Virus record (IMG/VR): IMGVR_UViG_3300031784_000006 | Strand: one strand, 5' to 3' | DNA from: a virus | Taxonomy: Duplodnaviria; Caudoviricetes | DNA length: 64,000 nucleotides | Part shown: one piece after another, positions 1 through 64,000 of the stretch | Layout: every line of letters begins with the position of its first letter | Position numbering within the stretch: position 1 is the first letter of the stretch | The notes under the pieces: model-generated | What the model was told of the DNA's origin: nothing | Databases searched by the model: none | Seen by the model: the letters and a program-made list of their open reading frames with translations, nothing else | Translations under genes and position numbers: made by a program

Positions 1-768
1 TTCAGGTTCTTCTTCAGTATCAGAAGATTTTACAGGAGTTTCATTTCCTTGAGCCGTTCCACCATAAGAATCAGATTCGCCAGGTTGTTCCTGAGACTTA
101 TCACTCTCACCTTCTTGTTCAGAAGAGGAATCATTAGTCTCCACAAAATCACTTGCAGGAGATTGTGAATTTCCTTGAGTCTCGTGAGAATCGAAATCAG
201 AAACCTTCTGTTGTTGCTCTTTTTCTTTCTTACAATACTTATAAAGTTCTTCTGCAGCAATCAGAGTATCTGCAAAACTTTCACAAGCATCAATCAAATT
301 AATGATTTCTTTCTCTTCGGGTTTAAAATTGAGAGTCCGAAAGTTACCAATCTTAAAATAAAGATTAGCACGGTCAGCAAGATTAAAAGTAGAAATATCT
401 TCATCTCCAAGTTGGAAGAAATCTTCCTCGTTCAGTTCTTTATAACCGTTGAAGAAAGTCTTGGCAAGTCCAGCATACTTACGCTTCATTAGTTTTTCAA
501 TACGTGCATCCTCAACAACATTTACAAACTGCTGAGGAACTTTCACAGTTTCCAACCAGTCTTCATCGGGAGTGAAGAGTGCATGACCGACCTCATGACC
601 CACCAGAAGGTCATACACAAGTCCACTTGCCTTCTCCCACAAAGGCAAAGTTAAGACACGAGTATGAACGTTGAAGCAAGCGGTCTCTACTTTCTTGTGC
701 TCAACTACAAGGTCTTCAGTAGCAAGGAGTTTTGCAAGTTGAGATTTGATTTCGTGACGGACGGACAT
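1..768 (-). CDS. HEXXH metallopeptidase-like protein (CobT/VWA-associated type of T4-like cyanophages), N-terminal part; runs off the window
   Basis: Hand translation from ATG at 768: MSVRHEIKSQLAKLLATEDLVVEHKKVETACFNVHTRVLTLPLWEK...GHEVGHALFTP...NVVEDARIEKLMKRKY; open to position 1; absent from the ORF track because truncated. Confidence 0.75.
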   Translation of the reverse strand, partial: MSVRHEIKSQLAKLLATEDLVVEHKKVETACFNVHTRVLTLPLWEKASGLVYDLLVGHEVGHALFTPDEDWLETVKVPQQFVNVVEDARIEKLMKRKYAGLAKTFFNGYKELNEEDFFQLGDEDISTFNLADRANLYFKIGNFRTLNFKPEEKEIINLIDACESFADTLIAAEELYKYCKKEKEQQQKVSDFDSHETQGNSQSPASDFVETNDSSSEQEGESDKSQEQPGESDSYGGTAQGNETPVKSSDTEEEPE

Positions 769-791
769 TCGACTTGTTTTCGTATGAGACT

Positions 792-825
792 ATTATACAA
801 AAAAAGAGGGTCGTGAAACCCTCTT
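792..825 (-). promoter_or_regulatory. Extended -10 (TG-TATAAT) fused to the U-tract of an intrinsic terminator hairpin
   Basis: Minus strand: AAGAGGG-TTTCACGA-CCCTCTT-TTTTTG-TATAAT; hairpin 804-825, -10 at 792-797. Confidence 0.7.
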
Positions 826-847
826 GTGTGCCAGTTTTGGAAGTGTC

Positions 848-1300
848 TTATGCAGGTGGAAGTTTTACTGGATTTGGACCCGTCATTTTGTTATAAATTT
901 TTTGTGCTCTAGGGTCTTTTAATGTTTGTCCCTTATTCCAAGTTTTGTTATCAGATGGACTATCTGTTGGACCACCAGTCATTTGCTCAACAATACTCTG
1001 TCTCCACTCTTCACTCATATTTGCCATAATAGCAAGAGCTGCCTTGTTGGTATCAGCATATCCTTCGGCAACTAGGTATTCTAACAGATAATCAAAGAGA
1101 TCAACCTCTTCTTCCACAGGAGATGATGGTTTATTAACTCTTAGTCCAGGAACTTGTTTTGCTTTCTTTTCAGTTTCAAAATTTGGAATTCTATCATTTT
1201 GTGTAGTAGTAGCAACTTTAACTTCATCAAGTTTTTCTTTAACTTGTGAGTACATAGAAGCATATGCTTCCATTATCTCTCTAACTTCTTTTGCTTTCAT
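848..1300 (-). CDS. Late hypothetical protein, probable internal head protein
   Basis: 150 aa; TATAAATA late promoter directly upstream; LDE and IVE gp21-type sites; contains DLFDYLLEYLVAEGYADT..AIMANMSEEW module. Confidence 0.6.
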   Translation of the reverse strand: MKAKEVREIMEAYASMYSQVKEKLDEVKVATTTQNDRIPNFETEKKAKQVPGLRVNKPSSPVEEEVDLFDYLLEYLVAEGYADTNKAALAIMANMSEEWRQSIVEQMTGGPTDSPSDNKTWNKGQTLKDPRAQKIYNKMTGPNPVKLPPA

Positions 1301-1320
1301 TTTTACAAAGACTTTTTAGA

Positions 1321-1328
1321 TATTTATA
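1321..1328 (-). promoter_or_regulatory. T4-type late promoter TATAAATA
   Basis: Exact TATAAATA on minus strand about 20 nt upstream of the ATG at 1300. Confidence 0.75.
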
Positions 1329-1461
1329 AAAAAGAAGAACCGCCCCGTGAGAGGCGGTTCTTGAGTGCTTGGCGTCGTGCTTTTGCTTGTCGGAGTGCTT
1401 GCGGTTTCAGTTTCCGCTTCTGCTCCTTCTTAGAGTGGTGTTGCCAGTTTGGGACTTGCAT
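1324..1461 (-). CDS. Small basic hypothetical protein (45 aa)
   Basis: Hand translation MQVPNWQHHSKKEQKRKLKPQALRQAKARRQALKNRLSRGGSSFL; starts 14 nt after the gp46 stop. Confidence 0.65.
   Translation of the reverse strand: MQVPNWQHHSKKEQKRKLKPQALRQAKARRQALKNRLSRGGSSFL
1328..1363 (-). terminator. Intrinsic terminator after the gp47-gp46 operon
   Basis: AAGAACCGCC-TCTCACGG-GGCGGTTCTT followed by a T-run on minus strand. Confidence 0.75.
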
Positions 1462-1475
1462 GATTCTTAAGTGAG

Positions 1476-3188
1476 TTAAACCACCATACGCGAAAAACCT
1501 TTGACCTTTTCGAATCGGATGACACTTTCAAATCTGTCCTCAAGACCTGTCTTATGAGAAATAACAAAGATGTTTGCATCCTTAATCACATAACGAATAA
1601 TCTTAAGGAACTCTTCGGTTCCAAATCCATCAAGTGAACTATCAAACACCTCATCCATAATCAGAAGATTTGTATTGACTGAGTTTTTCATTCTTGCAAC
1701 TTCTCTCCAAGTAAAGAGTAGTGCAAGGTCAATTCTCATTTTTTCTCCTTCACTAAAAGAAGCATAGGAAAAATCTTCATGAATAGGTGACTGGACGGTT
1801 TCGTTAAATTCCTCATCAAGAGTAAAGTTAATATAGAAATCCATCATCTGCAAGTAACGATTAACTTGTTGATTGATGAGCGGCAAATACTTTTTAATGA
1901 TTTTGGATTTTACTCCACCGTCTTTAAGCAAACTATACGAAAAATCGTAATAGTTGATTGTGTCTTTTTTAGAAGCGAGTTCGTCGTATGTAGTTTTTAA
2001 GTTGTCTTTGAAGGATTCTAACTTCTCATGTTCAGAATTTCTGTTTGCAAGGTTCTCGGTAAGAACTTGAATTTCGTGTTCAAGATTTCGGATTTGTCTC
2101 CGTAATCCGTTAATCTTAATATTGTTTTGAGAAATGCCATTTGTTAGTTTTGAGATCTCCTTCGATAGAGAAGTGAATTGACGCTCTCGCTCTTCTTCCT
2201 CTTTAATTGCCTCCTCCAGTTCTTTATAACCAGATTGCAACTCCTTTGCTTTAGATTGAGCGTCGTTAATTCTATTTATTCTGAAGACCTCCTCAATAGA
2301 CTGGGTACAAGTAGGGCATACCGTATTCTCTGTGAAGAATTTATGCTCTTTAGTAATTGTAGATACTTTTTGAGAAATCTTACCTTTTAGGTTTCCAAGT
2401 TTACGTAGTTTATCAGCATATCCAACTAACTTATCTTGCTCTCTGATATACTCATAAAGAGGTTCCTCTAAAGAGCTATTTTCATCCATATGTTGTTGGA
2501 TTTCTTTATCTAAATCGGAAATTTTCCTATTATTATTATCAATACTTTCCTTTCCGCGATTTTCAAGTTCTTCAATAAACTCCTGCTGCATCTTGACTTT
2601 ATCAAGAAGAGATTCTTTCTTCAATTCAAGAACTTTGATTTCTTCTTTTGATTGACGAATCTTTTCTTTTATTACAATATTCATCGAAGAGAAGATTTTA
2701 ATATCAAGCAAATCTTCAATTACTTCTCGACGATGAGCAGCAGAAAGTTGCATGAAGGGAACAAAAGTACTCGAACCCAAAATTACAATTTGAGTAAAAG
2801 ACTTGTAGTTCATCTTAAGAACAGTCTGTTCAAACCACTTTTGTTGGTCCAGAGCAGCTGAAGACTGGTCTAAAGGAGTATCATTTCTCCAAATCTCAAA
2901 CAGTGCTGGTTTAATTCCTCTTACAATTTTCCAATCAGTGTTTCCAATTGAAAACTCAACTTCAACTCTACAATCCTTCTCATTTACAGAGTTGATTAGT
3001 TGTGGTTTATTAATCTTACGAAATGGTTTTCCAAATAAAGAAAATGTAAGTGCATCCAGAACAGTGCTTTTTCCAGCTCCGTTTGTACCGACGATTAGAT
3101 TAGTTTTATTTTCAGTAAAATCAACTTCCGTATATTGATTTCCAGTACTTAAGAAGTTTTTCCATCTAATAGTTTTAAATAAAATCAT
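1476..3188 (-). CDS. gp46: Recombination endonuclease ATPase subunit (Rad50/SbcC-like)
   Basis: Walker A GTNGAGKST, zinc hook CPTC, signature FSEGEK, Walker B LLIMDEVFD, long coiled coil. Confidence 0.97.
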   Translation of the reverse strand: MILFKTIRWKNFLSTGNQYTEVDFTENKTNLIVGTNGAGKSTVLDALTFSLFGKPFRKINKPQLINSVNEKDCRVEVEFSIGNTDWKIVRGIKPALFEIWRNDTPLDQSSAALDQQKWFEQTVLKMNYKSFTQIVILGSSTFVPFMQLSAAHRREVIEDLLDIKIFSSMNIVIKEKIRQSKEEIKVLELKKESLLDKVKMQQEFIEELENRGKESIDNNNRKISDLDKEIQQHMDENSSLEEPLYEYIREQDKLVGYADKLRKLGNLKGKISQKVSTITKEHKFFTENTVCPTCTQSIEEVFRINRINDAQSKAKELQSGYKELEEAIKEEEERERQFTSLSKEISKLTNGISQNNIKINGLRRQIRNLEHEIQVLTENLANRNSEHEKLESFKDNLKTTYDELASKKDTINYYDFSYSLLKDGGVKSKIIKKYLPLINQQVNRYLQMMDFYINFTLDEEFNETVQSPIHEDFSYASFSEGEKMRIDLALLFTWREVARMKNSVNTNLLIMDEVFDSSLDGFGTEEFLKIIRYVIKDANIFVISHKTGLEDRFESVIRFEKVKGFSRMVV

Positions 3189-3447
3189 GTTCAGTGTTTG
3201 GAGGAATTACAATATCATCGGGAGTAATAACAGTATACTGGTATCCATGCATTTCGCAAGTTTTTACCATCACTTCATCTTCAATTTCAATTATATGCAT
3301 TTCAGGATATCCATCTTCTTCTAACATCATAGCATATCGAACAGCATCATCTTCCTCCTCAAAGAGATATAAGATATGCTCTCCCTCATCGTCTAATACA
3401 GAATATGCTCCTTCAGTCTCTCTGCCATTAATAGTTAGAATGAACAT
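3175..3447 (-). CDS. Acidic hypothetical protein between gp47 and gp46
   Basis: 90 aa ORF coupled to both neighbours; usual position in T4-like cyanophages. Confidence 0.75.
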   Translation of the reverse strand: MFILTINGRETEGAYSVLDDEGEHILYLFEEEDDAVRYAMMLEEDGYPEMHIIEIEDEVMVKTCEMHGYQYTVITPDDIVIPPNTEHDFI

Positions 3448-4488
3448 TTAAACTAATTCACATGCCTCTTGATAGATTTCTTGCATCATTTTTTGAATGA
3501 TCGATTTATCAAGACTGATTTCTGCCTCCTCAATATATCTATTCAAGATAGAAATAGTATCTTCGCTTTCAAATGCTTCAAACTCTTGAGGTTCTTGAAT
3601 ATCAAAGTTCTCAATAATCTTGAGTTCTGCAATATTTGAGGCATAAAGTTTATCAATGAACTTTTCAAATTTTTTAGTATCTGACTTTTTGCGTACAACA
3701 ACTTTTACAATTTTGTTCTCATACTCACGAGTATCAAATGTTTGATAATTAGTATCCTCATAGTAAATGTTGTAAAACATCTTATAAGGATTATCGACTG
3801 GAGTATGTTCTAGTGTTTCAGTATCGAAGATAGTAAAACCACGAGTATCATTTACATCAGTCCAGTAAATCTCATATGGATTTCCTAAGTAAAAGACTGT
3901 TCCGTTAGTCGATCGAGTGTGATAGTGTCCCGAGAAGACACGCTTGAACTTCTCAAATAACTTGCTTTCCAAACCATGCTCCATGATGATTTGTCGATTA
4001 ACTCTAAATCCTTGGAGTTCAAGGTGCCCCATCGCACATGGGCAAGTTGTCTTTTGAATAAGTTTGAGAGTACTTTCCTCATTTTCTTGATTAATCCAGG
4101 GTATAAAAAGTGTTAGGAGTTTATCCAACATCACTTCAGTTGGTTCAGAATATACAGTCACGTTATCATACTCACGCAGAAGTAAATCAACTGCGTTTAC
4201 ATTATTAGTATTCTTATAATAAGCAGTATGATTTCCTACAATAGTATGGACTTTTACACCCATTTCTTGAAGACAGTCATAGTAATTATTCTTAGCCCAT
4301 GACAAAGCAGAGAAATCAATTCCTTTACGACTATCAAAAGTATCTCCCATATCTACAACAGTAGTAATCCCTTGCTCTTCGAGTGTAGGGAAAAATACGT
4401 CGTTGTAGAACTTTAAGAAATAATCATGAAAGAGTTTAGAATTCTTTCTTGCTCCAAAGTGCTGGTCAGTAATAATTGCTACTTTCAT
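3448..4488 (-). CDS. gp47: Recombination endonuclease nuclease subunit (Mre11/SbcD-like)
   Basis: Phosphoesterase motifs DQHFG, GDTFD, GNH, GHLE, SGHYH. Confidence 0.97.
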   Translation of the reverse strand: MKVAIITDQHFGARKNSKLFHDYFLKFYNDVFFPTLEEQGITTVVDMGDTFDSRKGIDFSALSWAKNNYYDCLQEMGVKVHTIVGNHTAYYKNTNNVNAVDLLLREYDNVTVYSEPTEVMLDKLLTLFIPWINQENEESTLKLIQKTTCPCAMGHLELQGFRVNRQIIMEHGLESKLFEKFKRVFSGHYHTRSTNGTVFYLGNPYEIYWTDVNDTRGFTIFDTETLEHTPVDNPYKMFYNIYYEDTNYQTFDTREYENKIVKVVVRKKSDTKKFEKFIDKLYASNIAELKIIENFDIQEPQEFEAFESEDTISILNRYIEEAEISLDKSIIQKMMQEIYQEACELV

Positions 4489-4986
4489 TCAATACCGCAG
4501 TTTGCTGTGAACTCCGTCCTTAATGGAATTATAGTCTGAATAGTTCCCACCGTCAATGGTGTTGTCGTCTGCAAATACTTCAGAAAATCCAGAACGCTCA
4601 AGGATTTTGTTCTTGATTTCTAGTTGACGCTTTTCTCTCTGAATACGGCGAAGAAATGCGTAGTGAATGATTTGAGTAAAATAAGCAAAAGGATTTTGAG
4701 ATTTCTCCGGATTAAAGTTATGAATGTACTGAACACAGTTTTCAATGCCATCAGAAATCATATCTTCCTTAAACATATAGTTCACGAAGTTTGGTTTGAA
4801 GGAAAGGTGATTTGCAATCTTCAGGAAACACTCTCCAATGTAGCGAGGAATGGGAGGTTTTGGCTTTCCTTGGATTTCTGCAATTTCTTTATCCTCACGA
4901 TACTTAATGAGTGCAGCAAGAAACTCTTTATTGTTAACATAATGCTCTGACCTCTTTCTTTTGGTCATAACTGCTGTGGTAATCAT
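4489..4986 (-). CDS. gp55: Late transcription sigma factor
   Basis: HYVNNKEFL, YIGECFLKIA.HLS.KPNF.NY, NPFAYFTQIIHYAFLRRIQREK. Confidence 0.96.
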   Translation of the reverse strand: MITTAVMTKRKRSEHYVNNKEFLAALIKYREDKEIAEIQGKPKPPIPRYIGECFLKIANHLSFKPNFVNYMFKEDMISDGIENCVQYIHNFNPEKSQNPFAYFTQIIHYAFLRRIQREKRQLEIKNKILERSGFSEVFADDNTIDGGNYSDYNSIKDGVHSKLRY

Positions 4987-5011
4987 AAGTTTTTATCATT
5001 ATTATGTATAG

Positions 5012-5040
5012 ATTATACCACTTGTGCAAATAGTTGACAA
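5012..5040 (-). promoter_or_regulatory. sigma70-type promoter for gp55
   Basis: TTGTCA-17 nt-TATAAT on minus strand. Confidence 0.75.
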
Positions 5041-5062
5041 GGTTCCTTAAAACATGTACAAT
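5034..5062 (+). promoter_or_regulatory. sigma70-type promoter on plus strand, antisense to the uvsW operon
   Basis: TTGACA-17 nt (ending TG)-TACAAT; -35 overlaps the -35 of the gp55 promoter. Confidence 0.65.
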
Positions 5063-5091
5063 AACCCTTGTCCGGGTTGATAAGATAATAC

Positions 5092-5487
5092 TTAGCTATT
5101 TTTATAAAGCTTTTCTAAGATTTCTTTAGCATCATTAACGTTAGCAATATACCCCATTCTTCGATTAATTTTTGATTGGTTCAAAGATTCTTTATTTGTC
5201 TGGCGAACATAGGATTGGTACATCATAATCATTTCAACATCAGAAGATTCTGAAAGAGTAAGTACATCTTCTAAATTAATTATAAACATATCTTCTTTAG
5301 TGGTTTTTAACCAAGGTTCTAGTTTATAACCAACAATATTTGTTCTGCTTTTTATTTCTGAAATAGTAATTGGATTGGAAATAATTAATAAAGTTCTATC
5401 TTCTTCCTCAGAAGCTGCAACTTTAGCAAATATTTCCTCTCCAGTTTTTAGTTTGATAGTAGCATAAAAATCTTCTTCAATTCCCAT
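5092..5487 (-). CDS. Conserved hypothetical protein downstream of uvsW
   Basis: 131 aa, YATIKLKTGEEIFAKV..NPI start typical of the small beta-barrel protein at this position in T4-like phages. Confidence 0.75.
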   Translation of the reverse strand: MGIEEDFYATIKLKTGEEIFAKVAASEEEDRTLLIISNPITISEIKSRTNIVGYKLEPWLKTTKEDMFIINLEDVLTLSESSDVEMIMMYQSYVRQTNKESLNQSKINRRMGYIANVNDAKEILEKLYKNS

Positions 5488-6949
5488 TTTTCTTAAGTTG
5501 TACGGTGATTATTTCATAGTTAAAATTTTCTTCATTATAAATTTTAATTCTTTCAATGAGATGATTTAAAGTATAATTTTTCTTTGAATTTGAAGTGCAA
5601 TCATCAGCAATGTCATAAAGGGTTGCTTTTACTTTATTTTTTCCCTTTCTAAGAACTCTTCCAATGCTTTGAAGATTTCTGATTCTTGATTTACTGGGTG
5701 AAGCGAAGATAACGTTATGGAGATTTTTAATATTGATGCCAGTAGAAAAAGTTCCATAAGAAGCAACAATAATTGCGTTGTTTTCTCTCTCTGTAATTTC
5801 TCTAACTAATTCTCTTTCTTCAGTATCAACTCCACCGTGAATGAAAAATACTTTTCTATCATCTCGCTTATTGCTATTTATCTTCTCATAAAGAATAGCT
5901 CCATGAGTTTCTACTCTTGAAAATAAAACAAGAGTATTCCCTTTCATATCTAAAGAAAGATTGGTTATGAATTTATTTCTTTGTTCGTGGGAAATCAGAT
6001 ATTGTATCTCATCCTCATAAGTTTCAAACTTTTGTGGAGTGTGCTTAAGAACAATACATTGGATATCAAGTTGAGAAAGATGTCCCTGCTTCATCAATTC
6101 ATCGGTTCTGGTTACTTTGTATGATGGACCAAACAATCCTTCCAAAACCCATTTGTGAGTTTGAGTTCCATCAAGAGTTCCTGTAAAACCAAATCTATAC
6201 TTTGCATGATGAAGTTTAGTCATAATTTCAATGAGCGATTTGCTCTTGAAAAGATGTGCTTCATCCCCTATAATTACTTCATACTCCTCAAAAAATGAAC
6301 GTTCAAGTTTATAAACTGATTGCCATGTAGTAATCGTTACTGAGTATTCATTTGTTTTTTCCCTACCAGAATAGATACGGTGACAATATGACTCAGCATC
6401 CCAACCATAGTCTTGGAAATCCTTGTACATCTGCTCTACAAGGGATGTCGTTGGAACAACTAGAAGAATTTTTTTCCCTTTATCTACATAATACCTTACA
6501 AGGGAATAAATCATTAAGGATTTACCTGAGGCTGTGGGTGATATCAATAATTTTCTATTATGTCGTAGAGCACCGTATACTCCCTCTATCTGATATTCCC
6601 TCGGAGAATGGGAACAAATAGATTTCATATAGTCTTTTACGCCTTCGTATGAGATGCCTTCATTAACTTCAAAAGGCATTCCATAAAACTTATTTTCTTT
6701 AAACTCATATTTGTACTTGTGGAGAGATAGTTTGTCAATAACTTTATCTAACAAACCAGCGTAAATTTCTCCCGTATGAGTACTTAACAGGCGAATCTTA
6801 CCGTCCCAATGCCTACTTCTATATTGGGACATGAATTTTGCAGATTCAACTTCAAAAGTAAAGTACGGTTGCAGTTCATATAAAATATGAGGTTCGCAAT
6901 TGAGTTTGATGCAAACCTCATTCTTCTTTTCAATAATTACGTCACTCAT
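5477..6949 (-). CDS. uvsW: SF2 DNA/RNA-DNA helicase
   Basis: SPTASGKS, IGDEAH, GFTGTL, QSIGRVLR motifs. Confidence 0.96.
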   Translation of the reverse strand: MSDVIIEKKNEVCIKLNCEPHILYELQPYFTFEVESAKFMSQYRSRHWDGKIRLLSTHTGEIYAGLLDKVIDKLSLHKYKYEFKENKFYGMPFEVNEGISYEGVKDYMKSICSHSPREYQIEGVYGALRHNRKLLISPTASGKSLMIYSLVRYYVDKGKKILLVVPTTSLVEQMYKDFQDYGWDAESYCHRIYSGREKTNEYSVTITTWQSVYKLERSFFEEYEVIIGDEAHLFKSKSLIEIMTKLHHAKYRFGFTGTLDGTQTHKWVLEGLFGPSYKVTRTDELMKQGHLSQLDIQCIVLKHTPQKFETYEDEIQYLISHEQRNKFITNLSLDMKGNTLVLFSRVETHGAILYEKINSNKRDDRKVFFIHGGVDTEERELVREITERENNAIIVASYGTFSTGINIKNLHNVIFASPSKSRIRNLQSIGRVLRKGKNKVKATLYDIADDCTSNSKKNYTLNHLIERIKIYNEENFNYEIITVQLKKNGN

Positions 6950-6976
6950 AGCATCATAATTGCTATGAGTATTTAT

Positions 6977-7414
6977 TTACCCTAATCCAGACTGAAAACG
7001 CATAAACTCAATTGCATTTTTAATTTGATATGTTCTATTTTGTATCATCTTTAAAATGCTTTCAATATACGTCAACATTGTATCATAATAATCAATTTTT
7101 AAACATACTGTCGAAAGATTCTCATCCGCATCAAGATATTTTTGCATCGTATCTTTATCGCGAATCTTTTTAGGAAATGGATTTTCCGTATAAACTTCTG
7201 GGTCTGCTTTACCAGAATAATATTCGTATCTTTCGTGTCTGATATTTCTTTTTTGCTGCTCTGCTTTTTTCCTTAGGAGAAAAATAGTATTATAAAGTTC
7301 AAAGTATTTTGCGTGAAGACCTGGGATATTTGTTGATTCTGTATGAAGATTATCCATATCAATTTTAGAATCTTGTTCCCACATCTTTTGAATCATATCA
7401 AGATCAAAACTCAT
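6977..7414 (-). CDS. uvsY: Recombination mediator protein
   Basis: YYSGKA, YLDADE, NRTYQIKNAIEFMRF; position next to uvsW. Confidence 0.92.
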   Translation of the reverse strand: MSFDLDMIQKMWEQDSKIDMDNLHTESTNIPGLHAKYFELYNTIFLLRKKAEQQKRNIRHERYEYYSGKADPEVYTENPFPKKIRDKDTMQKYLDADENLSTVCLKIDYYDTMLTYIESILKMIQNRTYQIKNAIEFMRFQSGLG

Positions 7415-7959
7415 AATAAGTTTCCTTGCAAATCTGTTATATTGTAAATAGTATACTTGAAACTTACATCAGCCGTAAAGTATTGTATGTCTGTATTTGT
7501 GGCATCAAACATTATCGTTGATAATGAATATGGAAATAAATCCTGGAAAGTTACTTCAAAATTAGGAATCTGACTACTTGTTAATATTTGTAAGGTTCCG
7601 TCAGAATATATGTTTTGTCTATCTTTTACATAATTTCCTTGAATTAATCCAGATTCCTGAAGTTCTGCAAACTGTTCTAATCTTTCTGGAAATCCAAGAC
7701 CACGAATCCAATTTTGTATTTCCATGTAGTTTTTGAGGTCTTCGTCAACTAAAAACCTTATGCTTAAATCTCCAAATTCTATTGTGTCTCCTGGTGTTGG
7801 TAGCGCCTTCAGATAAGATGGTTGGTTCGCAACACCAAGATTTAACTCAGGTATGTTTGCTTGGTTGCAGAAAAATGCAACTTGTGGTGTTCTGGTCAGA
7901 GTGAATTTAAATCCTGTTGGAGATAAAAAATTTCTATTATCAATCTGAGCTCTTGTCAT
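7411..7959 (-). CDS. gp3: Tail tube terminator/completion protein
   Basis: NFLSPTGFKF, FFCNQANIP, FLVDEDLKNYMEIQNW, F.DLFP.SLS. Confidence 0.85.
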   Translation of the reverse strand: MTRAQIDNRNFLSPTGFKFTLTRTPQVAFFCNQANIPELNLGVANQPSYLKALPTPGDTIEFGDLSIRFLVDEDLKNYMEIQNWIRGLGFPERLEQFAELQESGLIQGNYVKDRQNIYSDGTLQILTSSQIPNFEVTFQDLFPYSLSTIMFDATNTDIQYFTADVSFKYTIYNITDLQGNLL

Positions 7960-7979
7960 CTTTTTTTAAATATTTAGAT

Positions 7980-8006
7980 AAAAAAAGAGGGTCCGAAGAC
8001 CCTCTT
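7980..8006 (-). terminator. Intrinsic terminator after gp23 with C(UUCG)G tetraloop
   Basis: AAGAGGGTC-TTCG-GACCCTCTT followed by T-run. Confidence 0.9.
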
Positions 8007-8025
8007 GAAATTTATGTGAAGCGGA

Positions 8026-9453
8026 TCACATAAGGTTCTTAACAGCAACTCTTCTGTAGTAGCGGTTGGTGTTAACGTTGAGTCTACCCTCACCTCTGCT
8101 GAGACCCTCAGCGAATGGGTTAGCAACAAGACCATAACGAGTCTTGAAGCCAATCTTGGGCTGGAAGGTGTCTTCGCCAACGGCACGCACCATCTGGAGA
8201 GGAACGTAAGGGCAATAGAACAGACCTGCATCATAAGGTGAAGAACCCTTATAACCAACAACGTAGTACTGGTTACCAGGAGTTGCATTACCTGCAGTCA
8301 GGTTTGCTGAATATGGGTCAATGTATACGCGGAACTTGCCCATCAGAGTACCAGCAAAGGTGTTGCCAGTATCATCAACGTTCAGGTTAGCGTTTAGTGC
8401 AGGGGTGTAATCAAGAACACCAGCCATGGTTAGTGCTGAAGCAACGTCAGCAGAACACATGATGATGTTGCCCTTTCCGCGACGAGTTCTTTGTGCGATT
8501 GCGTTAGCGTCGCGCTCGATTTGGAACAGAAGACCCTTGAACTTCTCAACAGACCAACGACCGTTTGAATCAACGTCGAGGTCGAATACGCCAGCGGTAG
8601 CAACGTTTTGTGCTGCACCCTTTTCAGCGGTCATGTAGATGGTACGAATAACTTCGCGGTTGATTTCAGCAAGAATCTCAGTTGAGAGAATGTTTGCTAA
8701 TTCCGCTTCAGCATTCAGACCGTGGATTGCCTTGAGGTCTTGAGCGAGCTCGAGTGAGTACTCAGCCTTCAGGGCGCGTGACTTTGCAGTAACAGTAACT
8801 TTCTCGATTGAGAAAGCCATCTGGTTGAACTGGTTACCTGCAGCATCGCCAAGTGCTTCTGAATCGCCAGTTGGCATACCTTGACCGACGTTATAATCGG
8901 TAGCAGCAACTGAAGCAGCGTTCAGAAGAGCTGGGTTACTACCAGACTGTGCGGTAGTACCAATACCAGAACCTACTTGCGAATGAGCGCCAGTAAGAGT
9001 GGTATCGAAACCTGAGTCTGTACCAGAGAATGCAGTATCTACTTCATTGAAGAAGGTTTCTGCACCACTCTGATTGGTGTAGCGGGAGCGCATTGCGAAG
9101 ATGAGTCCAGTAGGACCACTCATTGGTTGAACGCCAGCGAGGTCATAAGCGACCAGGTTAGGCATTGAACGACGAATAAGTGAGATCAGAACTGGATCGA
9201 AACCAGCAACGCTTTGGCTACCACCACTACCAAAAGCGCCGCTAGCGCCAGCGGCATTGCCACTGTTGGTTGGTGATTCCATGAGCATACTCATGGAGCC
9301 ATTGTCGAAAGCAGATTGCTCTCTAACAAATCTTTCTTGGTTTTCGAGCAGGACAGCGGTTACGGCTCTACGATGAGAATCTTTGATTGGATCAAGACCC
9401 TGATAGTCTAAGAGGGGTGCCCACTTTTCCTGCAGATGCTCGGATTGGAACAT
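8026..9453 (-). CDS. gp23: Major capsid protein
   Basis: LQEKWAPLL, DPVLISLIRRSMP, VQPMSGPTGLIFAMR, AKSRALKAEYSLELAQDLKAIHGL, QPKIGFKTRYG. Confidence 0.99.
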   Translation of the reverse strand: MFQSEHLQEKWAPLLDYQGLDPIKDSHRRAVTAVLLENQERFVREQSAFDNGSMSMLMESPTNSGNAAGASGAFGSGGSQSVAGFDPVLISLIRRSMPNLVAYDLAGVQPMSGPTGLIFAMRSRYTNQSGAETFFNEVDTAFSGTDSGFDTTLTGAHSQVGSGIGTTAQSGSNPALLNAASVAATDYNVGQGMPTGDSEALGDAAGNQFNQMAFSIEKVTVTAKSRALKAEYSLELAQDLKAIHGLNAEAELANILSTEILAEINREVIRTIYMTAEKGAAQNVATAGVFDLDVDSNGRWSVEKFKGLLFQIERDANAIAQRTRRGKGNIIMCSADVASALTMAGVLDYTPALNANLNVDDTGNTFAGTLMGKFRVYIDPYSANLTAGNATPGNQYYVVGYKGSSPYDAGLFYCPYVPLQMVRAVGEDTFQPKIGFKTRYGLVANPFAEGLSRGEGRLNVNTNRYYRRVAVKNLM

Positions 9454-9511
9454 TTGCTTTTACCTTTTTACTAAGTGTTTGTTTTTTGGGTTTGAATTAT
9501 ATTAAATTCAA

Positions 9512-10681
9512 TTATTTGCTGAATGCTGAAAGAGTCTTCAGATATGCAGCCATTGAACCTGAAATTAATTCGGGTGCATTGTCTACACCTTCTGACAGAG
9601 ATTCAGTTTTAGCTGAAGGAGAAATTACTCTTGAAGGGAAATATGATTCCTTCAAAGTCTCCAGTTTTTCACGATATTCTTCTTCACTTTCAAACTCAAC
9701 ACTTTCGGCAAGTGAAGCGAGCTTGTCCTTCTGAGTGTCTGCAAGACCTTCAGCGACTTGATCAAAGATTCCATCAGCAACCGACTCTGCGAGACGCTTG
9801 TTAAGGGAAACGTTTTTCTCGATTTGCTCGTTGAGTTTTGTCTCCATTTCATCAAGTTTTTCTACCATGCTCTCAAGCACATCATATTTATCTTCAGGGA
9901 TTGATACATAATGTTCTTCAAAAAGACCTCTCATTCCTTGGAGGAATGATTCGGTCATCTCGGTCTTAAGACCTTGTTCGATAACGAGTGCATTTTCTTC
10001 CATCCACTCGCCAGCAACATACTCAAGGTATGCATCTACACGCTCAGAAAGTGCTTCTTTAATTTCTTCAACTTCTTCTGCAAGTGCAACTGCATACTGC
10101 TCTTCAAGTGCTTCTTGAATAGAAGCAACTTTTGAACGAAGAGCAGCCTCGAAGATGGTGCGTGCTTTCTCTTGGAATTCCTCAGAAAGCTCTTCACCTT
10201 CAAGAAGAGCATTGACATCTTCCTCAATATCAAACTCTTCTTTTACGTCCTCTTCTTCTTCGTCCTCTTCTTCTTCGTTCTCTTCTTCTTTCTTTGCCTT
10301 TTTCTTAGGTGCTTCTTCCTCTTCTTCAGCAGCCTCTTCGATTACATCTTCATCACTCTCTTCTTCAATCATATCCTCATTATCAAGTTCTTCTTCCTCT
10401 TTATGAAGACCCTTCATTGGATCAGCAGAACCTGCGCCTTTATTTACAACATCTCTAACTTGCTTGAGTGTTGCTCCAGGAGTTTTCAGTTTTGCTGAAT
10501 CATCCGTTGAACGATAGTTTGAAGGATCAGGTCCACCAAGATCTTCCCAACCTGCAGTTTGGCCGTCAGGAATACCTGTAGTTAGTTTTGACATCGGATC
10601 CGCCGCTTTAGCATTTGCATTAACAGCGGTTCTGGATGGTTTAGTGCCTACTTCCATTTCTTGTAAATCTCCACGAGACAT
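9512..10681 (-). CDS. gp22: Prohead core scaffold protein
   Basis: Acidic coiled coil, EEFQEKARTIFEAA, YLEYVAGEWMEEN; between gp21 and gp23. Confidence 0.93.
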   Translation of the reverse strand: MSRGDLQEMEVGTKPSRTAVNANAKAADPMSKLTTGIPDGQTAGWEDLGGPDPSNYRSTDDSAKLKTPGATLKQVRDVVNKGAGSADPMKGLHKEEEELDNEDMIEEESDEDVIEEAAEEEEEAPKKKAKKEEENEEEEDEEEEDVKEEFDIEEDVNALLEGEELSEEFQEKARTIFEAALRSKVASIQEALEEQYAVALAEEVEEIKEALSERVDAYLEYVAGEWMEENALVIEQGLKTEMTESFLQGMRGLFEEHYVSIPEDKYDVLESMVEKLDEMETKLNEQIEKNVSLNKRLAESVADGIFDQVAEGLADTQKDKLASLAESVEFESEEEYREKLETLKESYFPSRVISPSAKTESLSEGVDNAPELISGSMAAYLKTLSAFSK

Positions 10682-10719
10682 TTGAACTCTCCGTTTAACC
10701 TTTAGTTATAAACTATATT

Positions 10720-10727
10720 TATTTATA
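10720..10727 (-). promoter_or_regulatory. T4-type late promoter TATAAATA for gp22-gp23
   Basis: Exact TATAAATA about 40 nt upstream of the gp22 ATG. Confidence 0.8.
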
Positions 10728-10737
10728 ATTTAATAAA

Positions 10738-11388
10738 TTACAATGAGTTTAAAAACTCATTGAATAATGATAACTTATATTCTTCAAGAATACCTTGGTC
10801 TACAAGGGTATTAATTTTATTCTTAGTATTTTCTGCCATTTTTTCTCTAAGGATGCCACCATCCCAAATCCACTCCTTTCCTTCCATAATTCCCTGAACA
10901 AATGCGTCGGGAGCTGAGGGATCTGCTACAATATCAGCAGCAGTTGCAAGCATAAAGTCTTCACCAACTTCTTTATATCCCTTATTATTCTCTCTTAAAG
11001 ACCCAATACCACGAGAAGAAACGCCAAGAGTTACTCCATCTTTAAGAAGAGACTCCGCAATCTTACCCATTGGTGTGGATAAAATTTGTGCCTTTCCGAT
11101 AAAGTTATTTCCGCTGCGATAAAGTTCTGTAATTTTATGAGAAACTCTATCTAAATTAACAGTAGGTCCGTCTGGATGTCCTAGTTCGCCAAGAGCACGT
11201 CCCTTTTGAACGTATTGTTCGTTATAACGATTTACTTCACGTTCCATAATCTGCATAGGATACATTCTTCCATTGCGATTCACGCATTCTGCTTGCAAGA
11301 ATGGTCCTTTAATGTAGAGTTTTGCTTGCTTACCAGTTCCTTCGGTAATAACCTCTACTCTTTCGATTTCTTCTCTAATTAGTTTCAT
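10738..11388 (-). CDS. gp21: Prohead core protease
   Basis: NRNGRMYP, ALGELGHP, LGVSSRGIGS, ADIVADPSAPDAFV. Confidence 0.97.
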   Translation of the reverse strand: MKLIREEIERVEVITEGTGKQAKLYIKGPFLQAECVNRNGRMYPMQIMEREVNRYNEQYVQKGRALGELGHPDGPTVNLDRVSHKITELYRSGNNFIGKAQILSTPMGKIAESLLKDGVTLGVSSRGIGSLRENNKGYKEVGEDFMLATAADIVADPSAPDAFVQGIMEGKEWIWDGGILREKMAENTKNKINTLVDQGILEEYKLSLFNEFLNSL

Positions 11389-11939
11389 TAGGCATCTCCT
11401 GAAATTTGTACTTGTTGGTAATACAGAGTTCCTGCACCTACACCGTATGCAGAAACTTTATTTGAATTAATTACAGTAGCATCTGTTGAAGAGAATGCTG
11501 TGACAATTCCACTTGAATTATAATTAACAGTCATTCGTGTCTGATAGTAACCACCTACCCCAGAAGAAATATCTACAGATAAAACTTGCTGGTGTGTGAA
11601 GTTGTAATATGATTGTCCTGTTGCAGTTAGTGTAACATAATCACCAACACCAAAAGGAACTTGAGTTCCTTCTGGAACTGTAACAATTGTTGTTGTGCCG
11701 GTAGTTATGCCTACAACTTTATTTGAAGCTTTTGTTAAACCTAGAGTGGCAGATTCTCCAGATGAAACATAGTAATCTGCAGAAGTTGCTGATGGATTTC
11801 CGCCTACAGAAATATGCGCTGCACCACCGACTGCAACCACTCTCAAAACACTAGATTGTACCGAAAAGGCAGATGATGTTGTTGCAGCACCTGCAGTAAA
11901 TGTAAATGAGGAACCCGCCCCAACTGGTCTATGAGCCAT
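11388..11939 (-). CDS. Hypothetical virion structural protein (beta-rich)
   Basis: 183 aa, Ser/Thr/Gly-rich, TAAATA upstream, coupled to gp21. Confidence 0.6.
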   Translation of the reverse strand: MAHRPVGAGSSFTFTAGAATTSSAFSVQSSVLRVVAVGGAAHISVGGNPSATSADYYVSSGESATLGLTKASNKVVGITTGTTTIVTVPEGTQVPFGVGDYVTLTATGQSYYNFTHQQVLSVDISSGVGGYYQTRMTVNYNSSGIVTAFSSTDATVINSNKVSAYGVGAGTLYYQQVQISGDA

Positions 11940-11993
11940 TATTTTTATAGTACACTTTTAGTTATTTATTATTTAATCAAGTTATGATTTAAA

Positions 11994-13268
11994 TTACCTC
12001 TGTTCAATCCAGTTCAGAACTGCAAGTGCTGCTTTGTTAGTATTAGGACTTGCACAAGCAAGAGTATAAGTATCACTAATTGTTCCAATACCACTTCTAC
12101 CTAACTGAAGTGCCGCTTTATCATCAAGATTAACTAGAGACCCACCACCACCAATCACAAAACCACTCAAAAGATCAGTTCCACCAGATACTGCAGTTTG
12201 AGTAATATTGTACTGCATAAAGGAGTTTGGGTCTGGATGGTCTACCCAAGTTCCTCCAGTTAGTGTTGCATTTTCTAAAAGTTGCCAATAAACATTAGTA
12301 TTATCATCAGTTGCTGCTTGCAATGATCTCAAAAGCATCACCGCACCTAGATTACTAGATTTTAGACGAATGCTTATAATTGGATAAAATGTATTTGCAT
12401 TTGCCATCGTTGTCCCTGCGATGGTATTTGATATACTCTCAAGAGTTCCAAGTTTCTCTGGTTCTCCTTCTTGAATCAGAGAATTAGAACCCTGATACAT
12501 GTAATGAGTTCCTGCAACACCTGTTACATTTTCTATCTCAAGTCTAATTGGTAAGAATGGAGTAGAACACCACACTCCTGGATTTGTATTTGAGTTCTCA
12601 AAAGTATGGGATGCAATGGTCTCATTCTTCATCAACCAATTGAACTGAACCATTCCTGCACCATACCATTCATAATTGATGGAAATCATTTGTTGTTTTG
12701 TTGGGTCTGCAGTCACTCCAGTCCAACCATTTCCATCAAACTTTTCACCATTCCAATCATCTCTGTATACTCTGGTTTCTGTAACAATTCCAGTTACACT
12801 ACTACGGAGTACATAAGAATATGTTCCCCCATTATCCTCAAAATAAACACCGTTGTTTTCATCAAACAATCCAAATCTTCTGCGAATACCTACCTGTGGA
12901 TTATCAAGACGAATCGCAAATGCAAGAGTTGCACCTCTACCGGGAATGTATCTCATCACATTCTTGGTTTGGCGAACAACTTTACTTCCAAGAGTGGACC
13001 CAACTTGCATCACAATATTACTGGCATTTGCATTAAATGTTGCAGTTCCAACTCCAACTACTCTTTCATCCCATACATCAGTCTCTTTACCATACTGGAA
13101 AGTGTTAAAGAATACTGTTTGATATGGAGATATTTTAAATCTGTTGTTGTTGGTAAATTGAGGTCTCCAGTCAGTCTGGTTTCCCCAGTGATCTGCAATA
13201 TTATAAACTTCAAAGAGACTTCTCTCTTGATTTAGAAAGTCTTGTGTAGTCTTATTCCACTGAGCCAT
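11994..13268 (-). CDS. Hypothetical virion structural protein, beta-sandwich/lectin-like
   Basis: 424 aa, Trp/Gly/Asn-rich, inserted in the head operon; no catalytic motif recognised. Confidence 0.55.
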   Translation of the reverse strand: MAQWNKTTQDFLNQERSLFEVYNIADHWGNQTDWRPQFTNNNRFKISPYQTVFFNTFQYGKETDVWDERVVGVGTATFNANASNIVMQVGSTLGSKVVRQTKNVMRYIPGRGATLAFAIRLDNPQVGIRRRFGLFDENNGVYFEDNGGTYSYVLRSSVTGIVTETRVYRDDWNGEKFDGNGWTGVTADPTKQQMISINYEWYGAGMVQFNWLMKNETIASHTFENSNTNPGVWCSTPFLPIRLEIENVTGVAGTHYMYQGSNSLIQEGEPEKLGTLESISNTIAGTTMANANTFYPIISIRLKSSNLGAVMLLRSLQAATDDNTNVYWQLLENATLTGGTWVDHPDPNSFMQYNITQTAVSGGTDLLSGFVIGGGGSLVNLDDKAALQLGRSGIGTISDTYTLACASPNTNKAALAVLNWIEQR

Positions 13269-13270
13269 TA

Positions 13271-13591
13271 TTAATCAATCCATTCCAACTTTGATGGGTG
13301 GTATCTTTTTGCGTTTCTAATATTGAAATTCTTTTCAGTTACGGGATAAATCTGATGAACGACTGCTCCTGGATAATCTCCCTGAAGTTGTTCTCCTAAA
13401 TCTCTTTTAGATGGAATTCCACTTTTAGTAACCAATTCCATCCTATACAAACTTCCTTGCCACAAAACATCCGCAACATACTCTTCTCCAACCTGTTGTG
13501 GTGTTTCTGGTTGGGAGTTAATGTAAAGATTTCCGTTAAAGTCTCCGGAAATATTTACTGATTCTGAGATGAATTGTTTGAAGGATTTCAT
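13271..13591 (-). CDS. Probable internal head protein with capsid-targeting N-terminus
   Basis: Starts MKSFKQFISE, like T4 IP capsid-targeting sequence MKTYQEFIAE. Confidence 0.6.
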   Translation of the reverse strand: MKSFKQFISESVNISGDFNGNLYINSQPETPQQVGEEYVADVLWQGSLYRMELVTKSGIPSKRDLGEQLQGDYPGAVVHQIYPVTEKNFNIRNAKRYHPSKLEWID

Positions 13592-13749
13592 TCTTCCTCT
13601 TCTGGTTCGCTATTAAACATCGAATTTGCTACTTCAGGTTTAAATTCATCAACTTTTTCTGCAGCTTTAGCAAACAAAAGGTCTTTGATTTTATCGCTAA
13701 TCTGCGAAGGTGATTCTTCAGCAGCAATCATATCCATTAAATCATCCAT
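13588..13749 (-). CDS. Small acidic prohead core protein (gp67-like position)
   Basis: Hand translation MDDLMDMIAAEESPSQISDKIKDLLFAKAAEKVDEFKPEVANSMFNSEPEEEE; TATAAATA at 13778-13785; directly after gp20. Confidence 0.7.
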   Translation of the reverse strand: MDDLMDMIAAEESPSQISDKIKDLLFAKAAEKVDEFKPEVANSMFNSEPEEEE

Positions 13750-13780
13750 TGTTATAAATGTAATCAGTAATCGTTTTTAT

Positions 13781-15478
13781 TTATATCTCCCCACCCTTAG
13801 GCATTTCTGCTATTTTTCCACTTGCTTCAACTGATTTTCCTTGAGAGTCTATATTTGGTTCCATCACTGGTTGCCCCAAATCCATTTGAGAAGTTTGTTG
13901 CCCTGGTTCTAGTGGCATACCTGTCATAGGATCTACAGGTATACTGGGGTCTGGAATAACTCCATCCTTAATTTCTTTTTTAATAATTTTGTCTTGCTCT
14001 AAAATTTCTTCATCAGTTTGACGAAGAATCTTACGTCTAACGTAATCTTGAGAGAAATATTTTCCAACATATGGTTCAGCAATTTGTACCATACCCAATC
14101 TTTCATTTAGCAACTCTGCATCTTTAAGTTCTGCAAAATGATTATCATACAAGAAGTCATATTGAATGTGTTCGTCCATTCTATTCCAATCTTCTGGGGT
14201 AATGATATTTTTTAGGATCAATTGAGTCCTCAACATATCACTAAACATATAAGAAAATCTCTTCCTCAGACGAGCAACAAATTTGCTGAATTTAACTTCA
14301 TCGCGAAGAATCTCTGATGATCTTCCAAGATTAAACCCACCATCTCCACCAATTCTTGTTGTAGGTACATTTAAAGATCTATAAAGTTTTTCTTGGAAAT
14401 AATTAATGTCAGTAATCTCTCCAAGGTTTTGTCCGCCAGGAAGTGTTGATATTTCAGTACCTCTTCCACCTTCTCTTCTTGGAAGCCAAAAATCCTCAAG
14501 CATTGCCATGAATTTTTTATCATCACGAATCTCACCAGTGCTTGCATCATATACCAACTTGTTACGATAACGCATCATAACATCGCGGAGATATTGTTCT
14601 GCTTTTACTTTAGGTAGATTGCCTACATCAATGTAGAAAATTCTTCTTTCTGGTGCGCGTGATAGTCTGTAGATAACAAGTGAATCTTCAATCATACGAA
14701 GTTGATTGAGAGATTTGATTGCCTTATGGAGATATGAAAGCGTTGAACCCTTATTTCTATCAACGAGTCCTGAAGTACAATATGCCACAGAATCTTTTGT
14801 CATTTTGATTCCTGCATTAGAACCTCCAAGAGCTCCAGGTGCTGGAGTTCCTGTTGGATATGTCATTTTTGGTTGATAGATAAAATATTCTTCAATTTCG
14901 GGAAAATCGAAATCCATTGGATTATCGACATTTCTATTTGAAATTTTTAATCTATCATTTTCTTTCTTTTTTGCTTGGCGTACATAACGCATTTTCATTG
15001 CGTCAATATATCTCAATTCTTGTATACCAGCCTCTGGATTTTTAAAATCTATTACTTTGTGGTAGTATAATCTACCATCAATATACCAATTTCTGTAGAT
15101 TTCGTGTGCTTTTTTATCAAAATCTAGAAGTTCTAAAATATATTTAAATTCTTCTCTAATTTTTTTCTTAATGCCATCACTAGCATTTAAATTGTCCAAA
15201 TCAATTTGAACAGGACTATCATTACTATCCGATACGATAGCTTCATTTACAATATCTTCAATGGCACTATCACACTCTGGGTGAAGCGCCATTTCACGAT
15301 ATCTTTTAATTAAATCGAATTCTGTTCTATAAACACCTTCAATATCTACATACGAACCAAAAAATCCACTAGTTAAATAATGGTCTACCCCGTCCTCCTT
15401 ATTGGGAGGAACGGGGGACATTACACTTTGCGATAATGGTTCATTATCTTCAATAGAAAAACCAAAAAGTTTTGCCAT
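13781..15478 (-). CDS. gp20: Portal vertex protein
   Basis: YREMALHPECDSAIEDIVNEAI, IYRLSRAPERRIFYIDVGNLP, EDFWLPRREGGRGTEI. Confidence 0.99.
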   Translation of the reverse strand: MAKLFGFSIEDNEPLSQSVMSPVPPNKEDGVDHYLTSGFFGSYVDIEGVYRTEFDLIKRYREMALHPECDSAIEDIVNEAIVSDSNDSPVQIDLDNLNASDGIKKKIREEFKYILELLDFDKKAHEIYRNWYIDGRLYYHKVIDFKNPEAGIQELRYIDAMKMRYVRQAKKKENDRLKISNRNVDNPMDFDFPEIEEYFIYQPKMTYPTGTPAPGALGGSNAGIKMTKDSVAYCTSGLVDRNKGSTLSYLHKAIKSLNQLRMIEDSLVIYRLSRAPERRIFYIDVGNLPKVKAEQYLRDVMMRYRNKLVYDASTGEIRDDKKFMAMLEDFWLPRREGGRGTEISTLPGGQNLGEITDINYFQEKLYRSLNVPTTRIGGDGGFNLGRSSEILRDEVKFSKFVARLRKRFSYMFSDMLRTQLILKNIITPEDWNRMDEHIQYDFLYDNHFAELKDAELLNERLGMVQIAEPYVGKYFSQDYVRRKILRQTDEEILEQDKIIKKEIKDGVIPDPSIPVDPMTGMPLEPGQQTSQMDLGQPVMEPNIDSQGKSVEASGKIAEMPKGGEI

Positions 15479-15529
15479 AATTTATTTGATTACTTTTAAT
15501 CTTTAGACTATTTATTATTCCTCATTTTA

Positions 15530-16144
15530 TTACTTTTGTTTTTTTGAATCTTCCTTATCTTTATTTTTGTCTTCTGCACTGTCCTGTGCGGAAACAGGAG
15601 CCCAGTACTGAACTTGGAAGTCAACAGTAAACTCTTCAATTGTATCAGAACTATCATAAGAAAGATCAATTGCAGAAACACTTGTTGGAAAAATATCAAA
15701 GAATTTGTAAGTTGCAGCATGAGAAAGGCCGCCGCCAGTAGGGCTGTTTTTACCGGCGGTGCTCTTAGATCTCTTAAACTGTTGTACGTATGCATCACAC
15801 ATGTAGTTTGCTGGGTTTGAAAAACCACTAGCATCACCATACTGTGCTATAGTTTGCATCCACTTTTCCATAGCCTCACGAATTAGAAAATCTTCATCAT
15901 TTATAATTGTGACAGTCCAAACATCGAATGTTCTGTCACCTGCAACCTTAAAGATTCTTCCTCTAAAAGGTACGTCAATGGAACCAACATTTGATGCCGG
16001 AAGTGCAGCAGCCTTACAGAGTAATTTGAAATTATCACCTAAAGTTATATTGGATGGTGGAGTTGGAATAGTTACCTCGAATAGATTGGGCCTAGCGCCA
16101 CCGCCTTTGAGTGCTGATTTGAAGTCCTGAATAGTGTTTGCCAT
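15530..16144 (-). CDS. gp19: Tail tube protein (start corrected to MANTIQ at 16144)
   Basis: GGGARPNLFEV, CKAAALPAS, VPFRGR.FKVAGDRTF..W, IEEFTVDFQVQYW. Confidence 0.95.
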   Translation of the reverse strand: MANTIQDFKSALKGGGARPNLFEVTIPTPPSNITLGDNFKLLCKAAALPASNVGSIDVPFRGRIFKVAGDRTFDVWTVTIINDEDFLIREAMEKWMQTIAQYGDASGFSNPANYMCDAYVQQFKRSKSTAGKNSPTGGGLSHAATYKFFDIFPTSVSAIDLSYDSSDTIEEFTVDFQVQYWAPVSAQDSAEDKNKDKEDSKKQK

Positions 16145-16178
16145 TTTTAGTTCCCCCCTAATTTTTGTTTTATTTAAA

Positions 16179-18380
16179 TCAAATAGTACCAGCAACTTCT
16201 TCAAAACTTACTCCAGTTCTTGTGGCAACGAAAGTAAGTGTTACATAGTTAATTGATTTTGCAGGTTTCAAGTAAATGTCTGCTCGGAATTCATTGTTAT
16301 CAATAACATCAGGAGTATTGTTGGAAGTATCACAGACAACCAAGAATCCATAAAGACCTCTCTTTGCCTGAACATCGCGAAGATAAGGATCGACAATGTT
16401 TCTAAAATTGGCTCTAGTAATTTCGTCGTTTAGTTCAAATAGTTGAGCCTCTGCACTTCTTTGGAGTGATTGTTCGATTGTCAGGAACAGACGACGAACA
16501 TTGATCCTATCAAAAGCAGATGCATATCCTAAAGCAGTCCTATCTCCAAAAAGCAGAATACCAAGCCCAGGTTGATTAATAATGGAGTTAATTCTTTGTG
16601 GGTATAGTTGGTCTCTCTGCGCTTTATTTGGATTATATGCCAACTTAATTGCATTATTGAGGATTCCACGTTGTTGACCTGCAGGTGAGAACCAAGGATA
16701 GGCAACAATACTAGTTCTAACCATCAATCCAGCAACGTCTGCATTGCAGGGAATATATCTGAACTTATTGTTGAATCTATCAAAGGTGTACTTATATCCA
16801 GAATCAAATACTGCATAAGATGAAGAGGAAAGTGGTGAGAAGAACTCAAGAATATTATCTGTCTGAGTGTCTGTATTTGTAATGTCAACAACATCAGCAC
16901 GATGTGGTGAAATTACTGTAACACAATCCTTTCTGGAGTTTGCAATTGAGATGAGGTGGTTTGCTTTTGCTTGAGATTCAAACTTATTAGGCATTCCAGG
17001 ACCCATAATCAAGTAATCAACTTGAATTTCGTCTCTATTTGAGAACAAATTGTAAGTAGTAAATAAATCACCTAGGGTTGCTTGCATTCCTGTTCCATTG
17101 TCACCATAATCAGAACCACCGGTTAAGTTATAAGTAACATTTCCCAATGCACTAAAAGTTATGCCTTGTGAGGGTTTATTCCAGAGACCCTCAGCATTTG
17201 TGAATTCGGTAAATGCTGTAGAGAATCCTGTTGCTACAACAGTCTCATTTACATTTAACTCATCAGATGGGTTGTCTCCAACATAAACATAATTCGAGAA
17301 TGTTGCAAGATACTCTTTCCACCAAATTTTCTGTGGAGCACTGACTGCAGATACTGCATCAGATGCTTTTGAAAGACCGACATGCTTTTCTACCAAGTTT
17401 CCTTGGATTCCAGTAACAGTTCCAGTATCATCAACAATTACGATGTGAATTTCATCACTCTTACCATTTCTATTTGTGGCATATTGTGATGTGCCTGGTT
17501 TTGGTGCAATTGAACTCCAATAAATCGCAGTATTTGACAATGATAAGGTTTGCTCGTTGTACCAATCTTTTATTGGTGCAGTTCCAGTGTTAATAGTTGT
17601 AGAAGTTGTAGCAACTCCAGCACTAGTAATCAGATTTACTGTTAGGTTTCCTCCACCAGTTGATGGTCTAAAAGATCTCAGGCGGGAATTTGGAGCGTAA
17701 GTTATTTGGGTATTTGTGCCATTTGTAGAAACCAGAGAAGTGATTTTTACGTCAACAGTATCAGTTCCTACTCCAGTAATAATACCCTTCAAATATCCAT
17801 TGAAAAGGGATGTCGTTCCAACACCAGCTGATGGTACATCAGTAAGAGTTGTGGTAACACCCATACCAACAGAAACTTGTCCAGCAAAATCAGAACCTAC
17901 TTTAATAATTTGGTCTGCTTTGTCGTCAATAACACAAACTTTTAAATTATTTGCCCAACGTCCTGGATTTTTTGCAGCAAAGATGTAGTTTGCAATATCA
18001 TCTGCATAGTTTGCCTCATAATCATCAAAGTTTTTGATTTTTAGTGTTGGCTCACCTGCAGTAGAAACTCCAGCAACGTTGCGGATTGCATTCGCATTTA
18101 CTAGGTTTGCACCATCCACTCTTGCTACCTTAAGAACACCACCATATGAAAGGAATGATGATGCACTCATCCAATATTCATATTGGGCATCGGTTGAAAT
18201 TGGTTTTCCAAAGGTTTGAATTAATTCATTCTCTGTTGTAATATCAATTGCTTCTTCAACTGGACCAATTGCAAAAGGACCAGCAATTGCTCCGATATTA
18301 TCTAATACATTATCAGCTCTTCCTACAGTTAGATCAACCTCCCTTACAAGTACGCCGGGAGATAATTGAGGAGTCGCCAT
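16179..18380 (-). CDS. gp18: Tail sheath protein
   Basis: LSPGVLVREVDLT, PWFSPAGQQRG, FDRINVRRLF, IYLKPAKSINYVTLTFVATRTGVSFEE. Confidence 0.98.
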   Translation of the reverse strand: MATPQLSPGVLVREVDLTVGRADNVLDNIGAIAGPFAIGPVEEAIDITTENELIQTFGKPISTDAQYEYWMSASSFLSYGGVLKVARVDGANLVNANAIRNVAGVSTAGEPTLKIKNFDDYEANYADDIANYIFAAKNPGRWANNLKVCVIDDKADQIIKVGSDFAGQVSVGMGVTTTLTDVPSAGVGTTSLFNGYLKGIITGVGTDTVDVKITSLVSTNGTNTQITYAPNSRLRSFRPSTGGGNLTVNLITSAGVATTSTTINTGTAPIKDWYNEQTLSLSNTAIYWSSIAPKPGTSQYATNRNGKSDEIHIVIVDDTGTVTGIQGNLVEKHVGLSKASDAVSAVSAPQKIWWKEYLATFSNYVYVGDNPSDELNVNETVVATGFSTAFTEFTNAEGLWNKPSQGITFSALGNVTYNLTGGSDYGDNGTGMQATLGDLFTTYNLFSNRDEIQVDYLIMGPGMPNKFESQAKANHLISIANSRKDCVTVISPHRADVVDITNTDTQTDNILEFFSPLSSSSYAVFDSGYKYTFDRFNNKFRYIPCNADVAGLMVRTSIVAYPWFSPAGQQRGILNNAIKLAYNPNKAQRDQLYPQRINSIINQPGLGILLFGDRTALGYASAFDRINVRRLFLTIEQSLQRSAEAQLFELNDEITRANFRNIVDPYLRDVQAKRGLYGFLVVCDTSNNTPDVIDNNEFRADIYLKPAKSINYVTLTFVATRTGVSFEEVAGTI

Positions 18381-18463
18381 GTTTTTCTCCGTAATCTCAG
18401 TTAACTAAAAATTATTTATTAAAAACTTACTTTACGTGGGAGGAAACACGACGTGAATAGCAA

Positions 18464-18694
18464 TCACCAGTCAGGATAATCAAACTCAGATGAATTCTTT
18501 ATCGATTTTCTACCTTCAGATATTCTTTTTATGGTACATTCTTTGCATTCATACGAATATGAGGATGCAACTGGGCCCCTATCTTTACGAGTTCTATAAA
18601 ATTCTCCAATTAAATTTTTAATTTCGCCACAAACTCTACATTTTCTATCTGTTAGTAAAAGATGACCTAATCTTATCTGCTTATCTAGTTCCAT
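18464..18694 (-). CDS. Small zinc-ribbon protein (CxxC...CxxC); start corrected to MELDK at 18694
   Basis: CRVC...CKEC; TAATG overlap with the gp17 stop. Confidence 0.7.
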   Translation of the reverse strand: MELDKQIRLGHLLLTDRKCRVCGEIKNLIGEFYRTRKDRGPVASSYSYECKECTIKRISEGRKSIKNSSEFDYPDW

Positions 18695-20340
18695 TATGAT
18701 AGATATTCCCACATATACGCACGATCGCCATATTCATCCACATACCATCTATCACCATCACTGTCTGTAAAACTTGTTTCATCTAGTCCGTCATTAATAA
18801 AACCAAATGGTGACATATCCTGCTCTATCTGATTTTTTTGCTCCTCATATAGTCTCTTTCTTACATCTTGGTCTGTAAGTTCTTTAAAATAATCTTGAGC
18901 TACTAACCAAGCATAAATTACTAAGCACATTGCCAAGTCATCGTTACATCCTTCTTCAGCCTCGAAAGAGTTGTGCTTCTGGATAAATGTTGTCAACTCC
19001 GAAATTATTTCATAGTCGTTAAGAAAAAGTTTACTCTCCTCAATCATTGTCTTTAGGTTTAGACATCCAACTTTTTTTACAGTTTTGGACATTTTAACTC
19101 CAAGTTGAGTTTTCTTTCCAGAAAATCCTTGACCAACAATTTGACCTGCTCTACCTCTCATAGAACACATGAGAAGATTATTGTATTCTAAGTCATATTG
19201 AAGAATGCTTGCTACCTGATCTCCAACGTCATTTACCTCACATAAAATATATGCATTATTATATGCTGTCGCCGCTTCGTGAATTATACTGGGGAAAAGC
19301 ATAGGTTTAATTTCATTATTTCTATATTTTGCAACTACTTTGTGGGGGAATTGTGTAATATCAATAATGGTAAACGCAGAGTAATCATTTCCAACACCTC
19401 TAGCAACGTCTACAGTAATGAGATAATCATGATTCTCCTCTGGGTCTACATAAACATCTAGACCAGCACTACGGGTCTTGGGGGCATCGTAAACAAGGGT
19501 TCTAAGTTTAGATGGTGCAATTAGAGTATCGACAGAACCTAAGAATTCGCATTCAAACTCAACCTTAAACTGTTGTTCTGATGTGTTTGCAATTGTTTGC
19601 TTTTTCCATTCCTCATCTCTTCCGGGAACTTCACTCCAATGAACGTCTGTAAAGACATATTCGTTCTTACCCTTTTCCGCATCATGCCACATTCGGTAAA
19701 AATGATTCATACCATGTGGAGTAGAAACAATTATAACTTTAGTTTGTTTACCTGAAGTAATTGTTGGATAAACTGACGCAAAGAATGAGTCTGCGATATG
19801 ATTTGGAACGAAAGCAAATTCGTCCAAAAATAGGATATTGAATGACATACCACGAACTGCAGAAGCAGAAGTAGAAGCAGCCAAGATTTTACTTCCATTT
19901 TCCAATTCCAAAGAACCTTTGTTCCAAGATATAATTCCTTGCTGCATCCATTTTGGTAGATTTTCATAAGCGGTTTGTAATCTATCTAATAGTTCCCGTG
20001 CCGTTGCTGCTTTGTTTGCAAGAATACCAATATTAACATTATCATTAAATACTGCATAATGTAGTAAAAATGATACTACAGTTGTAGATTTGCCCGTCTG
20101 GCGAGGCATCTTGCATATATTGAATCTATGATTGTGAAAGTTATTGATTAACTTTTCTTGGAAATGATATGGTTTAAATGTTTGAAGACCATGATCCAGA
20201 GTTACAATCTTTACATAATTATTTGCAAAGTAAACGGGATCATCCTTACATCTCATAAACTCAAGAATTTGTTCTTGAGTAAACTCAATTGGGGTATTTG
20301 CTTTTTTTAAAAGTGGATTGCCAAGATAAACATCAGACAT
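18694..20340 (-). CDS. gp17: Terminase large subunit
   Basis: KMPRQTGKSTT, AVRGMSFNILFLDEFAF, VSTPHGMNHFY, DVARGVGNDYS, HNDDL-type C-terminal nuclease motif (CNDDLAMCL). Confidence 0.99.
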   Translation of the reverse strand: MSDVYLGNPLLKKANTPIEFTQEQILEFMRCKDDPVYFANNYVKIVTLDHGLQTFKPYHFQEKLINNFHNHRFNICKMPRQTGKSTTVVSFLLHYAVFNDNVNIGILANKAATARELLDRLQTAYENLPKWMQQGIISWNKGSLELENGSKILAASTSASAVRGMSFNILFLDEFAFVPNHIADSFFASVYPTITSGKQTKVIIVSTPHGMNHFYRMWHDAEKGKNEYVFTDVHWSEVPGRDEEWKKQTIANTSEQQFKVEFECEFLGSVDTLIAPSKLRTLVYDAPKTRSAGLDVYVDPEENHDYLITVDVARGVGNDYSAFTIIDITQFPHKVVAKYRNNEIKPMLFPSIIHEAATAYNNAYILCEVNDVGDQVASILQYDLEYNNLLMCSMRGRAGQIVGQGFSGKKTQLGVKMSKTVKKVGCLNLKTMIEESKLFLNDYEIISELTTFIQKHNSFEAEEGCNDDLAMCLVIYAWLVAQDYFKELTDQDVRKRLYEEQKNQIEQDMSPFGFINDGLDETSFTDSDGDRWYVDEYGDRAYMWEYLS

Positions 20341-20356
20341 AATAAAAACCTACTTA

Positions 20357-22204
20357 TTAGTTACAATTCCAACGGCGAAGTGCTTTATTAATATTGCTAT
20401 CTGGATCTCTTGCAGTTTCTGCAGAAGTTAGTTTTGATTTCATTCCTTTCATTCGACGACAAAATGAAGCACGACGTTTCGCTCTTTTTCCTTCTGGATT
20501 TTTTTCAGTTACTGCAGTTTGAAGTTTTGAACCGGGGTTCTCTCTACGATATGCTTTAACTGCCGCTGAACTTAATCCATCAGTTTTATCTTTACGGTTG
20601 ACTGATTGCCAATCTTCACCAATTTCAACTTCTTCTCCCATTGTCTTTACATAATTCTTATTTGAACCTAACTTTGCGGAACTGCCGCCCTGGGAACTAA
20701 AAGTTTGAATAAGTGGTTGTCCTGGTTGAATTTCAGAAACCGAATGGTATACGACTATTGAACCTGGATAAACTTTTTGAATCTCATCGTTGATTTCTTT
20801 TCTGGAAGGTGTCTTTACTTGTGGGAAGAACATCTTGAGAGAATAATATTTTCCTCTCCATGAAAGAGTTACCGCGATGACATTTCCAGTCTGTGCTTGC
20901 AGTCTTGTTGCTTCGCTCATTTGAGATTTAAAACCTTTGATTGGTTCTGGTTTGATTACGTCAACTACTTCCGCAAAAGTATTTCCGTTTAAGTCTTCTA
21001 TTGTTTGTTCTGGCACACAATTTGGAACTGTTTTTTTGCCCTTTTTCTTCATTCCAACTTGCTTATATCCGGACCAACACGCCTCATCAACTTCACTTTC
21101 TCCGCCATCAAGATAGTCTGCTGCAGTATCAATATAGTCTGCTGCTTTAGTGATTTTTGACTGAACCCATGCCTCTAAATTACCTTCACCTTTTCCAACT
21201 TTTGCTCGCAATCTTTTTACGGCATTTTCGATAGTTTGAAGTTCGCCGCGAACCATTGAATATTCTTCATCTTTTGATTCGGGTATAGTAGGCATAGTTA
21301 TATTATAGTCTTTTTTTCCAGAAACCACTTCTGAAGGTAATGAAAACATATCCCAGTATTTTTGTCCGTATTTACACTCATCTCTAGACTCAACTTTTTC
21401 GCATTTAGGACAATATCTTCCTGGATTTTCTCTAATTGGTCCATCCCACTCATAATTTAAAGCATCCGTACTTTCTGATTTAGTTCCCCAGTTGTCAGCA
21501 CCAACCTTACGGCATTTAACCAAAGCACCTGATGCATACGCACTTGGCCAAACACTATATCTAGACTTTACTTTATGGTAGCAAGCATCTTTAGTTCCGC
21601 TACCTTTACCTTTTTTATCTTTTGCTTCTTGTATATCCATTTCTTCTTTGATTTTCTTTCTAGGTGAATCTGTAGAAACATAAGTTGGTTTTGCAGCACC
21701 TGATTTCTCTTGTTGACCAGAATCTGCTACCTTTTTTCTTCTTGATGCGGAACGTCTTTCTGCAGGAGTCATGCTTGCTCTTTTAGAAGAAGACACACAT
21801 TTTGGAACTCCTTCTCCCTGTTCATCACTTGCACATGTTCCACCTGTAACTACATTTACCCAACCAGATTTACCATCCTTTGATTTTGATTTACCAAACC
21901 AATCGCGAAGACCCTCTTCTTTTACAGTATCTTCATATGCAATTCTTTTTTTGCTATGTTCAATTTCTCCTTTTTGCTTAGCAATCAATTTCCTTGACCA
22001 AGCGCCAACATTAATATCTTTTGGATTTTCATCTGGCATTCTCTTTTTGGGATTGTCGAAAACATCGACATCACCATCAGCATCACGATCAACATATTGA
22101 ACAGCAGCGTGATGCACTAACTGTTTAAGATCAAGATTAGGATCTAACTGATGTTGTTTTGCCTTTAAATGTGGCGTTTTGTGGGAAAATTTTGGATATT
22201 TCAT
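20357..22204 (-). CDS. Modular basic, Cys-containing late protein; probable internal-head polyprotein
   Basis: 615 aa string of short modules (GLRDWF.., KDACYHKVK..WPSAYASG, ACWSGYKQVG..VPNCV, DWQSVN..ALRRWNC), most preceded by (I/V)xE. Confidence 0.6.
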   Translation of the reverse strand: MKYPKFSHKTPHLKAKQHQLDPNLDLKQLVHHAAVQYVDRDADGDVDVFDNPKKRMPDENPKDINVGAWSRKLIAKQKGEIEHSKKRIAYEDTVKEEGLRDWFGKSKSKDGKSGWVNVVTGGTCASDEQGEGVPKCVSSSKRASMTPAERRSASRRKKVADSGQQEKSGAAKPTYVSTDSPRKKIKEEMDIQEAKDKKGKGSGTKDACYHKVKSRYSVWPSAYASGALVKCRKVGADNWGTKSESTDALNYEWDGPIRENPGRYCPKCEKVESRDECKYGQKYWDMFSLPSEVVSGKKDYNITMPTIPESKDEEYSMVRGELQTIENAVKRLRAKVGKGEGNLEAWVQSKITKAADYIDTAADYLDGGESEVDEACWSGYKQVGMKKKGKKTVPNCVPEQTIEDLNGNTFAEVVDVIKPEPIKGFKSQMSEATRLQAQTGNVIAVTLSWRGKYYSLKMFFPQVKTPSRKEINDEIQKVYPGSIVVYHSVSEIQPGQPLIQTFSSQGGSSAKLGSNKNYVKTMGEEVEIGEDWQSVNRKDKTDGLSSAAVKAYRRENPGSKLQTAVTEKNPEGKRAKRRASFCRRMKGMKSKLTSAETARDPDSNINKALRRWNCN

Positions 22205-22356
22205 TCAACTGGTTTTGATTTAGTCTCCTCACCTTTTGCTCTTTTCTTTCTCGCCGCACAGTGAGCACGTTGAGAAAATCCTTTTGGACTAGAGCAATCA
22301 ATACTCTTTTTATATTTATCGCTCCAGTCTTCTTGAAACTGTTTAAATGTCTTCAT
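22201..22356 (-). CDS. Small basic probable internal head protein (51 aa)
   Basis: Hand translation MKTFKQFQEDWSDKYKKSIDCSSPKGFSQRAHCAARKKRAKGEETKSKPVE; ATGA-coupled to the 615-aa ORF. Confidence 0.7.
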   Translation of the reverse strand: MKTFKQFQEDWSDKYKKSIDCSSPKGFSQRAHCAARKKRAKGEETKSKPVE

Positions 22357-22777
22357 TTTGAGTTTGCTGCTTTAAAAGTTTTGCTAACTCGGCAGTAGAT
22401 CCAACAAAAAGAGCGTTGTTAACTGTAGTGGGTCCTTTACCAACCTTTTCTTCTTCAATATCTTTGAGTTTCTTTTGAAGATCCATTAACTTATCCGTAG
22501 CATCCGCGACATTCTTAATCAGTTGTCCGGCAACCTCATAAGCTCTTGGCATTTCACTTTCTTGAGCCAATTCTAAAATTCCGTTAATTGCCTCTTGACC
22601 TTTTTCTATAATAGAATAAAGATTTCCTCTTGTATATTCATAATCTTTTTTAACATCATCCATTGCTGAGGATATCTTCTCAAATTTTTCAATTTCGGAT
22701 TTATTGTCGATAGGAACTATTTCCCCATCTACATTAAAAGCATCATTTAACTTATCGAATTTTTTTGTCATTTTCAT
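22343..22777 (-). CDS. gp16: Terminase small subunit
   Basis: DYEYTRGNLYSIIEKGQEAI, PRAYEVAGQLIK, NNALFVGSTAEL. Confidence 0.93.
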   Translation of the reverse strand: MKMTKKFDKLNDAFNVDGEIVPIDNKSEIEKFEKISSAMDDVKKDYEYTRGNLYSIIEKGQEAINGILELAQESEMPRAYEVAGQLIKNVADATDKLMDLQKKLKDIEEEKVGKGPTTVNNALFVGSTAELAKLLKQQTQNEDI

Positions 22778-23775
22778 GCTATACTACCACTAAATCCAAA
22801 ATCATCACCTTGCTCTATTAGATCATCATCTGCGGCAGTAATTGATTTTACTGGAGCACCTGCCAAGTGAGAAGTTATGGTTGTATTATCCTTACCCCTT
22901 TCAACAGTTATTGTGTTACCGGACTTAGACTTAATGTATAACTCCTCACCCTCAAGATCGATATAAGTATCGACGGTAATTGTAGATGCATTATTTACTT
23001 CAATAACAAGGTCCTCAACTCCAATATCGTTGGTTATGTTTGTTAGAACAATTCCAGTATAATTTTTGATCGCTCTAGGTTCGGCAGAATACACCACATC
23101 TCTAGATGGAGTTGTTGTATATCCTCCAGCAACATATCCAACCGAAGATTTTTTGATAATATCCCTGGTTGCAGAAGAAAGTGGTCCGAAGAGATAAGTT
23201 TTTGCGGTGAATCTTAGAGTATAAATTAAAACTCTTCTTGTATTAAAATCTCCCTCATAATCATCTTGCATTGTGATATTCTCAAGAACTACTGGAATAT
23301 CCCTCTTTTCATTAATAGTATCAACCAAATTAACTGTCATAGTATATGCTGGTTGAAAGTATGGTAGAATTTGTTCTACAATTTGAAGAGCATCATCATT
23401 AAGTTTTGACATAATACTCAATTCAAATTGCATATTATATGGAACTGGTAAATATCCCTTTTTAATTTCACTACCATCCTGTGTAGACTTCTCTGTAAAA
23501 TATTGAGTTGTTGTTGATTTTCTACTTGAATCGTATGTCAGGCCAGTAAATTCAAAAGACATTCTGGGTAATGTAATTTGAACCGGTTTATTTAAATTTG
23601 GCGATTGATTTAATCTTGCTAGAAACTTTTGGGTTGGGCCATATGCCAGAGGAACTTTAATTATACTGACTACTTGATCCGAATTATTTGTATGCCTGAT
23701 TTCTATATTATTAAATAAAGAACCAAAAGAAACAACAGTTCTTCTTAATATTTCGTGGTAAAAGTATTCAAACAT
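22774..23775 (-). CDS. gp15: Tail terminator / sheath stabiliser
   Basis: YFYHEILRRTVVSFGSLFNNI, KVPLAYGP.QKFLARL, LPRMSFE, QIVEQILPYFQP. Confidence 0.95.
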   Translation of the reverse strand: MFEYFYHEILRRTVVSFGSLFNNIEIRHTNNSDQVVSIIKVPLAYGPTQKFLARLNQSPNLNKPVQITLPRMSFEFTGLTYDSSRKSTTTQYFTEKSTQDGSEIKKGYLPVPYNMQFELSIMSKLNDDALQIVEQILPYFQPAYTMTVNLVDTINEKRDIPVVLENITMQDDYEGDFNTRRVLIYTLRFTAKTYLFGPLSSATRDIIKKSSVGYVAGGYTTTPSRDVVYSAEPRAIKNYTGIVLTNITNDIGVEDLVIEVNNASTITVDTYIDLEGEELYIKSKSGNTITVERGKDNTTITSHLAGAPVKSITAADDDLIEQGDDFGFSGSIA

Positions 23776-23822
23776 GACACTAATTTATTGTATTACTATT
23801 TAACAATTCTATTGAAGACTAT

Positions 23823-25238
23823 TTATGGCATACCAAATGGATTTACTTCGCTAAAATCTATTATTTGATCTGCTTCATCTTCAATTTCATTATTTGCAGC
23901 GTAACCATCATCTGCAATTCTGACATAATCATCAACGGTTTTTAAGTAGTATGATGCGCTGGATGCGGCCCCAACTATATTTTCTCCAACTACAAATTTA
24001 CCAGTAATCTGAGATACTTGAAGAACTCTAGTAATTGAGTTCCACGATTTCACTCTTGCAGTTGTGCTGCTTGATGAACCAACAACAACTTCGTTTAAAA
24101 CAAAGTTTCCGGAAGATGTTAAAATTGGATTACCTATCGTGATTGTGGGTGCAACAGTATATCCAGCTCCCGCATTAGTAATACGAATTGAAGTAATTGA
24201 ACCACCTGCCGAAACAACGGCTGTTGCTGCTGCAGATACTGTAGAAACCCCCGTAAAAGTAATAGTCGGTGGGGTTACATATCCAGAACCACTATTAGTT
24301 ACAGTAATTACTCCAACTACACCATTTCCTATGGATGCAATACCAGTAGATCCTTTACCTCCCCCACCAATAAATCTAACTCCGGGTGCAACTGTATACC
24401 CAAATCCTGGGTTTGTAATTTCAACACTTTGAACTGATGATGTATTTGGGGAAACATTCTGATTGCACACAACAATATTATCAATCATTATTGCAATTGC
24501 CGATGCAGTTCTTCCTGATGGTGATGATGATATTCCAACAGTTGGGGTACTAGTATATCCCCCCCCTCTGTTAGTAACTTGAATATATCTAACTCCACCA
24601 TTAACTACTGATGCCAATGCGGTTGCAGTGGCTCCTGCACCAACCATTGTTAAATTAAACACATTTCCAATAGGATTTTTATCACCATCAACTGAATCAG
24701 TGCCACTAACAAGATCGTCTATTTCATCAATATCAGTGTCAATAAGTTCATCCTCATATCTAAACAGTTCGCACTTAAGTTGATATGTATAAAGACCTTG
24801 AAGTTGATAAAATGGTTTTTCGTGCTCTACAAATTTAATTTCAAATAATCTATTACCAAGAGGAAAATAAATTAAATCACCCTCTTTTGGTCTTGATGAT
24901 AATTTGATATTTGTTTGGTTTTGAATAAGTGGCGAAATATAGTTTTTAAATCTTTCTCTAGATATAATTAAATTAATCTCGTTTAGAGATTGAATTCCAA
25001 ACTTTGAAAGAATAGTCGTATTATCACCATATCCTTCATAGTTGTCTATGTAAGCCTCTATTGGATATGCATTATTAAATTCTGATTCTATAACTTCTCT
25101 AATGACAGTTTTTTCTGTGATAAAACTTCTTGGAATATAGTGAACGTCAATTCCATACATTCTAAGTTGTTCGTTAATCAAATCTTGAATAAGTCCTTGC
25201 TCCGATTTTGAGCCTTGTTGAAAAAATGGGTTTAACAT
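23823..25238 (-). CDS. gp14: Neck protein with Gly/Thr-rich repeat insertion
   Basis: EQLRMYGIDVHYIPR, RPKEGDLIYFP, EHEKPFYQL, C-terminal DFSEVNPFG. Confidence 0.93.
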   Translation of the reverse strand: MLNPFFQQGSKSEQGLIQDLINEQLRMYGIDVHYIPRSFITEKTVIREVIESEFNNAYPIEAYIDNYEGYGDNTTILSKFGIQSLNEINLIISRERFKNYISPLIQNQTNIKLSSRPKEGDLIYFPLGNRLFEIKFVEHEKPFYQLQGLYTYQLKCELFRYEDELIDTDIDEIDDLVSGTDSVDGDKNPIGNVFNLTMVGAGATATALASVVNGGVRYIQVTNRGGGYTSTPTVGISSSPSGRTASAIAIMIDNIVVCNQNVSPNTSSVQSVEITNPGFGYTVAPGVRFIGGGGKGSTGIASIGNGVVGVITVTNSGSGYVTPPTITFTGVSTVSAAATAVVSAGGSITSIRITNAGAGYTVAPTITIGNPILTSSGNFVLNEVVVGSSSSTTARVKSWNSITRVLQVSQITGKFVVGENIVGAASSASYYLKTVDDYVRIADDGYAANNEIEDEADQIIDFSEVNPFGMP

Positions 25239-25241
25239 ATC

Positions 25242-26096
25242 TTATCCAATCATATCAAATGGGGGAAGTTCGTATGTATTCGACATTTTTTCCATCAAAA
25301 TATCAATTTCTCTTTGGGCATCTTCATACATCTGTCTTCCATTCAATTCGACTCCACCTGGGAGCTTAACGCCAGTAAATTTCATCATATTTTGACCCCA
25401 CTGTTTTTTAATTAATGAGGTTAGGTATGGTTTTAAGAAAGAATCATTCCAAACTCTTGAATAATCATTTGGATCTAAAGTTGAGTAACAATCAATAATG
25501 ATAAACTCACCTTCTCTAACCGATGACCAATCAATATCTAAATATAATCTATCTTGCCTTTTGTTGAATCTTATTTGCTTCTGAGTGTTTAGTAAAAAAT
25601 CCAAGTCTTCCAAGTAAGTTTTAACCATTGCATAACTTAATAACTCAACTGCACCCCAATAATAAACATCGTTTAAAAATAATTGATATTTCACACTAAA
25701 CATATTGTTAGTTATAGTGTTTGCACCATCAAAAGTAAAAATTTTATTAATACCAATTACATTGGGTGGAACTTGAAGATAATTGCTATTTTCATAATAA
25801 TTGAAAGTTGCTGAAGTTCCCGAAATATTTGTTGTTACACTAGTGCTTGCTATACCAACACCATTTTCTATTCCACCAGAGTGACCTGCCCTTCCTCTAT
25901 CTATGTCATTTTGAGTTAATTTGTATTTGTAAAAAGTTGGATATACTCCATCAAAATGTCTTTCTTGAAAAAACTGAATTGCATCATCAACTAAATCTTC
26001 AATTTGCTCATCAGCAACATTAATCTCTAAAACTGGCGCTCCCAGTTTTCTTTTACAATAATCTATCAATTCTTGTCTGGTAGATGGTTGCGCCAT
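25242..26096 (-). CDS. gp13: Neck protein
   Basis: RQELIDYCKRKLGAPVLEINV, KKQWGQNMMKF.GVKLPGGVELNG. Confidence 0.95.
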   Translation of the reverse strand: MAQPSTRQELIDYCKRKLGAPVLEINVADEQIEDLVDDAIQFFQERHFDGVYPTFYKYKLTQNDIDRGRAGHSGGIENGVGIASTSVTTNISGTSATFNYYENSNYLQVPPNVIGINKIFTFDGANTITNNMFSVKYQLFLNDVYYWGAVELLSYAMVKTYLEDLDFLLNTQKQIRFNKRQDRLYLDIDWSSVREGEFIIIDCYSTLDPNDYSRVWNDSFLKPYLTSLIKKQWGQNMMKFTGVKLPGGVELNGRQMYEDAQREIDILMEKMSNTYELPPFDMIG

Positions 26097-26128
26097 TATT
26101 CAATCTTTTTTAAATATTTATGAATGTC

Positions 26129-26296
26129 TTAACCCCACTTAGATACAACTTCTTGTTGTTTCAAATATAATTTTATGTACGCTTTTGAGTATTGTCTTAG
26201 GGTTTCTAAATCTTGAATAGTATCAATATCCCTTGCCAACTTTTCATATTCAAACATCTTGTTAATATCGTCTAAAACTATTTTATTTGGATCCAT
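26129..26296 (-). CDS. NblA-like small helical protein (putative phycobilisome degradation adaptor)
   Basis: Hand translation MDPNKIVLDDINKMFEYEKLARDIDTIQDLETLRQYSKAYIKLYLKQQEVVSKWG (55 aa); size and two-helix pattern resemble NblA; not verified by search. Confidence 0.45.
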   Translation of the reverse strand: MDPNKIVLDDINKMFEYEKLARDIDTIQDLETLRQYSKAYIKLYLKQQEVVSKWG

Positions 26297-26510
26297 CAAT
26301 CAAACTCCTAAGTAAATTTTTGATATCATCTAAATCATTTTTTATATCTCCAACATCATTTTCTAATTTTTTTACTCTATTTGATTCATTTTCTTTTATC
26401 TTTTTTAATTTCATGTAGTTATTATATTCATTCATATCTAAATTTAAAATAGCTTGGCTGTTTGGATCCCTTATTAAATTGTTATGATCCTTTACTTTTA
26501 TGTAATCCAT
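26283..26510 (-). CDS. Small coiled-coil hypothetical protein after VrlC-like gene
   Basis: 75 aa, LIRDPNSQAILN then heptad repeat. Confidence 0.7.
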   Translation of the reverse strand: MDYIKVKDHNNLIRDPNSQAILNLDMNEYNNYMKLKKIKENESNRVKKLENDVGDIKNDLDDIKNLLRSLIDGSK

Positions 26511-26511
26511 A

Positions 26512-29019
26512 TCATGCTAAACAAATAACTCTTAAGTCTTTTAATCTTGGTGGATACGCCTGATTTGTTCCCGCACCAATTAATTTAATACTAAGATATT
26601 TAAATGCTGGAAGATTTGAAATAGTAAATTCATGATCTGTAAAAGACAGTTCATTACTTTTGAATGCTAAAGATTTACTTTTTTCTATCTTATTATCGGA
26701 AGTTCCATCACTTAATGCTCTATACAAATCTGGGTCATCTGCACTGGATTCATTCGAATAACCAGGGAAAGGATAGTAAATCAATTCTTGATTTGGATCA
26801 TTTTTTATTGCATATAAGCATCTTAAATCACTATATTCATTAATATATGCAGCTACAATTACCTTTATAGAGGTTGCTGGAATTTCTAATTGTATTGGGT
26901 TTGTTGCATAAACAAAGGATGATGGGTCATCTTTTAAAGTGGAAACTCTATCATCTGCGGCATAATTTTGGATGGGATTATTAATTCTGTTGGTAACAAA
27001 AATCATCGATGCCCTATCTAAGTCAACTACCGGCGAAATAAACCTATTAGTAGTTTCCAAAAACATGTTCACTGTTAATGATTTATTGCCAAAGAATTCA
27101 TTATTGGATGATAAAAATTGCTGCTCATTTTCTTTTGAGCATATCAATCTTGGAGATTCAAAATAGTTAGTTTTATTTAAGTTTATTTCGTCAAATCCCT
27201 GATCATAAAAAGAAAATTCCAAACCATCTACACTTGTTCCAGATACAGTTCTTACTCTTGCAGAAATATCAGTTCCGTTGAGTGTTAATGTCTGAATAAC
27301 TGGTTTTGCTGATTCAAATTGTATATTTTGAGTCGCTGTAATTTTATCTCCACCGGTTATTTTTGTTTCATTAATGTATAACTTTGGAAAGGATGTACCA
27401 ACACTTCTATCTACTTGTCCTTGAGGTAATGGACTCGTATTTCCTCCCGATGAAGTGTCAACTTTAATATGATAATAATCAAAGTCTATGGAATCTGTAA
27501 TTGTAGAATCCTGTAGAGTATGTGTTTTATTGATTCTTCTTAAAGAAATTCCATTGAGTTCATACTTATAAACGGGAGCTCCTGCAGAATATGTGAAATT
27601 TCTAGTTTGATCTATTTGTCTTGTTATTCCTGTAAGAGTGTTTCCTGAAATCCCCTGATATGCAATAATTTCTCTACCAATTCGTATATAACCCGGATTA
27701 GTGCTACTAATTCCTACGTTTTCAAATGTATCAAATTTTGCTACAGAATCAACAACAATATTTCCCGTTGATGATGCACTATAATTTTGAGTTAACTTAA
27801 CTGGTTTGATATCCGGCAATACATCTCTTATTACGACATTATTTTCTTCGGCGTGCATTGCATGGTTCCTGTGGTTTACCTTTATATGCAATCCATCAGT
27901 TTCAGTATCAATTTCTCCATCTACAATCAAAACACCTCCGCCATTTATATCTGTTCGGATACCTGAACTATTGATATACTGTAGAGTATTTCCAATTCCA
28001 GTTACAAAGTCTCCCTGAACATTATCTAAAATTAATTCATTTATTCCAAAAAGATTTTGTACAGACATTAGTAAATTAATACCAATATCATCATTACCTA
28101 ACTGCGATATTGTGACAATATCTCCATCACTATAACCAGTTCCGCCACTGTTTATTGTTGCTGCTACTGCAACCCCATCAGTAATTGTTACATCAACTGT
28201 CCCATTCTTACCCTCACCGGTGATACTGGTTAATGCTATTCCCGTATATGTTAGACTACCCGATGATGGTGTGTATCCTATTCCGGGATTTACGATTGTT
28301 AAACTACCTGTAGCAATACCCGCAGAATCAACATAATTGCCAGAAGCATTACTTCCCTGCTGTACTATTGTATTTCCTAATTTTAAAATATTGTCTTGAA
28401 TTGTTGTACCTAAACCAACACGAATTCTCTTAGAATTAAATTCTAAGGGATTGGGTACTAATTCTGCAATCTGATTATTCGCTACGGTTAAATCTGGATT
28501 ATAAAAATTAAAATCACCAAAAGAAGATGTAAAGTTTGCTCTGTAAAGTGTAAACTTTAAATCTTCAAATCCACTTTCTGTCCAAGTTTCTCCATTTTGA
28601 GATTTAAATAATCCACCAGATAGTGGTTGCTTTGTTACCAATAATTGCTTTGATTCTAACCCAGCAAGTGTGGTAACATCTACTTCATTTAATCTAGAAA
28701 CCCAAAGACTATATGTTGGTAAGTTTGCCATAACAACTATGGCATGAAATTTTTTACCACTTAAGTATACTGGAGATGGAAAAACAACCCTCGTCGGTAA
28801 AGATGCATCATCCGATACTTGTATTTGTTTTGGATTTAATACAACCTCACTGAATGGATATACTTTTGGGGTAGGAACTCCCAATTCCATTGGTCTCAGT
28901 TGAACTGCTACTGGCAAAGACTTATCTTTTGCTGAAAAATATAAATCTACCGAAGTTATAAAAACTCCAGAGTCGTTATCAATATAAAAGGATTGAGCTA
29001 ATGGATTTACAACTTTCAT
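26512..29019 (-). CDS. VrlC-like giant structural protein, C-terminal third
   Basis: Starts NPLAQSFYID..GVFITSVDLYF..KD, ends PPRLKDLRVICLA; own ATAAATA at 29038-29044. Confidence 0.75.
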   Translation of the reverse strand: MKVVNPLAQSFYIDNDSGVFITSVDLYFSAKDKSLPVAVQLRPMELGVPTPKVYPFSEVVLNPKQIQVSDDASLPTRVVFPSPVYLSGKKFHAIVVMANLPTYSLWVSRLNEVDVTTLAGLESKQLLVTKQPLSGGLFKSQNGETWTESGFEDLKFTLYRANFTSSFGDFNFYNPDLTVANNQIAELVPNPLEFNSKRIRVGLGTTIQDNILKLGNTIVQQGSNASGNYVDSAGIATGSLTIVNPGIGYTPSSGSLTYTGIALTSITGEGKNGTVDVTITDGVAVAATINSGGTGYSDGDIVTISQLGNDDIGINLLMSVQNLFGINELILDNVQGDFVTGIGNTLQYINSSGIRTDINGGGVLIVDGEIDTETDGLHIKVNHRNHAMHAEENNVVIRDVLPDIKPVKLTQNYSASSTGNIVVDSVAKFDTFENVGISSTNPGYIRIGREIIAYQGISGNTLTGITRQIDQTRNFTYSAGAPVYKYELNGISLRRINKTHTLQDSTITDSIDFDYYHIKVDTSSGGNTSPLPQGQVDRSVGTSFPKLYINETKITGGDKITATQNIQFESAKPVIQTLTLNGTDISARVRTVSGTSVDGLEFSFYDQGFDEINLNKTNYFESPRLICSKENEQQFLSSNNEFFGNKSLTVNMFLETTNRFISPVVDLDRASMIFVTNRINNPIQNYAADDRVSTLKDDPSSFVYATNPIQLEIPATSIKVIVAAYINEYSDLRCLYAIKNDPNQELIYYPFPGYSNESSADDPDLYRALSDGTSDNKIEKSKSLAFKSNELSFTDHEFTISNLPAFKYLSIKLIGAGTNQAYPPRLKDLRVICLA

Positions 29020-29036
29020 TTTATTGAGACTTTTTA

Positions 29037-29291
29037 CTATTTATTTTCCTTTAATAGATCTATTTCTAATTTTAACTCTTTAACAGCTTCTATTAAAACC
29101 GGGATTAACTGTATATAGTCCACGGAAAAATATCCAGAGTCATCCACCATTACCATCTCAGGAAATTCTCTTTGAATTTCCTGAGCTATTACTCCATAGT
29201 CAAATCCACTTTTTCCACTCAAATCTTTCATTTTATCGTTCCACTCATAATATTTTCCATTTATATTTGATAATCTATCAAGATATTTCAT
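29037..29291 (-). CDS. Peptidase S74 (intramolecular chaperone) C-terminal half as a free-standing ORF
   Basis: YYEWN..YGVIAQEIQREFPEMV..VDYIQLIPVLIEAVKELKLEI coiled coil. Confidence 0.8.
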   Translation of the reverse strand: MKYLDRLSNINGKYYEWNDKMKDLSGKSGFDYGVIAQEIQREFPEMVMVDDSGYFSVDYIQLIPVLIEAVKELKLEIDLLKENK

Positions 29292-29294
29292 TTT

Positions 29295-30998
29295 TTAAAA
29301 GTTTATATTCATTAATCTTTGTAATGCATTATTTATAGAAATAATATTCTTCTTAAGGCGTATATCGCTCATTTTTCCGCCGCCGCCACCGCCACCACCG
29401 CCGCCACCACCGCCGCCGCCCATTCCACCACCACCACCACCGCCGCCGCCACCGCCACCACCGCCGCCACCACCGCCGCCGCCCATTCCACCACCACCAC
29501 CACCGCCGCCACCACCGCCGCCACCGCCACCGCCACCACCGCCGCCACCACCGCCGCCACCACCGCCGCCGCCGCCACCACCGCCGCCACCCATTCCACC
29601 GCCGCCACCACCGCCGCCAGAGGGAGCGCCACCGCCACCACCGCCCATTGGGGCACTACCGCCACCACCGCCGCCACCACCGCCGCCGCCGCCACCACCG
29701 CCGCCGCCCATTTGGCCTGCAGTTCCTCCACCAACTCTACTTCCTTCAACTGCCACTTTTGCCAAATTATTTCCTGGATTTGTTACTGTTTTTTGTCCAT
29801 GCTTAATATTGCCAGTTCCAACTTGTATATTTGCCGCCGATGCAAAATCACTGTTGTTTATCTTGTTAACAATTCTATTTTGAGCCTTTGCGCTCATATC
29901 TTTATCAATATTTTTAATTTCCTTCTTAGAAAGTCCTGCATCCTTAGCTAATTCTTTCAATCTACCAGCACCACCATCATAAAGTTGCTTTGTGCCATAG
30001 TTGTAGTAAATTGTTGTTGGTGCTGGTTTGGGTGTTGGTGTTGGTGTTGGTGTTGGTGTTGGTGTTGGTGTTGGTGTTGGTCCTGGTGTTGGTCCTGGTG
30101 TTGGTCCTGGTGTTGGTCCTGGTCCCGGTGTTGGAACTGGTGTTGGGTAATCTATTGGGAAATCAATAAATACATCTTCGTTTCCAGGTCCACCTATGAC
30201 ATTGATTACTTGAGTAATATTGGTTTCTACTCGAACTGGTCTAGTGACTATGACATTTTCTTGTACGGTATTTATTTTACCTTCGGCATGATAATTTTCT
30301 TCTGCTGCCGTTGTAAAAGTTCCAACAACTAGAGAATTGACTCTACTACTTGTAAGTCTGAAAGCTCTAACACCCGCTTCAAATGTGGGATTTGCATCTA
30401 CATTTGGGTTTGGAATAAAAAATGATCCAATAACAACCCCATCATCATTTGTCACTAGTCTTAAATCGGTGACTGTTGCCTCCGCTTTGGTTGTTGACCC
30501 CCTAAGTTTCATTCCAACAGCAATATAACCTAAAAAATCCGACGCCTTATCGGATAAACTATATGTGTCAACATTCAAAATGGTTGAAGTTGCTGAATAG
30601 TTAACAGGAATTGTTTGATTTTGATTGTATGGATTAATATCAAAAATATCTTCTGGATTTGTATAATCGCCATACTTATGATTTTGTACAGCAACTCTAA
30701 ATCTGCAACTTGGTAATTGTGGATTATCAAAAGAACCAACAACAGTTTCTCCGACCTGGAAAACTCCAGATGTCATTCTAATCTCAATTAGTTTTGGAAC
30801 AACAAATTTGCTAACATCAACTCCACCAAAAAAAGGATAAACTCTAGTAAGAGGTTTCATCCTTTTTGCAGTAAATTCAATGTTTCTAGACCTCATATAA
30901 GGTAATACTTTAGATGCTAGAACTCTATCGCCAAAAGATACCGTTTTTGACTGCGGTTCTTTTGGTGCGGTCATTGATGGTGGAGCTAAAGTAGTCAT
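29295..30998 (-). CDS. VrlC-like structural protein, middle part, with PT repeat, poly-Gly linker and start of an S74 domain
   Basis: [25 protein letters not shown]; ends [26 protein letters not shown]; CTAAATA at 31055-31061 upstream. Confidence 0.75.
29376..29708 (-). repeat. GGN triplet repeat encoding about 110 residues of near-pure Gly with spaced Met
   Basis: ccg/cca triplets on plus strand throughout. Confidence 0.95.
30031..30146 (-). repeat. 6-bp (ACACCA) and 12-bp tandem repeats encoding (PT)n and (PTPG)n
   Basis: ggtgtt repeated 30031-30078 then ggtcctggtgtt units. Confidence 0.95.
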
Positions 30999-31079
30999 TT
31001 TTTTCCTTATTTTATATTGTTGATATTTTTATTGAATTGTCCTATCTAAGTTATTATTTAGGACAAAACTGCATCAATG

Positions 31080-34000
31080 TTAAGAACGTTTTCCCATCCT
31101 TAAATTAGTTCCTGGTATTTTTGGAGCCCTATTTTGACCCATACCTGCCCCCATAATAGAGCCTGTATTATTTGTGGGTTTACTTAAGATATTTGGATCT
31201 TTAATTCTTGGTTTACCCTTGTCATCTCGTTTTACCTGACCTGTCCTAATATCTAAGAGTTTATCAACAGTTCCCATTTTACCTTTAAGGACCTGCTTAA
31301 CATATTTGTTATTGTCTTTTATTAGTTGACCTTCTTTTTTAGTTCTATCTTCTGGTCTGGTTGCTGGCAATGTTTTCATCGGTGGCATTACAAAAGAACT
31401 ATTTGCCCCATCTTTTGGTATTCTTGGAGCAACGGAGTGTGAACCCATGCCCATTCCACCACCGCCCATTCCACCACCGCCGCCACCGCCCATTCCACCA
31501 CCGCCGCCACCGCCACCCATGTTGGCGTTGATACCACCTTTAAGTTTTGAAGGAAGAGCGCAAGCTGAAACACCTGGACTTGATACTTTAGGTTTATTAA
31601 CTTTTGGAACAGTTTTTGGTGGAGCAGAACTAGCGGCAGTTTGAGCTGCATTAGGTGTTGAAGTGGTTGTTGCAGTGGGTTTAGTTTCTGCTTTTGGTGC
31701 ATTTGTTGTAGGTGGAGACCAAGTTTCATGAGAATTCCATGTCACTGGCGCTAAACCTGTCTGTTGATCATTTTGAGTAGTTCTTGTTTGTAAACTTGTC
31801 TCAGTAAATGCATCTCCAATTTCTACAGTGTTTGGTTTTACTCTTACCTGATCGACCCAAACATCAGATGATGGATATAGTTCTATAGTTCCTGTATAGA
31901 ACTCTTCTGCAAATGGATTGACATTAACAGATCTAGTTGCATATGGTTGATTAATTAATCTTACTTCATTGTAGTCTAAAGTAATAAGTTGGCCAGTTCT
32001 TCTTACTCCACTTCCTATCAATGATCTATCAACTCTAGAATCTGCGTTTGGTCTTAATGGTCCAGAATTTCTTGATAGACTTATTTTAGAGGTTGTTCCT
32101 AATTGTAAATCTAATGATGTTGTATAGTGGGTTGGTCTTAGTTCTAAATTTTGGGTATCAATACTATTTTTAACAGTAGTTGATTTATTTTGTGCAATTG
32201 TTGTAGAAAAATTATCGACAAAAAATCCAGATTTAAAACGATTCAGTCCATTTTCATCAGTTACAGTGAAATTAGAAGTATCAATTTCTAAAGCAGAGAG
32301 AGAAGTGTAGTATTCTAAGTTTTCTATCCTATCTTCAAGTCTGCCAATATCTGCCATAGTATATCTTCTGTGCTCTTTAATTTCAATCTCAGCATCATCA
32401 ATATTGCAAAGATATGGGGGGAGATATACAGTTGCTAGTTCTATAGCATCATCATTTGTGAGTGGAACCTGTGGTATTTCTGCAGAAATACCGTACTTAA
32501 TGTAAAATAAACCAGTTTTATCCAACAAAATTTTATCTATTCTAGGTAAATAGAAGGAATATGTTAAGATAATAGACTCATCTGAAGCTAAAATATTAGG
32601 TGCAGAATTTCCTGCTGAAGTAAAGTTTCTACCAAAAAATTCAAAAGGAGATCTTGAACCGGCAGTAACTTCTATTGAAGAAACTCTAGGTCTAATATCA
32701 ATAATATCTGTAGAACGAACATCGTCATCAACGGCATCTACTTCACAATAATCGAATTGTTCATATGAATTTACTGTAGTTATATCCCCGGTATCTGACG
32801 GTAAGAAACTTGCCGATTCGTAAACTATTTTTAATTTTCTCGATAAAGTTTTTGCTTTACTTTGTTTTATTATTTTCGAATAGTCATAAATTGTTGATTT
32901 TTGATTTGTATCTAATAGGAACAAAGATGTTACGTCCCTATCTCCAACGTCAACCAAAGAAATGTTTGCAGTTATACCACTTTCTTTGAATACTATTTCC
33001 TCCCCCTCGATAAATTTATTTGAATTTACATATACAAACCCTATCTTTAGGTCGTTAATTTTTTCAGAGTATAATCCTATTGCTTTACTAGTTCTTCCAA
33101 CAAATTCTTCGCCAATCAATAAGTCGCCAACTCTATTTGTTGGGCCACTTAGAGATGTGAGAACTAGAGATGGTAGGTCTGGATCATTTATATCATTAGA
33201 TTCAAAAATTCCATAAACTCTTGTTACTTCTGGTTCCAATAAGCAAATTTCTTCATCTTGAACTCTGGTGCCATATGGATAATTTCCATATACTAAACCA
33301 TCATTAAGAGTGGTTCCACCAATTCCTGAGGAGGGTAAAGATGATTTATTTACTATTAATACATTTGCCCTATTCTTTGTTTTTATTTTAGATTTTATAT
33401 TTATTTTTCTTAATGTGGTTATTAATTTTGCTCTACCACTTCCAGACAATCCTTTTATCTGTAATGATAACGAACCATTTGAAAATACTAAATTATTTGA
33501 ACTTAATGGTTGAGTGTTACCGTCTTCAGTTATTAAAGTATATCTTTCTTCATCATAGGGTAAAAACGTCTCATTTGCACCCGCACTTATAATTTCGGTT
33601 GAACCCAATACAATTGTTACATCATATTGTTTTTTTATTGTTAAATTTGTTTCATTTAAATCTACACTTTCTAAGTTTCTCTTGGGCAATACTGTGTATA
33701 AAGTATTATCTGAAGAAGTTGGTACAGGAGTTGATAGAATCCTAAAGTCAGTTGGATTTATTGATGATGTGGGCAAAGCTCCATCACATATTCCATGGAC
33801 GGTTGTTACTCCGCTGATAGTTAAAGTTTTTCCAGAAACTGACTCAACAGATGCGAAAGTAACCGTAGAAACTCCTGGATTGGTAAATGCAACTAAATTC
33901 CCGGTAGTTACAACTCCGGTAAAGAAATTCTCAACAGAAGTAACAACCGAAATATTTCCACTTCTAGCACCAATTGTTACCTGACCTATTGGAACAGAAA

Positions 34001-35747
34001 CTGACTGTATAGTGTCTGCAGAAAAAGTGAAGGCGGTTCCTACAATTCCATATAAAGATTCAACGTCACTCATTGAGTATTGACGTGTTTTTTTAACAAT
34101 TCTGTTATTATCTACACCATCAAAAATTAATTTTTCACCTAAAGAAAATGCCCCCTGTACATCATAAACAGTTAAAGCAACTCCTGCAGAAACTGGATAT
34201 CTCAAGAATCCAGAAGCACCACTTTGTCTACCCTTAATGTGAGTTGGGGTATTTAGTGTTATTGGTGTGTTAAGGGTTAAATTTGTATATGTTTGTATGT
34301 CATATAAAGAAATATCCCATACATTTTCTTGTGGAGATGAAGTTGTATAGGAACCAGATTCTAAAGCAAAGTCATATACTCTTGCAACTCCAATTTCATT
34401 TCCTGCAGGGACTAGGGAAGAAGTTCCTACTCTAGAATCTCTAAGAGTTACATAATAACTAGTGCCAAATCCAATTATTGGCGAACCATAAACTCTATTC
34501 AGAGAAAGAGAATACCCAGTAGTGTAATTTACACTTTGGTCTGCTAGTGTTTTTGTTGTTCTTGGCTTTTGAAAATCAAAAAATCCTGGACTAATAGATT
34601 CAATTTCAAACCCCTTTACATATGCTTTAGTTGGAGAAATGCTATAAGTTCCTAAATCTTCGCTTGGTTGATTGTTATCATAAGTTAACTGCTCTTCTGT
34701 AAAAATACCATTATTTCCCTTTAGATTATTTAAAGTTTCTCTAGCAGTAATAACGGGAGAATTGACGTAATAATCTCCAGATTCATCGTAAGTTCTTCTT
34801 GCCAGTTCTTGGGCAAATACATTATATTCTGGTTTTTTATTAAACTTTCTTAATACACCATCTTCTATTTCCATCAAAACGACAAAATTATCTAAATCAG
34901 TAGCGTCTAATGGAATTTGGTCTAGTTTTGCAAAAATAGATAATCTATCTGCTCCAGGTGCGGCAAAATTATTAAATCCCTGAGAATTATCGTTTAGAGT
35001 TTCGTCATCAAAAGAATCTACTATTCTTTCAAATATTCTAAGACCAACTTTTGCACTTGGTGTTGCTGAATATGGCGAAAGATATAAAACACTTGTAGGA
35101 ACTGTTACAAAAAATCCTCTTATAAAATATACTCCCTCTTCCAAATATACTGCAGAACCTTTAAAAGTGCTTTTTCCTGTTATTGTTGTTGCAAAAGACT
35201 GACCTCGCAACAAACTCAATTCTTTAATATCATCATCATTATCTTCTCCAGCTGACTCTAGAGATTGTTTGTCTACAACAATAGTATCGTCATCATTTAC
35301 TAGTAAAGTTTCTCCGTTTAAAAATGTTAACTGCTCATTGCCTGTACCAGAAGCCAAATATTTTACATATAATGTAGTATTCTCTACGCCGCTACCCTGA
35401 GGTAAGAATGCTTGAATAGTTGCAGTTACTCCACTGGTTTGTCCTTTTATCTCCGAACCAATTAGAGTATCTAAGTAATATGATGATGGTTTGCCTTGAA
35501 ATTGATTTTCTAAGATTACGGCATTTAAATCATTTTTATATGTTAAGTTGCCTGGGATTACTACAGAACCCTCTTTAAAAAAATGATTTCCAAACTGCTC
35601 AATTTGATTTTGCAGCATAGACTGCAAAGTAGTTAATTCCCTAGCTTGTACCGGAAATCCTGGTTTAAACAGTACTCTGAAAAAGTTTTTATCTCGGTCA
35701 TAGTCATCATAATATGGGGATATATTGAGATTAAGTTCTTGTGCCAT
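31080..35747 (-). CDS. VrlC-like (DUF4815-type) giant structural protein, N-terminal part
   Basis: LNISPYYDDY, RVLFKPGFPVQARELTTLQS.LQNQIEQFG, APGADRL, LARRTYDESGDY, RFKSGFFVDNF; Gly/Met-rich basic C-tail. Confidence 0.85.
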   Translation of the reverse strand: MAQELNLNISPYYDDYDRDKNFFRVLFKPGFPVQARELTTLQSMLQNQIEQFGNHFFKEGSVVIPGNLTYKNDLNAVILENQFQGKPSSYYLDTLIGSEIKGQTSGVTATIQAFLPQGSGVENTTLYVKYLASGTGNEQLTFLNGETLLVNDDDTIVVDKQSLESAGEDNDDDIKELSLLRGQSFATTITGKSTFKGSAVYLEEGVYFIRGFFVTVPTSVLYLSPYSATPSAKVGLRIFERIVDSFDDETLNDNSQGFNNFAAPGADRLSIFAKLDQIPLDATDLDNFVVLMEIEDGVLRKFNKKPEYNVFAQELARRTYDESGDYYVNSPVITARETLNNLKGNNGIFTEEQLTYDNNQPSEDLGTYSISPTKAYVKGFEIESISPGFFDFQKPRTTKTLADQSVNYTTGYSLSLNRVYGSPIIGFGTSYYVTLRDSRVGTSSLVPAGNEIGVARVYDFALESGSYTTSSPQENVWDISLYDIQTYTNLTLNTPITLNTPTHIKGRQSGASGFLRYPVSAGVALTVYDVQGAFSLGEKLIFDGVDNNRIVKKTRQYSMSDVESLYGIVGTAFTFSADTIQSVSVPIGQVTIGARSGNISVVTSVENFFTGVVTTGNLVAFTNPGVSTVTFASVESVSGKTLTISGVTTVHGICDGALPTSSINPTDFRILSTPVPTSSDNTLYTVLPKRNLESVDLNETNLTIKKQYDVTIVLGSTEIISAGANETFLPYDEERYTLITEDGNTQPLSSNNLVFSNGSLSLQIKGLSGSGRAKLITTLRKINIKSKIKTKNRANVLIVNKSSLPSSGIGGTTLNDGLVYGNYPYGTRVQDEEICLLEPEVTRVYGIFESNDINDPDLPSLVLTSLSGPTNRVGDLLIGEEFVGRTSKAIGLYSEKINDLKIGFVYVNSNKFIEGEEIVFKESGITANISLVDVGDRDVTSLFLLDTNQKSTIYDYSKIIKQSKAKTLSRKLKIVYESASFLPSDTGDITTVNSYEQFDYCEVDAVDDDVRSTDIIDIRPRVSSIEVTAGSRSPFEFFGRNFTSAGNSAPNILASDESIILTYSFYLPRIDKILLDKTGLFYIKYGISAEIPQVPLTNDDAIELATVYLPPYLCNIDDAEIEIKEHRRYTMADIGRLEDRIENLEYYTSLSALEIDTSNFTVTDENGLNRFKSGFFVDNFSTTIAQNKSTTVKNSIDTQNLELRPTHYTTSLDLQLGTTSKISLSRNSGPLRPNADSRVDRSLIGSGVRRTGQLITLDYNEVRLINQPYATRSVNVNPFAEEFYTGTIELYPSSDVWVDQVRVKPNTVEIGDAFTETSLQTRTTQNDQQTGLAPVTWNSHETWSPPTTNAPKAETKPTATTTSTPNAAQTAASSAPPKTVPKVNKPKVSSPGVSACALPSKLKGGINANMGGGGGGGGMGGGGGGGMGGGGMGMGSHSVAPRIPKDGANSSFVMPPMKTLPATRPEDRTKKEGQLIKDNNKYVKQVLKGKMGTVDKLLDIRTGQVKRDDKGKPRIKDPNILSKPTNNTGSIMGAGMGQNRAPKIPGTNLRMGKRS

Positions 35748-35753
35748 AATTCT

Positions 35754-37310
35754 TTAAAACTGCAAAATAATCTTAATGTCTTCTTTTTGATTAGATGACC
35801 TCGTTATTGAGGGTCTATTGTCAACATAAAGTATATCTCCAGAGTATTTTTTAACGTCTGGATTTGATACTCCATTGACAAAAACTTGACCAAGATAATA
35901 TGTCTTACTATTTAGGATAGTGGAAATACCGCTAAAACTTGTGTCTATACCCAAATTTGTGTTTCCACCTTCGATGAGTAAAGAACCACCACTTGATGGG
36001 TTTGACGTAAACCTATTCATTCCAAATCCATATATGGCAGATGATGGATTTGAAGTTCCGTCCGAATTAAACCCAACTAAAGATTTATCCTGCCAATACT
36101 TTAAAACACCTGTTATTTTATCATAGGAAACAACTCTACCAACTGCAGTTGATCCTAAACCAACTGTCTGTTTAATTGTAGAATCTGGAAGAAAAATTGC
36201 GTTACTATATCCAACCCCAACTAATTTTAATGCGTATACTGCGCTGGCCTTGTCTACAATTAAATTTGTATCTGAATTTGCATTTTTTGGATTTCTAACT
36301 ATCCCAACTCTAGCAATTTGATTTCCTGTAGTAAAAATTGTGTTTTGAATACTATTTTCTAACCTAGAGTAAAGTAATACGTTAGTTGCTCCAAGTTCTT
36401 TATAAACATTTGCTCCATGACCACCATCGGGAGGAATAATGACATCAAACGTTGGTGAAATCGTAGCATCAGGAACACCTCCGGATTTTAAATCCACCGT
36501 ACCATAAGTATATCCAGAACCACCGTTAGATATGGTTATTGAAGAAACCTTTGAGTCTCCATTAATAACAATAGTAGCCTTTGCATCACTACCATCTCCT
36601 TTAATTGGTACATTTGAGTAAACTGCATTTGCAGTTCCAACCCCCACTCCCCTATTTTTTATTGTTGCAATCTTTATTTGTCCACTTGTTGCTGCATTAT
36701 TTCTTACTGCAGAATTTTCTGTGTTTGTTAACCAGTTTTTTGGAACAGGTATATAATTAGTAGATTCGAATTTTATAATATCACTTGGTTTAATAGTAAA
36801 CAAATATTTCCATATATATCCATCTCCACTATCTCCCGCAGTTCTTGGTTCTAAATCAGTAAAAATTGGTTGGTCAATAGATGGTTTTCCTACAGGATTT
36901 TCTGGGTCAACACCATTGTATAAGCAAATATAAACTTTATAATCATCATTTACTACGTAGTAATTTGCATTATATAAATTTGTAGCTTCTGATGGTTTTG
37001 ATAAATTTGTCCTACTTATATCATGCCTATACATGTCATAAGTAGTGCCGGAGGTCCAAGTATTTCTTTTTATGACTTGCCTAACATCATCACTAAAAAT
37101 TCTTTTTAATGCTATCATTGTGTCCCAATAATCATCTTCTTGCTCAAAACTATCTTTTGGAGATGGAGGACTAAAATCCCAATTTTCATTATAATTTGTA
37201 GGATTTGGTAGGCCAACAAAAGCATAATAACTATTTTCTTCCGATTCTACATCAGATATAAAGGAGTTAGCATTTAAAATTCTGAATTGATTAGTTATAA
37301 TTGCAGACAT
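35754..37310 (-). CDS. gp8: Baseplate wedge subunit
   Basis: SAIITNQFRILNA, WTSGTTYDMY, DGYIWKYLF, PPDGGHG, YVDNRPSITRSSNQKEDIKIILQF. Confidence 0.92.
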   Translation of the reverse strand: MSAIITNQFRILNANSFISDVESEENSYYAFVGLPNPTNYNENWDFSPPSPKDSFEQEDDYWDTMIALKRIFSDDVRQVIKRNTWTSGTTYDMYRHDISRTNLSKPSEATNLYNANYYVVNDDYKVYICLYNGVDPENPVGKPSIDQPIFTDLEPRTAGDSGDGYIWKYLFTIKPSDIIKFESTNYIPVPKNWLTNTENSAVRNNAATSGQIKIATIKNRGVGVGTANAVYSNVPIKGDGSDAKATIVINGDSKVSSITISNGGSGYTYGTVDLKSGGVPDATISPTFDVIIPPDGGHGANVYKELGATNVLLYSRLENSIQNTIFTTGNQIARVGIVRNPKNANSDTNLIVDKASAVYALKLVGVGYSNAIFLPDSTIKQTVGLGSTAVGRVVSYDKITGVLKYWQDKSLVGFNSDGTSNPSSAIYGFGMNRFTSNPSSGGSLLIEGGNTNLGIDTSFSGISTILNSKTYYLGQVFVNGVSNPDVKKYSGDILYVDNRPSITRSSNQKEDIKIILQF

Positions 37311-37337
37311 TTTTATAGTTTTTTATTTATTTATCTG

Positions 37338-39176
37338 TTAAATTGCAATTGTATCTAGAGTTCCATCATCCATAACGATTATTCTATATCTAGTTCCATT
37401 GGGAGAACTTAAAATTATACCAACAGAGGTGTCTACACCAACATTTACATCACTCGAATATGTTGAAATTCCTGAGACATTTAACTGATTTGAAGATACA
37501 GTTCCACTAACTGATAACCCCCCAGTGCTTGCAACAGAGTACTCTATTAGTCCAGTTTCATCAGTCAACTTAACTTCTTTAGCCCCAAGAATTAATGGGA
37601 AACTACCAGAAATATCTCTAACTTGACTACTTTGGCCTCCAGCAAATTCACTAGATGCGTGATAAACTCTGAATGAATTTGGAGAACCTAAATTAATATA
37701 CTTATCATCATCAAAATTTATATTATCTTTAAAAGTTACAGTACTTTCAAATGTAGAAATACCGGATATACTAACTTCTTGTGCAAATAATGTTCCATTA
37801 CTCACTGTAGTAATACCACTTAAAGTAGAAACACCAATTACATTTAATGAATTTGAATTTAAAGTAGAAACTATACAATCTGTCGAGTTTAGGGTAGTGA
37901 TTGTGCTTAGAGTACCTACTAAATTATCTGTCGTTACACTTGAACAATTTAAAGATGTTATGGTTGAAGATGTTCCTGTAAGACTTGCAATATTTGCATT
38001 TTGAGTAGTTAAATCTGTGCTGTTTAGTGTTGAAATTGTACCAATTCCAATAGATGAAATATTTGTAATCGTCAATTGGTCCGAACTTAATATTTCAGAA
38101 TCACCAATTTTATAACTTTTACCTGAGTTTAAATTCAGATTCTCACTCAATTTCCAAGAATCGCTTGAAAAATGATAAAGTATTGTTTTTGTAATATTTG
38201 TCGAACCTATGCCAATACCAGCACCGTCTAGTAATAAGTTAGTACCAACTGAAGTTGCTATTCCGACATTAAAATCCGCTAACTCAATATTTGATGAACT
38301 GACAATAAATTGATCTCCATCAACATATAAATCTCCTTTTATTCTTATAATTCCAACATTATCACCTATAGTTTCTGGATCAATAATAATTGTTGATGGA
38401 CCTGTAATAGAATTTGCAGTAATATTAATTGCGGTTCCTGTTGCTCCTGTAGAGAAACTTGTTGCAGTTATAATCCCCGTAGAGAAAATATTATCATTAA
38501 TAATATTGGGGAGAGTTGAAATTCCGGAGCAATTAATATTTGATGAAATTAAATCATTAACATTCGAATTTGTTACAGTTAAATTTGTTATTGTGCAAGA
38601 TGTGCCAGTTAAAGTATCTGTAGTGATAATATTAGAAGATACTGAACTAATAGTTGCAGAAGAACCCACAATATTAGTAATATTTGCATTAGTAATATTG
38701 GAATTTGTATTATTTGAATTTGTAATAGTACTGGCAGAACCTATGATAGAAATTGCATTTAAATTCGTTGTAGTTGTATTTGTTACCGTTAGATCTGTTC
38801 CAAAATAAGTTGTAATTGTTGCTGCAGTACCAGTCAAATTTGTAATATTACTATTAGTATTTGTAAAATCACTTATTGTACCAAAACCAGAATTAATCTG
38901 GCCATTAAAAGTTGTAGCTGTGACTATTCCTGTAAATTTGCCATCCCCAGAAACAGTAAGTCTGCTAGTTACATTTGTTGTACCTATACCAACACTTAAC
39001 GTTGTAGTAATTCCAGTACTACGTTTATCCCATATTGCAACATCAAGATTTACGCCATCACCCAAAAAGTTATATATTTCATCAAAGTTTTCATTAATTT
39101 TAATTGCACCAACCAGCAATGTATCGCCATCACCGGCATTAGGAGTTGAACCAGTATTTATTCCTAATTTAGACAT
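37338..39176 (-). CDS. Baseplate-attached fibre/structural protein with Thr/Asn/Ser repeats
   Basis: gp9/gp10-type N-terminus INTGSTPNAGDGDTL..GA.KINENF.EIY; NxNITNLTG-like repeats; ends SPNGTRYRI. Confidence 0.7.
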   Translation of the reverse strand: MSKLGINTGSTPNAGDGDTLLVGAIKINENFDEIYNFLGDGVNLDVAIWDKRSTGITTTLSVGIGTTNVTSRLTVSGDGKFTGIVTATTFNGQINSGFGTISDFTNTNSNITNLTGTAATITTYFGTDLTVTNTTTTNLNAISIIGSASTITNSNNTNSNITNANITNIVGSSATISSVSSNIITTDTLTGTSCTITNLTVTNSNVNDLISSNINCSGISTLPNIINDNIFSTGIITATSFSTGATGTAINITANSITGPSTIIIDPETIGDNVGIIRIKGDLYVDGDQFIVSSSNIELADFNVGIATSVGTNLLLDGAGIGIGSTNITKTILYHFSSDSWKLSENLNLNSGKSYKIGDSEILSSDQLTITNISSIGIGTISTLNSTDLTTQNANIASLTGTSSTITSLNCSSVTTDNLVGTLSTITTLNSTDCIVSTLNSNSLNVIGVSTLSGITTVSNGTLFAQEVSISGISTFESTVTFKDNINFDDDKYINLGSPNSFRVYHASSEFAGGQSSQVRDISGSFPLILGAKEVKLTDETGLIEYSVASTGGLSVSGTVSSNQLNVSGISTYSSDVNVGVDTSVGIILSSPNGTRYRIIVMDDGTLDTIAI

Positions 39177-39208
39177 TGATAGATATTACCTTTTTACATA
39201 TTTATGAA

Positions 39209-42200
39209 CTAACTATAGTTATTATATTTTAATGGATTAACTCTAATAACACTCGCGGATGTGGTGATTCCATTAATTCCATAAGAATTAAACTGCTTTG
39301 GATTTATTCTATTAATATCTGTCAGTTTACCCCAAGTGTATTCGCCACCATAATATATTGTACTATACGAAGTTAATGAACTAGTGTCAAAATAGTCCCA
39401 AGTATAATATGTGGAATCAAATGTTATAGTTGAAGAACCTAATCCAATTGTACTCAATCCTACACTAGATGAATCATCTGATTTTACAAAGACTCTCTTA
39501 ATATATGTTGTTCCAATTCCAATAATATTTGAATTTAGTATTTGAATGTTGCTAACTTGATATATTGAATCTATAAATTGAGTTGAAATGCCAATTAAAG
39601 AACCATCATTCCTGTAAGATGGATAAGAATCTGTGGAAATACTCACAACAGAGTCTTTTATTACAAAATAATCTCCAACTTCAATTTGACTGATTGTTAT
39701 TGCTATTCCTACAATTGATTGGTCTCGTAAAGTGGAATCATCTGGGATATACAAATCAAATATTTTATACTTTTGAATACCAACCATAGTTTGTCCATAT
39801 CCAACAATAGTTCCAAAATCTCCTTTATATGTGATGTTATCAATAACCTCTGTTACTGGTGATGGTGGTTCAATTAAAACTATTGGAGGTTTTGTGGTCG
39901 TATACCCACTACCAACAAAATCAATATTTACTGAAGAAACAGTTCCTGCGGCAGAAACAATAGTTCTGACTCTTGGTGCAAATTCAGAACCAAAACCTAT
40001 TGGATTTTGAATTGTGATATCAGGAACTGCTTGTGGATCATATCCAGAACCACCCTCAGTTATTAATATTGAAGAAACAATACCAACTGGAGAAATAATA
40101 GCTGTGGCGGCAGCAGAAATTATATTGTCTTGAGATACTATTATAATTTTATTTTGTGGTTCAGAACCAGTTATATATTCTTTTTTGCTATCAAAAAATG
40201 TCCTTACAGATTCTACATGTATTTCTGTAGATGCTAAACTGACGGTTTGAATTATATTTGTAGTTGGTTGTATTAACGGTTCAATTTGAATTCTATCTTT
40301 TGTAACCTCTTTTCCATTGACAAATATATCCTCCCTCTGCCTATATAACGTCATTGGTCTTAATAAAGACTCATTTTCAGTTATTCCGGGTCCACCATAA
40401 TTATTTGTTCTTATCGAATCTACTGATAATATGTCAGTTACGGTTCTTGAATCTTGAGATAAGAAATTAAAAGTATCATCATTTATTTGAACAGAATCTC
40501 CAATCTTTATTTTTTGTATCGGAGTCACTGGGACAACATCAACACTAGAGGTTCCTTCGTAGAATAGTATGGTACAAATGTCGCCAACTTTAGGGGGCTC
40601 ACTGAAAGAAATTGAACTTCCTCCATCAAATGTATAACTATTTCCTGGAACTTGTAAGACATTATTTAAAAATACCAATAGGCATGATTGAATGTCAATA
40701 GGAGAACCTAGTTTTGATTTTATAGAAACAATAGAATTGTTAACTTTTAGAGAGAAAATTCTTCTGCTACCATTAAATAAATCATCTATAGAATCAAAAA
40801 GTTTTAAATCTCCAAAACTCCATCCAGAAAAAGTGTCAGAAAGTGTTTTTTCAATTGTGATATTAAATTCTGAAAATTGATTACTTGTGGGTATACCTGT
40901 AATGTTATTTGTATCTACAGTTAAAATTTCTCCTTGACCATATCCATAACCAAAGTTTTTGATTTCAAAATCTATTATACTTGAACCCTGACCTACAACA
41001 ATATCAATCGTTGCTCCAGTGCCAAATCCTAGAGATGATGCGTTACTGTAAACTAATGGAATGTTTGAATATGAAATAGGATTATCAAAAATGACAGTAG
41101 GTAAGTTTGATGTGGTATATCCAAATCCCACATTTGTTATCTCTATTGGACCAACAATACTTCCATTACTTATAGTTGCAAATCCAATATGTGTAACTGT
41201 AGAAATTCCACTAGAACTGCTTGCAATTCCAACATTAACAAACCCAATAGATGGATTATTAACTTTTATTGATACTTGGGTTTCTTGTGGTATTTGATAT
41301 TGTGAGGTGCTGCCAATACCTATAGTAACAAAAGAAGAACCTATAGAAACTATATTTGCATTTGTAATATATGTTCCAATCCCTATCTCAAAATTTGATT
41401 GATTGCTTAACTTTTCAAGGATTTTAAATATGCTATTTTTATTTTCAATATAAATCAATGTACTTCCAATACTAATATTTGAATTAGTAAAGGATTCTAT
41501 ATTGTAATAAGATTTTGCTCTATAACCCGAACCAGAATTTCCGATTGATATAGATTGTATAGTTCCTCCCACAGAAATTATAGGTGTTCCTCCTGCAGAA
41601 ACTAGAGGTTGATAACCAAATCCTTTGGTTGAGCCTACAGAAACTATTATTCCACCTTTGGGAACATTTGATGAGTTAATATCATAAGTTGAATTGAGTT
41701 CTCCATCATTAAATTTAATGGTAGTTATTCCAGCACTCTCTTCCAACAAATAGTTTCCGACTATTGGATTTGGGAATGTTAATCTTTGTGGAGTTTGGAA
41801 AACTTGGTTAATTAATAAAATTCCATTACTTGTAACAATTCCCGATACATCATTTCCATTGGATTTTAAAATAAAATCAGTTTTAATCCCATTAAATCCA
41901 CTTGAGATGTCATCCAAAATATAGTTAGTAGAATATGCTTCCTCAGATGTTCCTTGGAACCCAGACCTGAGGAATATTCTTCCACCGAAAGAAGAATATG
42001 TTGTTATACCAACCCAATCAACTTCATTTGGTTTATTGCTAGTAAAAGGTGTTGGGCCAAATGGAGGATCTATAAAATTAATAGTATTATTAACTATATT
42101 ATAAGAACCAAAAAGTTTAGTTGCCAGAGTTCCTTGTGAGTGGGATGAAATGCCCGTACCCATCCAAGCTCTGTTTACTAGAACAGAGTTTGTTTGTCCA

Positions 42201-45200
42201 TATCCAACGGTTTTAATCTTTACTATTTCATTATCTATTTTTAGAATGTCCCCTGCAAATATTGAAGATACCCCAGAAAGTCTAATAATATCATCGGATA
42301 TTAATATCTGTGCAGTAGTACTTGCAGTAATTGCAGTAGAAACAACCGGAGATTGGATGACATTATCTAAAGTTATTAGAGATTTTGTATTTTGATTTGT
42401 AGAAGTCAATTTGTGTGCAGAACCAACTCCAACTGATAATATGTTTATTGGATTTGGAACTTCTTTTAATGCATTCTCTGCTGAAGACGCTAATTTAATT
42501 GTAGAATCATTAATTTTTATGATATAAAGTTCGGTACTTAGTTTATCTGTAGCTCCAACACCAACAAAAGAAGTTTCTGCTATTCCTATGGGACTTGATA
42601 ATTCTCCTTCGTAGGTATAATTGACTTTTTCGCCAGTAACAAAAAAGTGATTTGGTATTTTAATTGTATTATCTAATAAATTTACTATATTTGGGTTATC
42701 CGCTTCAAACTCTCTTTGGAATATTGGTAGACGATTGTATTCGAGGTTAAATTGTCTTTTTACAGTAGATGATGTCGAATTATATATTGAACTTCCTACA
42801 TTTAGTGAAGCAGCACCGAGATTTATTGGAGAAGAACTTCCTGGGTTCGTAATTCCCAAACCCAAAGTAGTTTCAAAAACTCTTATTTCTAAAGAAGTAT
42901 TTGCTAATGGAGTTGCACAAAGTTCAACATTATCTCCAGTAATTTTGCTACTTATTTGACATAAATTTTCATCAGTTATAATTCTTCCATATTCTAGAAT
43001 ATGAGAATCTGTAGTGTTACTTACTACAATAACTTCAGACATCTGCTTTCTATTATTATTTCTATCAGAAACGCAAACGATATAATATGATGAATCAAAA
43101 TCTCTTTTGTCGTAACTAGAAACTACTTTTTCTTGAGGCGAAGGGGTGGATGCAATTGAAACTGATGATGATTTAAGTAGATTTGTATTTAATTTTATAG
43201 AATCAGTACTAGTAACAGAATCCGACAATGAAAATACCAAAGCATTTGTGATATACTCGGAATTTAAATCATTATTTGGCGTAAATGATAATATTAAAGT
43301 AGAACCAGAATATGAAATTCCATAAGTTCCTAATCCAACAGAAGACTCTGCTTCTGCACTATTATTAAATTGACCATATTCTAAGAATTCAAATTGATTG
43401 CCATTGTTTATTAAACTTATTTCATTGTATTCGTAGTAATTATCAGTCTTTGATGAGATTTGCAGCAGAATTTTTGCAAAAGAATATGAGGTTGAAATAG
43501 ATACTATTTCAGTTTCTCCAATTGTAGTTGGTAAAATAGTCGATTCTACCGATTCAATCTTAACAGAATCTCCAAAAGAAAGTGTTGAGATGCCTAATGA
43601 CGAATCAATTAGATCGTAAGAAACAAAGTTTATATTAAAATCATTCGTTTGATATTGATTTGGGTAAAATAGTAGATTCGCCTCGTCACCTATAAAAGAG
43701 ATATCAAAAGAACCCAAGTCACTCACCGTTGCAACTTTTGCATATTGATTTAACAGTGCAAAATTATCATCATGCAAAATTGTTACCAATGAAGTTTGCT
43801 TTTCTCCAGAAAATCTCCTATCATATGCATTAACAATATATTTTTTACTTCTATTTGAGTTCCTTTTAAAAGTATTTGTTACAGAGAAGACAGTACTTCT
43901 TTCTTCACTATTGAATTGATCGCTAATATTATCAACCGCCAATACTCTATTATTAACTGATTGAAGATAATTTGAAGCTTCAACATTTTTCAATATCAAT
44001 TCACTCGATAGAACTTGTGAATTTATTTTTATAGTTTTTTCCTTAGCAAAATCAAAGTCATTAACAGTTTCAAAATCTATTGTTTCACTATAATCAGAAA
44101 TACCTACAAAGTCTCCAAAATCTTGTTCTGTAGAAATCCCAGAAAAAGAATCTGTTGAAGATTCTACTATCAAATCTCCAAATTTTTTAAATCCTAAAGT
44201 GTGATTTTGACTAGTTACTACGTCATCCCATTGGTTATAGTCAATTTTTGTTTTAATTGAATATGAGAAAAATTGATAATAGTCACTATCATGTATTTTT
44301 TGATAATTATTATTTAAGAATCCAGTTTCATTTTTAGAACCTTCTTTTACTATTGATGATGCTCCTATAGTGTAGTCGCCAACATAATTGTCTACTGATT
44401 TAATAATTCCATGCGTATTTGATGAAGATCCTTTTATAATATCCCCAACTTTAAAATTTCCATTCCCATAAACTTTTAAAATTTTAGAACTAAAATTCCA
44501 ATCAAAAATAGTAGCCTTTACACTATCCGATGTTATTTCTTCATTAGTGAAGAAATTATTATATAGTAAATCCATATTAAAGGTTGGGAAAAACTTTTTA
44601 GGAACGATATTTCCATAAGAAGTCGATGCATCAAAAATTCCGGGCAATTCATTTGAAGATAACTTATCTGCCAAATTGTAAGTTACCGTCGAAGTTCCTC
44701 CTAGATTTGGATTAACTGAAGTCAACTTAAATAATGAATAGTTATATGCCGACGAATTATAGCCCTTTAATGTCGATGCGGTTCCTACATTAGTACCTTC
44801 TATTAAAACTTCATCGCCAACTTCAAATGGATAATCTGATAAACTAGTATAAGTTGTTGCCAAAGAAACGGTGACATCCTTAGTAGTCTCGTTAAATGTT
44901 ATTGAATTAATCCCTATTCCATTTGAATTATTAATTGGCAATATTATTGGGTAACTATCGCTTAATTTTGCAGTATCTCTAACTACGGTGATACTCTTAT
45001 CTTCTAAATTATATCTCAAATCTACATCATCTATTACTTCACCTCTAACAGAATCTATTACTATTAAGTCTGGAGACTTTGTATAATTCTTTCCAAAAGA
45101 AGATATGCCTATAAAATTAAACGAAAGTAAAGTATCTACTTTTAAAACTTGAGGTAGTTTTACAGTGGGTCTTATTGTTTTATCCGCAGAATAATCAAAA

Positions 45201-48200
45201 CCAACATCTTCAATTTCAGAAACAACTATTTTTCCAATATTATCCGAATATGGACTTATAATTGCCTGCTTACCCTCTGATGATGAAATTGAAACTATTT
45301 TTGGCAGACTTTTATACTGACTTCCTCTGGACAATGCTCTAAAAGAATCTATTGGACCTTTTGCTGTAAAAGAATTAGTTACATATGATAATACTGCTTC
45401 TGAAGATAGATAGGACGAAACTTCTGGTCTTTTTGCTATATTGAATGAGAAAGTGGTAGAAGTTATTCCTGAAATAATATTATTTCCAGAAAAACCGCTT
45501 TCTTCAACTGAAATATGATTATTTGATAATATATTTACCGAATCTGCTATAATTTTTATATTATTTTCAATGTTCGTATTCGATGATACTGGTTTTAGTG
45601 TATAATATAATGATTTTGGAATGTTGTCAGAAACATATAAAGTGACTTTTGCATCTGTGGATATTCCAATTCTTCCACTTTTTTTAATTTCAAATGAATT
45701 TGTAAATTTTGAGGTATTGAAAATATTTTTAAAATCAGAATCTGTATAGAAATCAAAGTCAAATGAAGATGAGGGGATTGAATTGATTAAATGGCTTAAA
45801 GAACTGTCAGAAAGATCGAATTCAACTACTTGATTTCTAAATACGGAAATTTTGGGATTTACTGCCGACAAAACACCAAAACTTTGACTCGTTAAGTCTA
45901 TACAAATAGGTTCCGATAGTTTGGAATCGTAAAACGTTTTTGATAATTTGATATTATTACCATCAATAACAACCGCATAATATATTTCATTATCCACCAA
46001 ACCACCAACAGGTGCATTTGAAGTGTAAATAAGTTTCTGGCCGTTTTCGTATCCATGGGATAGAATTGTAATCGTATCTGTTGCTATATCTACATCAGAA
46101 GACAAAAATTCCTTAGGATTTGCAACTAATCTCTTATTGTAAGAATTATATTTTATAATATGAGTTACTGTATTTTTGGAAAGACATGTTAGCGAAATAC
46201 TATTATTAGTTTCTAGCCCATGAGTGGATGAAGTTGATACTGTTACTAAATTTTTTTCAATCTTACCCAAAATAATATCATTATAATTTGTTTTAAAACT
46301 ATGTAATACTCCGGTTCCAATTCCAGTAAAATATAAAGTACTTGTTGTAACTTCACTGTTTATTCCTACAAAATTTCCATTAGAACCAATACCAATAGGA
46401 TTAGTTGCAATACCTATTAAATTATCATTCACTACGGCTGCATATACTACTTGATTATTTTCTAATTGAAATGAAGATGTACCATCTGTTGAAATTGAAA
46501 TAGATGTATCACCACCATTAGAATATATTAGAGAATCTCCTGTATATAAATTGTGGTCTGGGAGAAAAATTGTTTTTGTTGGAATAAAGAGTGATGTTCT
46601 TCCTGTTCCCGGATTACTAAAAGATAATGTATAACCTATACCAACTCCGGCAACTGTCCCCAATCCTATGGAATCATTGGGGTTAAAATAAATTTGTCTG
46701 TTATATGATGGACTGTATATGGAAGATATTATTCCAACTCGGAATTCGAATTTTCTAGATTCTTGCTTGATAAGAGAAGATATTGTATGAGCAGAACCAA
46801 CAGAATTGTCATATTCCCTAAGAACTCTTATTCTAGTTAATTCTGGTTCTATATTCAATACCTTTACTTTTTCGGAACCAATTCCTAAAATATCATTTTC
46901 TCTTAGATATGGGTAGAATATAGCTCCACCAACATCAAAATAAGTTACTATTCCGGTAGAAGATGGAGTATCAACTGAAGAAATAAGAGTTAGAATATCA
47001 GTTCTCACTCCTACTCGATATGAACCATTTAAAAAACTACCGAAAGTGTTTATACCCGTAACGTTAATTATGTCAAAATCGGAAAGACCATGTGGATTTT
47101 CAGAAAATCCTACAATCAAACCTCTCTCTATAAAATTGCTGGGAATAAATTCTACATTTGTAATTGAAGTTGTACTGGAAGAAACTTGATTAATTTCTTT
47201 TCCTTTTAATAATGAAACTTCATAAGATGCCCCTTGCCCACCTCCAGTTAGTGTGTTATCAAAGATTATTCTATCACCTACTCTATAGTCAATTCCTGAA
47301 GAGTTAATTCCAATAAAATCTATCTCTCCCCTCTTTATTCTTTTTACTGAAGAATTTTGGGGTTTTATTTTATTACTATCTAATATGAAATCGTATCTAC
47401 TGCGAGAACTTTTCAACTTATATGGGTAAGTATTTCTTAAATATTTCCCAGTATTTAAATCAAAAGTATCTTGATTTATTTTTTTGGAGAAATTATCTTC
47501 TATTGGTAATGATTTGAACTCATTTCCAATAAAATATGGGAAAATTGGTTTTCTATAATTTCGTAAATTGTCAAAAAATTCAATAGAAGAATCATTTATA
47601 GTTGAAAAATATGCATAAACTCCATTAGGATATTCTGGAGTAATACAGAATCTACCATTGAATTGATCCAAATCTCCTGAGTTTGTATACTCATAATCTT
47701 CGCAGAAAAATCCAAGCGGATAATCTGATTTATTGGGTCTATTAGATTTTTCTATCAGTGAATATCCAGATTTTAATAACTTTATTGGACCACCCTCATT
47801 CGAAGAGTAACCATATGGGCCATAAATTGGATTTCCATCATAAGCCCATCCTATTATTGGAGAGTGTATATTTGATAATATTTCTTGTCCAGAATTTAAT
47901 ATTAGGTCTGGGATAAAGGATTCTACCGAGTTTATATTACTTCCTCTTCCAACAATTCTTCTCAAACTCCTTGGCGGATATGTGTGAGTATACTGCAATC
48001 CATTATCCGAATCAATAATAATACCGTCATCATCTGAGATAGAATTTAAAGTAATATCTCTTTCTACTAAATTTATTTTCCAAGTTTTGGTAACAGATTG
48101 TAGGTTACATCCAGAACCAGATGGAATAACATTTATTGTTATTGAAGTCGAAAATCCTGTTCCTCCATCAATAACTTTTACTTCCTTAATTTGGCCATCA

Positions 48201-51200
48201 GAAACAATAGGGGTTAATATTGCTCCAGATCCTTTTCCATCACTTACAATTTCCAATGAAGGTGGAGAATTGTATTCTGTGCCTCCGTTAAAAACTAGAA
48301 CCTGGCTAATTTTACCAGAAGAAACAATAGGGAATAACTGTGCATTTTTTCCAGTTTTTAAAGTAAAATTGGGTTGCCTATTAAAGTTTATAATATCTTC
48401 TGAACCATAATTAAATCCTCCAGTTTCTATGAATACTGACTTAATTTCTCCTTTAAAAATTGGTTGTAAAGTGGCATCTAATTTGTGCGAAGTTAATGTC
48501 GATACTCCAATAACTCCAGTTATGTTTACTGTAATTGGTTCATAATTAAAAGTATGTTTTCCAGACCCAGTTGTTTTGAAATTTTCATACTGATTAGTAG
48601 CAAAATAAAAGTCATTATTTGTAGATAATCCAACTACAGCTGATCCTATACCTATAGTTGAAGAAGTTCCAACTCTAGATAACTTAAAAGAATTTTCATC
48701 TACTTCTGTAACGTAATATGATTTTCCTGAGGAAAGACCTACTATCTCTTGTTCTGTTGCGTTATATACTACAATCTCCCCAGTTTTATATCCATGCTCT
48801 GGTGCATAAACCGTGTTGGAACTAGTAATAATACCTGTTGGGAATACAGAAATTTTTCTATTCTTATATCCAGTTCCTTTATCAATAACTTTTACCAGAC
48901 CTATTTTTTTCTTGAAGATTGCTGAAGAGAATTCATGAATACCTACTCCATAAGAAGTTAAAGTAACCGTATTAATCCCCGCAAAAGCATCATCTGAGGT
49001 GGTATGTAACTTTATTGTACTGTCATCTAAGATAGAAGCATAATATGTTGATTCTGTAGTTAGTCCACCTATTGCCTGTTGATTTTTTGTTTTATAAACA
49101 ATCGCTTCAGAATCTTGGAAATTGTGGAATGTTGAAAATCCTATGGTATTATTAGTTAAGTTGACTAAACCTGAAAAATCGGTAGAATCAAAAGGTATTT
49201 TATATTCGTAAGAAATTAATTCAGATTCTACTTTTGCTCCACTTCCTCCGCCACCAGATATTGTTATTGTTGGTGGTTGTAAATAATTAAATCCACCATT
49301 AATAATCTGAATACTATCTAAATCCCCCTCAATACCACAATAACCATTAGCACCCACTCCAACCGAATCCTCAATGGACAGAACTGGTGGAGAAATAATA
49401 TCGTAATCATTTTCTGATGACAATACGTTTATTTTTTCTATAGGTCCATAAAAAATATTATTTTTTGATTTGTAATTTAAAATTTCAACACCATTTATCA
49501 GTATTCCTGTAGTTCCTGGTTTAGTTTCATATTTTTCTACAGTATCTTGTGGTTCTTTAATAGTTTTTAATAACTTCTGAGATTGTAAATCTTTATTATA
49601 AAACTCAGAATCTATAATTACATTATCTATCGCTGTACCAGAAACTTTTATATAACTATTTTTATATAAATTTTCTCTACTTCTCGCTAATTTTATTTTT
49701 GTAGAACTAATCTTTCTTACAAAATAAATTCTTTCTTCCAGTTCTTTATTAAAGTCTGCATCAAATAAATTATTTTCGATAAGCTCTGAATTTGGGACAT
49801 ATATAACAGAATTTCCTGTTAAAAAATAATGTGTTCCTATTTCCAATTCTTCTTGTTGTTTGTAACTTCCACTGAAAACATTTTTTCCATTAGTTGTTTC
49901 TAAATCCAAATCAAAGTAATTTGGAAGAGATGATGCAGATATTAAATATGTACCTTTTCTGTCTCCATAAACATTTTGAACATCTGAAGTGTAAATTTTA
50001 GAATTTGGAAAATTTTTAAATTTACTTTTAGATAAAATCTTTTCGACACTGTATACTCTAGAAGCATCTATTTGCCCCTGACCACTCACGTTAAATGATT
50101 TTGAATTTATAATCGATATAACTGAAGAATTTATAGAAGGACCATTCGTTAAATGTATGACAATTTTATCCCCTATTCTTAAAAAATTATCTTCAAAAGT
50201 CTTAAATGTATAAGAAAATGAAGAAATATCAACTAAAGATACTGATTCCACATCATAATTTATTGGAATATTAAAAAACCAATTATTTGCAGCAAATTGG
50301 GTTTCATCTTCACCGAGAGTATCTATTTTTATAATGTCATTTTCGGAAAAAAGTTTTGTGTTTGAGTTAATATTTAAATCAGATAAAACACCAGTTACTC
50401 TAAATTTTACGATATTACTCGTCCCAACACCTGCATAGGAATATGCATAAGAATCTATTCTTATATCCTGTTTTGGTGGAATAGTTTGCGAAATTCCACT
50501 ACATTCATAGAATTGAGTAAGAGATTTTGATTTATAAGTGATAACTAGAGAACTACCATTTTTTAATTTTGCAACTAAAGTTCCTTGATCAGGAAATCCT
50601 ATAGTGGAATCGACATCTATTACGCTTGAACCTATAGATACTTGGGAGGTTACTTTTGTTATTGGGTGTATTGAAAATTCTCCTTGTTCAGATGTTTCTG
50701 AATCTGGAGTATAGTCTAAACTAATAGAATAGTATTCTTTTTCACCACGAAGAATTTTTTCAATATTGTTTATTGAACCAAATGCTTTTTGGGATGTTTG
50801 AGTTTCATCTTGATATATTGTTCTATTTAAAACATCATTGACAAATTCCTCATTTTCTAATACCTCAACAACTAATCTTTTTACAACTCTATAATCAGAG
50901 TTTGATGGTATAAAAAGATAGTCTCTTGGCTTAATTACTTTTATTTCGTCGCCATAAAGTGCTTTAAATAAAATTTTAAAAGACTGGTCTGTTCCTTTCG
51001 ATGAATAGAAATCTTTGGCTTGTTTAATGAAAAGATTTTCATTTAAACCCGAATATAAAGTTCTATTTTCAAATCCTGGTGTGAATTGAGATTTTACCTT
51101 ATTAAAAAATTCACCCAAAAGTAAAGAACTGAGATTTACAACTTTAGATTGCTCTAAATGCTCAGTTATATTTGTTGATGAAAAAATTAGATTTCCTGAA

Positions 51201-51577
51201 TCATAAGATGAAACTCCACTAAATCCTCTGACACACTCTTCAAAAGTTGTATTAGTTTTTGACTTATATGTGATTATTTCGTCATCAATTTTTAAAAGTC
51301 CATACGAATCCGGAAATCCTTTGGTTGATACAACTTCGATACTAGTATCAATCAGAGTGGTTTTTGATGTTGTAACGGTACTTGTTGTTAAATTAGTTAA
51401 ATTATCAAGTTTTATATATTGATCTATATTATTAAGTATGTCAAATGCCTCACCTTTATTTTCTTGTGAAAGGTAATATGTAGATAAAAACTCTTCAACC
51501 AGAGGAAATTCTTCCTTAATAAAATCTGGTAATTGATTTTCGATTACAGAACTAATTTTAACTCTTGTCTTTACCAT
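39209..51577 (-). CDS. gp7: Baseplate wedge initiator (very long cyanophage form, 4122 aa)
   Basis: FIKQAKDFYSSKGTDQSFKILFKALYG, HSPIIGWAYDGNPIYGPYGY, DSDYYQFFSYSIK; between gp6 and gp8. Confidence 0.85.
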   Translation of the reverse strand: MVKTRVKISSVIENQLPDFIKEEFPLVEEFLSTYYLSQENKGEAFDILNNIDQYIKLDNLTNLTTSTVTTSKTTLIDTSIEVVSTKGFPDSYGLLKIDDEIITYKSKTNTTFEECVRGFSGVSSYDSGNLIFSSTNITEHLEQSKVVNLSSLLLGEFFNKVKSQFTPGFENRTLYSGLNENLFIKQAKDFYSSKGTDQSFKILFKALYGDEIKVIKPRDYLFIPSNSDYRVVKRLVVEVLENEEFVNDVLNRTIYQDETQTSQKAFGSINNIEKILRGEKEYYSISLDYTPDSETSEQGEFSIHPITKVTSQVSIGSSVIDVDSTIGFPDQGTLVAKLKNGSSLVITYKSKSLTQFYECSGISQTIPPKQDIRIDSYAYSYAGVGTSNIVKFRVTGVLSDLNINSNTKLFSENDIIKIDTLGEDETQFAANNWFFNIPINYDVESVSLVDISSFSYTFKTFEDNFLRIGDKIVIHLTNGPSINSSVISIINSKSFNVSGQGQIDASRVYSVEKILSKSKFKNFPNSKIYTSDVQNVYGDRKGTYLISASSLPNYFDLDLETTNGKNVFSGSYKQQEELEIGTHYFLTGNSVIYVPNSELIENNLFDADFNKELEERIYFVRKISSTKIKLARSRENLYKNSYIKVSGTAIDNVIIDSEFYNKDLQSQKLLKTIKEPQDTVEKYETKPGTTGILINGVEILNYKSKNNIFYGPIEKINVLSSENDYDIISPPVLSIEDSVGVGANGYCGIEGDLDSIQIINGGFNYLQPPTITISGGGGSGAKVESELISYEYKIPFDSTDFSGLVNLTNNTIGFSTFHNFQDSEAIVYKTKNQQAIGGLTTESTYYASILDDSTIKLHTTSDDAFAGINTVTLTSYGVGIHEFSSAIFKKKIGLVKVIDKGTGYKNRKISVFPTGIITSSNTVYAPEHGYKTGEIVVYNATEQEIVGLSSGKSYYVTEVDENSFKLSRVGTSSTIGIGSAVVGLSTNNDFYFATNQYENFKTTGSGKHTFNYEPITVNITGVIGVSTLTSHKLDATLQPIFKGEIKSVFIETGGFNYGSEDIINFNRQPNFTLKTGKNAQLFPIVSSGKISQVLVFNGGTEYNSPPSLEIVSDGKGSGAILTPIVSDGQIKEVKVIDGGTGFSTSITINVIPSGSGCNLQSVTKTWKINLVERDITLNSISDDDGIIIDSDNGLQYTHTYPPRSLRRIVGRGSNINSVESFIPDLILNSGQEILSNIHSPIIGWAYDGNPIYGPYGYSSNEGGPIKLLKSGYSLIEKSNRPNKSDYPLGFFCEDYEYTNSGDLDQFNGRFCITPEYPNGVYAYFSTINDSSIEFFDNLRNYRKPIFPYFIGNEFKSLPIEDNFSKKINQDTFDLNTGKYLRNTYPYKLKSSRSRYDFILDSNKIKPQNSSVKRIKRGEIDFIGINSSGIDYRVGDRIIFDNTLTGGGQGASYEVSLLKGKEINQVSSSTTSITNVEFIPSNFIERGLIVGFSENPHGLSDFDIINVTGINTFGSFLNGSYRVGVRTDILTLISSVDTPSSTGIVTYFDVGGAIFYPYLRENDILGIGSEKVKVLNIEPELTRIRVLREYDNSVGSAHTISSLIKQESRKFEFRVGIISSIYSPSYNRQIYFNPNDSIGLGTVAGVGIGYTLSFSNPGTGRTSLFIPTKTIFLPDHNLYTGDSLIYSNGGDTSISISTDGTSSFQLENNQVVYAAVVNDNLIGIATNPIGIGSNGNFVGINSEVTTSTLYFTGIGTGVLHSFKTNYNDIILGKIEKNLVTVSTSSTHGLETNNSISLTCLSKNTVTHIIKYNSYNKRLVANPKEFLSSDVDIATDTITILSHGYENGQKLIYTSNAPVGGLVDNEIYYAVVIDGNNIKLSKTFYDSKLSEPICIDLTSQSFGVLSAVNPKISVFRNQVVEFDLSDSSLSHLINSIPSSSFDFDFYTDSDFKNIFNTSKFTNSFEIKKSGRIGISTDAKVTLYVSDNIPKSLYYTLKPVSSNTNIENNIKIIADSVNILSNNHISVEESGFSGNNIISGITSTTFSFNIAKRPEVSSYLSSEAVLSYVTNSFTAKGPIDSFRALSRGSQYKSLPKIVSISSSEGKQAIISPYSDNIGKIVVSEIEDVGFDYSADKTIRPTVKLPQVLKVDTLLSFNFIGISSFGKNYTKSPDLIVIDSVRGEVIDDVDLRYNLEDKSITVVRDTAKLSDSYPIILPINNSNGIGINSITFNETTKDVTVSLATTYTSLSDYPFEVGDEVLIEGTNVGTASTLKGYNSSAYNYSLFKLTSVNPNLGGTSTVTYNLADKLSSNELPGIFDASTSYGNIVPKKFFPTFNMDLLYNNFFTNEEITSDSVKATIFDWNFSSKILKVYGNGNFKVGDIIKGSSSNTHGIIKSVDNYVGDYTIGASSIVKEGSKNETGFLNNNYQKIHDSDYYQFFSYSIKTKIDYNQWDDVVTSQNHTLGFKKFGDLIVESSTDSFSGISTEQDFGDFVGISDYSETIDFETVNDFDFAKEKTIKINSQVLSSELILKNVEASNYLQSVNNRVLAVDNISDQFNSEERSTVFSVTNTFKRNSNRSKKYIVNAYDRRFSGEKQTSLVTILHDDNFALLNQYAKVATVSDLGSFDISFIGDEANLLFYPNQYQTNDFNINFVSYDLIDSSLGISTLSFGDSVKIESVESTILPTTIGETEIVSISTSYSFAKILLQISSKTDNYYEYNEISLINNGNQFEFLEYGQFNNSAEAESSVGLGTYGISYSGSTLILSFTPNNDLNSEYITNALVFSLSDSVTSTDSIKLNTNLLKSSSVSIASTPSPQEKVVSSYDKRDFDSSYYIVCVSDRNNNRKQMSEVIVVSNTTDSHILEYGRIITDENLCQISSKITGDNVELCATPLANTSLEIRVFETTLGLGITNPGSSSPINLGAASLNVGSSIYNSTSSTVKRQFNLEYNRLPIFQREFEADNPNIVNLLDNTIKIPNHFFVTGEKVNYTYEGELSSPIGIAETSFVGVGATDKLSTELYIIKINDSTIKLASSAENALKEVPNPINILSVGVGSAHKLTSTNQNTKSLITLDNVIQSPVVSTAITASTTAQILISDDIIRLSGVSSIFAGDILKIDNEIVKIKTVGYGQTNSVLVNRAWMGTGISSHSQGTLATKLFGSYNIVNNTINFIDPPFGPTPFTSNKPNEVDWVGITTYSSFGGRIFLRSGFQGTSEEAYSTNYILDDISSGFNGIKTDFILKSNGNDVSGIVTSNGILLINQVFQTPQRLTFPNPIVGNYLLEESAGITTIKFNDGELNSTYDINSSNVPKGGIIVSVGSTKGFGYQPLVSAGGTPIISVGGTIQSISIGNSGSGYRAKSYYNIESFTNSNISIGSTLIYIENKNSIFKILEKLSNQSNFEIGIGTYITNANIVSIGSSFVTIGIGSTSQYQIPQETQVSIKVNNPSIGFVNVGIASSSSGISTVTHIGFATISNGSIVGPIEITNVGFGYTTSNLPTVIFDNPISYSNIPLVYSNASSLGFGTGATIDIVVGQGSSIIDFEIKNFGYGYGQGEILTVDTNNITGIPTSNQFSEFNITIEKTLSDTFSGWSFGDLKLFDSIDDLFNGSRRIFSLKVNNSIVSIKSKLGSPIDIQSCLLVFLNNVLQVPGNSYTFDGGSSISFSEPPKVGDICTILFYEGTSSVDVVPVTPIQKIKIGDSVQINDDTFNFLSQDSRTVTDILSVDSIRTNNYGGPGITENESLLRPMTLYRQREDIFVNGKEVTKDRIQIEPLIQPTTNIIQTVSLASTEIHVESVRTFFDSKKEYITGSEPQNKIIIVSQDNIISAAATAIISPVGIVSSILITEGGSGYDPQAVPDITIQNPIGFGSEFAPRVRTIVSAAGTVSSVNIDFVGSGYTTTKPPIVLIEPPSPVTEVIDNITYKGDFGTIVGYGQTMVGIQKYKIFDLYIPDDSTLRDQSIVGIAITISQIEVGDYFVIKDSVVSISTDSYPSYRNDGSLIGISTQFIDSIYQVSNIQILNSNIIGIGTTYIKRVFVKSDDSSSVGLSTIGLGSSTITFDSTYYTWDYFDTSSLTSYSTIYYGGEYTWGKLTDINRINPKQFNSYGINGITTSASVIRVNPLKYNNYS

Positions 51578-51578
51578 T

Positions 51579-53486
51579 TTATTTTCTTATGAGACTTCCG
51601 TTAGTGTAACTTGTAGATGGGGTGTATAAAGAAGCAGAACTATCATATCCAGTTTCAATTTCATCCAACTTCATTTTTAAGTTTACCTTACTAATATCTA
51701 GTTGCAAATAAAGATCCTGTTTTCCAATAACATCATTTGAAAGAGGTATTGCAGAAATTTCAATTACTGGTTTTTGATTTACTTTTTTTGCAGTAGATAG
51801 TATGTTTATTGGTGATAAATTAATTTCTCCTTTGACATAATCAATCGTACCAACAGATCTTTTTGCAATGATAGAATCTGTTCCATTTATAGTAGCAAAA
51901 AGAAAAATAGTACCAGTTTGATTGTCCGCATTTGGAAAATCTCCAAGATAAACTAAATCTTGAATTCCCAAAACATTAAATCCCGAAGACTTAATGTTAT
52001 ATCCTTGTGGATTTTTTATGTAAAAACTATTACCAAAACAAATTTCATACTCAGCTAACTGGTTTGTGAGAACATTCAAATCTCTTCTAATATTAATTAG
52101 AGTAATGTTTGAGGTTATTGACTGGTGACTATCATCTATAATTTTTTGAAATTTACTGTATTTGAACTTGGCACCATACCTATTTAATTCTGTTGAATTT
52201 GCATATAAATTTATATTGTTTGATATAATAGAACTAACAAAATTTGCATCGGGTGCTAAGTTTGCATTGTAATTTGCTGTAATATCTGCTTCAACATAAA
52301 CGTATTTTAAATCTATAAATTCAACAACAATTCCAGCAACACTATAATCGCGTAATTTCACCTTTAAATTATTTTTTATAGATTGTGGTACAAAAGTACC
52401 ATTATATGGTTTTATGCTAATAAATATTTTTCCAAATTCTGGAGGGTCTAAGGTTTCTCCACCATACACTGATATTGATTGAGTTTCTGGATATAATCTT
52501 GGAACTATAACCTCATAATCAGATGCAGTAACAGCTCTATTTTGCGATGCATAAAATCGAGATGCATATTTTTTAATTGAGTTTACTGATTCTATTTCTT
52601 GCCCACCACTAGATGCGGTGTTAGTGGTTATTAAAGAAATTCCTGAAGTAACGGATAACCCAGAATTATCGAGTATTCTTCCATTAAATGTAAATGAAGA
52701 TACCCCATTTGCAGATTCTGCATTAGTTATTATGCAAGAAACTTCAATATAATTTGAATTTTCTAATTTTTCGCCAAAAATTCCATCACCAAAAATTAGT
52801 TCATATCTCTCATCTTCAACTTCTTGAACAAAGAATATTCTTGATGATGAAGAAACTGAAAATAAATTATTGGATTGGACAAATTTTCTTGAGACGGTGC
52901 TAGTTTGATTATTTCTTACTGATACTGATATTAAAGATGTATCAACATTTGGGTTTGACAAGATAAATCTTTGATTTGCAATGTCGGCCGAAACCGTAAA
53001 TGTATCTACTACATAATTCCCTTCATAAATTTCAATATCTTCAAATAAAGCAATCCCATTTATCACAGGGACTGTAACATCATTTAAAATACAAAAAGAG
53101 TATCCTTGGTCTCCTATTGTTGGAGTAGTTGCAACTACCCCTTTTTTTAAAGTTAATGTTAGAGGATTTGTGTTAAAATCCGTGGTATCTACGAAAAATG
53201 AAATATTAGCTCTAGAAGCAGTTCTTGACTTTGGCACATAACCAACGTTTCTTGCAAGAGAAACAACATTTTCTCTTAATGTTGCACTATCAATAAAAAC
53301 CTCATTGCTAAGCATGTTAGCATTATATGAGGATATGTATGTATTATATGCTAAAGTATCAATTAATACTGATAAATTTGAACCCTCAAAATTATAATCA
53401 GTAAAATTTGAGTTCGATCTTAGATAATCTTTAATCGAAGTTTTTATCTGATCAAAATCTAAATTTGTAAAGTTTGCTAATGGCAT
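51579..53486 (-). CDS. gp6: Baseplate wedge subunit
   Basis: LDFDQIK, FTDYNFEGSNLSVLID.LAYNTY, SATLRENVVSLARNVGY.PKS, QNRAVTASDY. Confidence 0.95.
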   Translation of the reverse strand: MPLANFTNLDFDQIKTSIKDYLRSNSNFTDYNFEGSNLSVLIDTLAYNTYISSYNANMLSNEVFIDSATLRENVVSLARNVGYVPKSRTASRANISFFVDTTDFNTNPLTLTLKKGVVATTPTIGDQGYSFCILNDVTVPVINGIALFEDIEIYEGNYVVDTFTVSADIANQRFILSNPNVDTSLISVSVRNNQTSTVSRKFVQSNNLFSVSSSSRIFFVQEVEDERYELIFGDGIFGEKLENSNYIEVSCIITNAESANGVSSFTFNGRILDNSGLSVTSGISLITTNTASSGGQEIESVNSIKKYASRFYASQNRAVTASDYEVIVPRLYPETQSISVYGGETLDPPEFGKIFISIKPYNGTFVPQSIKNNLKVKLRDYSVAGIVVEFIDLKYVYVEADITANYNANLAPDANFVSSIISNNINLYANSTELNRYGAKFKYSKFQKIIDDSHQSITSNITLINIRRDLNVLTNQLAEYEICFGNSFYIKNPQGYNIKSSGFNVLGIQDLVYLGDFPNADNQTGTIFLFATINGTDSIIAKRSVGTIDYVKGEINLSPINILSTAKKVNQKPVIEISAIPLSNDVIGKQDLYLQLDISKVNLKMKLDEIETGYDSSASLYTPSTSYTNGSLIRK

Positions 53487-53887
53487 TATCGTGTAGGTTC
53501 TAGAGCGAACGTTAGTTGTTGTGATGGCACATCAATGCCTATAATGTTGTATATAATAGTGACATTGAATTCATTATTGTCATAATTGGGAACAATAATG
53601 GTATCGAGCAACTCAACTCTTGGTTCAAAGTTTACGATAGTGTATTCAATTTCATCCTTCAATGCAATTGCAGTATTTTCATCAATATTTTCAAATAAAA
53701 ATCTAGATACTCTGGAACCAAGATTTTGATTATAAATTCTCTCTCCATTTACTGTAAAAATCAAATTTCTTATGGAACGAGAAATCGCTGTTTCATTATT
53801 AAGTGCAATTAGATCATAATTCAATGGATTTGTAAGAAAAGACATACTCAAATCCTTAAAGCCTTGACTTGTCCTTTCTAAAGGCAT
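53486..53887 (-). CDS. gp25: Baseplate wedge / sheath initiator
   Basis: FKDLSMSF..NP, AISRSIRNL, GER, NFEPRVEL, ALEPTR. Confidence 0.93.
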   Translation of the reverse strand: MPLERTSQGFKDLSMSFLTNPLNYDLIALNNETAISRSIRNLIFTVNGERIYNQNLGSRVSRFLFENIDENTAIALKDEIEYTIVNFEPRVELLDTIIVPNYDNNEFNVTIIYNIIGIDVPSQQLTFALEPTR

Positions 53888-53916
53888 AAGAATAAAAAAT
53901 AAATCTATCTTATTTA

Positions 53917-54168
53917 TTAAGGTTTTACTTCATATACGGGTTCTGTACCATAACTCCAGTCATCATAATCTTCATCATTTCGTATTTTTGAGTGAATTTC
54001 ATTTTGGTAGAAAAAATCATGCTTTTTGGGAGTTATTTCGTCGTTTGCAATCTCACGAAGCATTTTTTGCTTCTCTATTTTGGTCTCCCAACCATATTCA
54101 CTAGCTAAAAATTGAGTTCCCCACTCATTTTTCATGAAATTTTGGTCTTTATCAACTTTTTTAGTCAT
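53917..54168 (-). CDS. Hypothetical protein
   Basis: 83 aa ORF in the conserved block before gp25. Confidence 0.65.
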   Translation of the reverse strand: MTKKVDKDQNFMKNEWGTQFLASEYGWETKIEKQKMLREIANDEITPKKHDFFYQNEIHSKIRNDEDYDDWSYGTEPVYEVKP

Positions 54169-54844
54169 TTTTTGCTCCTGATTCGTTAAAATCAGAACTT
54201 TTTACGGGGTTGCTATCCCGAATTTTTGTAATTTCGTACATAAAATCGTCTGAAGTTTCAATTTTGCGACGATTTTCGACTGAATATTCGGTTAAATCAA
54301 TTTCGTATCCTGGATTTTTGGTAATTCTGTTCTTAGTCCATGCATCATCATACCATAAAATTTTATTATTTGGGTATGCATAAAAATTACCATCGTCCAT
54401 CTTAAAAAAATGAGCGCATTTATGCTCTGGAGTCTCACTAAAGTTAGTGTTCAGAGTTGATTTTGATTCCCATGACCAATCAAGAGTGAACATATACGTT
54501 CCTTCATTCTTTTCTCCTCTATAATTAATAAGTTCCGCACGTAAGTTAGCAAGTCTTGAACGTACTTGAACATCAATATAAGGAGAAAAGCAATCCCACC
54601 ACATACATTCTTCCAATTTTGGAACTGGTGCGTCTGGCTTCCAACAAAATGCATGAATAGGTCTTCGAGTCCAGTTCACCCCATTCTCTAAAAATGCCTC
54701 AAAGAGGGGTACGTGCTTCTCTAAGGACGCTACGGAATGCATGTCGCATAAAGTTACCTCCCCATAACCTTTTTTATGATTATAAAGAAATTCATTACGA
54801 ATGTAACAAGTAATTGTGGGAAGATTGTGATTTAAATATGCCAT
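54161..54844 (-). CDS. Hypothetical protein (Trp/His/Cys-rich)
   Basis: 227 aa, YLNHNLP..CYIRNEFL, WWDCFS, PEHKCAH, YAYPNN. Confidence 0.75.
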   Translation of the reverse strand: MAYLNHNLPTITCYIRNEFLYNHKKGYGEVTLCDMHSVASLEKHVPLFEAFLENGVNWTRRPIHAFCWKPDAPVPKLEECMWWDCFSPYIDVQVRSRLANLRAELINYRGEKNEGTYMFTLDWSWESKSTLNTNFSETPEHKCAHFFKMDDGNFYAYPNNKILWYDDAWTKNRITKNPGYEIDLTEYSVENRRKIETSDDFMYEITKIRDSNPVKSSDFNESGAKND

Positions 54845-54855
54845 AAATTTATAAT

Positions 54856-54880
54856 AAAAAAGCAGGAATTTCTTCCTGCT
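54856..54880 (-). terminator. Intrinsic terminator
   Basis: AGCAGGAA-GAAA-TTCCTGCT followed by T-run. Confidence 0.8.
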
Positions 54881-54889
54881 CTATCTATA

Positions 54890-55030
54890 TTATTTTCCTT
54901 GTCCGCGATACCTTTTCTTACGTCCATTACGAGAGGTTGCACTGAGTAGTGTACGAGAAGAACGACCTTGACGAGTCTTCTTCGGTGCTCCGGCTTCGAA
55001 CACAGTCTTATTACTTCCACCTTTAGCCAT
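54890..55030 (-). CDS. Very basic 46-aa hypothetical protein
   Basis: Hand translation MAKGGSNKTVFEAGAPKKTRQGRSSRTLLSATSRNGRKKRYRGQGK. Confidence 0.7.
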   Translation of the reverse strand: MAKGGSNKTVFEAGAPKKTRQGRSSRTLLSATSRNGRKKRYRGQGK

Positions 55031-55178
55031 CGTTAATTTCCTCCAGTTCAATTAAATTAGGATCAACATCTTCATCCGAGTAAAAACGCTCAGATAAGTC
55101 TTGAATAACCTCAGTACATTCTTCTGCACTGAGGTCTGTATAAATTTTACGTCCTTTGTAAAGTACGTTGTATTTCAT
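55023..55178 (-). CDS. Acidic 51-aa hypothetical protein
   Basis: Hand translation MKYNVLYKGRKIYTDLSAEECTEVIQDLSERFYSDEDVDPNLIELEEINDG; TAATG-coupled to the 255-aa ORF. Confidence 0.7.
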   Translation of the reverse strand: MKYNVLYKGRKIYTDLSAEECTEVIQDLSERFYSDEDVDPNLIELEEINDG

Positions 55179-55945
55179 TAGATTACGCGAGTTTTTTCGT
55201 GTCCAACTCTAATACGAGGATCGCACCAGATTTCAAATCCCTCTTCCTTTGCATCAAGACAGAATGAAACATCTTCTCCACACATATCTTGAACTGCTCC
55301 AGATTCAAAGACTTGCATCTTAGGTGCAAACCAAGGATATTCTAGATTTTCAAAGACACCATTCTTAATCATAACCCATCCAAAACCTGTATAATCAACA
55401 GTGAATGGCTTACGACGCTTGCTGATAGATTCTACAGTTTCATGATTCATCACTCCACCATTCTTACGGAAATCATCTTCCTCTAACCAGTGTGCGACAG
55501 AAGTTGTGTGACCATCTTCAGTTGCATACCAACCAGCGACAATTTCACGCTCTTCTCCTTCAGCAGGAAGAGCAACATCACAGAGTTGCCAGAATTTTTC
55601 AGTTGTAAAAACAATATCACTATCAATCCATAGTTGATAATCATATTGTAGTTTTCCATCCCAAGGAATTTGCTTTGGTCCCCTTAGAACATTTGCTCCA
55701 AGTACCTTACAACGTGCAAAGTTTACCATTGATGAGTAATCTTGAGAAATTTGAATACTCATTCCATTTTGTACTAAATCAAAGCAAAGTTGTACAAATG
55801 CTTTGAGAAAAATAAATGAACATCCTCGTCCAGGTAGACAGAAGACAATTGATTTACCTTTCATTCGTTCTTTAATTGCATCATAATCCCATTCTTGTTC
55901 TTTGGGTTTAGGTGCAGTAGCTTTAACAGTGAATCCTTTTGCCAT
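55178..55945 (-). CDS. GT-A fold glycosyltransferase-like protein
   Basis: IVFCLPG N-terminal strand, YQLWIDSDIVF (DxD), GFGWVMI, GEDVSFC, RVGHEK. Confidence 0.65.
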   Translation of the reverse strand: MAKGFTVKATAPKPKEQEWDYDAIKERMKGKSIVFCLPGRGCSFIFLKAFVQLCFDLVQNGMSIQISQDYSSMVNFARCKVLGANVLRGPKQIPWDGKLQYDYQLWIDSDIVFTTEKFWQLCDVALPAEGEEREIVAGWYATEDGHTTSVAHWLEEDDFRKNGGVMNHETVESISKRRKPFTVDYTGFGWVMIKNGVFENLEYPWFAPKMQVFESGAVQDMCGEDVSFCLDAKEEGFEIWCDPRIRVGHEKTRVI

Positions 55946-56004
55946 AAGTTAAAATAACCTTCAACATCAATTTTAACAGTCTATATATGCTTTTGTCAAT
56001 TTAC

Positions 56005-56205
56005 CTAATGCGAAGAATTCAATACAACTTCTTTGCTCAGAACTAGCTCTTCATACTGCAAATCTTCCCTACAAATATTCATATCAAGAAACTCAACCAT
56101 TCTGTGCAACATCTCCCAGGTCTCAGAAAATTTTTCCTCTGATAAACTGTGATAGATGCACCTGTCCTTTGCATATATGTGATATACCTTCTCTTCTTTT
56201 CTCAT
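56005..56205 (-). CDS. Hypothetical protein
   Basis: 66 aa ORF in gene-flow orientation. Confidence 0.6.
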   Translation of the reverse strand: MRKEEKVYHIYAKDRCIYHSLSEEKFSETWEMLHRMVEFLDMNICREDLQYEELVLSKEVVLNSSH

Positions 56206-56225
56206 AAAAAAATTTTCCGGAATTT

Positions 56226-56372
56226 TTATTTAACCATCGCATTATATATCATTACTATCAGTACTCCAAGGGGCACTCCAATGATTCGGAATACCTTCCC
56301 CGGATACCGTATTAACCACCCCTCAAAGACAACCTTCCAAAAATTCCAATAGGGGGTTTTTTGTCTTCTCAT
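56226..56372 (-). CDS. Small membrane protein (48 aa)
   Basis: Hand translation MRRQKTPYWNFWKVVFEGWLIRYPGKVFRIIGVPLGVLIVMIYNAMVK; hydrophobic C-terminus. Confidence 0.65.
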   Translation of the reverse strand: MRRQKTPYWNFWKVVFEGWLIRYPGKVFRIIGVPLGVLIVMIYNAMVK

Positions 56373-56521
56373 ACCTTCCGGAAAATTTTTAAGAGATTGA
56401 TATAGCTCGGTCGATTTGTCACCTCTGTAGGTTAGGGTAGTTTGGGTTTTTTATAACCGCAACGCCGCCGCGACGATATAAACGAACGGCGCAAAACACT
56501 GCCGAACCACTGTCATCACCA

Positions 56522-56550
56522 AGCATAACATAAGTGCCCCTCAGTGTCAA
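56522..56550 (-). promoter_or_regulatory. sigma70-type promoter embedded in a hairpin
   Basis: TTGACA-17 nt-TATGCT; GTGCCCCT/AGGGGCAC inverted repeat spans the -35. Confidence 0.7.
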
Positions 56551-56575
56551 CCAAGGGGCACACAGTTAGACTATA

Positions 56576-56746
56576 TCAGAACGCGATTTCCTCCAGAGTA
56601 GGAATACCCAGAGCAGACTCAAGTTGCGGCGACTCGATATAATCAAAACCACTCACATTATCAGCAGTGAGTGCATCCAGAATGGACAGAATCTCGCTGC
56701 CAGTGTTACCTTGTGCCAGCAGAGAAAGAAGAACTTGCTTGGACAT
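56576..56746 (-). CDS. Hypothetical protein (start corrected to MSKQVLL)
   Basis: 56 aa; track ORF 56576..56806 extends into the promoter region. Confidence 0.6.
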   Translation of the reverse strand: MSKQVLLSLLAQGNTGSEILSILDALTADNVSGFDYIESPQLESALGIPTLEEIAF

Positions 56747-56878
56747 AATAAAGAAGAAAAGTGTTGTGAACTGTGTGTTGGGTGAGAGTGTCCCTAGTCC
56801 TCTCATTGTAGCAGTTGTGCTACTTCCTGGAACGTGCCTAGTTTATACTCATGCGACAGGAGTGAGTGTTACTTAAGA

Positions 56879-57136
56879 CTAGAAATCAAACACGTCAGAG
56901 TTAATCTGAATCACGTTAACTTTCGGGTCCTTGAATGATACTCCATCAGGCGTCTTTAGTGAGTTGAAAGAACACGCCTCTAGTGCATCTACGAAGTCTT
57001 CATAGTTACCTGCTTCCATCGCAAGGTGATACAAACCCTCATCATTGTTAATCCAGAGAGCAACATTCCAGGTCTCATAATTCTCCCAACCATTATACTC
57101 AGTGGAGAGAATGTTGCGTTGATAAGTGGTAGTCAT
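56879..57136 (-). CDS. Early hypothetical protein
   Basis: 85 aa, YNGWENYETWNVALWINNDEGLY motif; first gene after repeat copy 1. Confidence 0.75.
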   Translation of the reverse strand: MTTTYQRNILSTEYNGWENYETWNVALWINNDEGLYHLAMEAGNYEDFVDALEACSFNSLKTPDGVSFKDPKVNVIQINSDVFDF

Positions 57137-57207
57137 CTGTGAGTGGTTGTCCTTACACTATGGGGACAATCTCAGGGGCCCAATAATACTCACTCAGTCG
57201 GTATGAG

Positions 57208-57381
57208 TTACCACTTATCAGGACGGCTGAGGTCTTCCACATAAGCTGACACACGCTCAGCTGGTTCCAATTTGAATACTTTATCCCAGTCAAGTTGATG
57301 CGGGTCGAAGTCTTCGAAGACCTCAAGCTCTAGAGTGACCCTATAACGCTGCTTCTGGGCTTGGCGATACGCAACCGACAT
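57208..57381 (-). CDS. Early hypothetical protein (57 aa)
   Basis: Hand translation MSVAYRQAQKQRYRVTLELEVFEDFDPHQLDWDKVFKLEPAERVSAYVEDLSRPDKW. Confidence 0.7.
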   Translation of the reverse strand: MSVAYRQAQKQRYRVTLELEVFEDFDPHQLDWDKVFKLEPAERVSAYVEDLSRPDKW

Positions 57382-57410
57382 AAGTGTGCTCCGTGAGTGT
57401 TACTGTGGCT

Positions 57411-57439
57411 ACTATAAGATGCTGGGGGCAATGTGTCAA
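57411..57439 (-). promoter_or_regulatory. sigma70-type early promoter
   Basis: TTGACA-17 nt-TATAGT, 30 nt upstream of the ATG at 57381. Confidence 0.8.
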
Positions 57440-57513
57440 GACCTTGGGTGTATTTATGAGGGGTGTTGATATTTTATGAGGGTGATTGTGGGGATTTGGA
57501 AACGTCGGGGTGC

Positions 57514-57542
57514 TTGACATTTTGGAGAGTGTGTGATAGCTT
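57514..57542 (+). promoter_or_regulatory. sigma70-type promoter on plus strand, divergent from 57411-57439
   Basis: TTGACA-17 nt-TAGCTT; no credible plus-strand ORF follows. Confidence 0.55.
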
Positions 57543-57562
57543 GCACGCAAAGATCACAAGAC

Positions 57563-57660
57563 CTAGAAGGATTTAAAAGGCATAAGTTACGGGGTCTAGA
57601 AGGATTTAAAAGGGCTTTATTCCACAGATTCCACAAGCTTTTCCACAAGGCTGTTGAAAA
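57563..57660. repeat. Two 18-bp direct repeats followed by four DnaA-box-like 9-mers (candidate origin)
   Basis: CTAGAAGGATTTAAAAGG at 57563 and 57596; TATTCCACA 57618, GATTCCACA 57627, TTTTCCACA 57639, reverse TTTTCAACA 57652-57660. Confidence 0.6.
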
Positions 57661-57734
57661 CTCAGCTATATTTAAAAAAGGCTTTATTAAACGTTTTAAT
57701 ACATTTTTGACACTAAATCACGTTTTTAGGCATT

Positions 57735-57760
57735 AAAAAAGAGGGGTTAGATCCCCTCTC
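57735..57760 (-). terminator. Intrinsic terminator closing the early cassette region
   Basis: GAGGGG-ATCTAA-CCCCTC followed by TTTTTT on minus strand. Confidence 0.8.
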
Positions 57761-57769
57761 TATGTGTAT

Positions 57770-58006
57770 TCAATCAAGTGCTAATCGGTAACGAGCATAA
57801 TCCTCTGCATCGCTACGTTTGCGGAATCGTGCTTCTTCACCTTCAAATCGTAGAGGCAAATACCTATACTTCTTGCCTTCCTTCGTCATAACAATTCGGG
57901 AGAATAGGTGCAGTGAGTAACTACCATCCTCACTTCTTTCCTTCTCTTTCTTTACAATGAAGGGGAGAACTTGTTGATCGTTGAATGATGCTTTGGAGAG
58001 TAACAT
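57770..58006 (-). CDS. Early hypothetical protein
   Basis: 78 aa ORF ending just before the terminator. Confidence 0.6.
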   Translation of the reverse strand: MLLSKASFNDQQVLPFIVKKEKERSEDGSYSLHLFSRIVMTKEGKKYRYLPLRFEGEEARFRKRSDAEDYARYRLALD

Positions 58007-58037
58007 TTTGGAAAAAAGTATAATGAACTGGAGTGAA

Positions 58038-58175
58038 TCAGTATGTCATAATGGTTGCAATCGTTCCTGCTCGTGTATAGAAATCAACCATTCTTTCTGC
58101 TTCATTGTAGGTACTGAAACCTTGAAACTTCCATCCTTGAGAGTAAGGACAAAACCAGCGAATCGTTGTTCTCAT
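58038..58175 (-). CDS. Small early protein, paralog of 58172..58306
   Basis: Hand translation MRTTIRWFCPYSQGWKFQGFSTYNEAERMVDFYTRAGTIATIMTY. Confidence 0.65.
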   Translation of the reverse strand: MRTTIRWFCPYSQGWKFQGFSTYNEAERMVDFYTRAGTIATIMTY

Positions 58176-58306
58176 TGTGTTACTAATTCAGCAGGACTAC
58201 CACACGATTTATAGAACTCTATCATGCGTTGTGCTTCATCAAGTGTAGAGAATGATTGCGTTCTCCATTGTTGTTGATAAGGCGTAAAGTAGCGAATGGT
58301 GAACAT
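58172..58306 (-). CDS. Small early protein, paralog of 58038..58175
   Basis: Hand translation MFTIRYFTPYQQQWRTQSFSTLDEAQRMIEFYKSCGSPAELVTQ. Confidence 0.7.
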   Translation of the reverse strand: MFTIRYFTPYQQQWRTQSFSTLDEAQRMIEFYKSCGSPAELVTQ

Positions 58307-58578
58307 CAGAACTTATCCATCCATTGTTGAATCTTTTGCAGTGCAGTTGGCTCATCATTGCACTTACACTTGCGGAACTTGGTTGTATTCAAACCTTTTG
58401 AAATCAGTTCCAGTTTGCCATCAGCAAGACAGAAGATTCCATATCGTGAGTTATGGAAAATGTTGTTAATCCAGGAATCTTGAGTATCAGCACTGACCTT
58501 AAAAAAGATCGAAGTGTGATTAGCAAGAGTGCTATTGTCGATGTGGAGATAAGGGAAAGACATTTGGGAAGTGCTCAT
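58306..58578 (-). CDS. Early hypothetical protein
   Basis: 90 aa; ATG lies inside repeat copy 2, alternative start at 58563. Confidence 0.7.
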   Translation of the reverse strand: MSTSQMSFPYLHIDNSTLANHTSIFFKVSADTQDSWINNIFHNSRYGIFCLADGKLELISKGLNTTKFRKCKCNDEPTALQKIQQWMDKF

Positions 58579-58616
58579 ACTACTAGGACAATCTCAGGGG
58601 CCCAGTATTTGTTAGG

Positions 58617-58790
58617 TCAGTCGTTTGAAGTGTGAAGAATGGAGATCATCTTTTGGTAATAGTTGTCTGCTTCTACCTCACATTGATGAGATTCGTTTGC
58701 ATCTTCAATCTCATATTGTTTCATATTAAGACGATGAATAACGCTTTCTAGAAGATCAGTCAGTGCTTCAATCTTTTGTGCTTCAGTCAT
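58617..58790 (-). CDS. Early hypothetical protein (57 aa, helical)
   Basis: Hand translation MTEAQKIEALTDLLESVIHRLNMKQYEIEDANESHQCEVEADNYYQKMISILHTSND. Confidence 0.65.
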   Translation of the reverse strand: MTEAQKIEALTDLLESVIHRLNMKQYEIEDANESHQCEVEADNYYQKMISILHTSND

Positions 58791-59107
58791 TAGTTAAGCA
58801 CCATACCTTCAGTGAAAGGAACTGTGTTGCCATTATCAATCACAAACCATTCAAAGTCACGTTGAAAGATACGGGCATCATTTCCGTGAACTTTCAGAAT
58901 AGCATTGAGACGTGATTTGGTGGTAACAGTCTTATACCCACAGGTGTAAAGTTCAAGGAAGGTATCACCAATCGTTGCGATATGATTGCCATGAAGCATA
59001 ACATATGAAGCATCACGTTCGGGCGAATAAGTTACCTCAGTGTTGTCATTTTTCCAGTCTTTGCAATCACAGATTGCTTTGTTCATTTGGAGTTCAATCT
59101 TACGCAT
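58790..59107 (-). CDS. Early hypothetical protein
   Basis: 105 aa, MRKIELQMNKAI..WKNDNTEV, LHGNHIA, TTKSRLNAIL. Confidence 0.75.
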   Translation of the reverse strand: MRKIELQMNKAICDCKDWKNDNTEVTYSPERDASYVMLHGNHIATIGDTFLELYTCGYKTVTTKSRLNAILKVHGNDARIFQRDFEWFVIDNGNTVPFTEGMVLN

Positions 59108-59161
59108 GGTTGGAAGTTCAGTGGTTATACTACAGGGACAATCTCAGGGGCCCAGTTTCTA

Positions 59162-59362
59162 TCAGGCAGCGATTGCAGACTCCAGACATACCTCACGGGT
59201 TTCGAGAAGTACATAATCGAACTCAGATTCTAACTGCTTCAGGTAAGCATCTGCAGCGGAGAAGCAATCAAACAAGCGGAGAGATTTGAAGTCTTCACCT
59301 TCATAATCAATGCCACCAATTACAGCATAAACTTTAGACATTTGGAAAGCGTTGGTGTTCAT
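59162..59362 (-). CDS. Early hypothetical protein
   Basis: 66 aa; ATG inside repeat copy 4, alternative start MSKVYAV. Confidence 0.7.
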   Translation of the reverse strand: MNTNAFQMSKVYAVIGGIDYEGEDFKSLRLFDCFSAADAYLKQLESEFDYVLLETREVCLESAIAA

Positions 59363-59407
59363 ACTATAGGGACAATCTCAGGGGCCCAGTTTTTATCAAC
59401 TTTTGAT

Positions 59408-59533
59408 TTATTCTTCAGATATATGACAAAACTCCATCAAATAGTAATCAATACTGATGCCAAGTTCGATTGCTTCGTCTTTGATTTCCTCGTAAATGTT
59501 TTCAGGAATTGTATGATATTCAGTCTCAATCAT
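59408..59533 (-). CDS. Small acidic early protein (start corrected to MIETEYH)
   Basis: 41 aa; GGAGG 10-15 nt upstream; track ORF 59408..59659 overlaps another ORF. Confidence 0.6.
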   Translation of the reverse strand: MIETEYHTIPENIYEEIKDEAIELGISIDYYLMEFCHISEE

Positions 59534-59675
59534 GGTCAATTTCTCCTCCTTTGATTTCAACATTTTCAAGAATAGTGACGATAGAATTGTTTGGGGTAAG
59601 ATACTGAACTTGTAAAACATTCGGTGCAATTTCAGTCGCTCCGATAATGGTTGATGCAATCAGAAGTTCAATCAT
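59526..59675 (-). CDS. Small early protein (49 aa) with hydrophobic N-terminus
   Basis: Hand translation MIELLIASTIIGATEIAPNVLQVQYLTPNNSIVTILENVEIKGGEIDHD. Confidence 0.6.
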   Translation of the reverse strand: MIELLIASTIIGATEIAPNVLQVQYLTPNNSIVTILENVEIKGGEIDHD

Positions 59676-59782
59676 TGTGGCGAAATAATGTCTGCTACAG
59701 TGTGCAATGCGCTTGCAGTAGTGTTGCGAACTCCAGGTGATAAAATACTCGCAACGATGAAGATTAACAGAATTGTCTTCAA
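59672..59782 (-). CDS. Small hydrophobic peptide (36 aa, TTG start)
   Basis: Hand translation (M)KTILLIFIVASILSPGVRNTTASALHTVADIISPQ; coupled to both neighbours. Confidence 0.45.
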   Translation of the reverse strand: MKTILLIFIVASILSPGVRNTTASALHTVADIISPQ

Positions 59783-59976
59783 TTTACTACGTCGTAGCGA
59801 AGTGATTTTATGCACCATCCTGTATTGTTTGTGATAACATCTGCAAGACAATCCTCACCATCAGGTGAATCCCACAGACAATTCTTTGCATCATTTACAA
59901 TCTCATCTTTCTCTTCTTCAGTGAGATCTTCGTAGTCAAAATCAAACTCAATTTCAGTTACTTTGTAGAAGTTCAT
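59779..59976 (-). CDS. Early hypothetical protein
   Basis: 65 aa; first gene after repeat copy 5. Confidence 0.7.
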   Translation of the reverse strand: MNFYKVTEIEFDFDYEDLTEEEKDEIVNDAKNCLWDSPDGEDCLADVITNNTGWCIKSLRYDVVN

Positions 59977-60029
59977 TGTGGTTTCTCAGTGCTTATACTA
60001 CTAGGACAATCTCAGGGGCCCAGTTTCTA

Positions 60030-60620
60030 TCAGAACAGATTGCGACCAAAAGATCCACACAAATAAAACGCCATTCCCTTATCCTTAAGCGTCACACCTG
60101 CAAATGTCAGAGGTACATAGCGGCCGTTGGTTTTAGATGCTTTCGTGCGAATCTGCAGCAATCCGTTAGGTCCAGTGATGGTTCCTAGTTGTTTACCAGC
60201 ATCGAAAAGTGTGCGAATGCTGTTACAAATGAACTCATAATCCTCACGCAATTCTTGATAGTGCTCCGCATGAGTTTCCTCATTCAGAATAGCGGAACCC
60301 ATATAATCGTTCTCACGAGTGAATCCAACATACAGAGTTTGCTTTAGTTTCTGCCCGACTTTGCTATCATCAAACGAGACAGAATCTTCGATGATTTCAG
60401 ATAGACAATGCTTCAACTGTGTGGCAGCAATCGACTCTCCAACTGTGAAAGTCTTAATTTCCCCATCTTCCAGATCTTGCAGGTCAGAAGAGTTAGGAAC
60501 TCCCAGTGCAATTTCTAACAGTTGCCCACGAGCACCTTTGTTCTTTCCTGGTTTATCAAATGCACTGAAGTCAGTAACATTCAGTTTCGCAAATACTTCG
60601 TTCGTTGTCAGTTTTGGCAT
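60030..60620 (-). CDS. MutH/Sau3AI-like PD-(D/E)xK endonuclease
   Basis: NKGARGQLLEIALG..SDLQDLEDGEIKT parallels MutH NKGWIGVLLE.WLG..QDF...GVELKT; C-terminal LLQIRTKA..AFYL..SF parallels MutH LQIRPKA..GFYLKKNF. Confidence 0.8.
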   Translation of the reverse strand: MPKLTTNEVFAKLNVTDFSAFDKPGKNKGARGQLLEIALGVPNSSDLQDLEDGEIKTFTVGESIAATQLKHCLSEIIEDSVSFDDSKVGQKLKQTLYVGFTRENDYMGSAILNEETHAEHYQELREDYEFICNSIRTLFDAGKQLGTITGPNGLLQIRTKASKTNGRYVPLTFAGVTLKDKGMAFYLCGSFGRNLF

Positions 60621-60667
60621 CGTGGTTGTGCTCTTATACTACAAGGACAATCTCAGGGGCCCAGTTT

Positions 60668-60907
60668 CTATTGCCCAACAAGATCGTTTGCAACTTCATC
60701 ATCATAGATTTCGCGGATTTCTTCAATCAACTCATCTACAGTTTCAAACTGTTTCGTGAGGTTATCAATGAGAGTATCAAGTGCAAACTGTTCGAGAGAT
60801 TTGTAATCCATACCATCCAAAATCATCTGAGCATAGTTCTCAACAACAGTGCTAAAATCAGGAGTCATTTCAGTCATTTTGTTTGTGGGATTAGGAAGGG
60901 AAATCAT
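60668..60907 (-). CDS. Acidic early hypothetical protein
   Basis: 79 aa, YAQMILDGMDYKSLEQFALD. Confidence 0.7.
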   Translation of the reverse strand: MISLPNPTNKMTEMTPDFSTVVENYAQMILDGMDYKSLEQFALDTLIDNLTKQFETVDELIEEIREIYDDEVANDLVGQ

Positions 60908-61125
60908 TGAATAACAGTGTTCACATCAGGATTGAAAGTAACCTCATGGAGCACATCAAAATCATCACTCATCTTGACATAATTCCAGAGAGTGTCAGTC
61001 TCATCATCCACATTTTCCTGATAAAGGTGAATGAAACCGTCATCATCTTGTTTTACATAACAACCATCATAATTTTCATCATCAAATACATAACCAGATG
61101 CAATCAGTGCGTCAGTAAAAGTCAT
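60904..61125 (-). CDS. Acidic early hypothetical protein (ATG start at 61125)
   Basis: MTFTDALIASGYVFDDENYDGCYVKQD.. Confidence 0.7.
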   Translation of the reverse strand: MTFTDALIASGYVFDDENYDGCYVKQDDDGFIHLYQENVDDETDTLWNYVKMSDDFDVLHEVTFNPDVNTVIQ

Positions 61126-61127
61126 AA

Positions 61128-61301
61128 TCAATCAACAACAGAGTAACAGGCAACCCAGGAAGGAATACCCGAAAGTGCTAAAGAACCGTTGCGGTCGTCG
61201 CAATACTCTTGGGCATCATCTTCACTGTAGAAAGGTCCAACATACTCAGGAGAATTGAGTGCATTGGAATCGAATCGAACTGTGAAAGTGGTTTGTGTCA
61301 T
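61128..61301 (-). CDS. Early hypothetical protein (57 aa)
   Basis: Hand translation MTQTTFTVRFDSNALNSPEYVGPFYSEDDAQEYCDDRNGSLALSGIPSWVACYSVVD; only ATG is inside repeat copy 7. Confidence 0.65.
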   Translation of the reverse strand: MTQTTFTVRFDSNALNSPEYVGPFYSEDDAQEYCDDRNGSLALSGIPSWVACYSVVD

Positions 61302-61330
61302 ACTACAGGGACAATCTCAGGGGCCCAGTT

Positions 61331-61504
61331 TCAATAACCGTTCAGAAAGTCAGCAAGTGCTTCCTGATACTCAGCTTCAGTCTCAAAGGTACGATAACCA
61401 ATCGTGCAAGGAAAGGTACGCTTTGAAGCAGAAGCTTTAGGCAGGTCACGACACTTATCGAGAACCTGTTGCTTGTAAGGATTGGCGTTGTAGTTAGTGT
61501 TCAT
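61331..61504 (-). CDS. Early hypothetical protein (57 aa)
   Basis: Hand translation MNTNYNANPYKQQVLDKCRDLPKASASKRTFPCTIGYRTFETEAEYQEALADFLNGY; fills the interval between copies 8 and 7. Confidence 0.65.
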   Translation of the reverse strand: MNTNYNANPYKQQVLDKCRDLPKASASKRTFPCTIGYRTFETEAEYQEALADFLNGY

Positions 61505-61531
61505 ACTATAGGGACAATCTCAAGGGCCCAA

Positions 61532-61675
61532 TTACTTAAACGTTGCATTGACACCAATCACCTTTGCTGTAGGATTTCGTGCTGTTGCTGTTTCGCGGGC
61601 ATCTTTTGGGGAGTTAGCATACACTTCCTCTTTGAAGACTTTACCACCAACGTAGAGTTGAACTTCGTATTTCAT
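61532..61675 (-). CDS. Early hypothetical protein (47 aa)
   Basis: Hand translation MKYEVQLYVGGKVFKEEVYANSPKDARETATARNPTAKVIGVNATFK. Confidence 0.7.
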   Translation of the reverse strand: MKYEVQLYVGGKVFKEEVYANSPKDARETATARNPTAKVIGVNATFK

Positions 61676-61866
61676 AGTGTTTGAAACTCCTGTGCTTCTT
61701 TGATGTTAGAATTGAAAAACTTTTGGAAGATGGAATCAATCACAGGATACCATTCTTCGTTACCACTTGGGTATCCACATTCTCGTGCTTGATTGAGAAA
61801 CTTTAAGATGCAAGTTTCCTCATTAGCAGTGAACTCAACGCGATTGAAAGTGTAACCGTCAGTCAT
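61672..61866 (-). CDS. Early hypothetical protein
   Basis: 64 aa ORF coupled to neighbours. Confidence 0.65.
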   Translation of the reverse strand: MTDGYTFNRVEFTANEETCILKFLNQARECGYPSGNEEWYPVIDSIFQKFFNSNIKEAQEFQTL

Positions 61867-61868
61867 AA

Positions 61869-62144
61869 TCAGTTCACCGATTCTTGGTAGATTGACATAC
61901 CCTTACGCATAGAAATGTAGTCATCAATCATCTCACCAATCTGTTCATAAACGTAGGAAGAACCTCCTACATCACAGAGCACATCTTCAGTGAGTTGTTT
62001 AGAGAAACGCACTTCCTTATCATTAGCATCAAACTCAAAGACATCCTCTTGAGTGTATATAAACGCAGCACAACCTGCGTCTTCACCTTGTTGCTCAATC
62101 AGTTGGTTGATTGAATCACGGAGTTGGGAAAGTGTGCGGAACAT
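61869..62144 (-). CDS. Early hypothetical protein (start corrected to MFRTLSQ)
   Basis: 91 aa; track start overlaps the upstream ORF. Confidence 0.65.
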   Translation of the reverse strand: MFRTLSQLRDSINQLIEQQGEDAGCAAFIYTQEDVFEFDANDKEVRFSKQLTEDVLCDVGGSSYVYEQIGEMIDDYISMRKGMSIYQESVN

Positions 62145-62146
62145 AA

Positions 62147-62311
62147 TCAGGAATAAACAGGAATAGAGGTGATTTCTTTCCACTCTCGTGGGAAGATTTC
62201 GTTGGCAATTTTTTCGTTCAGTTTGACACAGTTGAGAGGTTTGATGTTACTTTTGCGTTGGAACTTCTCAACAGTTCCATCTCTAAACTCAACGCGAATG
62301 TTGTAAAGCAT
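62147..62311 (-). CDS. Early hypothetical protein (start corrected to MLYNIRV)
   Basis: 54 aa; begins 2 nt after the upstream stop. Confidence 0.6.
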   Translation of the reverse strand: MLYNIRVEFRDGTVEKFQRKSNIKPLNCVKLNEKIANEIFPREWKEITSIPVYS

Positions 62312-62313
62312 AA

Positions 62314-62553
62314 TCAAGCAGGAAGGATACAGAAAGTGCCACACCAACCGCGAACCCAGTTTAGAGTTTCATGGTAAGATGTGCGAGGATTGCTCATCTC
62401 CATCTTGGAACCGTTGCTAGGATTGTATGCAACAGCGACATAGAGATTGTCGCACTCTTTATCAGTGATTTGCTCAATCCACATTTGATTGACTTTACCT
62501 TCCTTCCAATTTGTGTGGTAGGAGTAGACTTCGGAAACGATGGTGTTGCTCAT
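62314..62553 (-). CDS. Early hypothetical protein
   Basis: 79 aa; ATG inside repeat copy 9. Confidence 0.65.
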   Translation of the reverse strand: MSNTIVSEVYSYHTNWKEGKVNQMWIEQITDKECDNLYVAVAYNPSNGSKMEMSNPRTSYHETLNWVRGWCGTFCILPA

Positions 62554-62586
62554 ACTATAGGGACAATCTCAAGGGCCCAGTTTCAA

Positions 62587-62841
62587 TCACCAGCGGCCTT
62601 GTTGAATGAGAATCTTTTTTATCTCAGTATAAATGAACTGACGAAGTTTAGCGTCTGTGGTGTTATCAAGAGCATAATACAGTCGATTCAGATACTCATT
62701 CTGCGTAAGACCTATGTTACCATCACCACCAATCTCATTGAGTGATGAACCTGCTTTAGCTTTGGGGCGTCCAAAGTTACCTGTGACGTTGCCAGATGTC
62801 CTCAGTTTGGGACGAATCTTTGAGAGGTTAGAGTAAGTCAT
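62587..62841 (-). CDS. Early hypothetical protein
   Basis: 84 aa, YSNLSKIRPKLRTSG..GNFG. Confidence 0.7.
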   Translation of the reverse strand: MTYSNLSKIRPKLRTSGNVTGNFGRPKAKAGSSLNEIGGDGNIGLTQNEYLNRLYYALDNTTDAKLRQFIYTEIKKILIQQGRW

Positions 62842-63020
62842 TCATCTTCCTCATAAGGGAACATTTCGTCATACTCTTCGTCTGTGAGAGTAAGATACTG
62901 AACGTTAGCATTTTTGTGCTCTTCAGCATACACCAACTGATAATGTGCGAAAGAAGAAGGGTCAGAACTAGCAAACTCTAGCAGACCATCAACAAAACAA
63001 AGGTAATTCATGTTACTCAT
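62838..63020 (-). CDS. Acidic early hypothetical protein (start corrected to MSNMNY)
   Basis: 60 aa; ATGA-coupled on both sides. Confidence 0.65.
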   Translation of the reverse strand: MSNMNYLCFVDGLLEFASSDPSSFAHYQLVYAEEHKNANVQYLTLTDEEYDEMFPYEEDE

Positions 63021-63448
63021 TTTGCGTACAGATAACCACCAGACCAATCAGCATTTTCCAGCAGATATTCACGATCCTTTATCAATCGCAAATCATAACG
63101 AACACCTTTCGCAGGAGATTTCCAGGAGGCAGACTTATACATTTCACCAGTGTTCTTATCAATGAAGCAATGAACAGAGCGAGACATACCACTGGTAATC
63201 ATAATCACTTTATGATACTTTTTACCAGTTTCAATCTCATACTCAATAGGACAAAATCCACTCTTGAGTTCATCAATACAGCGCAGATGATACTCTACAC
63301 TTTCACCACGCTCCGCAGAACGCTGATGCCCACGAATAGCGTACTGACGATAATTGTCTTTCAGTGCTTCAATCAGCAGCAGAGTATTCTTAAGGACGCT
63401 TTCTGCGATAGTTTGTTGTGCTTGTGCTTGCATCGTAGGAGTGCTCAT
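63017..63448 (-). CDS. Early hypothetical protein
   Basis: 143 aa, ETGKKYHKVI..RSVHCFIDKNTGEMYKSASWKSPAKGVRYDL; ATG inside repeat copy 10, alternative start at 63433. Confidence 0.75.
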   Translation of the reverse strand: MSTPTMQAQAQQTIAESVLKNTLLLIEALKDNYRQYAIRGHQRSAERGESVEYHLRCIDELKSGFCPIEYEIETGKKYHKVIMITSGMSRSVHCFIDKNTGEMYKSASWKSPAKGVRYDLRLIKDREYLLENADWSGGYLYAK

Positions 63449-63475
63449 ACTATAGGGACAATCTCAAGGGCCCAG

Positions 63476-64000
63476 TTACCAACTCTTTGCAAGAGTGAAG
63501 TTCAACCTGCTAAACTCTTCACGATTCACAATCTTGTAAGACCCAAACTTGTTGTGCATTACGAATCCTTCGTGATCGCTGAGTTCACCATCAATCTCAC
63601 AAGTAATGTCAGTGTCAGACTCAATGAAGCAGAACAAATCCATCTTGATAGACTCAACCAACTTCCAAAGCCGCATCAGGTTGATGTCAACATCATAATT
63701 TTCTGCAATTTCATGCTCATCCACCTCCTTACCCTCACGAACGTAGGAATTGATGATTTTTTTGAGTTCTGCTGCTTGCTTTACATTCACGAACTCACAA
63801 AGTGTGCTCATTTGCTTGGCAAACTTGCAGAAGTCTTCAATATCATCACGGAAGGGACAAATAGACACACTAGGTTGCACAAACAAGCATTTTTTAGTGC
63901 TTGCAAACTTACCCACGATAGGATGAGCTACCATCTCAGGCAGACGCTCACCAGTGTAATATGTGTGAGGGGCAATGATAATCTCCTGACGAACAATCTC
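63476..64000 (-). CDS. C-terminal part of a ligase-like (nucleotidyltransferase-fold) hypothetical protein; 5' end outside window
   Basis: Frame is open from 64000 (EIVRQEIIIAPHTYY..) into track ORF 63476..63934; ends HEGFVMHNKFGSYKIVNREEFSRLNF. Confidence 0.5.
   Translation of the reverse strand, partial: EIVRQEIIIAPHTYYTGERLPEMVAHPIVGKFASTKKCLFVQPSVSICPFRDDIEDFCKFAKQMSTLCEFVNVKQAAELKKIINSYVREGKEVDEHEIAENYDVDINLMRLWKLVESIKMDLFCFIESDTDITCEIDGELSDHEGFVMHNKFGSYKIVNREEFSRLNFTLAKSW

Follow-up and report, generated by a model that had tools for sequence, protein, structure and literature searches.

The repeated element that heads the small-gene cassettes of this T4-like cyanomyovirus, an uncultured freshwater phage, belongs to a widespread family of promoter-like elements in cyanophages that seems to be uncharacterised, and represents the form found in one lineage. 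Searching the window, that is the whole 64-kb stretch of DNA analysed here, with the pattern AYTGGGCCCYTGAGATTGTCC-N3-TAGTRT gave ten matches without any mismatch, all on the minus strand between 57155 and 63476 (Table 1), and none in 100 dinucleotide shuffles of the window. A looser pattern for the 3' half, run over the whole 64 kb, found no copy beyond the ten. All ten elements are intergenic and oriented like the genes, in a hyperplastic region of small genes that lies upstream of the baseplate genes, with a spacing of 203-1422 bp, 1-5 short minus-strand ORFs per interval and the preceding stop codon 0-10 nt upstream of the element. The array drawn by an earlier sequence-only reading was thus recovered, with its ten copies, its spacing and ORF content, its closeness to the previous stop codons and its position at the head of small-gene cassettes.

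Table 1: Elements of the array and nearby transcription signals (positions in the window).
Feature	Position	Strand	Remarks
E1	63447..63476	-	embedded ATG (63448) is the start of the 143-aa DUF7717 gene
E2	62552..62581	-	embedded ATG is the start of a 79-aa gene
E3	61503..61532	-	ATTGGG variant; embedded ATG is the sole start of a 57-aa gene
E4	61300..61329	-	embedded ATG is the sole start of a 57-aa gene
E5	60636..60665	-	TAGTATAA type; start of a 196-aa gene 17 nt downstream
E6	59995..60024	-	TAGTATAA type; followed by a 65-aa gene
E7	59361..59390	-	embedded ATG is the start of a 66-aa gene
E8	59127..59156	-	TAGTATAA type; followed by the Kyano_Gp96 gene
E9	58577..58606	-	embedded ATG is the start of a 90-aa gene
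E10	57155..57184	-	ATTGGG...TAGTGT variant; the DUF7249 gene follows; final copy of the array
Intrinsic terminator	57735..57760	-	GAGAGGGGATCTAACCCCTC + T6; read from the minus-strand sequence
Canonical sigma70-type promoter	57411..57439	-	TTGACA-17-TATAGT, then AGCCAC; promoter scan and sequence

In the 43 unique copies of the clade the conserved block reads TGAnnnnAAC-TGGGCCCCTGAGATTGTCC-CTA-TAGTAT-RAGCAC and is with about 45 bp longer than the 30 bp quoted before, 14 of the 19 core positions being invariant. Within TAGTAT, T22 is kept in 43/43, A23 in 41/43 and T27 in 39/43 copies, and these are the positions that count in a -10 of the type TAnnnT. The hexamer 17 nt upstream of the -10 is AACTGG, which agrees with TTGACA at none of its six positions, and a standard promoter scan calls none of the ten elements, yet it calls the nearby TTGACA-17-TATAGT. 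The -35 position is occupied by a GC-rich box of the lineage, AACTGGGCCCC. Folds of the ten copies and their flanks showed no stem-loop (z = -0.8 to +2.2 against shuffles), and a shared hairpin was absent in all ten copies with 40-nt upstream flanks, whose energies were not below those of the shuffles. A GGAG-like Shine-Dalgarno sequence was not seen in the element leaders. The missing stem-loop and the missing sigma70 -35 of the sequence-only reading hold for all ten copies, while its choice of TAGTAT as the -10 needs a correction: at the family level the overlapping TATAGT fits better.

A motif scan of related cyanophage genomes, as proposed earlier, found the 3' half AAAGT/GAGATT-GTCCC-TATAGT-RT-RAGCAC in at least 448 unique copies at 142 viral loci. 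Members of this 'GTCCCTATAGT' family are defined by the 3' half, an intergenic position, co-orientation with the genes and a start codon inside the element or at most 40 nt downstream, and all ten window copies belong to it. Two cultured phages carry the family, S-SM2 and SynMITS9220M01; in S-SM2 about nine copies are spread over 15 kb from the helicase to gp25-gp6-gp7, in a setting syntenic with the window, and relatives have degenerate copies ahead of their helicase gene. The family is absent from the searched genomes of Syn9, S-PM2, P-SSM2, P-SSM4, P-HM2, DSL-LC02 and S-SRM01, and no phage with a published transcriptome among those checked possesses a member. The 5' box at the -35 position falls into at least seven discrete types, with a single type at 89 loci and mixed types at seven; one relative has another box subtype, GGGCCCTGTAAAGT, at the junction orthologous to E4. 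The view of a nearly invariant element peculiar to this phage had to be given up, as an invariant 3' half is combined with a variable 5' box in hundreds of copies, including those of S-SM2.

In roughly half of all copies the ATG within TAGTATG serves as a true, in-frame start of the gene, a point that the sequence-only reading had left unaddressed. From this ATG 233 of 257 copies open at least 35 codons, as compared to 22% in control frames, and the genes starting there belong to at least 13 unrelated families in the clade. In the other copies the start codon follows 14-40 nt after the element, with a mode 17 nt past the position of the embedded ATG, and in 44% of the genes of the ATG type codon 6 is a second Met (2.8% in controls). 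In one relative the orthologue of the E2 gene uses a start ATG that lies 20 nt farther downstream.

From these comparisons we consider it probable that the host RNA polymerase uses the element as a promoter without a -35, with TATAGT/TAGTAT as -10 and a putative lineage-matched factor reading the box. Each element would form a compact intergenic boundary between transcription units, supplying or abutting the stop codon of the preceding gene and having the start codon of the next gene inside or within about 15-20 nt. The family-wide AAAGT or GAGATT, followed by GTCCC, abuts the -10 with no sigma70 -35, and the GC-rich box would be bound by the putative factor, which may be phage-encoded and perhaps virion-delivered, or else a host factor. 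Ten such promoters in tandem would feed one read-through unit ending at the terminator at 57735-57760, the only clear one (GC-rich hairpin plus T6 run) seen on the minus strand downstream of E1-E9; the terminator scan listed the same hairpin (57740-57761) on the plus strand only. In this way the small accessory genes in this hyperplastic region would be strongly expressed, probably during the early phase of infection. We infer that the elements are active as promoters, that transcripts start about 6-9 nt past the -10, that expression is early and that a reader protein exists.

The promoter-like character is supported by the intergenic and co-oriented copies, the conserved -10 and the conservation of the 3' half throughout the family. 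At orthologous junctions the elements are better conserved than the coding flanks (90% versus 79% identity), and the canonical promoter at 57439-57411 has the elements' -10 and a similar start region (AGCCAC). RNA contigs from two small metatranscriptomes do no more than bridge E9 and E10, with a depth of 2-6 and possibly as a result of DNA carry-over. Against a promoter it can be held that a sigma70-type start from TATAGT would fall downstream of the embedded ATG, so that such genes would need transcripts reading through from promoters further upstream, and that the implied 5'UTRs of only about 9-15 nt have no Shine-Dalgarno sequence. No candidate protein was found for the reader of the box. 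A dedicated reader, as suggested earlier, is plausible and the idea is strengthened because each genome carries essentially one box type, although this uniformity could also come from gene conversion among the copies instead of co-evolution with a factor. Possible, if rather doubtful, is a lineage-matched promoter recognition for accessory arrays, in which a protein, perhaps virion-delivered, would read the box and recruit the host polymerase to the AAAGT-GTCCC-TATAGT core, with at least seven co-evolved box/reader types. Such a system would be analogous in function to the sigma appropriation by MotA/AsiA, yet unrelated to it, and would account for early transcription without alt, mod, motA and asiA.

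A MotA box reads (a/t)(a/t)(a/t)TGCTTtA and is centred at -30. The -30 region of the element reads GGGCCCC in the clade consensus and contains no MotA box, and the complete S-SM2 genome gave no match to the MotA C-terminal domain (MotCF) or to AsiA; a MotA-dependent promoter was rejected. In T4 middle promoters, which include the PmSLs of phage nt-1 (PMC4122927), a MotA box is combined with a sigma70 -10 via AsiA/MotA sigma appropriation. The elements share with these middle promoters a TAnnnT -10 and a non-sigma70 box at the -35 position, implying a dedicated reader, but their box bears no relation to TGCTT, the entire spacer is taken up by the conserved block and the genes they would drive look like early accessory genes. 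According to the literature, cyanomyoviruses are without alt, mod, motA and asiA, and how they control early and middle transcription has yet to be settled (PMC2984593; PMC3152331). Syn9, DSL-LC02 and S-SRM01 carry another upstream element, GTGACAGT-N6-ACTGTCCAC, followed after about 33 nt by TATTCT/TATAAT-ATAAGAG. Probably this is what has been described as a putative middle promoter (Weigele 2007), as the 'novel early regulatory element' (Doron 2016), or both. It occupies equivalent junctions (small genes, helicase upstream of the baseplate module) and resembles our elements in its -10 and ATAAG region, in having no sigma70 -35 and in an extra conserved module upstream, which is however not a block abutting the -10 but a dyad, placed about 54 nt ahead of the inferred start. 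The window also holds one copy of this Syn9-type element near 790-847.

The PeSL cassettes of the T4-type phages RB49/phi1, T4/PST and KVP40/nt-1 (Arbiol 2010, PMC2839356; Comeau 2014, PMC4122927) consist of a terminator-like stem-loop, a sigma70-like promoter (TTGACA/TTTACW-N17-TATAAT-like) and a Shine-Dalgarno sequence with a start codon at the 3' end; they cluster in hyperplastic regions by indels and replacements and give mini-circle or deletion products between tandem copies (PMC2839356; PMC4122927). Like PeSLs, the elements are repeated composite intergenic sequences in hyperplastic T4-like regions that each head one or a few small ORFs, end in the start codon region and in places adjoin indels or replacements between relatives. 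They differ in having no stem-loop, no sigma70 -35 and no Shine-Dalgarno sequence, in copies that are far more identical to each other, in the lineage-specific box and in showing no significant breakpoint enrichment. As the stem-loop is missing they are not PeSLs, and membership was rejected for the absence of both stem-loop and -35, even if a -10 is present. Of the PeSL likeness without a stem-loop seen by the sequence-only reading, the layout and the missing stem-loop stand. Since every cassette contains the same 30-45 bp, the elements can act as short homologies for gene gain, loss or swap. That they are primarily recombination sites, acting by short homology as proposed for PeSLs or as target of a site-specific factor, with gene conversion keeping them uniform and the promoter look being secondary, appears quite improbable to us. 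Homology to a related 69-kb contig does stop only a few nt away from E3, E4 and E8. That contig lacks the segment 58307-52, which comprises E9, the gene it heads and the end part of the gene upstream, and strain variants from two DNA runs have 40 nt in its place. Identical elements precede unrelated genes, and a single box type per genome would be expected of concerted evolution. However, indels also occur at element-less junctions, such as a 394-bp insertion exactly at 62841/62842, and adjacency conservation at element versus plain junctions in arrays was 0.33 versus 0.46, 0.27 versus 0.22 and 0.15 versus 0.23, with two of three bootstrap intervals for the difference including 0. Dyad symmetry or structure like that of attC/att sites is absent, the strictly kept orientation and the constant register with the start codons speak for expression signals, and lineages with different boxes have the invariant 3' half in common. 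In the one element-to-element joint seen in the contigs (60008/61569) one side, of 21 nt, falls within the repeat itself, and the joint says nothing about circle or deletion products. Of the recombination handle proposed earlier there remain some breaks and one population cassette polymorphism ending at elements, while adjacency is lost about equally at junctions without them; cassette order relative to relatives likewise breaks at E3, E4, E8 and E9 but at element-less junctions too. Recombination between elements may be a by-product, rather than a demonstrated function.

The use of the embedded ATG, the preferred start distance in the other copies and the second Met at codon 6 would also fit an element acting mainly at the RNA level, as a translation-initiation or leader module, a RegA-type operator or a processing site in a long polycistronic early mRNA from upstream promoters. 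The stretch after the element is G-poor and unstructured, and regA is a core cyanomyovirus gene (PMC2984593). Still we regard this as unlikely, as the most conserved block is GC-rich and reaches 30-40 nt upstream of the ATG, the lineage-specific box is neither Shine-Dalgarno-like nor A/U-rich, and TATAGT is retained even with the ATG 15-40 nt distant and also follows, together with AGCCAC, the perfect TTGACA at 57439. In a variant of this explanation the nAAAGT/GAGATT hexamer would be the -10 of a near-leaderless mRNA starting at about TATAGTATG; nAAAGT has the conserved A at the second and T at the sixth position, but not the first T, and the clade version reads GAGATT. A promoter for a T7-type single-subunit or other phage RNA polymerase, with a start at the G of TATAG and an mRNA 5' end GUAUG, would explain the embedded ATG as well. 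The T7 promoter reads TCACTATAG from -8 to +1, which TCCCTATAG matches at eight of nine positions, and the near-identical core at TATAG, the block of about 23 bp (approximately -17 to +6) and the lineage-specific specificity positions are as in promoters of this group. Unlike in the T7 group, the element carrier S-SM2, a complete genome with about nine copies, has no cognate polymerase gene: it gave no PF00940 match, whereas the control Syn5 polymerase was found at E = 4e-77, and only one of its ORFs, of 181 aa, gave a sigma-like match, this being most likely gp55, the late sigma. A T7-type polymerase gene was not seen on any of the related contigs, which are fragmentary, and the lineage-specific box lies upstream of -17. 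The resemblance probably arose by chance, since TATAGT makes a good -10 as well, and we consider a T7-type promoter highly improbable.

With the host-polymerase promoter as the preferred reading, the family is a concrete and strongly conserved candidate signal for the early/middle control of cyanophages, which has been called unresolved (PMC2984593). The lineage-specific module implies a specific reader and, as phages carrying the family are in culture with their hosts (S-SM2 on Synechococcus WH8017 and SynMITS9220M01 on MIT S9220), the question is directly testable. If the element is merely a strong host-type promoter, this would be ordinary phage biology, namely early promoters packed densely into a hyperplastic region. 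The elements also mark the borders of accessory-gene cassettes that vary among co-occurring lake strains, and such border marks are useful in annotating and comparing the genomes of uncultured cyanophages.

The pattern that a sequence-only reading had derived for the promoter-like element matched ten times on the minus strand with 0 mismatches (57155-63476) and never in shuffled sequence, and a looser pattern built on the 3′ half gave no extra copies in the 64 kb. All ten elements (E1 to E10) are co-oriented with the genes and, as described in that reading, sit between them, 0–10 nt past the preceding stop codon in the minus-strand sequence. They are followed by an ATG that either overlaps their last bases (TAGT-ATG) or lies 15–20 nt further downstream. 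In this phage and its closest relatives, here called the clade, 43 unique copies define a conserved block of ~45 bp (TGAnnnnAAC-TGGGCCCCTGAGATTGTCC-CTA-TAGTAT-RAGCAC). The large ORFs of the window are all on the minus strand and include gp6, gp8, a DUF4815 protein, the large terminase and the tail sheath, which identifies a T4-like cyanomyovirus; the stretch of this uncultured freshwater phage occurs in numerous lake and freshwater metagenome runs. The small genes that follow the elements are members of Kyanoviridae families (Kyano_Gp96, DUF7717, DUF7249, DUF6267), and Synechococcus myophages match them at 70–80% DNA identity. As the equivalent region of the cultured phage S-SM2 has the order helicase, many small genes, gp25, gp6, gp7, the array falls within the known hyperplastic region, ahead of the baseplate module. 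G+C content is 39–43% in the small-gene array (56000-64000) versus 29–35% in most of the structural module (1-54000).

Positions of the elements and associated features in the window and in related phages
Feature	Position	Strand	Remarks
E1	63447..63476	minus	element
E2 to E9 (starts)	62552, 61503, 61300, 60636, 59995, 59361, 59127, 58577	minus	elements
E10	57155..57184	minus	element
Embedded start codons	63448, 62553, 61504, 61301, 59362, 58578		
Intrinsic terminator	57735-57760	minus	GC-rich hairpin with T-run, read from minus-strand sequence
Canonical sigma70-type promoter	57439-57411	minus	TTGACA-17-TATAGT; promoter scan, only one in region
Non-coding stretch	57400-57760		330 bp
Exact 18-bp direct repeats	57563 and 57596		CTAGAAGGATTTAAAAGG
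Dyad-type element	~790-847	minus	
Dyad-type element, locus L012	~300-355		
Dyad-type element, Syn9	L274 46300-49160		
Dyad-type element, DSL-LC02	L013 8089-11290		
Dyad-type element, S-SRM01	L014 3879-12700		
Degenerate element copy and canonical promoter, S-SM2	GU071095 51925-52030 (L015 ~4780-4885)		AAGCGTCCCAGTAGTGT

In the intergenic regions of S-SM2, AAAGGGGGGTCGCCTAAAGCGTCCCTATAGTATGAGCAC precedes several small genes and its final 19 nt match the window's element exactly. Scanning viral contigs with GTCCCTATAGTRTRAGCAC matched at least 119 stretches, and the family comprises at least 448 unique copies in at least 142 viral-contig loci, with the consensus GGGnCC-Tt-n-AAAGT-GTCCC-TATAGT-aT-gAgCAc, in which AAAGT is strongly conserved although it lies outside the search pattern. 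The element had been called nearly invariant, but it is one lineage's version of a large family with a variable 5′ box. Cultured carriers are S-SM2 (~9 copies over 15 kb) and SynMITS9220M01, and probably also S-B05-like phages, whereas the family is absent from Syn9, S-PM2, P-SSM2, P-SSM4, P-HM2, DSL-LC02 and S-SRM01. Infection transcriptomes exist for Syn9, S-PM2, P-SSM2 and P-HM2 (PMC5780444), none of which carries the family. A blastn search of one element against cultured phages gave no match because only 19 nt are common to other lineages. Scanning 185,579 species genomes for the exact 17-mer gave no match in cyanobacterial genomes and 40 single matches in unrelated, mostly high-GC taxa, which is about the chance number, and a metagenome scan returned only chance singletons and contigs already known. 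Host genomes do not share the exact motif.

The best reading of the element is a putative promoter. Critical positions of TATAGT/TAGTAT as a -10 are kept in the clade copies (T22 in 43/43, A23 in 41/43, T27 in 39/43), the canonical promoter of the region has the same -10 and similar next bases (AGCCAC vs AGCAC in the elements), and at orthologous junctions the elements show 90% identity compared to 79% for the coding flanks. The sequence-only reading had seen no sigma70 -35, and indeed AACTGG stands where the canonical promoter has TTGACA and a standard scan calls none of the elements; they accordingly lack a -35, and the lineage box occupies exactly -35 to -24. As no clear terminator (GC-rich hairpin and T-run) was seen in the minus-strand sequence between E1–E9 and the intrinsic terminator, the promoters would fire in tandem into a single read-through unit closing at that terminator. 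The non-coding stretch separating this terminator from the canonical promoter contains both direct repeats and is covered, upstream of the promoter, by low-depth metatranscriptome contigs. Two small lake metatranscriptomes from 2017 yielded a few contigs of depth 2–6 (57143-57314, 57391-57574, 58498-77, 57269-57485, 63042-63195), which give neither 5′ ends nor strand and may be DNA carry-over, and no expression claim rests on them.

The 10–12 nt upstream of AAAGT fall into at least 7 discrete box types: GGGGCC, GGGGGG(A/T)CG, CTGGGCCC (the window's type), CTCACC, TGAGCCA, GATCGTCC and RGCC. Among loci with at least 3 copies, 89 have a single box type versus 7 with more than one, and a transition was seen in a relative whose E4-orthologous junction has GGGCCCTGTAAAGT and not GGGCCCCTGAGATT. 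Such uniformity within genomes could come either from co-evolution with a lineage-matched factor or from gene conversion that homogenises the copies. A hairpin common to the family was rejected by inspection, as GGGAC...GTCCC or GGGTCGC...GCGTCCC could pair in some lineages but the CTCACC and TGAGCCA boxes cannot. Published work describes cyanomyoviruses as devoid of alt, mod, motA and asiA, and their early and middle control as still to be resolved (PMC2984593; PMC3152331). Regarding the factor that might read the box, a T7-type polymerase, and with it a T7-type promoter reading, is excluded for the family, since complete S-SM2 gave no PF00940 match in a search that did recover the Syn5 enzyme. 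The likeness to the Syn5 promoter (ATTGGGC...) covers the first 7 nt only and is taken as a coincidence; this start occurs in two copies of the window (E3 and E10) and also in related contigs. Neither the MotA C-terminal domain nor AsiA had a match in complete S-SM2, and its only sigma-like match, a 181-aa ORF, is most likely its late sigma factor. An Alt-like protein modifying the host polymerase could, as one option, give unusual promoters an advantage at time zero.

It is mainly the embedded start codon that keeps confidence in a simple promoter model from being higher. Family-wide, the TAGT-ATG position is occupied by ATG or GTG in 257 of the 448 copies, and in 233 of these 257 the frame from this start is open for at least 35 codons, versus 22% in the two remaining frames. 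Within the clade the embedded ATG opens genes of at least 13 unrelated families, several of which have no alternative start. At E2 a relative's orthologue uses an ATG 20 nt farther downstream, meaning that the start has shifted into the element. The conserved element encodes the first codons of these genes, start codon included, and for this reason many unrelated small proteins begin alike, with MST(T)/MNT(T)/MSNT (family-wide, MSTT being commonest with 53/232). A second Met is found exactly at codon 6 in 44% of the embedded-ATG genes versus 2.8% of controls, while copies without ATG read TAGTATAAG, adding a stop codon, and their gene starts ~17 nt later; some of the signal may reflect that upstream ATGs out of frame are avoided. 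A sigma70-type start from the element's -10 would fall 4–9 nt downstream of the embedded ATG, and translation of such genes would then need transcripts that read through from promoters further upstream. A tandem array without terminators permits this, but it would be odd in half of all copies. The distance to the previous element has no influence on the use of the embedded ATG. Alternatively, transcription might start at or before the embedded ATG.

The elements may also serve as recombination handles for the cassettes, as the sequence-only reading had proposed. Homology to a related 69-kb contig ends only a few nt away from E3, E4 and E8. This contig also lacks the E9 cassette (element and 90-aa gene), and in contigs of two DNA runs strain variants have 40 nt in place of 58307-58652, a polymorphism spanning E9 with its 90-aa gene and the terminal 12 codons of the gene upstream. 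However, other indels are located at element-less junctions, such as a 394-bp insertion precisely at 62841/62842, and gene adjacency was kept about equally often at element and plain junctions (0.33 vs 0.46, 0.27 vs 0.22 and 0.15 vs 0.23, family-wide inside arrays, with two of three bootstrap intervals including zero); given the crude gene calls, this does not amount to a negative result. Two joints were set aside as uninformative, 60008/61569, whose 21-nt side falls inside the repeat, and 58613/60873, whose 39-nt side has 90% likeness. Another relative (locus L007) has the 90-aa gene in second place in a different cassette.

Compared to known systems, the putative promoter would function in the manner of the early-promoter arrays and PeSLs (promoter-early stem-loop cassettes) of T4-type phages, but it falls outside the PeSL definition, having no sigma70 -35, no GGAG-like Shine-Dalgarno sequence in the leaders and no stem-loop, as folding found no RNA structure in the elements. 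MotA-type promoters resemble it in logic only. The S-SM2 helicase gene is preceded by a degenerate element copy with a canonical TTGACA-17-TATACT promoter within 40 nt, placing two promoter types in tandem before one gene, and helicase genes in the window's relatives likewise follow degenerate copies (TACTAG/TATTAG replacing TAGTAT). The window and other phages also contain a second conserved upstream element type (dyad GACAGT-N6-ACTG(T/G)C(AC), ~33 nt, TATAAT/TATTCT); the window's copy and some others carry a terminator-like hairpin (GAGGGTTTCACGACCCTC plus T7) between dyad and -10, forming a PeSL-like composite. In Syn9, this dyad-type element (GTGACAGT-N6-ACTGTCCAC, ~33 nt, TATTCT-ATAAGAG) stands at comparable junctions in place of the present family, which it resembles in the -10 and start region. 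Doron et al. 2016 reportedly described a novel regulatory element for Syn9 early genes and host-like promoters for its middle genes; a literature search gave no sequence for the early motif. We infer that the Syn9-type element and the present family are two phage-specific promoter classes of cyanomyoviruses. The window's element belongs to an apparently uncharacterised, widespread promoter-like class of cyanomyoviruses with a lineage-specific recognition box.

Follow-up and report, generated by a model that had tools for sequence, protein, structure and literature searches.

How the first genes of T4-like cyanophages are turned on and translated is, to our knowledge, little understood. As far as we know, Alt, Mod, MotA and AsiA of T4 have no counterparts in these phages, and Shine-Dalgarno pairing plays only a minor part in their hosts. 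A stretch of 64,000 nucleotides from a T4-like cyanomyovirus (hereafter the window) puts the question in a concrete form, as it contains a repeat that in six of its ten copies ends with an ATG. Is this ATG a start codon supplied by the repeat itself, and where would an mRNA carrying it begin? The element provides a precise and testable handle on first-gene expression in cyanophages.

Repeat copies and gene starts in the window

Copies of GGGCCCYTGAGATTGTCC with at most 3 mismatches occur exactly 10 times in the window, compared with an expectation of 0 from shuffled sequences. They all lie on the minus strand, from 57164 to 63473. Read in gene sense, the full repeat is AAACTGGGCCC(C/T)TGAGATTGTCC(N3)TAGT(A/G)T(G/A)A(G/A)CAC, and (G/A)A(G/A)CAC continues the conserved sequence beyond the ATG. 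Six copies end in TAGTATG. The ATG is in frame with the following gene in 6/6 cases (chance expectation ~0.0014), and its A is the first base of a listed ORF (Table 1). The other four copies (57181, 59153, 60021, and 60662) end in TAGT(A/G)TAA and are followed by an A/C-rich leader of 15-19 nt without GGAG, and then by an ATG. As for Shine-Dalgarno sequences, GGAG and AGGA are absent from all 10 copies. The original prediction had described this layout, with an in-frame start supplied by six of ten copies, a bias beyond chance, and short A/C-rich leaders lacking a Shine-Dalgarno sequence behind the other four, and it is borne out on each point. Half of the ORFs headed by an embedded ATG (3/6) have a second in-frame ATG. 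The translations of the other three agree with the prediction that two products have no other Met and the third has its next Met only at codon 24. ORFs 61301 and 61504 also contain no GTG or TTG alternative start.

Table 1 Repeat copies and related features of the window. Where a copy has an embedded ATG, the position of its A is given.
Feature	Position	Strand	Gene start
Repeat, embedded ATG (A at 63448)	63441..63477	-	Heads 143-aa ORF 63017..63448; second in-frame ATG at codon 6
Gene start without repeat, ATGAGTAACATG	63011..63020	-	First ATG overlaps TGA stop of upstream ORF (ATGA)
Repeat, embedded ATG (A at 62553)	62546..62582	-	Heads 79-aa ORF 62314..62553; sole start, next Met at codon 24
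Repeat, embedded ATG (A at 61504)	61497..61533	-	Heads 57-aa ORF 61331..61504; no other Met
Repeat, embedded ATG (A at 61301)	61294..61330	-	Heads 57-aa ORF 61128..61301; no other Met
Repeat ending TAGTATAA	60630..60666	-	15-nt A/C-rich leader, ATG 60620, 196-aa ORF 60030..60620
Repeat ending TAGTATAA	59989..60025	-	18-nt leader, ATG 59976, ORF 59779..59976
Repeat, embedded ATG (A at 59362)	59355..59391	-	Heads 66-aa ORF 59162..59362; second in-frame ATG at codon 8
Repeat ending TAGTATAA	59121..59157	-	19-nt leader, ATG 59107, ORF 58790..59107
Repeat, embedded ATG (A at 58578)	58571..58607	-	Heads 90-aa ORF 58306..58578; second in-frame ATG at codon 6
Ordinary sigma70-type promoter TTGACA-17-TATAGT	57411..57439	-	ATG 57381, 29 nt after the -10
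Repeat ending TAGTGTAA	57149..57185	-	18-nt leader, ATG 57136, ORF 56879..57136

The embedded ATG among relatives

The same element, 30-40 bases in length, precedes small genes in S-SM2, SynMITS9220M01, S-B05, S-B43 and many uncultured relatives, and it is known from at least six cultured phages. Its common core, (C)CTYnAAAGT-GTCCCTATAGT(A/G)T(G/A)AGCAC, begins ~30 nt before the ATG position and ends ~8 nt after it. The next 10-15 nt upstream form a box that is lineage-specific, yet uniform within one genome. The family set comprises 430 distinct copies, found with a search pattern that admitted four triplet forms equally; of these, TAGTATGA (194 copies) and TAGTGTAA (134) predominate over TAGTATAA (52) and TAGTGTGA (8). 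About half of the copies have the ATG-type core (..TAGTATGA..).

Of the 194 distinct copies with an embedded ATG, 174 have it in frame with the next gene and open (binomial p=3e-60 against 1/3). As controls, the same position is in frame and open in 49/134 GTA and 16/52 ATA copies (31-37%), and counting per gene family gives 33/38 versus 21/76 (Fisher p=1.7e-9). In total, 32 unrelated protein families start at the embedded ATG (AUG1), 12 of them with no other ATG close by. In 20/32 gene families and 59% of in-frame copies, codons 5-7 supply a second in-frame ATG. In several families this second ATG is lost, leaving the embedded ATG as the sole start. The family of the ORF at 62553 contains MIVSEVY, which starts at its own ATG, MSTTQP-M-IVSEVY, which has both ATGs, and MSNT-IVSEVY, in which the second ATG is deleted (the window, L058 and L092); in L059 it is mutated to ATC. 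Among orthologues of the ORF at 61301, there are forms with the embedded ATG alone (MSTQTFTV, MTNTYTV), with both ATGs (MSTQQ-M-TFTV) and with the downstream ATG (MSIYVRF). Four orthologues of the ORF at 61504 start MNTN(Y/H)N..NPY at the embedded ATG, and in one that follows a TAGTGTAA copy the product begins MTSNPY, behind a leader of 40 nt. Orthologues of ORF 63017..63448 read MSNTTMQAQ or MNTTQMNAQ. Whether homologue conservation reaches the embedded Met, as the original prediction had asked, is thus answered favourably: homologues start a few residues in or retain only the embedded Met. The GenBank annotations of S-SM2 and SynMITS9220M01 also place the CDS start at the embedded ATG. Because of the in-frame excess over the GTA and ATA controls, the family counts and the losses of the second ATG, we are highly confident that the embedded ATG is the true start codon and is held in frame by selection. 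The start-codon calls of dozens of small putative early genes are corrected or confirmed by the element. Since the second in-frame AUG at codons 5-7 lies at a normal leader distance, two N-terminal forms differing by a short Ser/Thr/Asn-rich peptide are possible, compatible with the two isoforms suggested earlier.

Across relatives, the same gene is found with and without the element. The gene at 63020 has no repeat in the window, and its L003 orthologue has a repeat copy (at 3871) with the embedded ATG at the matching position (ATGAGCACTCCAATG). Eighteen gene families stand behind both forms of the element. The window shares gene order with L003 and L005, and whole cassettes differ. The L003 orthologue of ORF 58790..59107 has the same layout as in the window, and L001 has the layout of copy 57149..57185. 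In S-SM2 (51945), L116 and L057, the element is directly followed, in tandem, by an ordinary sigma70-type promoter, which speaks for a promoter class of its own. It has no Rfam family match. We tentatively suggest, from these sequence comparisons, that the repeat is the control cassette of putative early genes in one T4-like cyanomyovirus clade (S-SM2, SynMITS9220M01, S-B05/S-B43, freshwater relatives, and the window phage). The element flags putative early-gene arrays in metagenomic contigs (>400 distinct copies).

Candidate transcription start sites

As the selected ATG lies inside the element, the mRNAs must begin a few bases before it or be read through from upstream copies. The original prediction considered the case that TAGTAT is the -10. 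A rival hexamer lies 8 nt upstream of it (GAGATT in the window, nAAAGT in relatives). Across all lineages, its positions 2 and 6 hold A and T, respectively, in 97% of copies each, and a purine stands 7 nt after it in >98% of copies. Ordinary TTGACA-N16-18-TAnnnT promoters on the same contigs have the ATG 21-29 nt after the -10; the one at 57411..57439 served as a ruler for normal promoter-to-ATG geometry. In the non-ATG copies, the ATG lies 28-29 nt after the upstream hexamer and only 15-16 nt after TAGTRT. In long-leader copies, 13 hairpins have a 5' arm starting no more than 6 nt after TAGTRT, versus 5.5 in shuffles (maximum 12 in 300), and this excess counts for an upstream start because, with TAGTRT as the -10, those bases would not be part of the RNA. 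The TAGTRT hexamer itself is paired in leader hairpins no more often than by chance. RNA of the element folds less strongly than its shuffled versions (z=+2.7 and +1.95), which would suit a region kept open for initiation. The assumption that TAGTAT is the -10 is doubtful, given the conserved A and T of the upstream hexamer and the normal ATG distance that it gives, and we favour the upstream hexamer as the candidate -10.

We propose that the element would be a promoter fused to the first mRNA bases. The upstream hexamer would act as the -10, followed by a GC-rich discriminator (GTCCCT), and transcription would start at the purine just before TAGT; we regard the chances of this placement as evenly balanced. 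With the start at this purine, ~5 nt before the ATG, AUG1 mRNAs would begin 5'-AUAGU-AUG and would be near-leaderless, without a Shine-Dalgarno sequence and with a CA-rich stretch after AUG1. The leader predicted from the upstream hexamer is 2-5 nt. Copies with TAGTGTAA or TAGTATAA would instead produce an unstructured A/C-rich leader of ~22 nt, and many genes keep the second in-frame AUG, at codons 5-7, at the usual leader distance. As a whole, this cassette of promoter and first mRNA bases, with the start upstream of AUG1, is our best explanation, plausible but a little short of an even chance. More doubtful is its extended form, in which a clade-wide fused promoter/start-codon module of early genes may be transcribed by the host polymerase, itself unmodified, from an unusual -10 (nAAAGT plus a GC-rich discriminator), giving mRNAs with 2-5-nt leaders and Shine-Dalgarno-free translation. 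A choice between AUG1 and a second AUG 4-6 codons later may then yield two N-terminal forms of many early proteins, and the module may serve as the joint for cassette exchange. The element could possibly be used as a compact Shine-Dalgarno-free expression module for picocyanobacteria. We note that a leader of 5 nt fits neither a truly leaderless nor a canonical mRNA. Leaderless translation is lowered by extra 5' bases in E. coli and Caulobacter. Non-AUG leaderless initiation, also considered in the original prediction, finds no support.

Alternatively, TAGT(A/G)T may serve as the -10 in a promoter of host type whose weak -35 (cTGGGn) lies 17 nt upstream, a reading that we consider unlikely. 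Local transcription would then start ~7 nt downstream, past AUG1. AUG1 would be reached solely by read-through, and therefore each promoter would mainly serve the next cassette, an unusual staggered arrangement. In dual-ATG genes, the second ATG would be used on local transcripts (leader ~6 nt) and the first on read-through RNA. Judged by sequence, TAGTRT is the better -10: its positions 1, 2 and 6 are always T, A and T, while the upstream hexamer has T, C or G at position 1. S-SM2 keeps TAGTRT in 8/8 copies, and its upstream hexamer is TAAAGC, with C at the key last position, in 5/8, including all 3 ATG-class copies. A 90% conserved G at -33 occupies the TTG place of a -35 with 17-nt spacing, an A-tract lies at -37 to -43, and the conserved block of the window would correspond to -36 to ~+1 of such a promoter. 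The -35 candidate cTGGGn matches at 2-3/6, and the -35 of the other hexamer is not conserved. Read-through is possible, since no intrinsic terminators were found between cassettes and contigs from an RNA library bridge two copies. The one library containing the phage holds short contigs only (one, 58498-58677, bridges copy 58571..58607), which are uninformative on start sites. In-frame selection on AUG1 would be expected under this reading too. However, it leaves leaders of merely 8-9 nt (non-ATG class) or ~6 nt (second ATG), compared with 21-29 nt from -10 to ATG at ordinary promoters, and 12 gene families would receive nothing translatable from the promoter in front of them. It also gives no reason for the 12 spacer bases being invariant (AAAGTGTCCCTA), while the supposed -35 varies by lineage. 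Non-ATG copies favour TAGTGT over the better -10 TAGTAT (134 vs 52), leader hairpins begin in bases upstream of its start site, and a purine follows 7 nt after TAGTRT in just 3/10 window copies.

It is improbable that the element is an RNA-level signal, and not a promoter, within a long polycistronic RNA that a small number of ordinary promoters would produce early on. Such a signal may be a processing site (for example, for host RNase E in single-stranded UAUAGU), a Shine-Dalgarno-free ribosome entry site placing AUG1, or both. The conserved core takes in the start codon and first codons, the RNA is unusually unstructured, ordinary TTGACA promoters lie alongside the repeat copies in the minus-strand array, and RNA-library contigs cross the element, all of which fit this possibility. 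Cyanophage use of host RNase E, reportedly described by Stazic and colleagues in 2011 and 2016, also counts for it. On the other hand, two overlapping TAnnnT-like hexamers and an upstream A-tract fit a promoter and not an RNase site, and the element is strictly intergenic, often directly after a stop codon. Processing would be pointless for tandem copies upstream of ordinary promoters, the lineage-specific, genome-uniform upstream box resembles DNA-level concerted evolution, and the Rfam search gave no match.

Hardly credible is the view that the in-frame ATGs are incidental and that initiation really occurs further downstream, or that the small ORFs do not represent genes, which could draw on the second in-frame ATGs in 3/6 window copies and 59% of family in-frame copies (codons 5-7) and on the automatic nature of GenBank start calls, but which is contradicted by 174/194 in frame against about one third in controls, by AUG1-only orthologues of proteins conserved across phages, and by the lack of GTG or TTG alternatives in ORFs 61301 and 61504.

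Comparison with known control elements

A close parallel is found in PeSLs, the promoter-early stem-loop cassettes of the T4-type phages RB49/phi1, T4/PST and KVP40/nt-1 (Arbiol et al. 2010, PMC2839356; Comeau et al. 2014, PMC4122927). These consist of a stem-loop and a near-consensus TTGACA-N17-TATAAT, followed by a Shine-Dalgarno sequence and then an ATG (PMC2839356, PMC4122927). Both are repeated composite control sequences before small variable genes in plastic early regions of T4-like genomes, uniform within a genome and with the start codon at the 3' end, and in both, cassettes are gained or lost at repeats between close relatives (here the window vs L003). The plastic location flanking variable genes is evident from the cassette differences between the window and L003/L005. 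However, the window element is without a conserved stem-loop and Shine-Dalgarno sequence and probably without a consensus -35, its ATG lies inside a -10-like hexamer, and its 30-nt core is kept clade-wide, compared with one phage pair in PeSLs. No stem-loop of the PeSL type was found upstream of the promoter, as the window copies fold worse than shuffles, and several of the lineage-specific forms (TAGCTCACC.., TTAGTTACC..) lack an arm complementary to GTCCC. The element does include a start codon, preceded by no PeSL-type Shine-Dalgarno sequence, and the leaders are A/C-rich. Ordinary promoters of the same phages carry GGAG ribosome sites, unlike the element.

A non-sigma70 regulatory element of early genes was reportedly described by Doron and colleagues in 2016 in the cyanophages Syn9 and P-TIM40. 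That element is reported to be likewise a conserved, non-host-like sequence before early genes of T4-like cyanophages in which host-like promoters drive others; ordinary TTGACA promoters with GGAG ribosome sites also accompany the element described here. Weight-matrix and pattern scans of the Syn9 and P-TIM40 genomes for the window core gave nothing above control. As the core is absent from both genomes, the window element would be at best a functional counterpart of theirs in another clade.

Promoters of leaderless mRNAs, such as PRM for lambda cI and those of many Mycobacterium and Deinococcus genes (PMC3898074, PMC4007540), also lie too near the ATG for a ribosome-binding leader, and their Shine-Dalgarno-independent translation resembles what we propose here. 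In contrast, 6-8 nt separate the -10 from the A of the ATG in true leaderless genes, while the gap between the upstream hexamer and the ATG is 11 nt and TAGTAT overlaps the ATG by 2 nt. T4 middle promoters (a MotA box at -30 plus a sigma70 -10) similarly combine a -10-type hexamer with a conserved non-sigma70 upstream sequence, but the conserved block of the window lies next to or across the -10 and the start region and is not at -30. Cyanomyoviruses lack motA and asiA (PMC2984593). A promoter for a T7-type single-subunit RNA polymerase was also considered and rejected: the window phage is a T4-like myovirus, and ACTATAGGGACA, which matches a promoter of Vibrio phage ICP3 at 22/24 positions (E=0.5), lies on the strand opposite to all genes.

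A repeat before the small genes of T4-like cyanophages

The large ORFs of the window are T4-type, and all of them lie on the minus strand. Its capsid protein shares 82% identity with those of Synechococcus phages S-B05, S-B43, RN05-S and RB11-B, and 77-79% with those of S-SCSM1, SynMITS9220M01, P-TIM68 and S-SM2. Because of these ORFs and capsid identities, the window is, as judged by sequence, a T4-like cyanomyovirus, and its host is probably freshwater or estuarine picocyanobacteria. The small genes that follow the structural block contain the repeat array, in which the repeat core occurs 10 times, on the minus strand only (0 copies expected by chance).

In gene sense, the window repeat reads AAACTGGGCCC(C/T)TGAGATTGTCC-NNN-TAGT(A/G)T-(G/A)A(G/A)CAC. 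As the original prediction stated, six copies end in TAGTATG, and this embedded ATG (AUG1) is the first codon of the ORFs starting at 58578, 59362, 61301, 61504, 62553 and 63448. No other Met occurs in ORFs 61301 and 61504, and the next Met of ORF 62553 is codon 24. The other four copies read TAGT(A/G)TAA and are followed by an A/C-rich leader without GGAG, with the gene ATG 15-19 nt further on. Two features are absent from the original prediction: three of the six embedded-ATG copies are followed by another in-frame ATG, at codon 6-8, and the repeat stays conserved past the ATG.

The window version of the repeat was found in 13 IMG/VR stretches, with 52 copies. The cultured phage S-SM2 contains 8-9 copies between 42.7 and 57.1 kb, in which the upstream box is another one (AAGGGGGGTCGCCTAAAGC) and the 3' part is the same as in the window, GTCCCTATAGT(A/G)T(G/A)AGCA; four of its GenBank CDSs begin at the embedded ATG. 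SynMITS9220M01 contains about 9 copies, with CDS starts likewise on the embedded ATG, and the element also matches S-B05, S-B43, RN05-S and RB11-B. Scanning IMG/VR with the common 3' part and unconstrained R positions gave at least 430 distinct copies when earlier loci were included. The original observation holds and now covers a large family. The part conserved across lineages, among the matches listed, is C-C-T-Y-n-AAAGT-GTCCCTATAGT-R-T-R-AGCAC. The 10-15 nt upstream of the core are lineage-specific (CTCTGGGGCCTT, ATAGCTCACCTC, GTTAGTTACCTC and GGGGGGACGTG; ACTGGGCCCCTG in the window) and uniform inside each contig.

In most copies, the gene in front stops right at the upstream border of the conserved block, very often with TGA and often with a doubled stop (TGATAG, TGATTGA). 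This stop makes a TTGA motif in many copies, 16-17 nt upstream of a conserved hexamer (nAAAGT, or GAGATT in the window) that itself lies 8 nt upstream of TAGTRT. Two window copies flank a 196-aa ORF that is missing from the orthologous array of a related phage (L003) and therefore behaves as a single-gene cassette.

Features of the window and of related loci
Feature	Location	Strand
Major capsid protein gp23	8026-9453	minus
Portal gp20	13781-15478	minus
Tail sheath	16179-18380	minus
Terminase	18694-20340	minus
gp8-like and gp6-like baseplate proteins		minus
Baseplate-wedge giant, 4122 aa	39209-51577	minus
Repeat array	57164-63473	minus
Stop codon at repeat 5' edge, examples	63478-63490, 62583-62595	
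196-aa ORF	60030-60620	minus
Ordinary promoters, TTGACA-N17/18-TAnnnT	57411-57439, 55970-55999, 56522-56550	minus
12-bp GC-rich hairpin	56534-56561	minus
Metatranscriptome contigs spanning copies	57143-57314, 58498-58677	
Tandem promoter classes, S-SM2 (L016)	GU071095 51945-52029	
Homing-endonuclease-like ORF, L023	2289-2828	minus
Homing-endonuclease-like ORF, L119	6824-7840	minus

The embedded ATG as a start codon

To compare reading frames, main ORFs were delimited by stop codons alone. Of the 194 embedded-ATG copies among the matches listed, 174 (90%) have this ATG in the frame of the main ORF with no stop in between, against 49 of 134 copies where the same triplet is GTA and 16 of 52 where it is ATA. 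When each gene family is counted once per class among these matches, the in-frame fraction is 33/38 for the ATG class against 21/76 (p=1.7e-9). The 174 in-frame copies listed precede 32 unrelated protein families, and 18 families are found after ATG-type as well as non-ATG-type copies, where the start codon shifts visibly.

The homologue alignments that the original prediction had proposed as a check speak for it: the start moves, and where some members have lost the second ATG, AUG1 is the only start left. In the family of ORF 62553, the protein begins MIVSEVY where the gene uses its own ATG after a TAGTATAA or TAGTGTC copy, and MSTTQP-M-IVSEVY where both ATGs are present. The second ATG is lost in MSNT-IVSEVY, MSTN-IVSEVY and MSNP-IVSEIY (window, L058 and L092), and has become ATC in L059. 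The families of the two 57-aa ORFs (61301 and 61504) follow the same pattern (MSTQQ-M-TFTVRF versus MTQTTFTVRF; MTSNPY versus MNTNYNANPY). The residues from AUG1 up to the second ATG (MSTTQ, MNTTQ, MSNTT and the like) are the A/C-rich leader in translated form. The window gene at 63020 has no repeat in front, and it retains the homologous ATG, which forms ATGA with the overlapping stop of the upstream ORF; the L003 counterpart of this ATG lies inside a repeat copy.

The endings of the element are also far from equal in number: TAGTATGA in 194 copies, TAGTGTAA in 134, TAGTATAA in 52 and TAGTGTGA in 8, among the matches listed. The two R positions of TAGT-R-T-R-A are thus strongly coupled in the set of at least 430 copies (A..G, G..A, A..A and G..G, respectively). 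Non-ATG copies favour TAGTGTAA, which reads GUG-UAA, over TAGTATAA, and one guess is that this bias reflects avoidance of a near-cognate AUA start.

Because of the frame statistics, the moving starts, the ATGA homologue at 63020 and the unequal endings, we conclude that ribosomes see and use AUG1, which these sequence patterns make very probably a genuine start codon. We note that uORFs from out-of-frame AUG1 end on the main ATG as ATGA in 9 of 20 cases, against 27 of 120 controls (p=0.05); this result was too weak to be used, as ATGA is common anyway.

Where the transcript may begin

Two main models are left for the way in which AUG1 enters an mRNA, and the hexamers on which they rest both conform to TAnnnT-type rules. 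In the first, to which we give close to an even chance, transcription starts upstream of AUG1: the upstream hexamer would act as the -10, and the RNA would begin at the base just before TAGT, giving an mRNA with 5' AUAGU-AUG. In the second, TAGTRT is the -10, as the original prediction supposed for TAGTAT; transcription would start about 7 nt later, downstream of AUG1, which would then be reached by read-through. By sequence TAGTRT is indeed the better -10, but leader distances, stems and the gene families that this choice would leave without RNA of their own favour the upstream hexamer.

Among the matches listed, TAGTRT is invariant at positions 1 (T), 2 (A) and 6 (T), with a 90%-conserved G at the place that the G of a TTGACA would take at 17-nt spacing, and an A-tract further up. 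The upstream hexamer in the same matches has A at position 2 and T at position 6 in 97% each, with position 1 variable, and TAGT is directly preceded by A or G in more than 98%. On the same contigs, ordinary TTGACA-N16-18-TAnnnT promoters have the ATG 21-29 nt after the -10 (mode 23, a second group at 27-29 and very few at 13-16 nt), with GGAG in the leaders. The ATG of non-ATG element copies lies 15-16 nt after TAGTRT, and so 28-29 nt from the upstream hexamer; a second ATG, where present, is most often at codon 5, 26 nt downstream of this hexamer. The element distances thus resemble those of ordinary promoters if the upstream hexamer is the -10. In long-leader copies, stems whose 5' arm starts in the six bases after TAGTRT number 13 against 5.5 in shuffles (maximum 12 in 300), which also supports the upstream hexamer, since these bases would be untranscribed if TAGTRT were the -10. 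On the same side we count that the RNA of the element has less structure than shuffled sequences.

Against the upstream hexamer, we count that TAGTRT pairing in leader hairpins is not above shuffles, also at stems of 5-6 bp, and that the S-SM2 hexamer often has C at its last position. A 5-nt leader also fits neither known initiation route well. Under the TAGTRT model, in turn, a dozen gene families among the matches listed would have no promoter of their own that yields translatable RNA, and 12 invariant bases of the spacer would have no explanation; non-ATG copies also favour TAGTGT, not the better -10 TAGTAT. We regard this model as rather unlikely.

Window-lineage copies with a damaged TAGTRT (TACTAG, TAATAG, TATTAG, TGATGG) and an intact upstream hexamer seem to favour this hexamer, but they are a biased sample not counted as evidence, because the search pattern itself included the hexamer. 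A freshwater metatranscriptome in contig form, the only RNA run in which the window occurs, contains three short contigs from it, two of them spanning copies, but such contigs cannot reveal starts, DNA carry-over is possible, and no meaning attaches to the parts without coverage. A search for divergent junctions that would bar read-through found only L023 and L119, each with an opposite-strand homing-endonuclease insert, across which read-through may occur. These HNH-type and GIY-YIG-type ORFs lie between cassettes, directly upstream of repeat copies.

That the element is an RNA-level processing or ribosome-entry site and not a promoter is improbable. In S-SM2, L116 and L057, a copy stands in tandem with a consensus TTGACA/TTTACA-N17-TATACT/TATTAT promoter, about 20 nt upstream of it and ahead of a helicase gene, and this placement fits a separate promoter class better. 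The remaining probability goes to both promoters acting in tandem, or to something else.

Known elements and neighbouring signals

The closest described system is the promoter-early stem-loop (PeSL) cassettes of T4-type phages (PMC2839356, PMC4122927), which resemble the element in their genomic role and in containing the start codon. Unlike these cassettes, the element has no stem-loop, Shine-Dalgarno sequence or consensus -35, and its ATG lies within a -10-like hexamer. A PeSL-type hairpin (GGG..CCC) was rejected, as the lineages do not share it and the copies of the window show less structure than shuffled sequences.

A non-sigma70 early element was reportedly described in Syn9 and P-TIM40 by Doron et al. 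in 2016. The present core was looked for in both genomes and is absent, so a link was rejected. A T7-type promoter was also rejected: the reverse strand matches the Vibrio phage ICP3 promoter at 22/24 positions, with E=0.5 (within chance), facing away from all genes. Literature matches to the core sequence are T7-promoter oligos. Sigma54-type -24/-12 elements and the NtcA box misfit by eye in spacing or sequence, and an Rfam search gave nothing relevant.

Ordinary promoters lie within and just downstream of the array, and a terminator scan found a GC-rich hairpin overlapping a TTGACA promoter-like site downstream of the array. In related contigs, ordinary promoters are followed by GGAG-type ribosome sites and repeat-headed genes have none, which suggests two distinct promoter-plus-translation designs in this phage group. 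Strong hairpins of 10-15 bp follow some copies, both long-leader ones (L076, L029, L078) and others (L110/L099, L003:6386 and S-SM2 57130 in L015). They begin at or right after TAGTGT, with a T-run 5-10 nt later, and could be attenuator-like terminators between element and gene.
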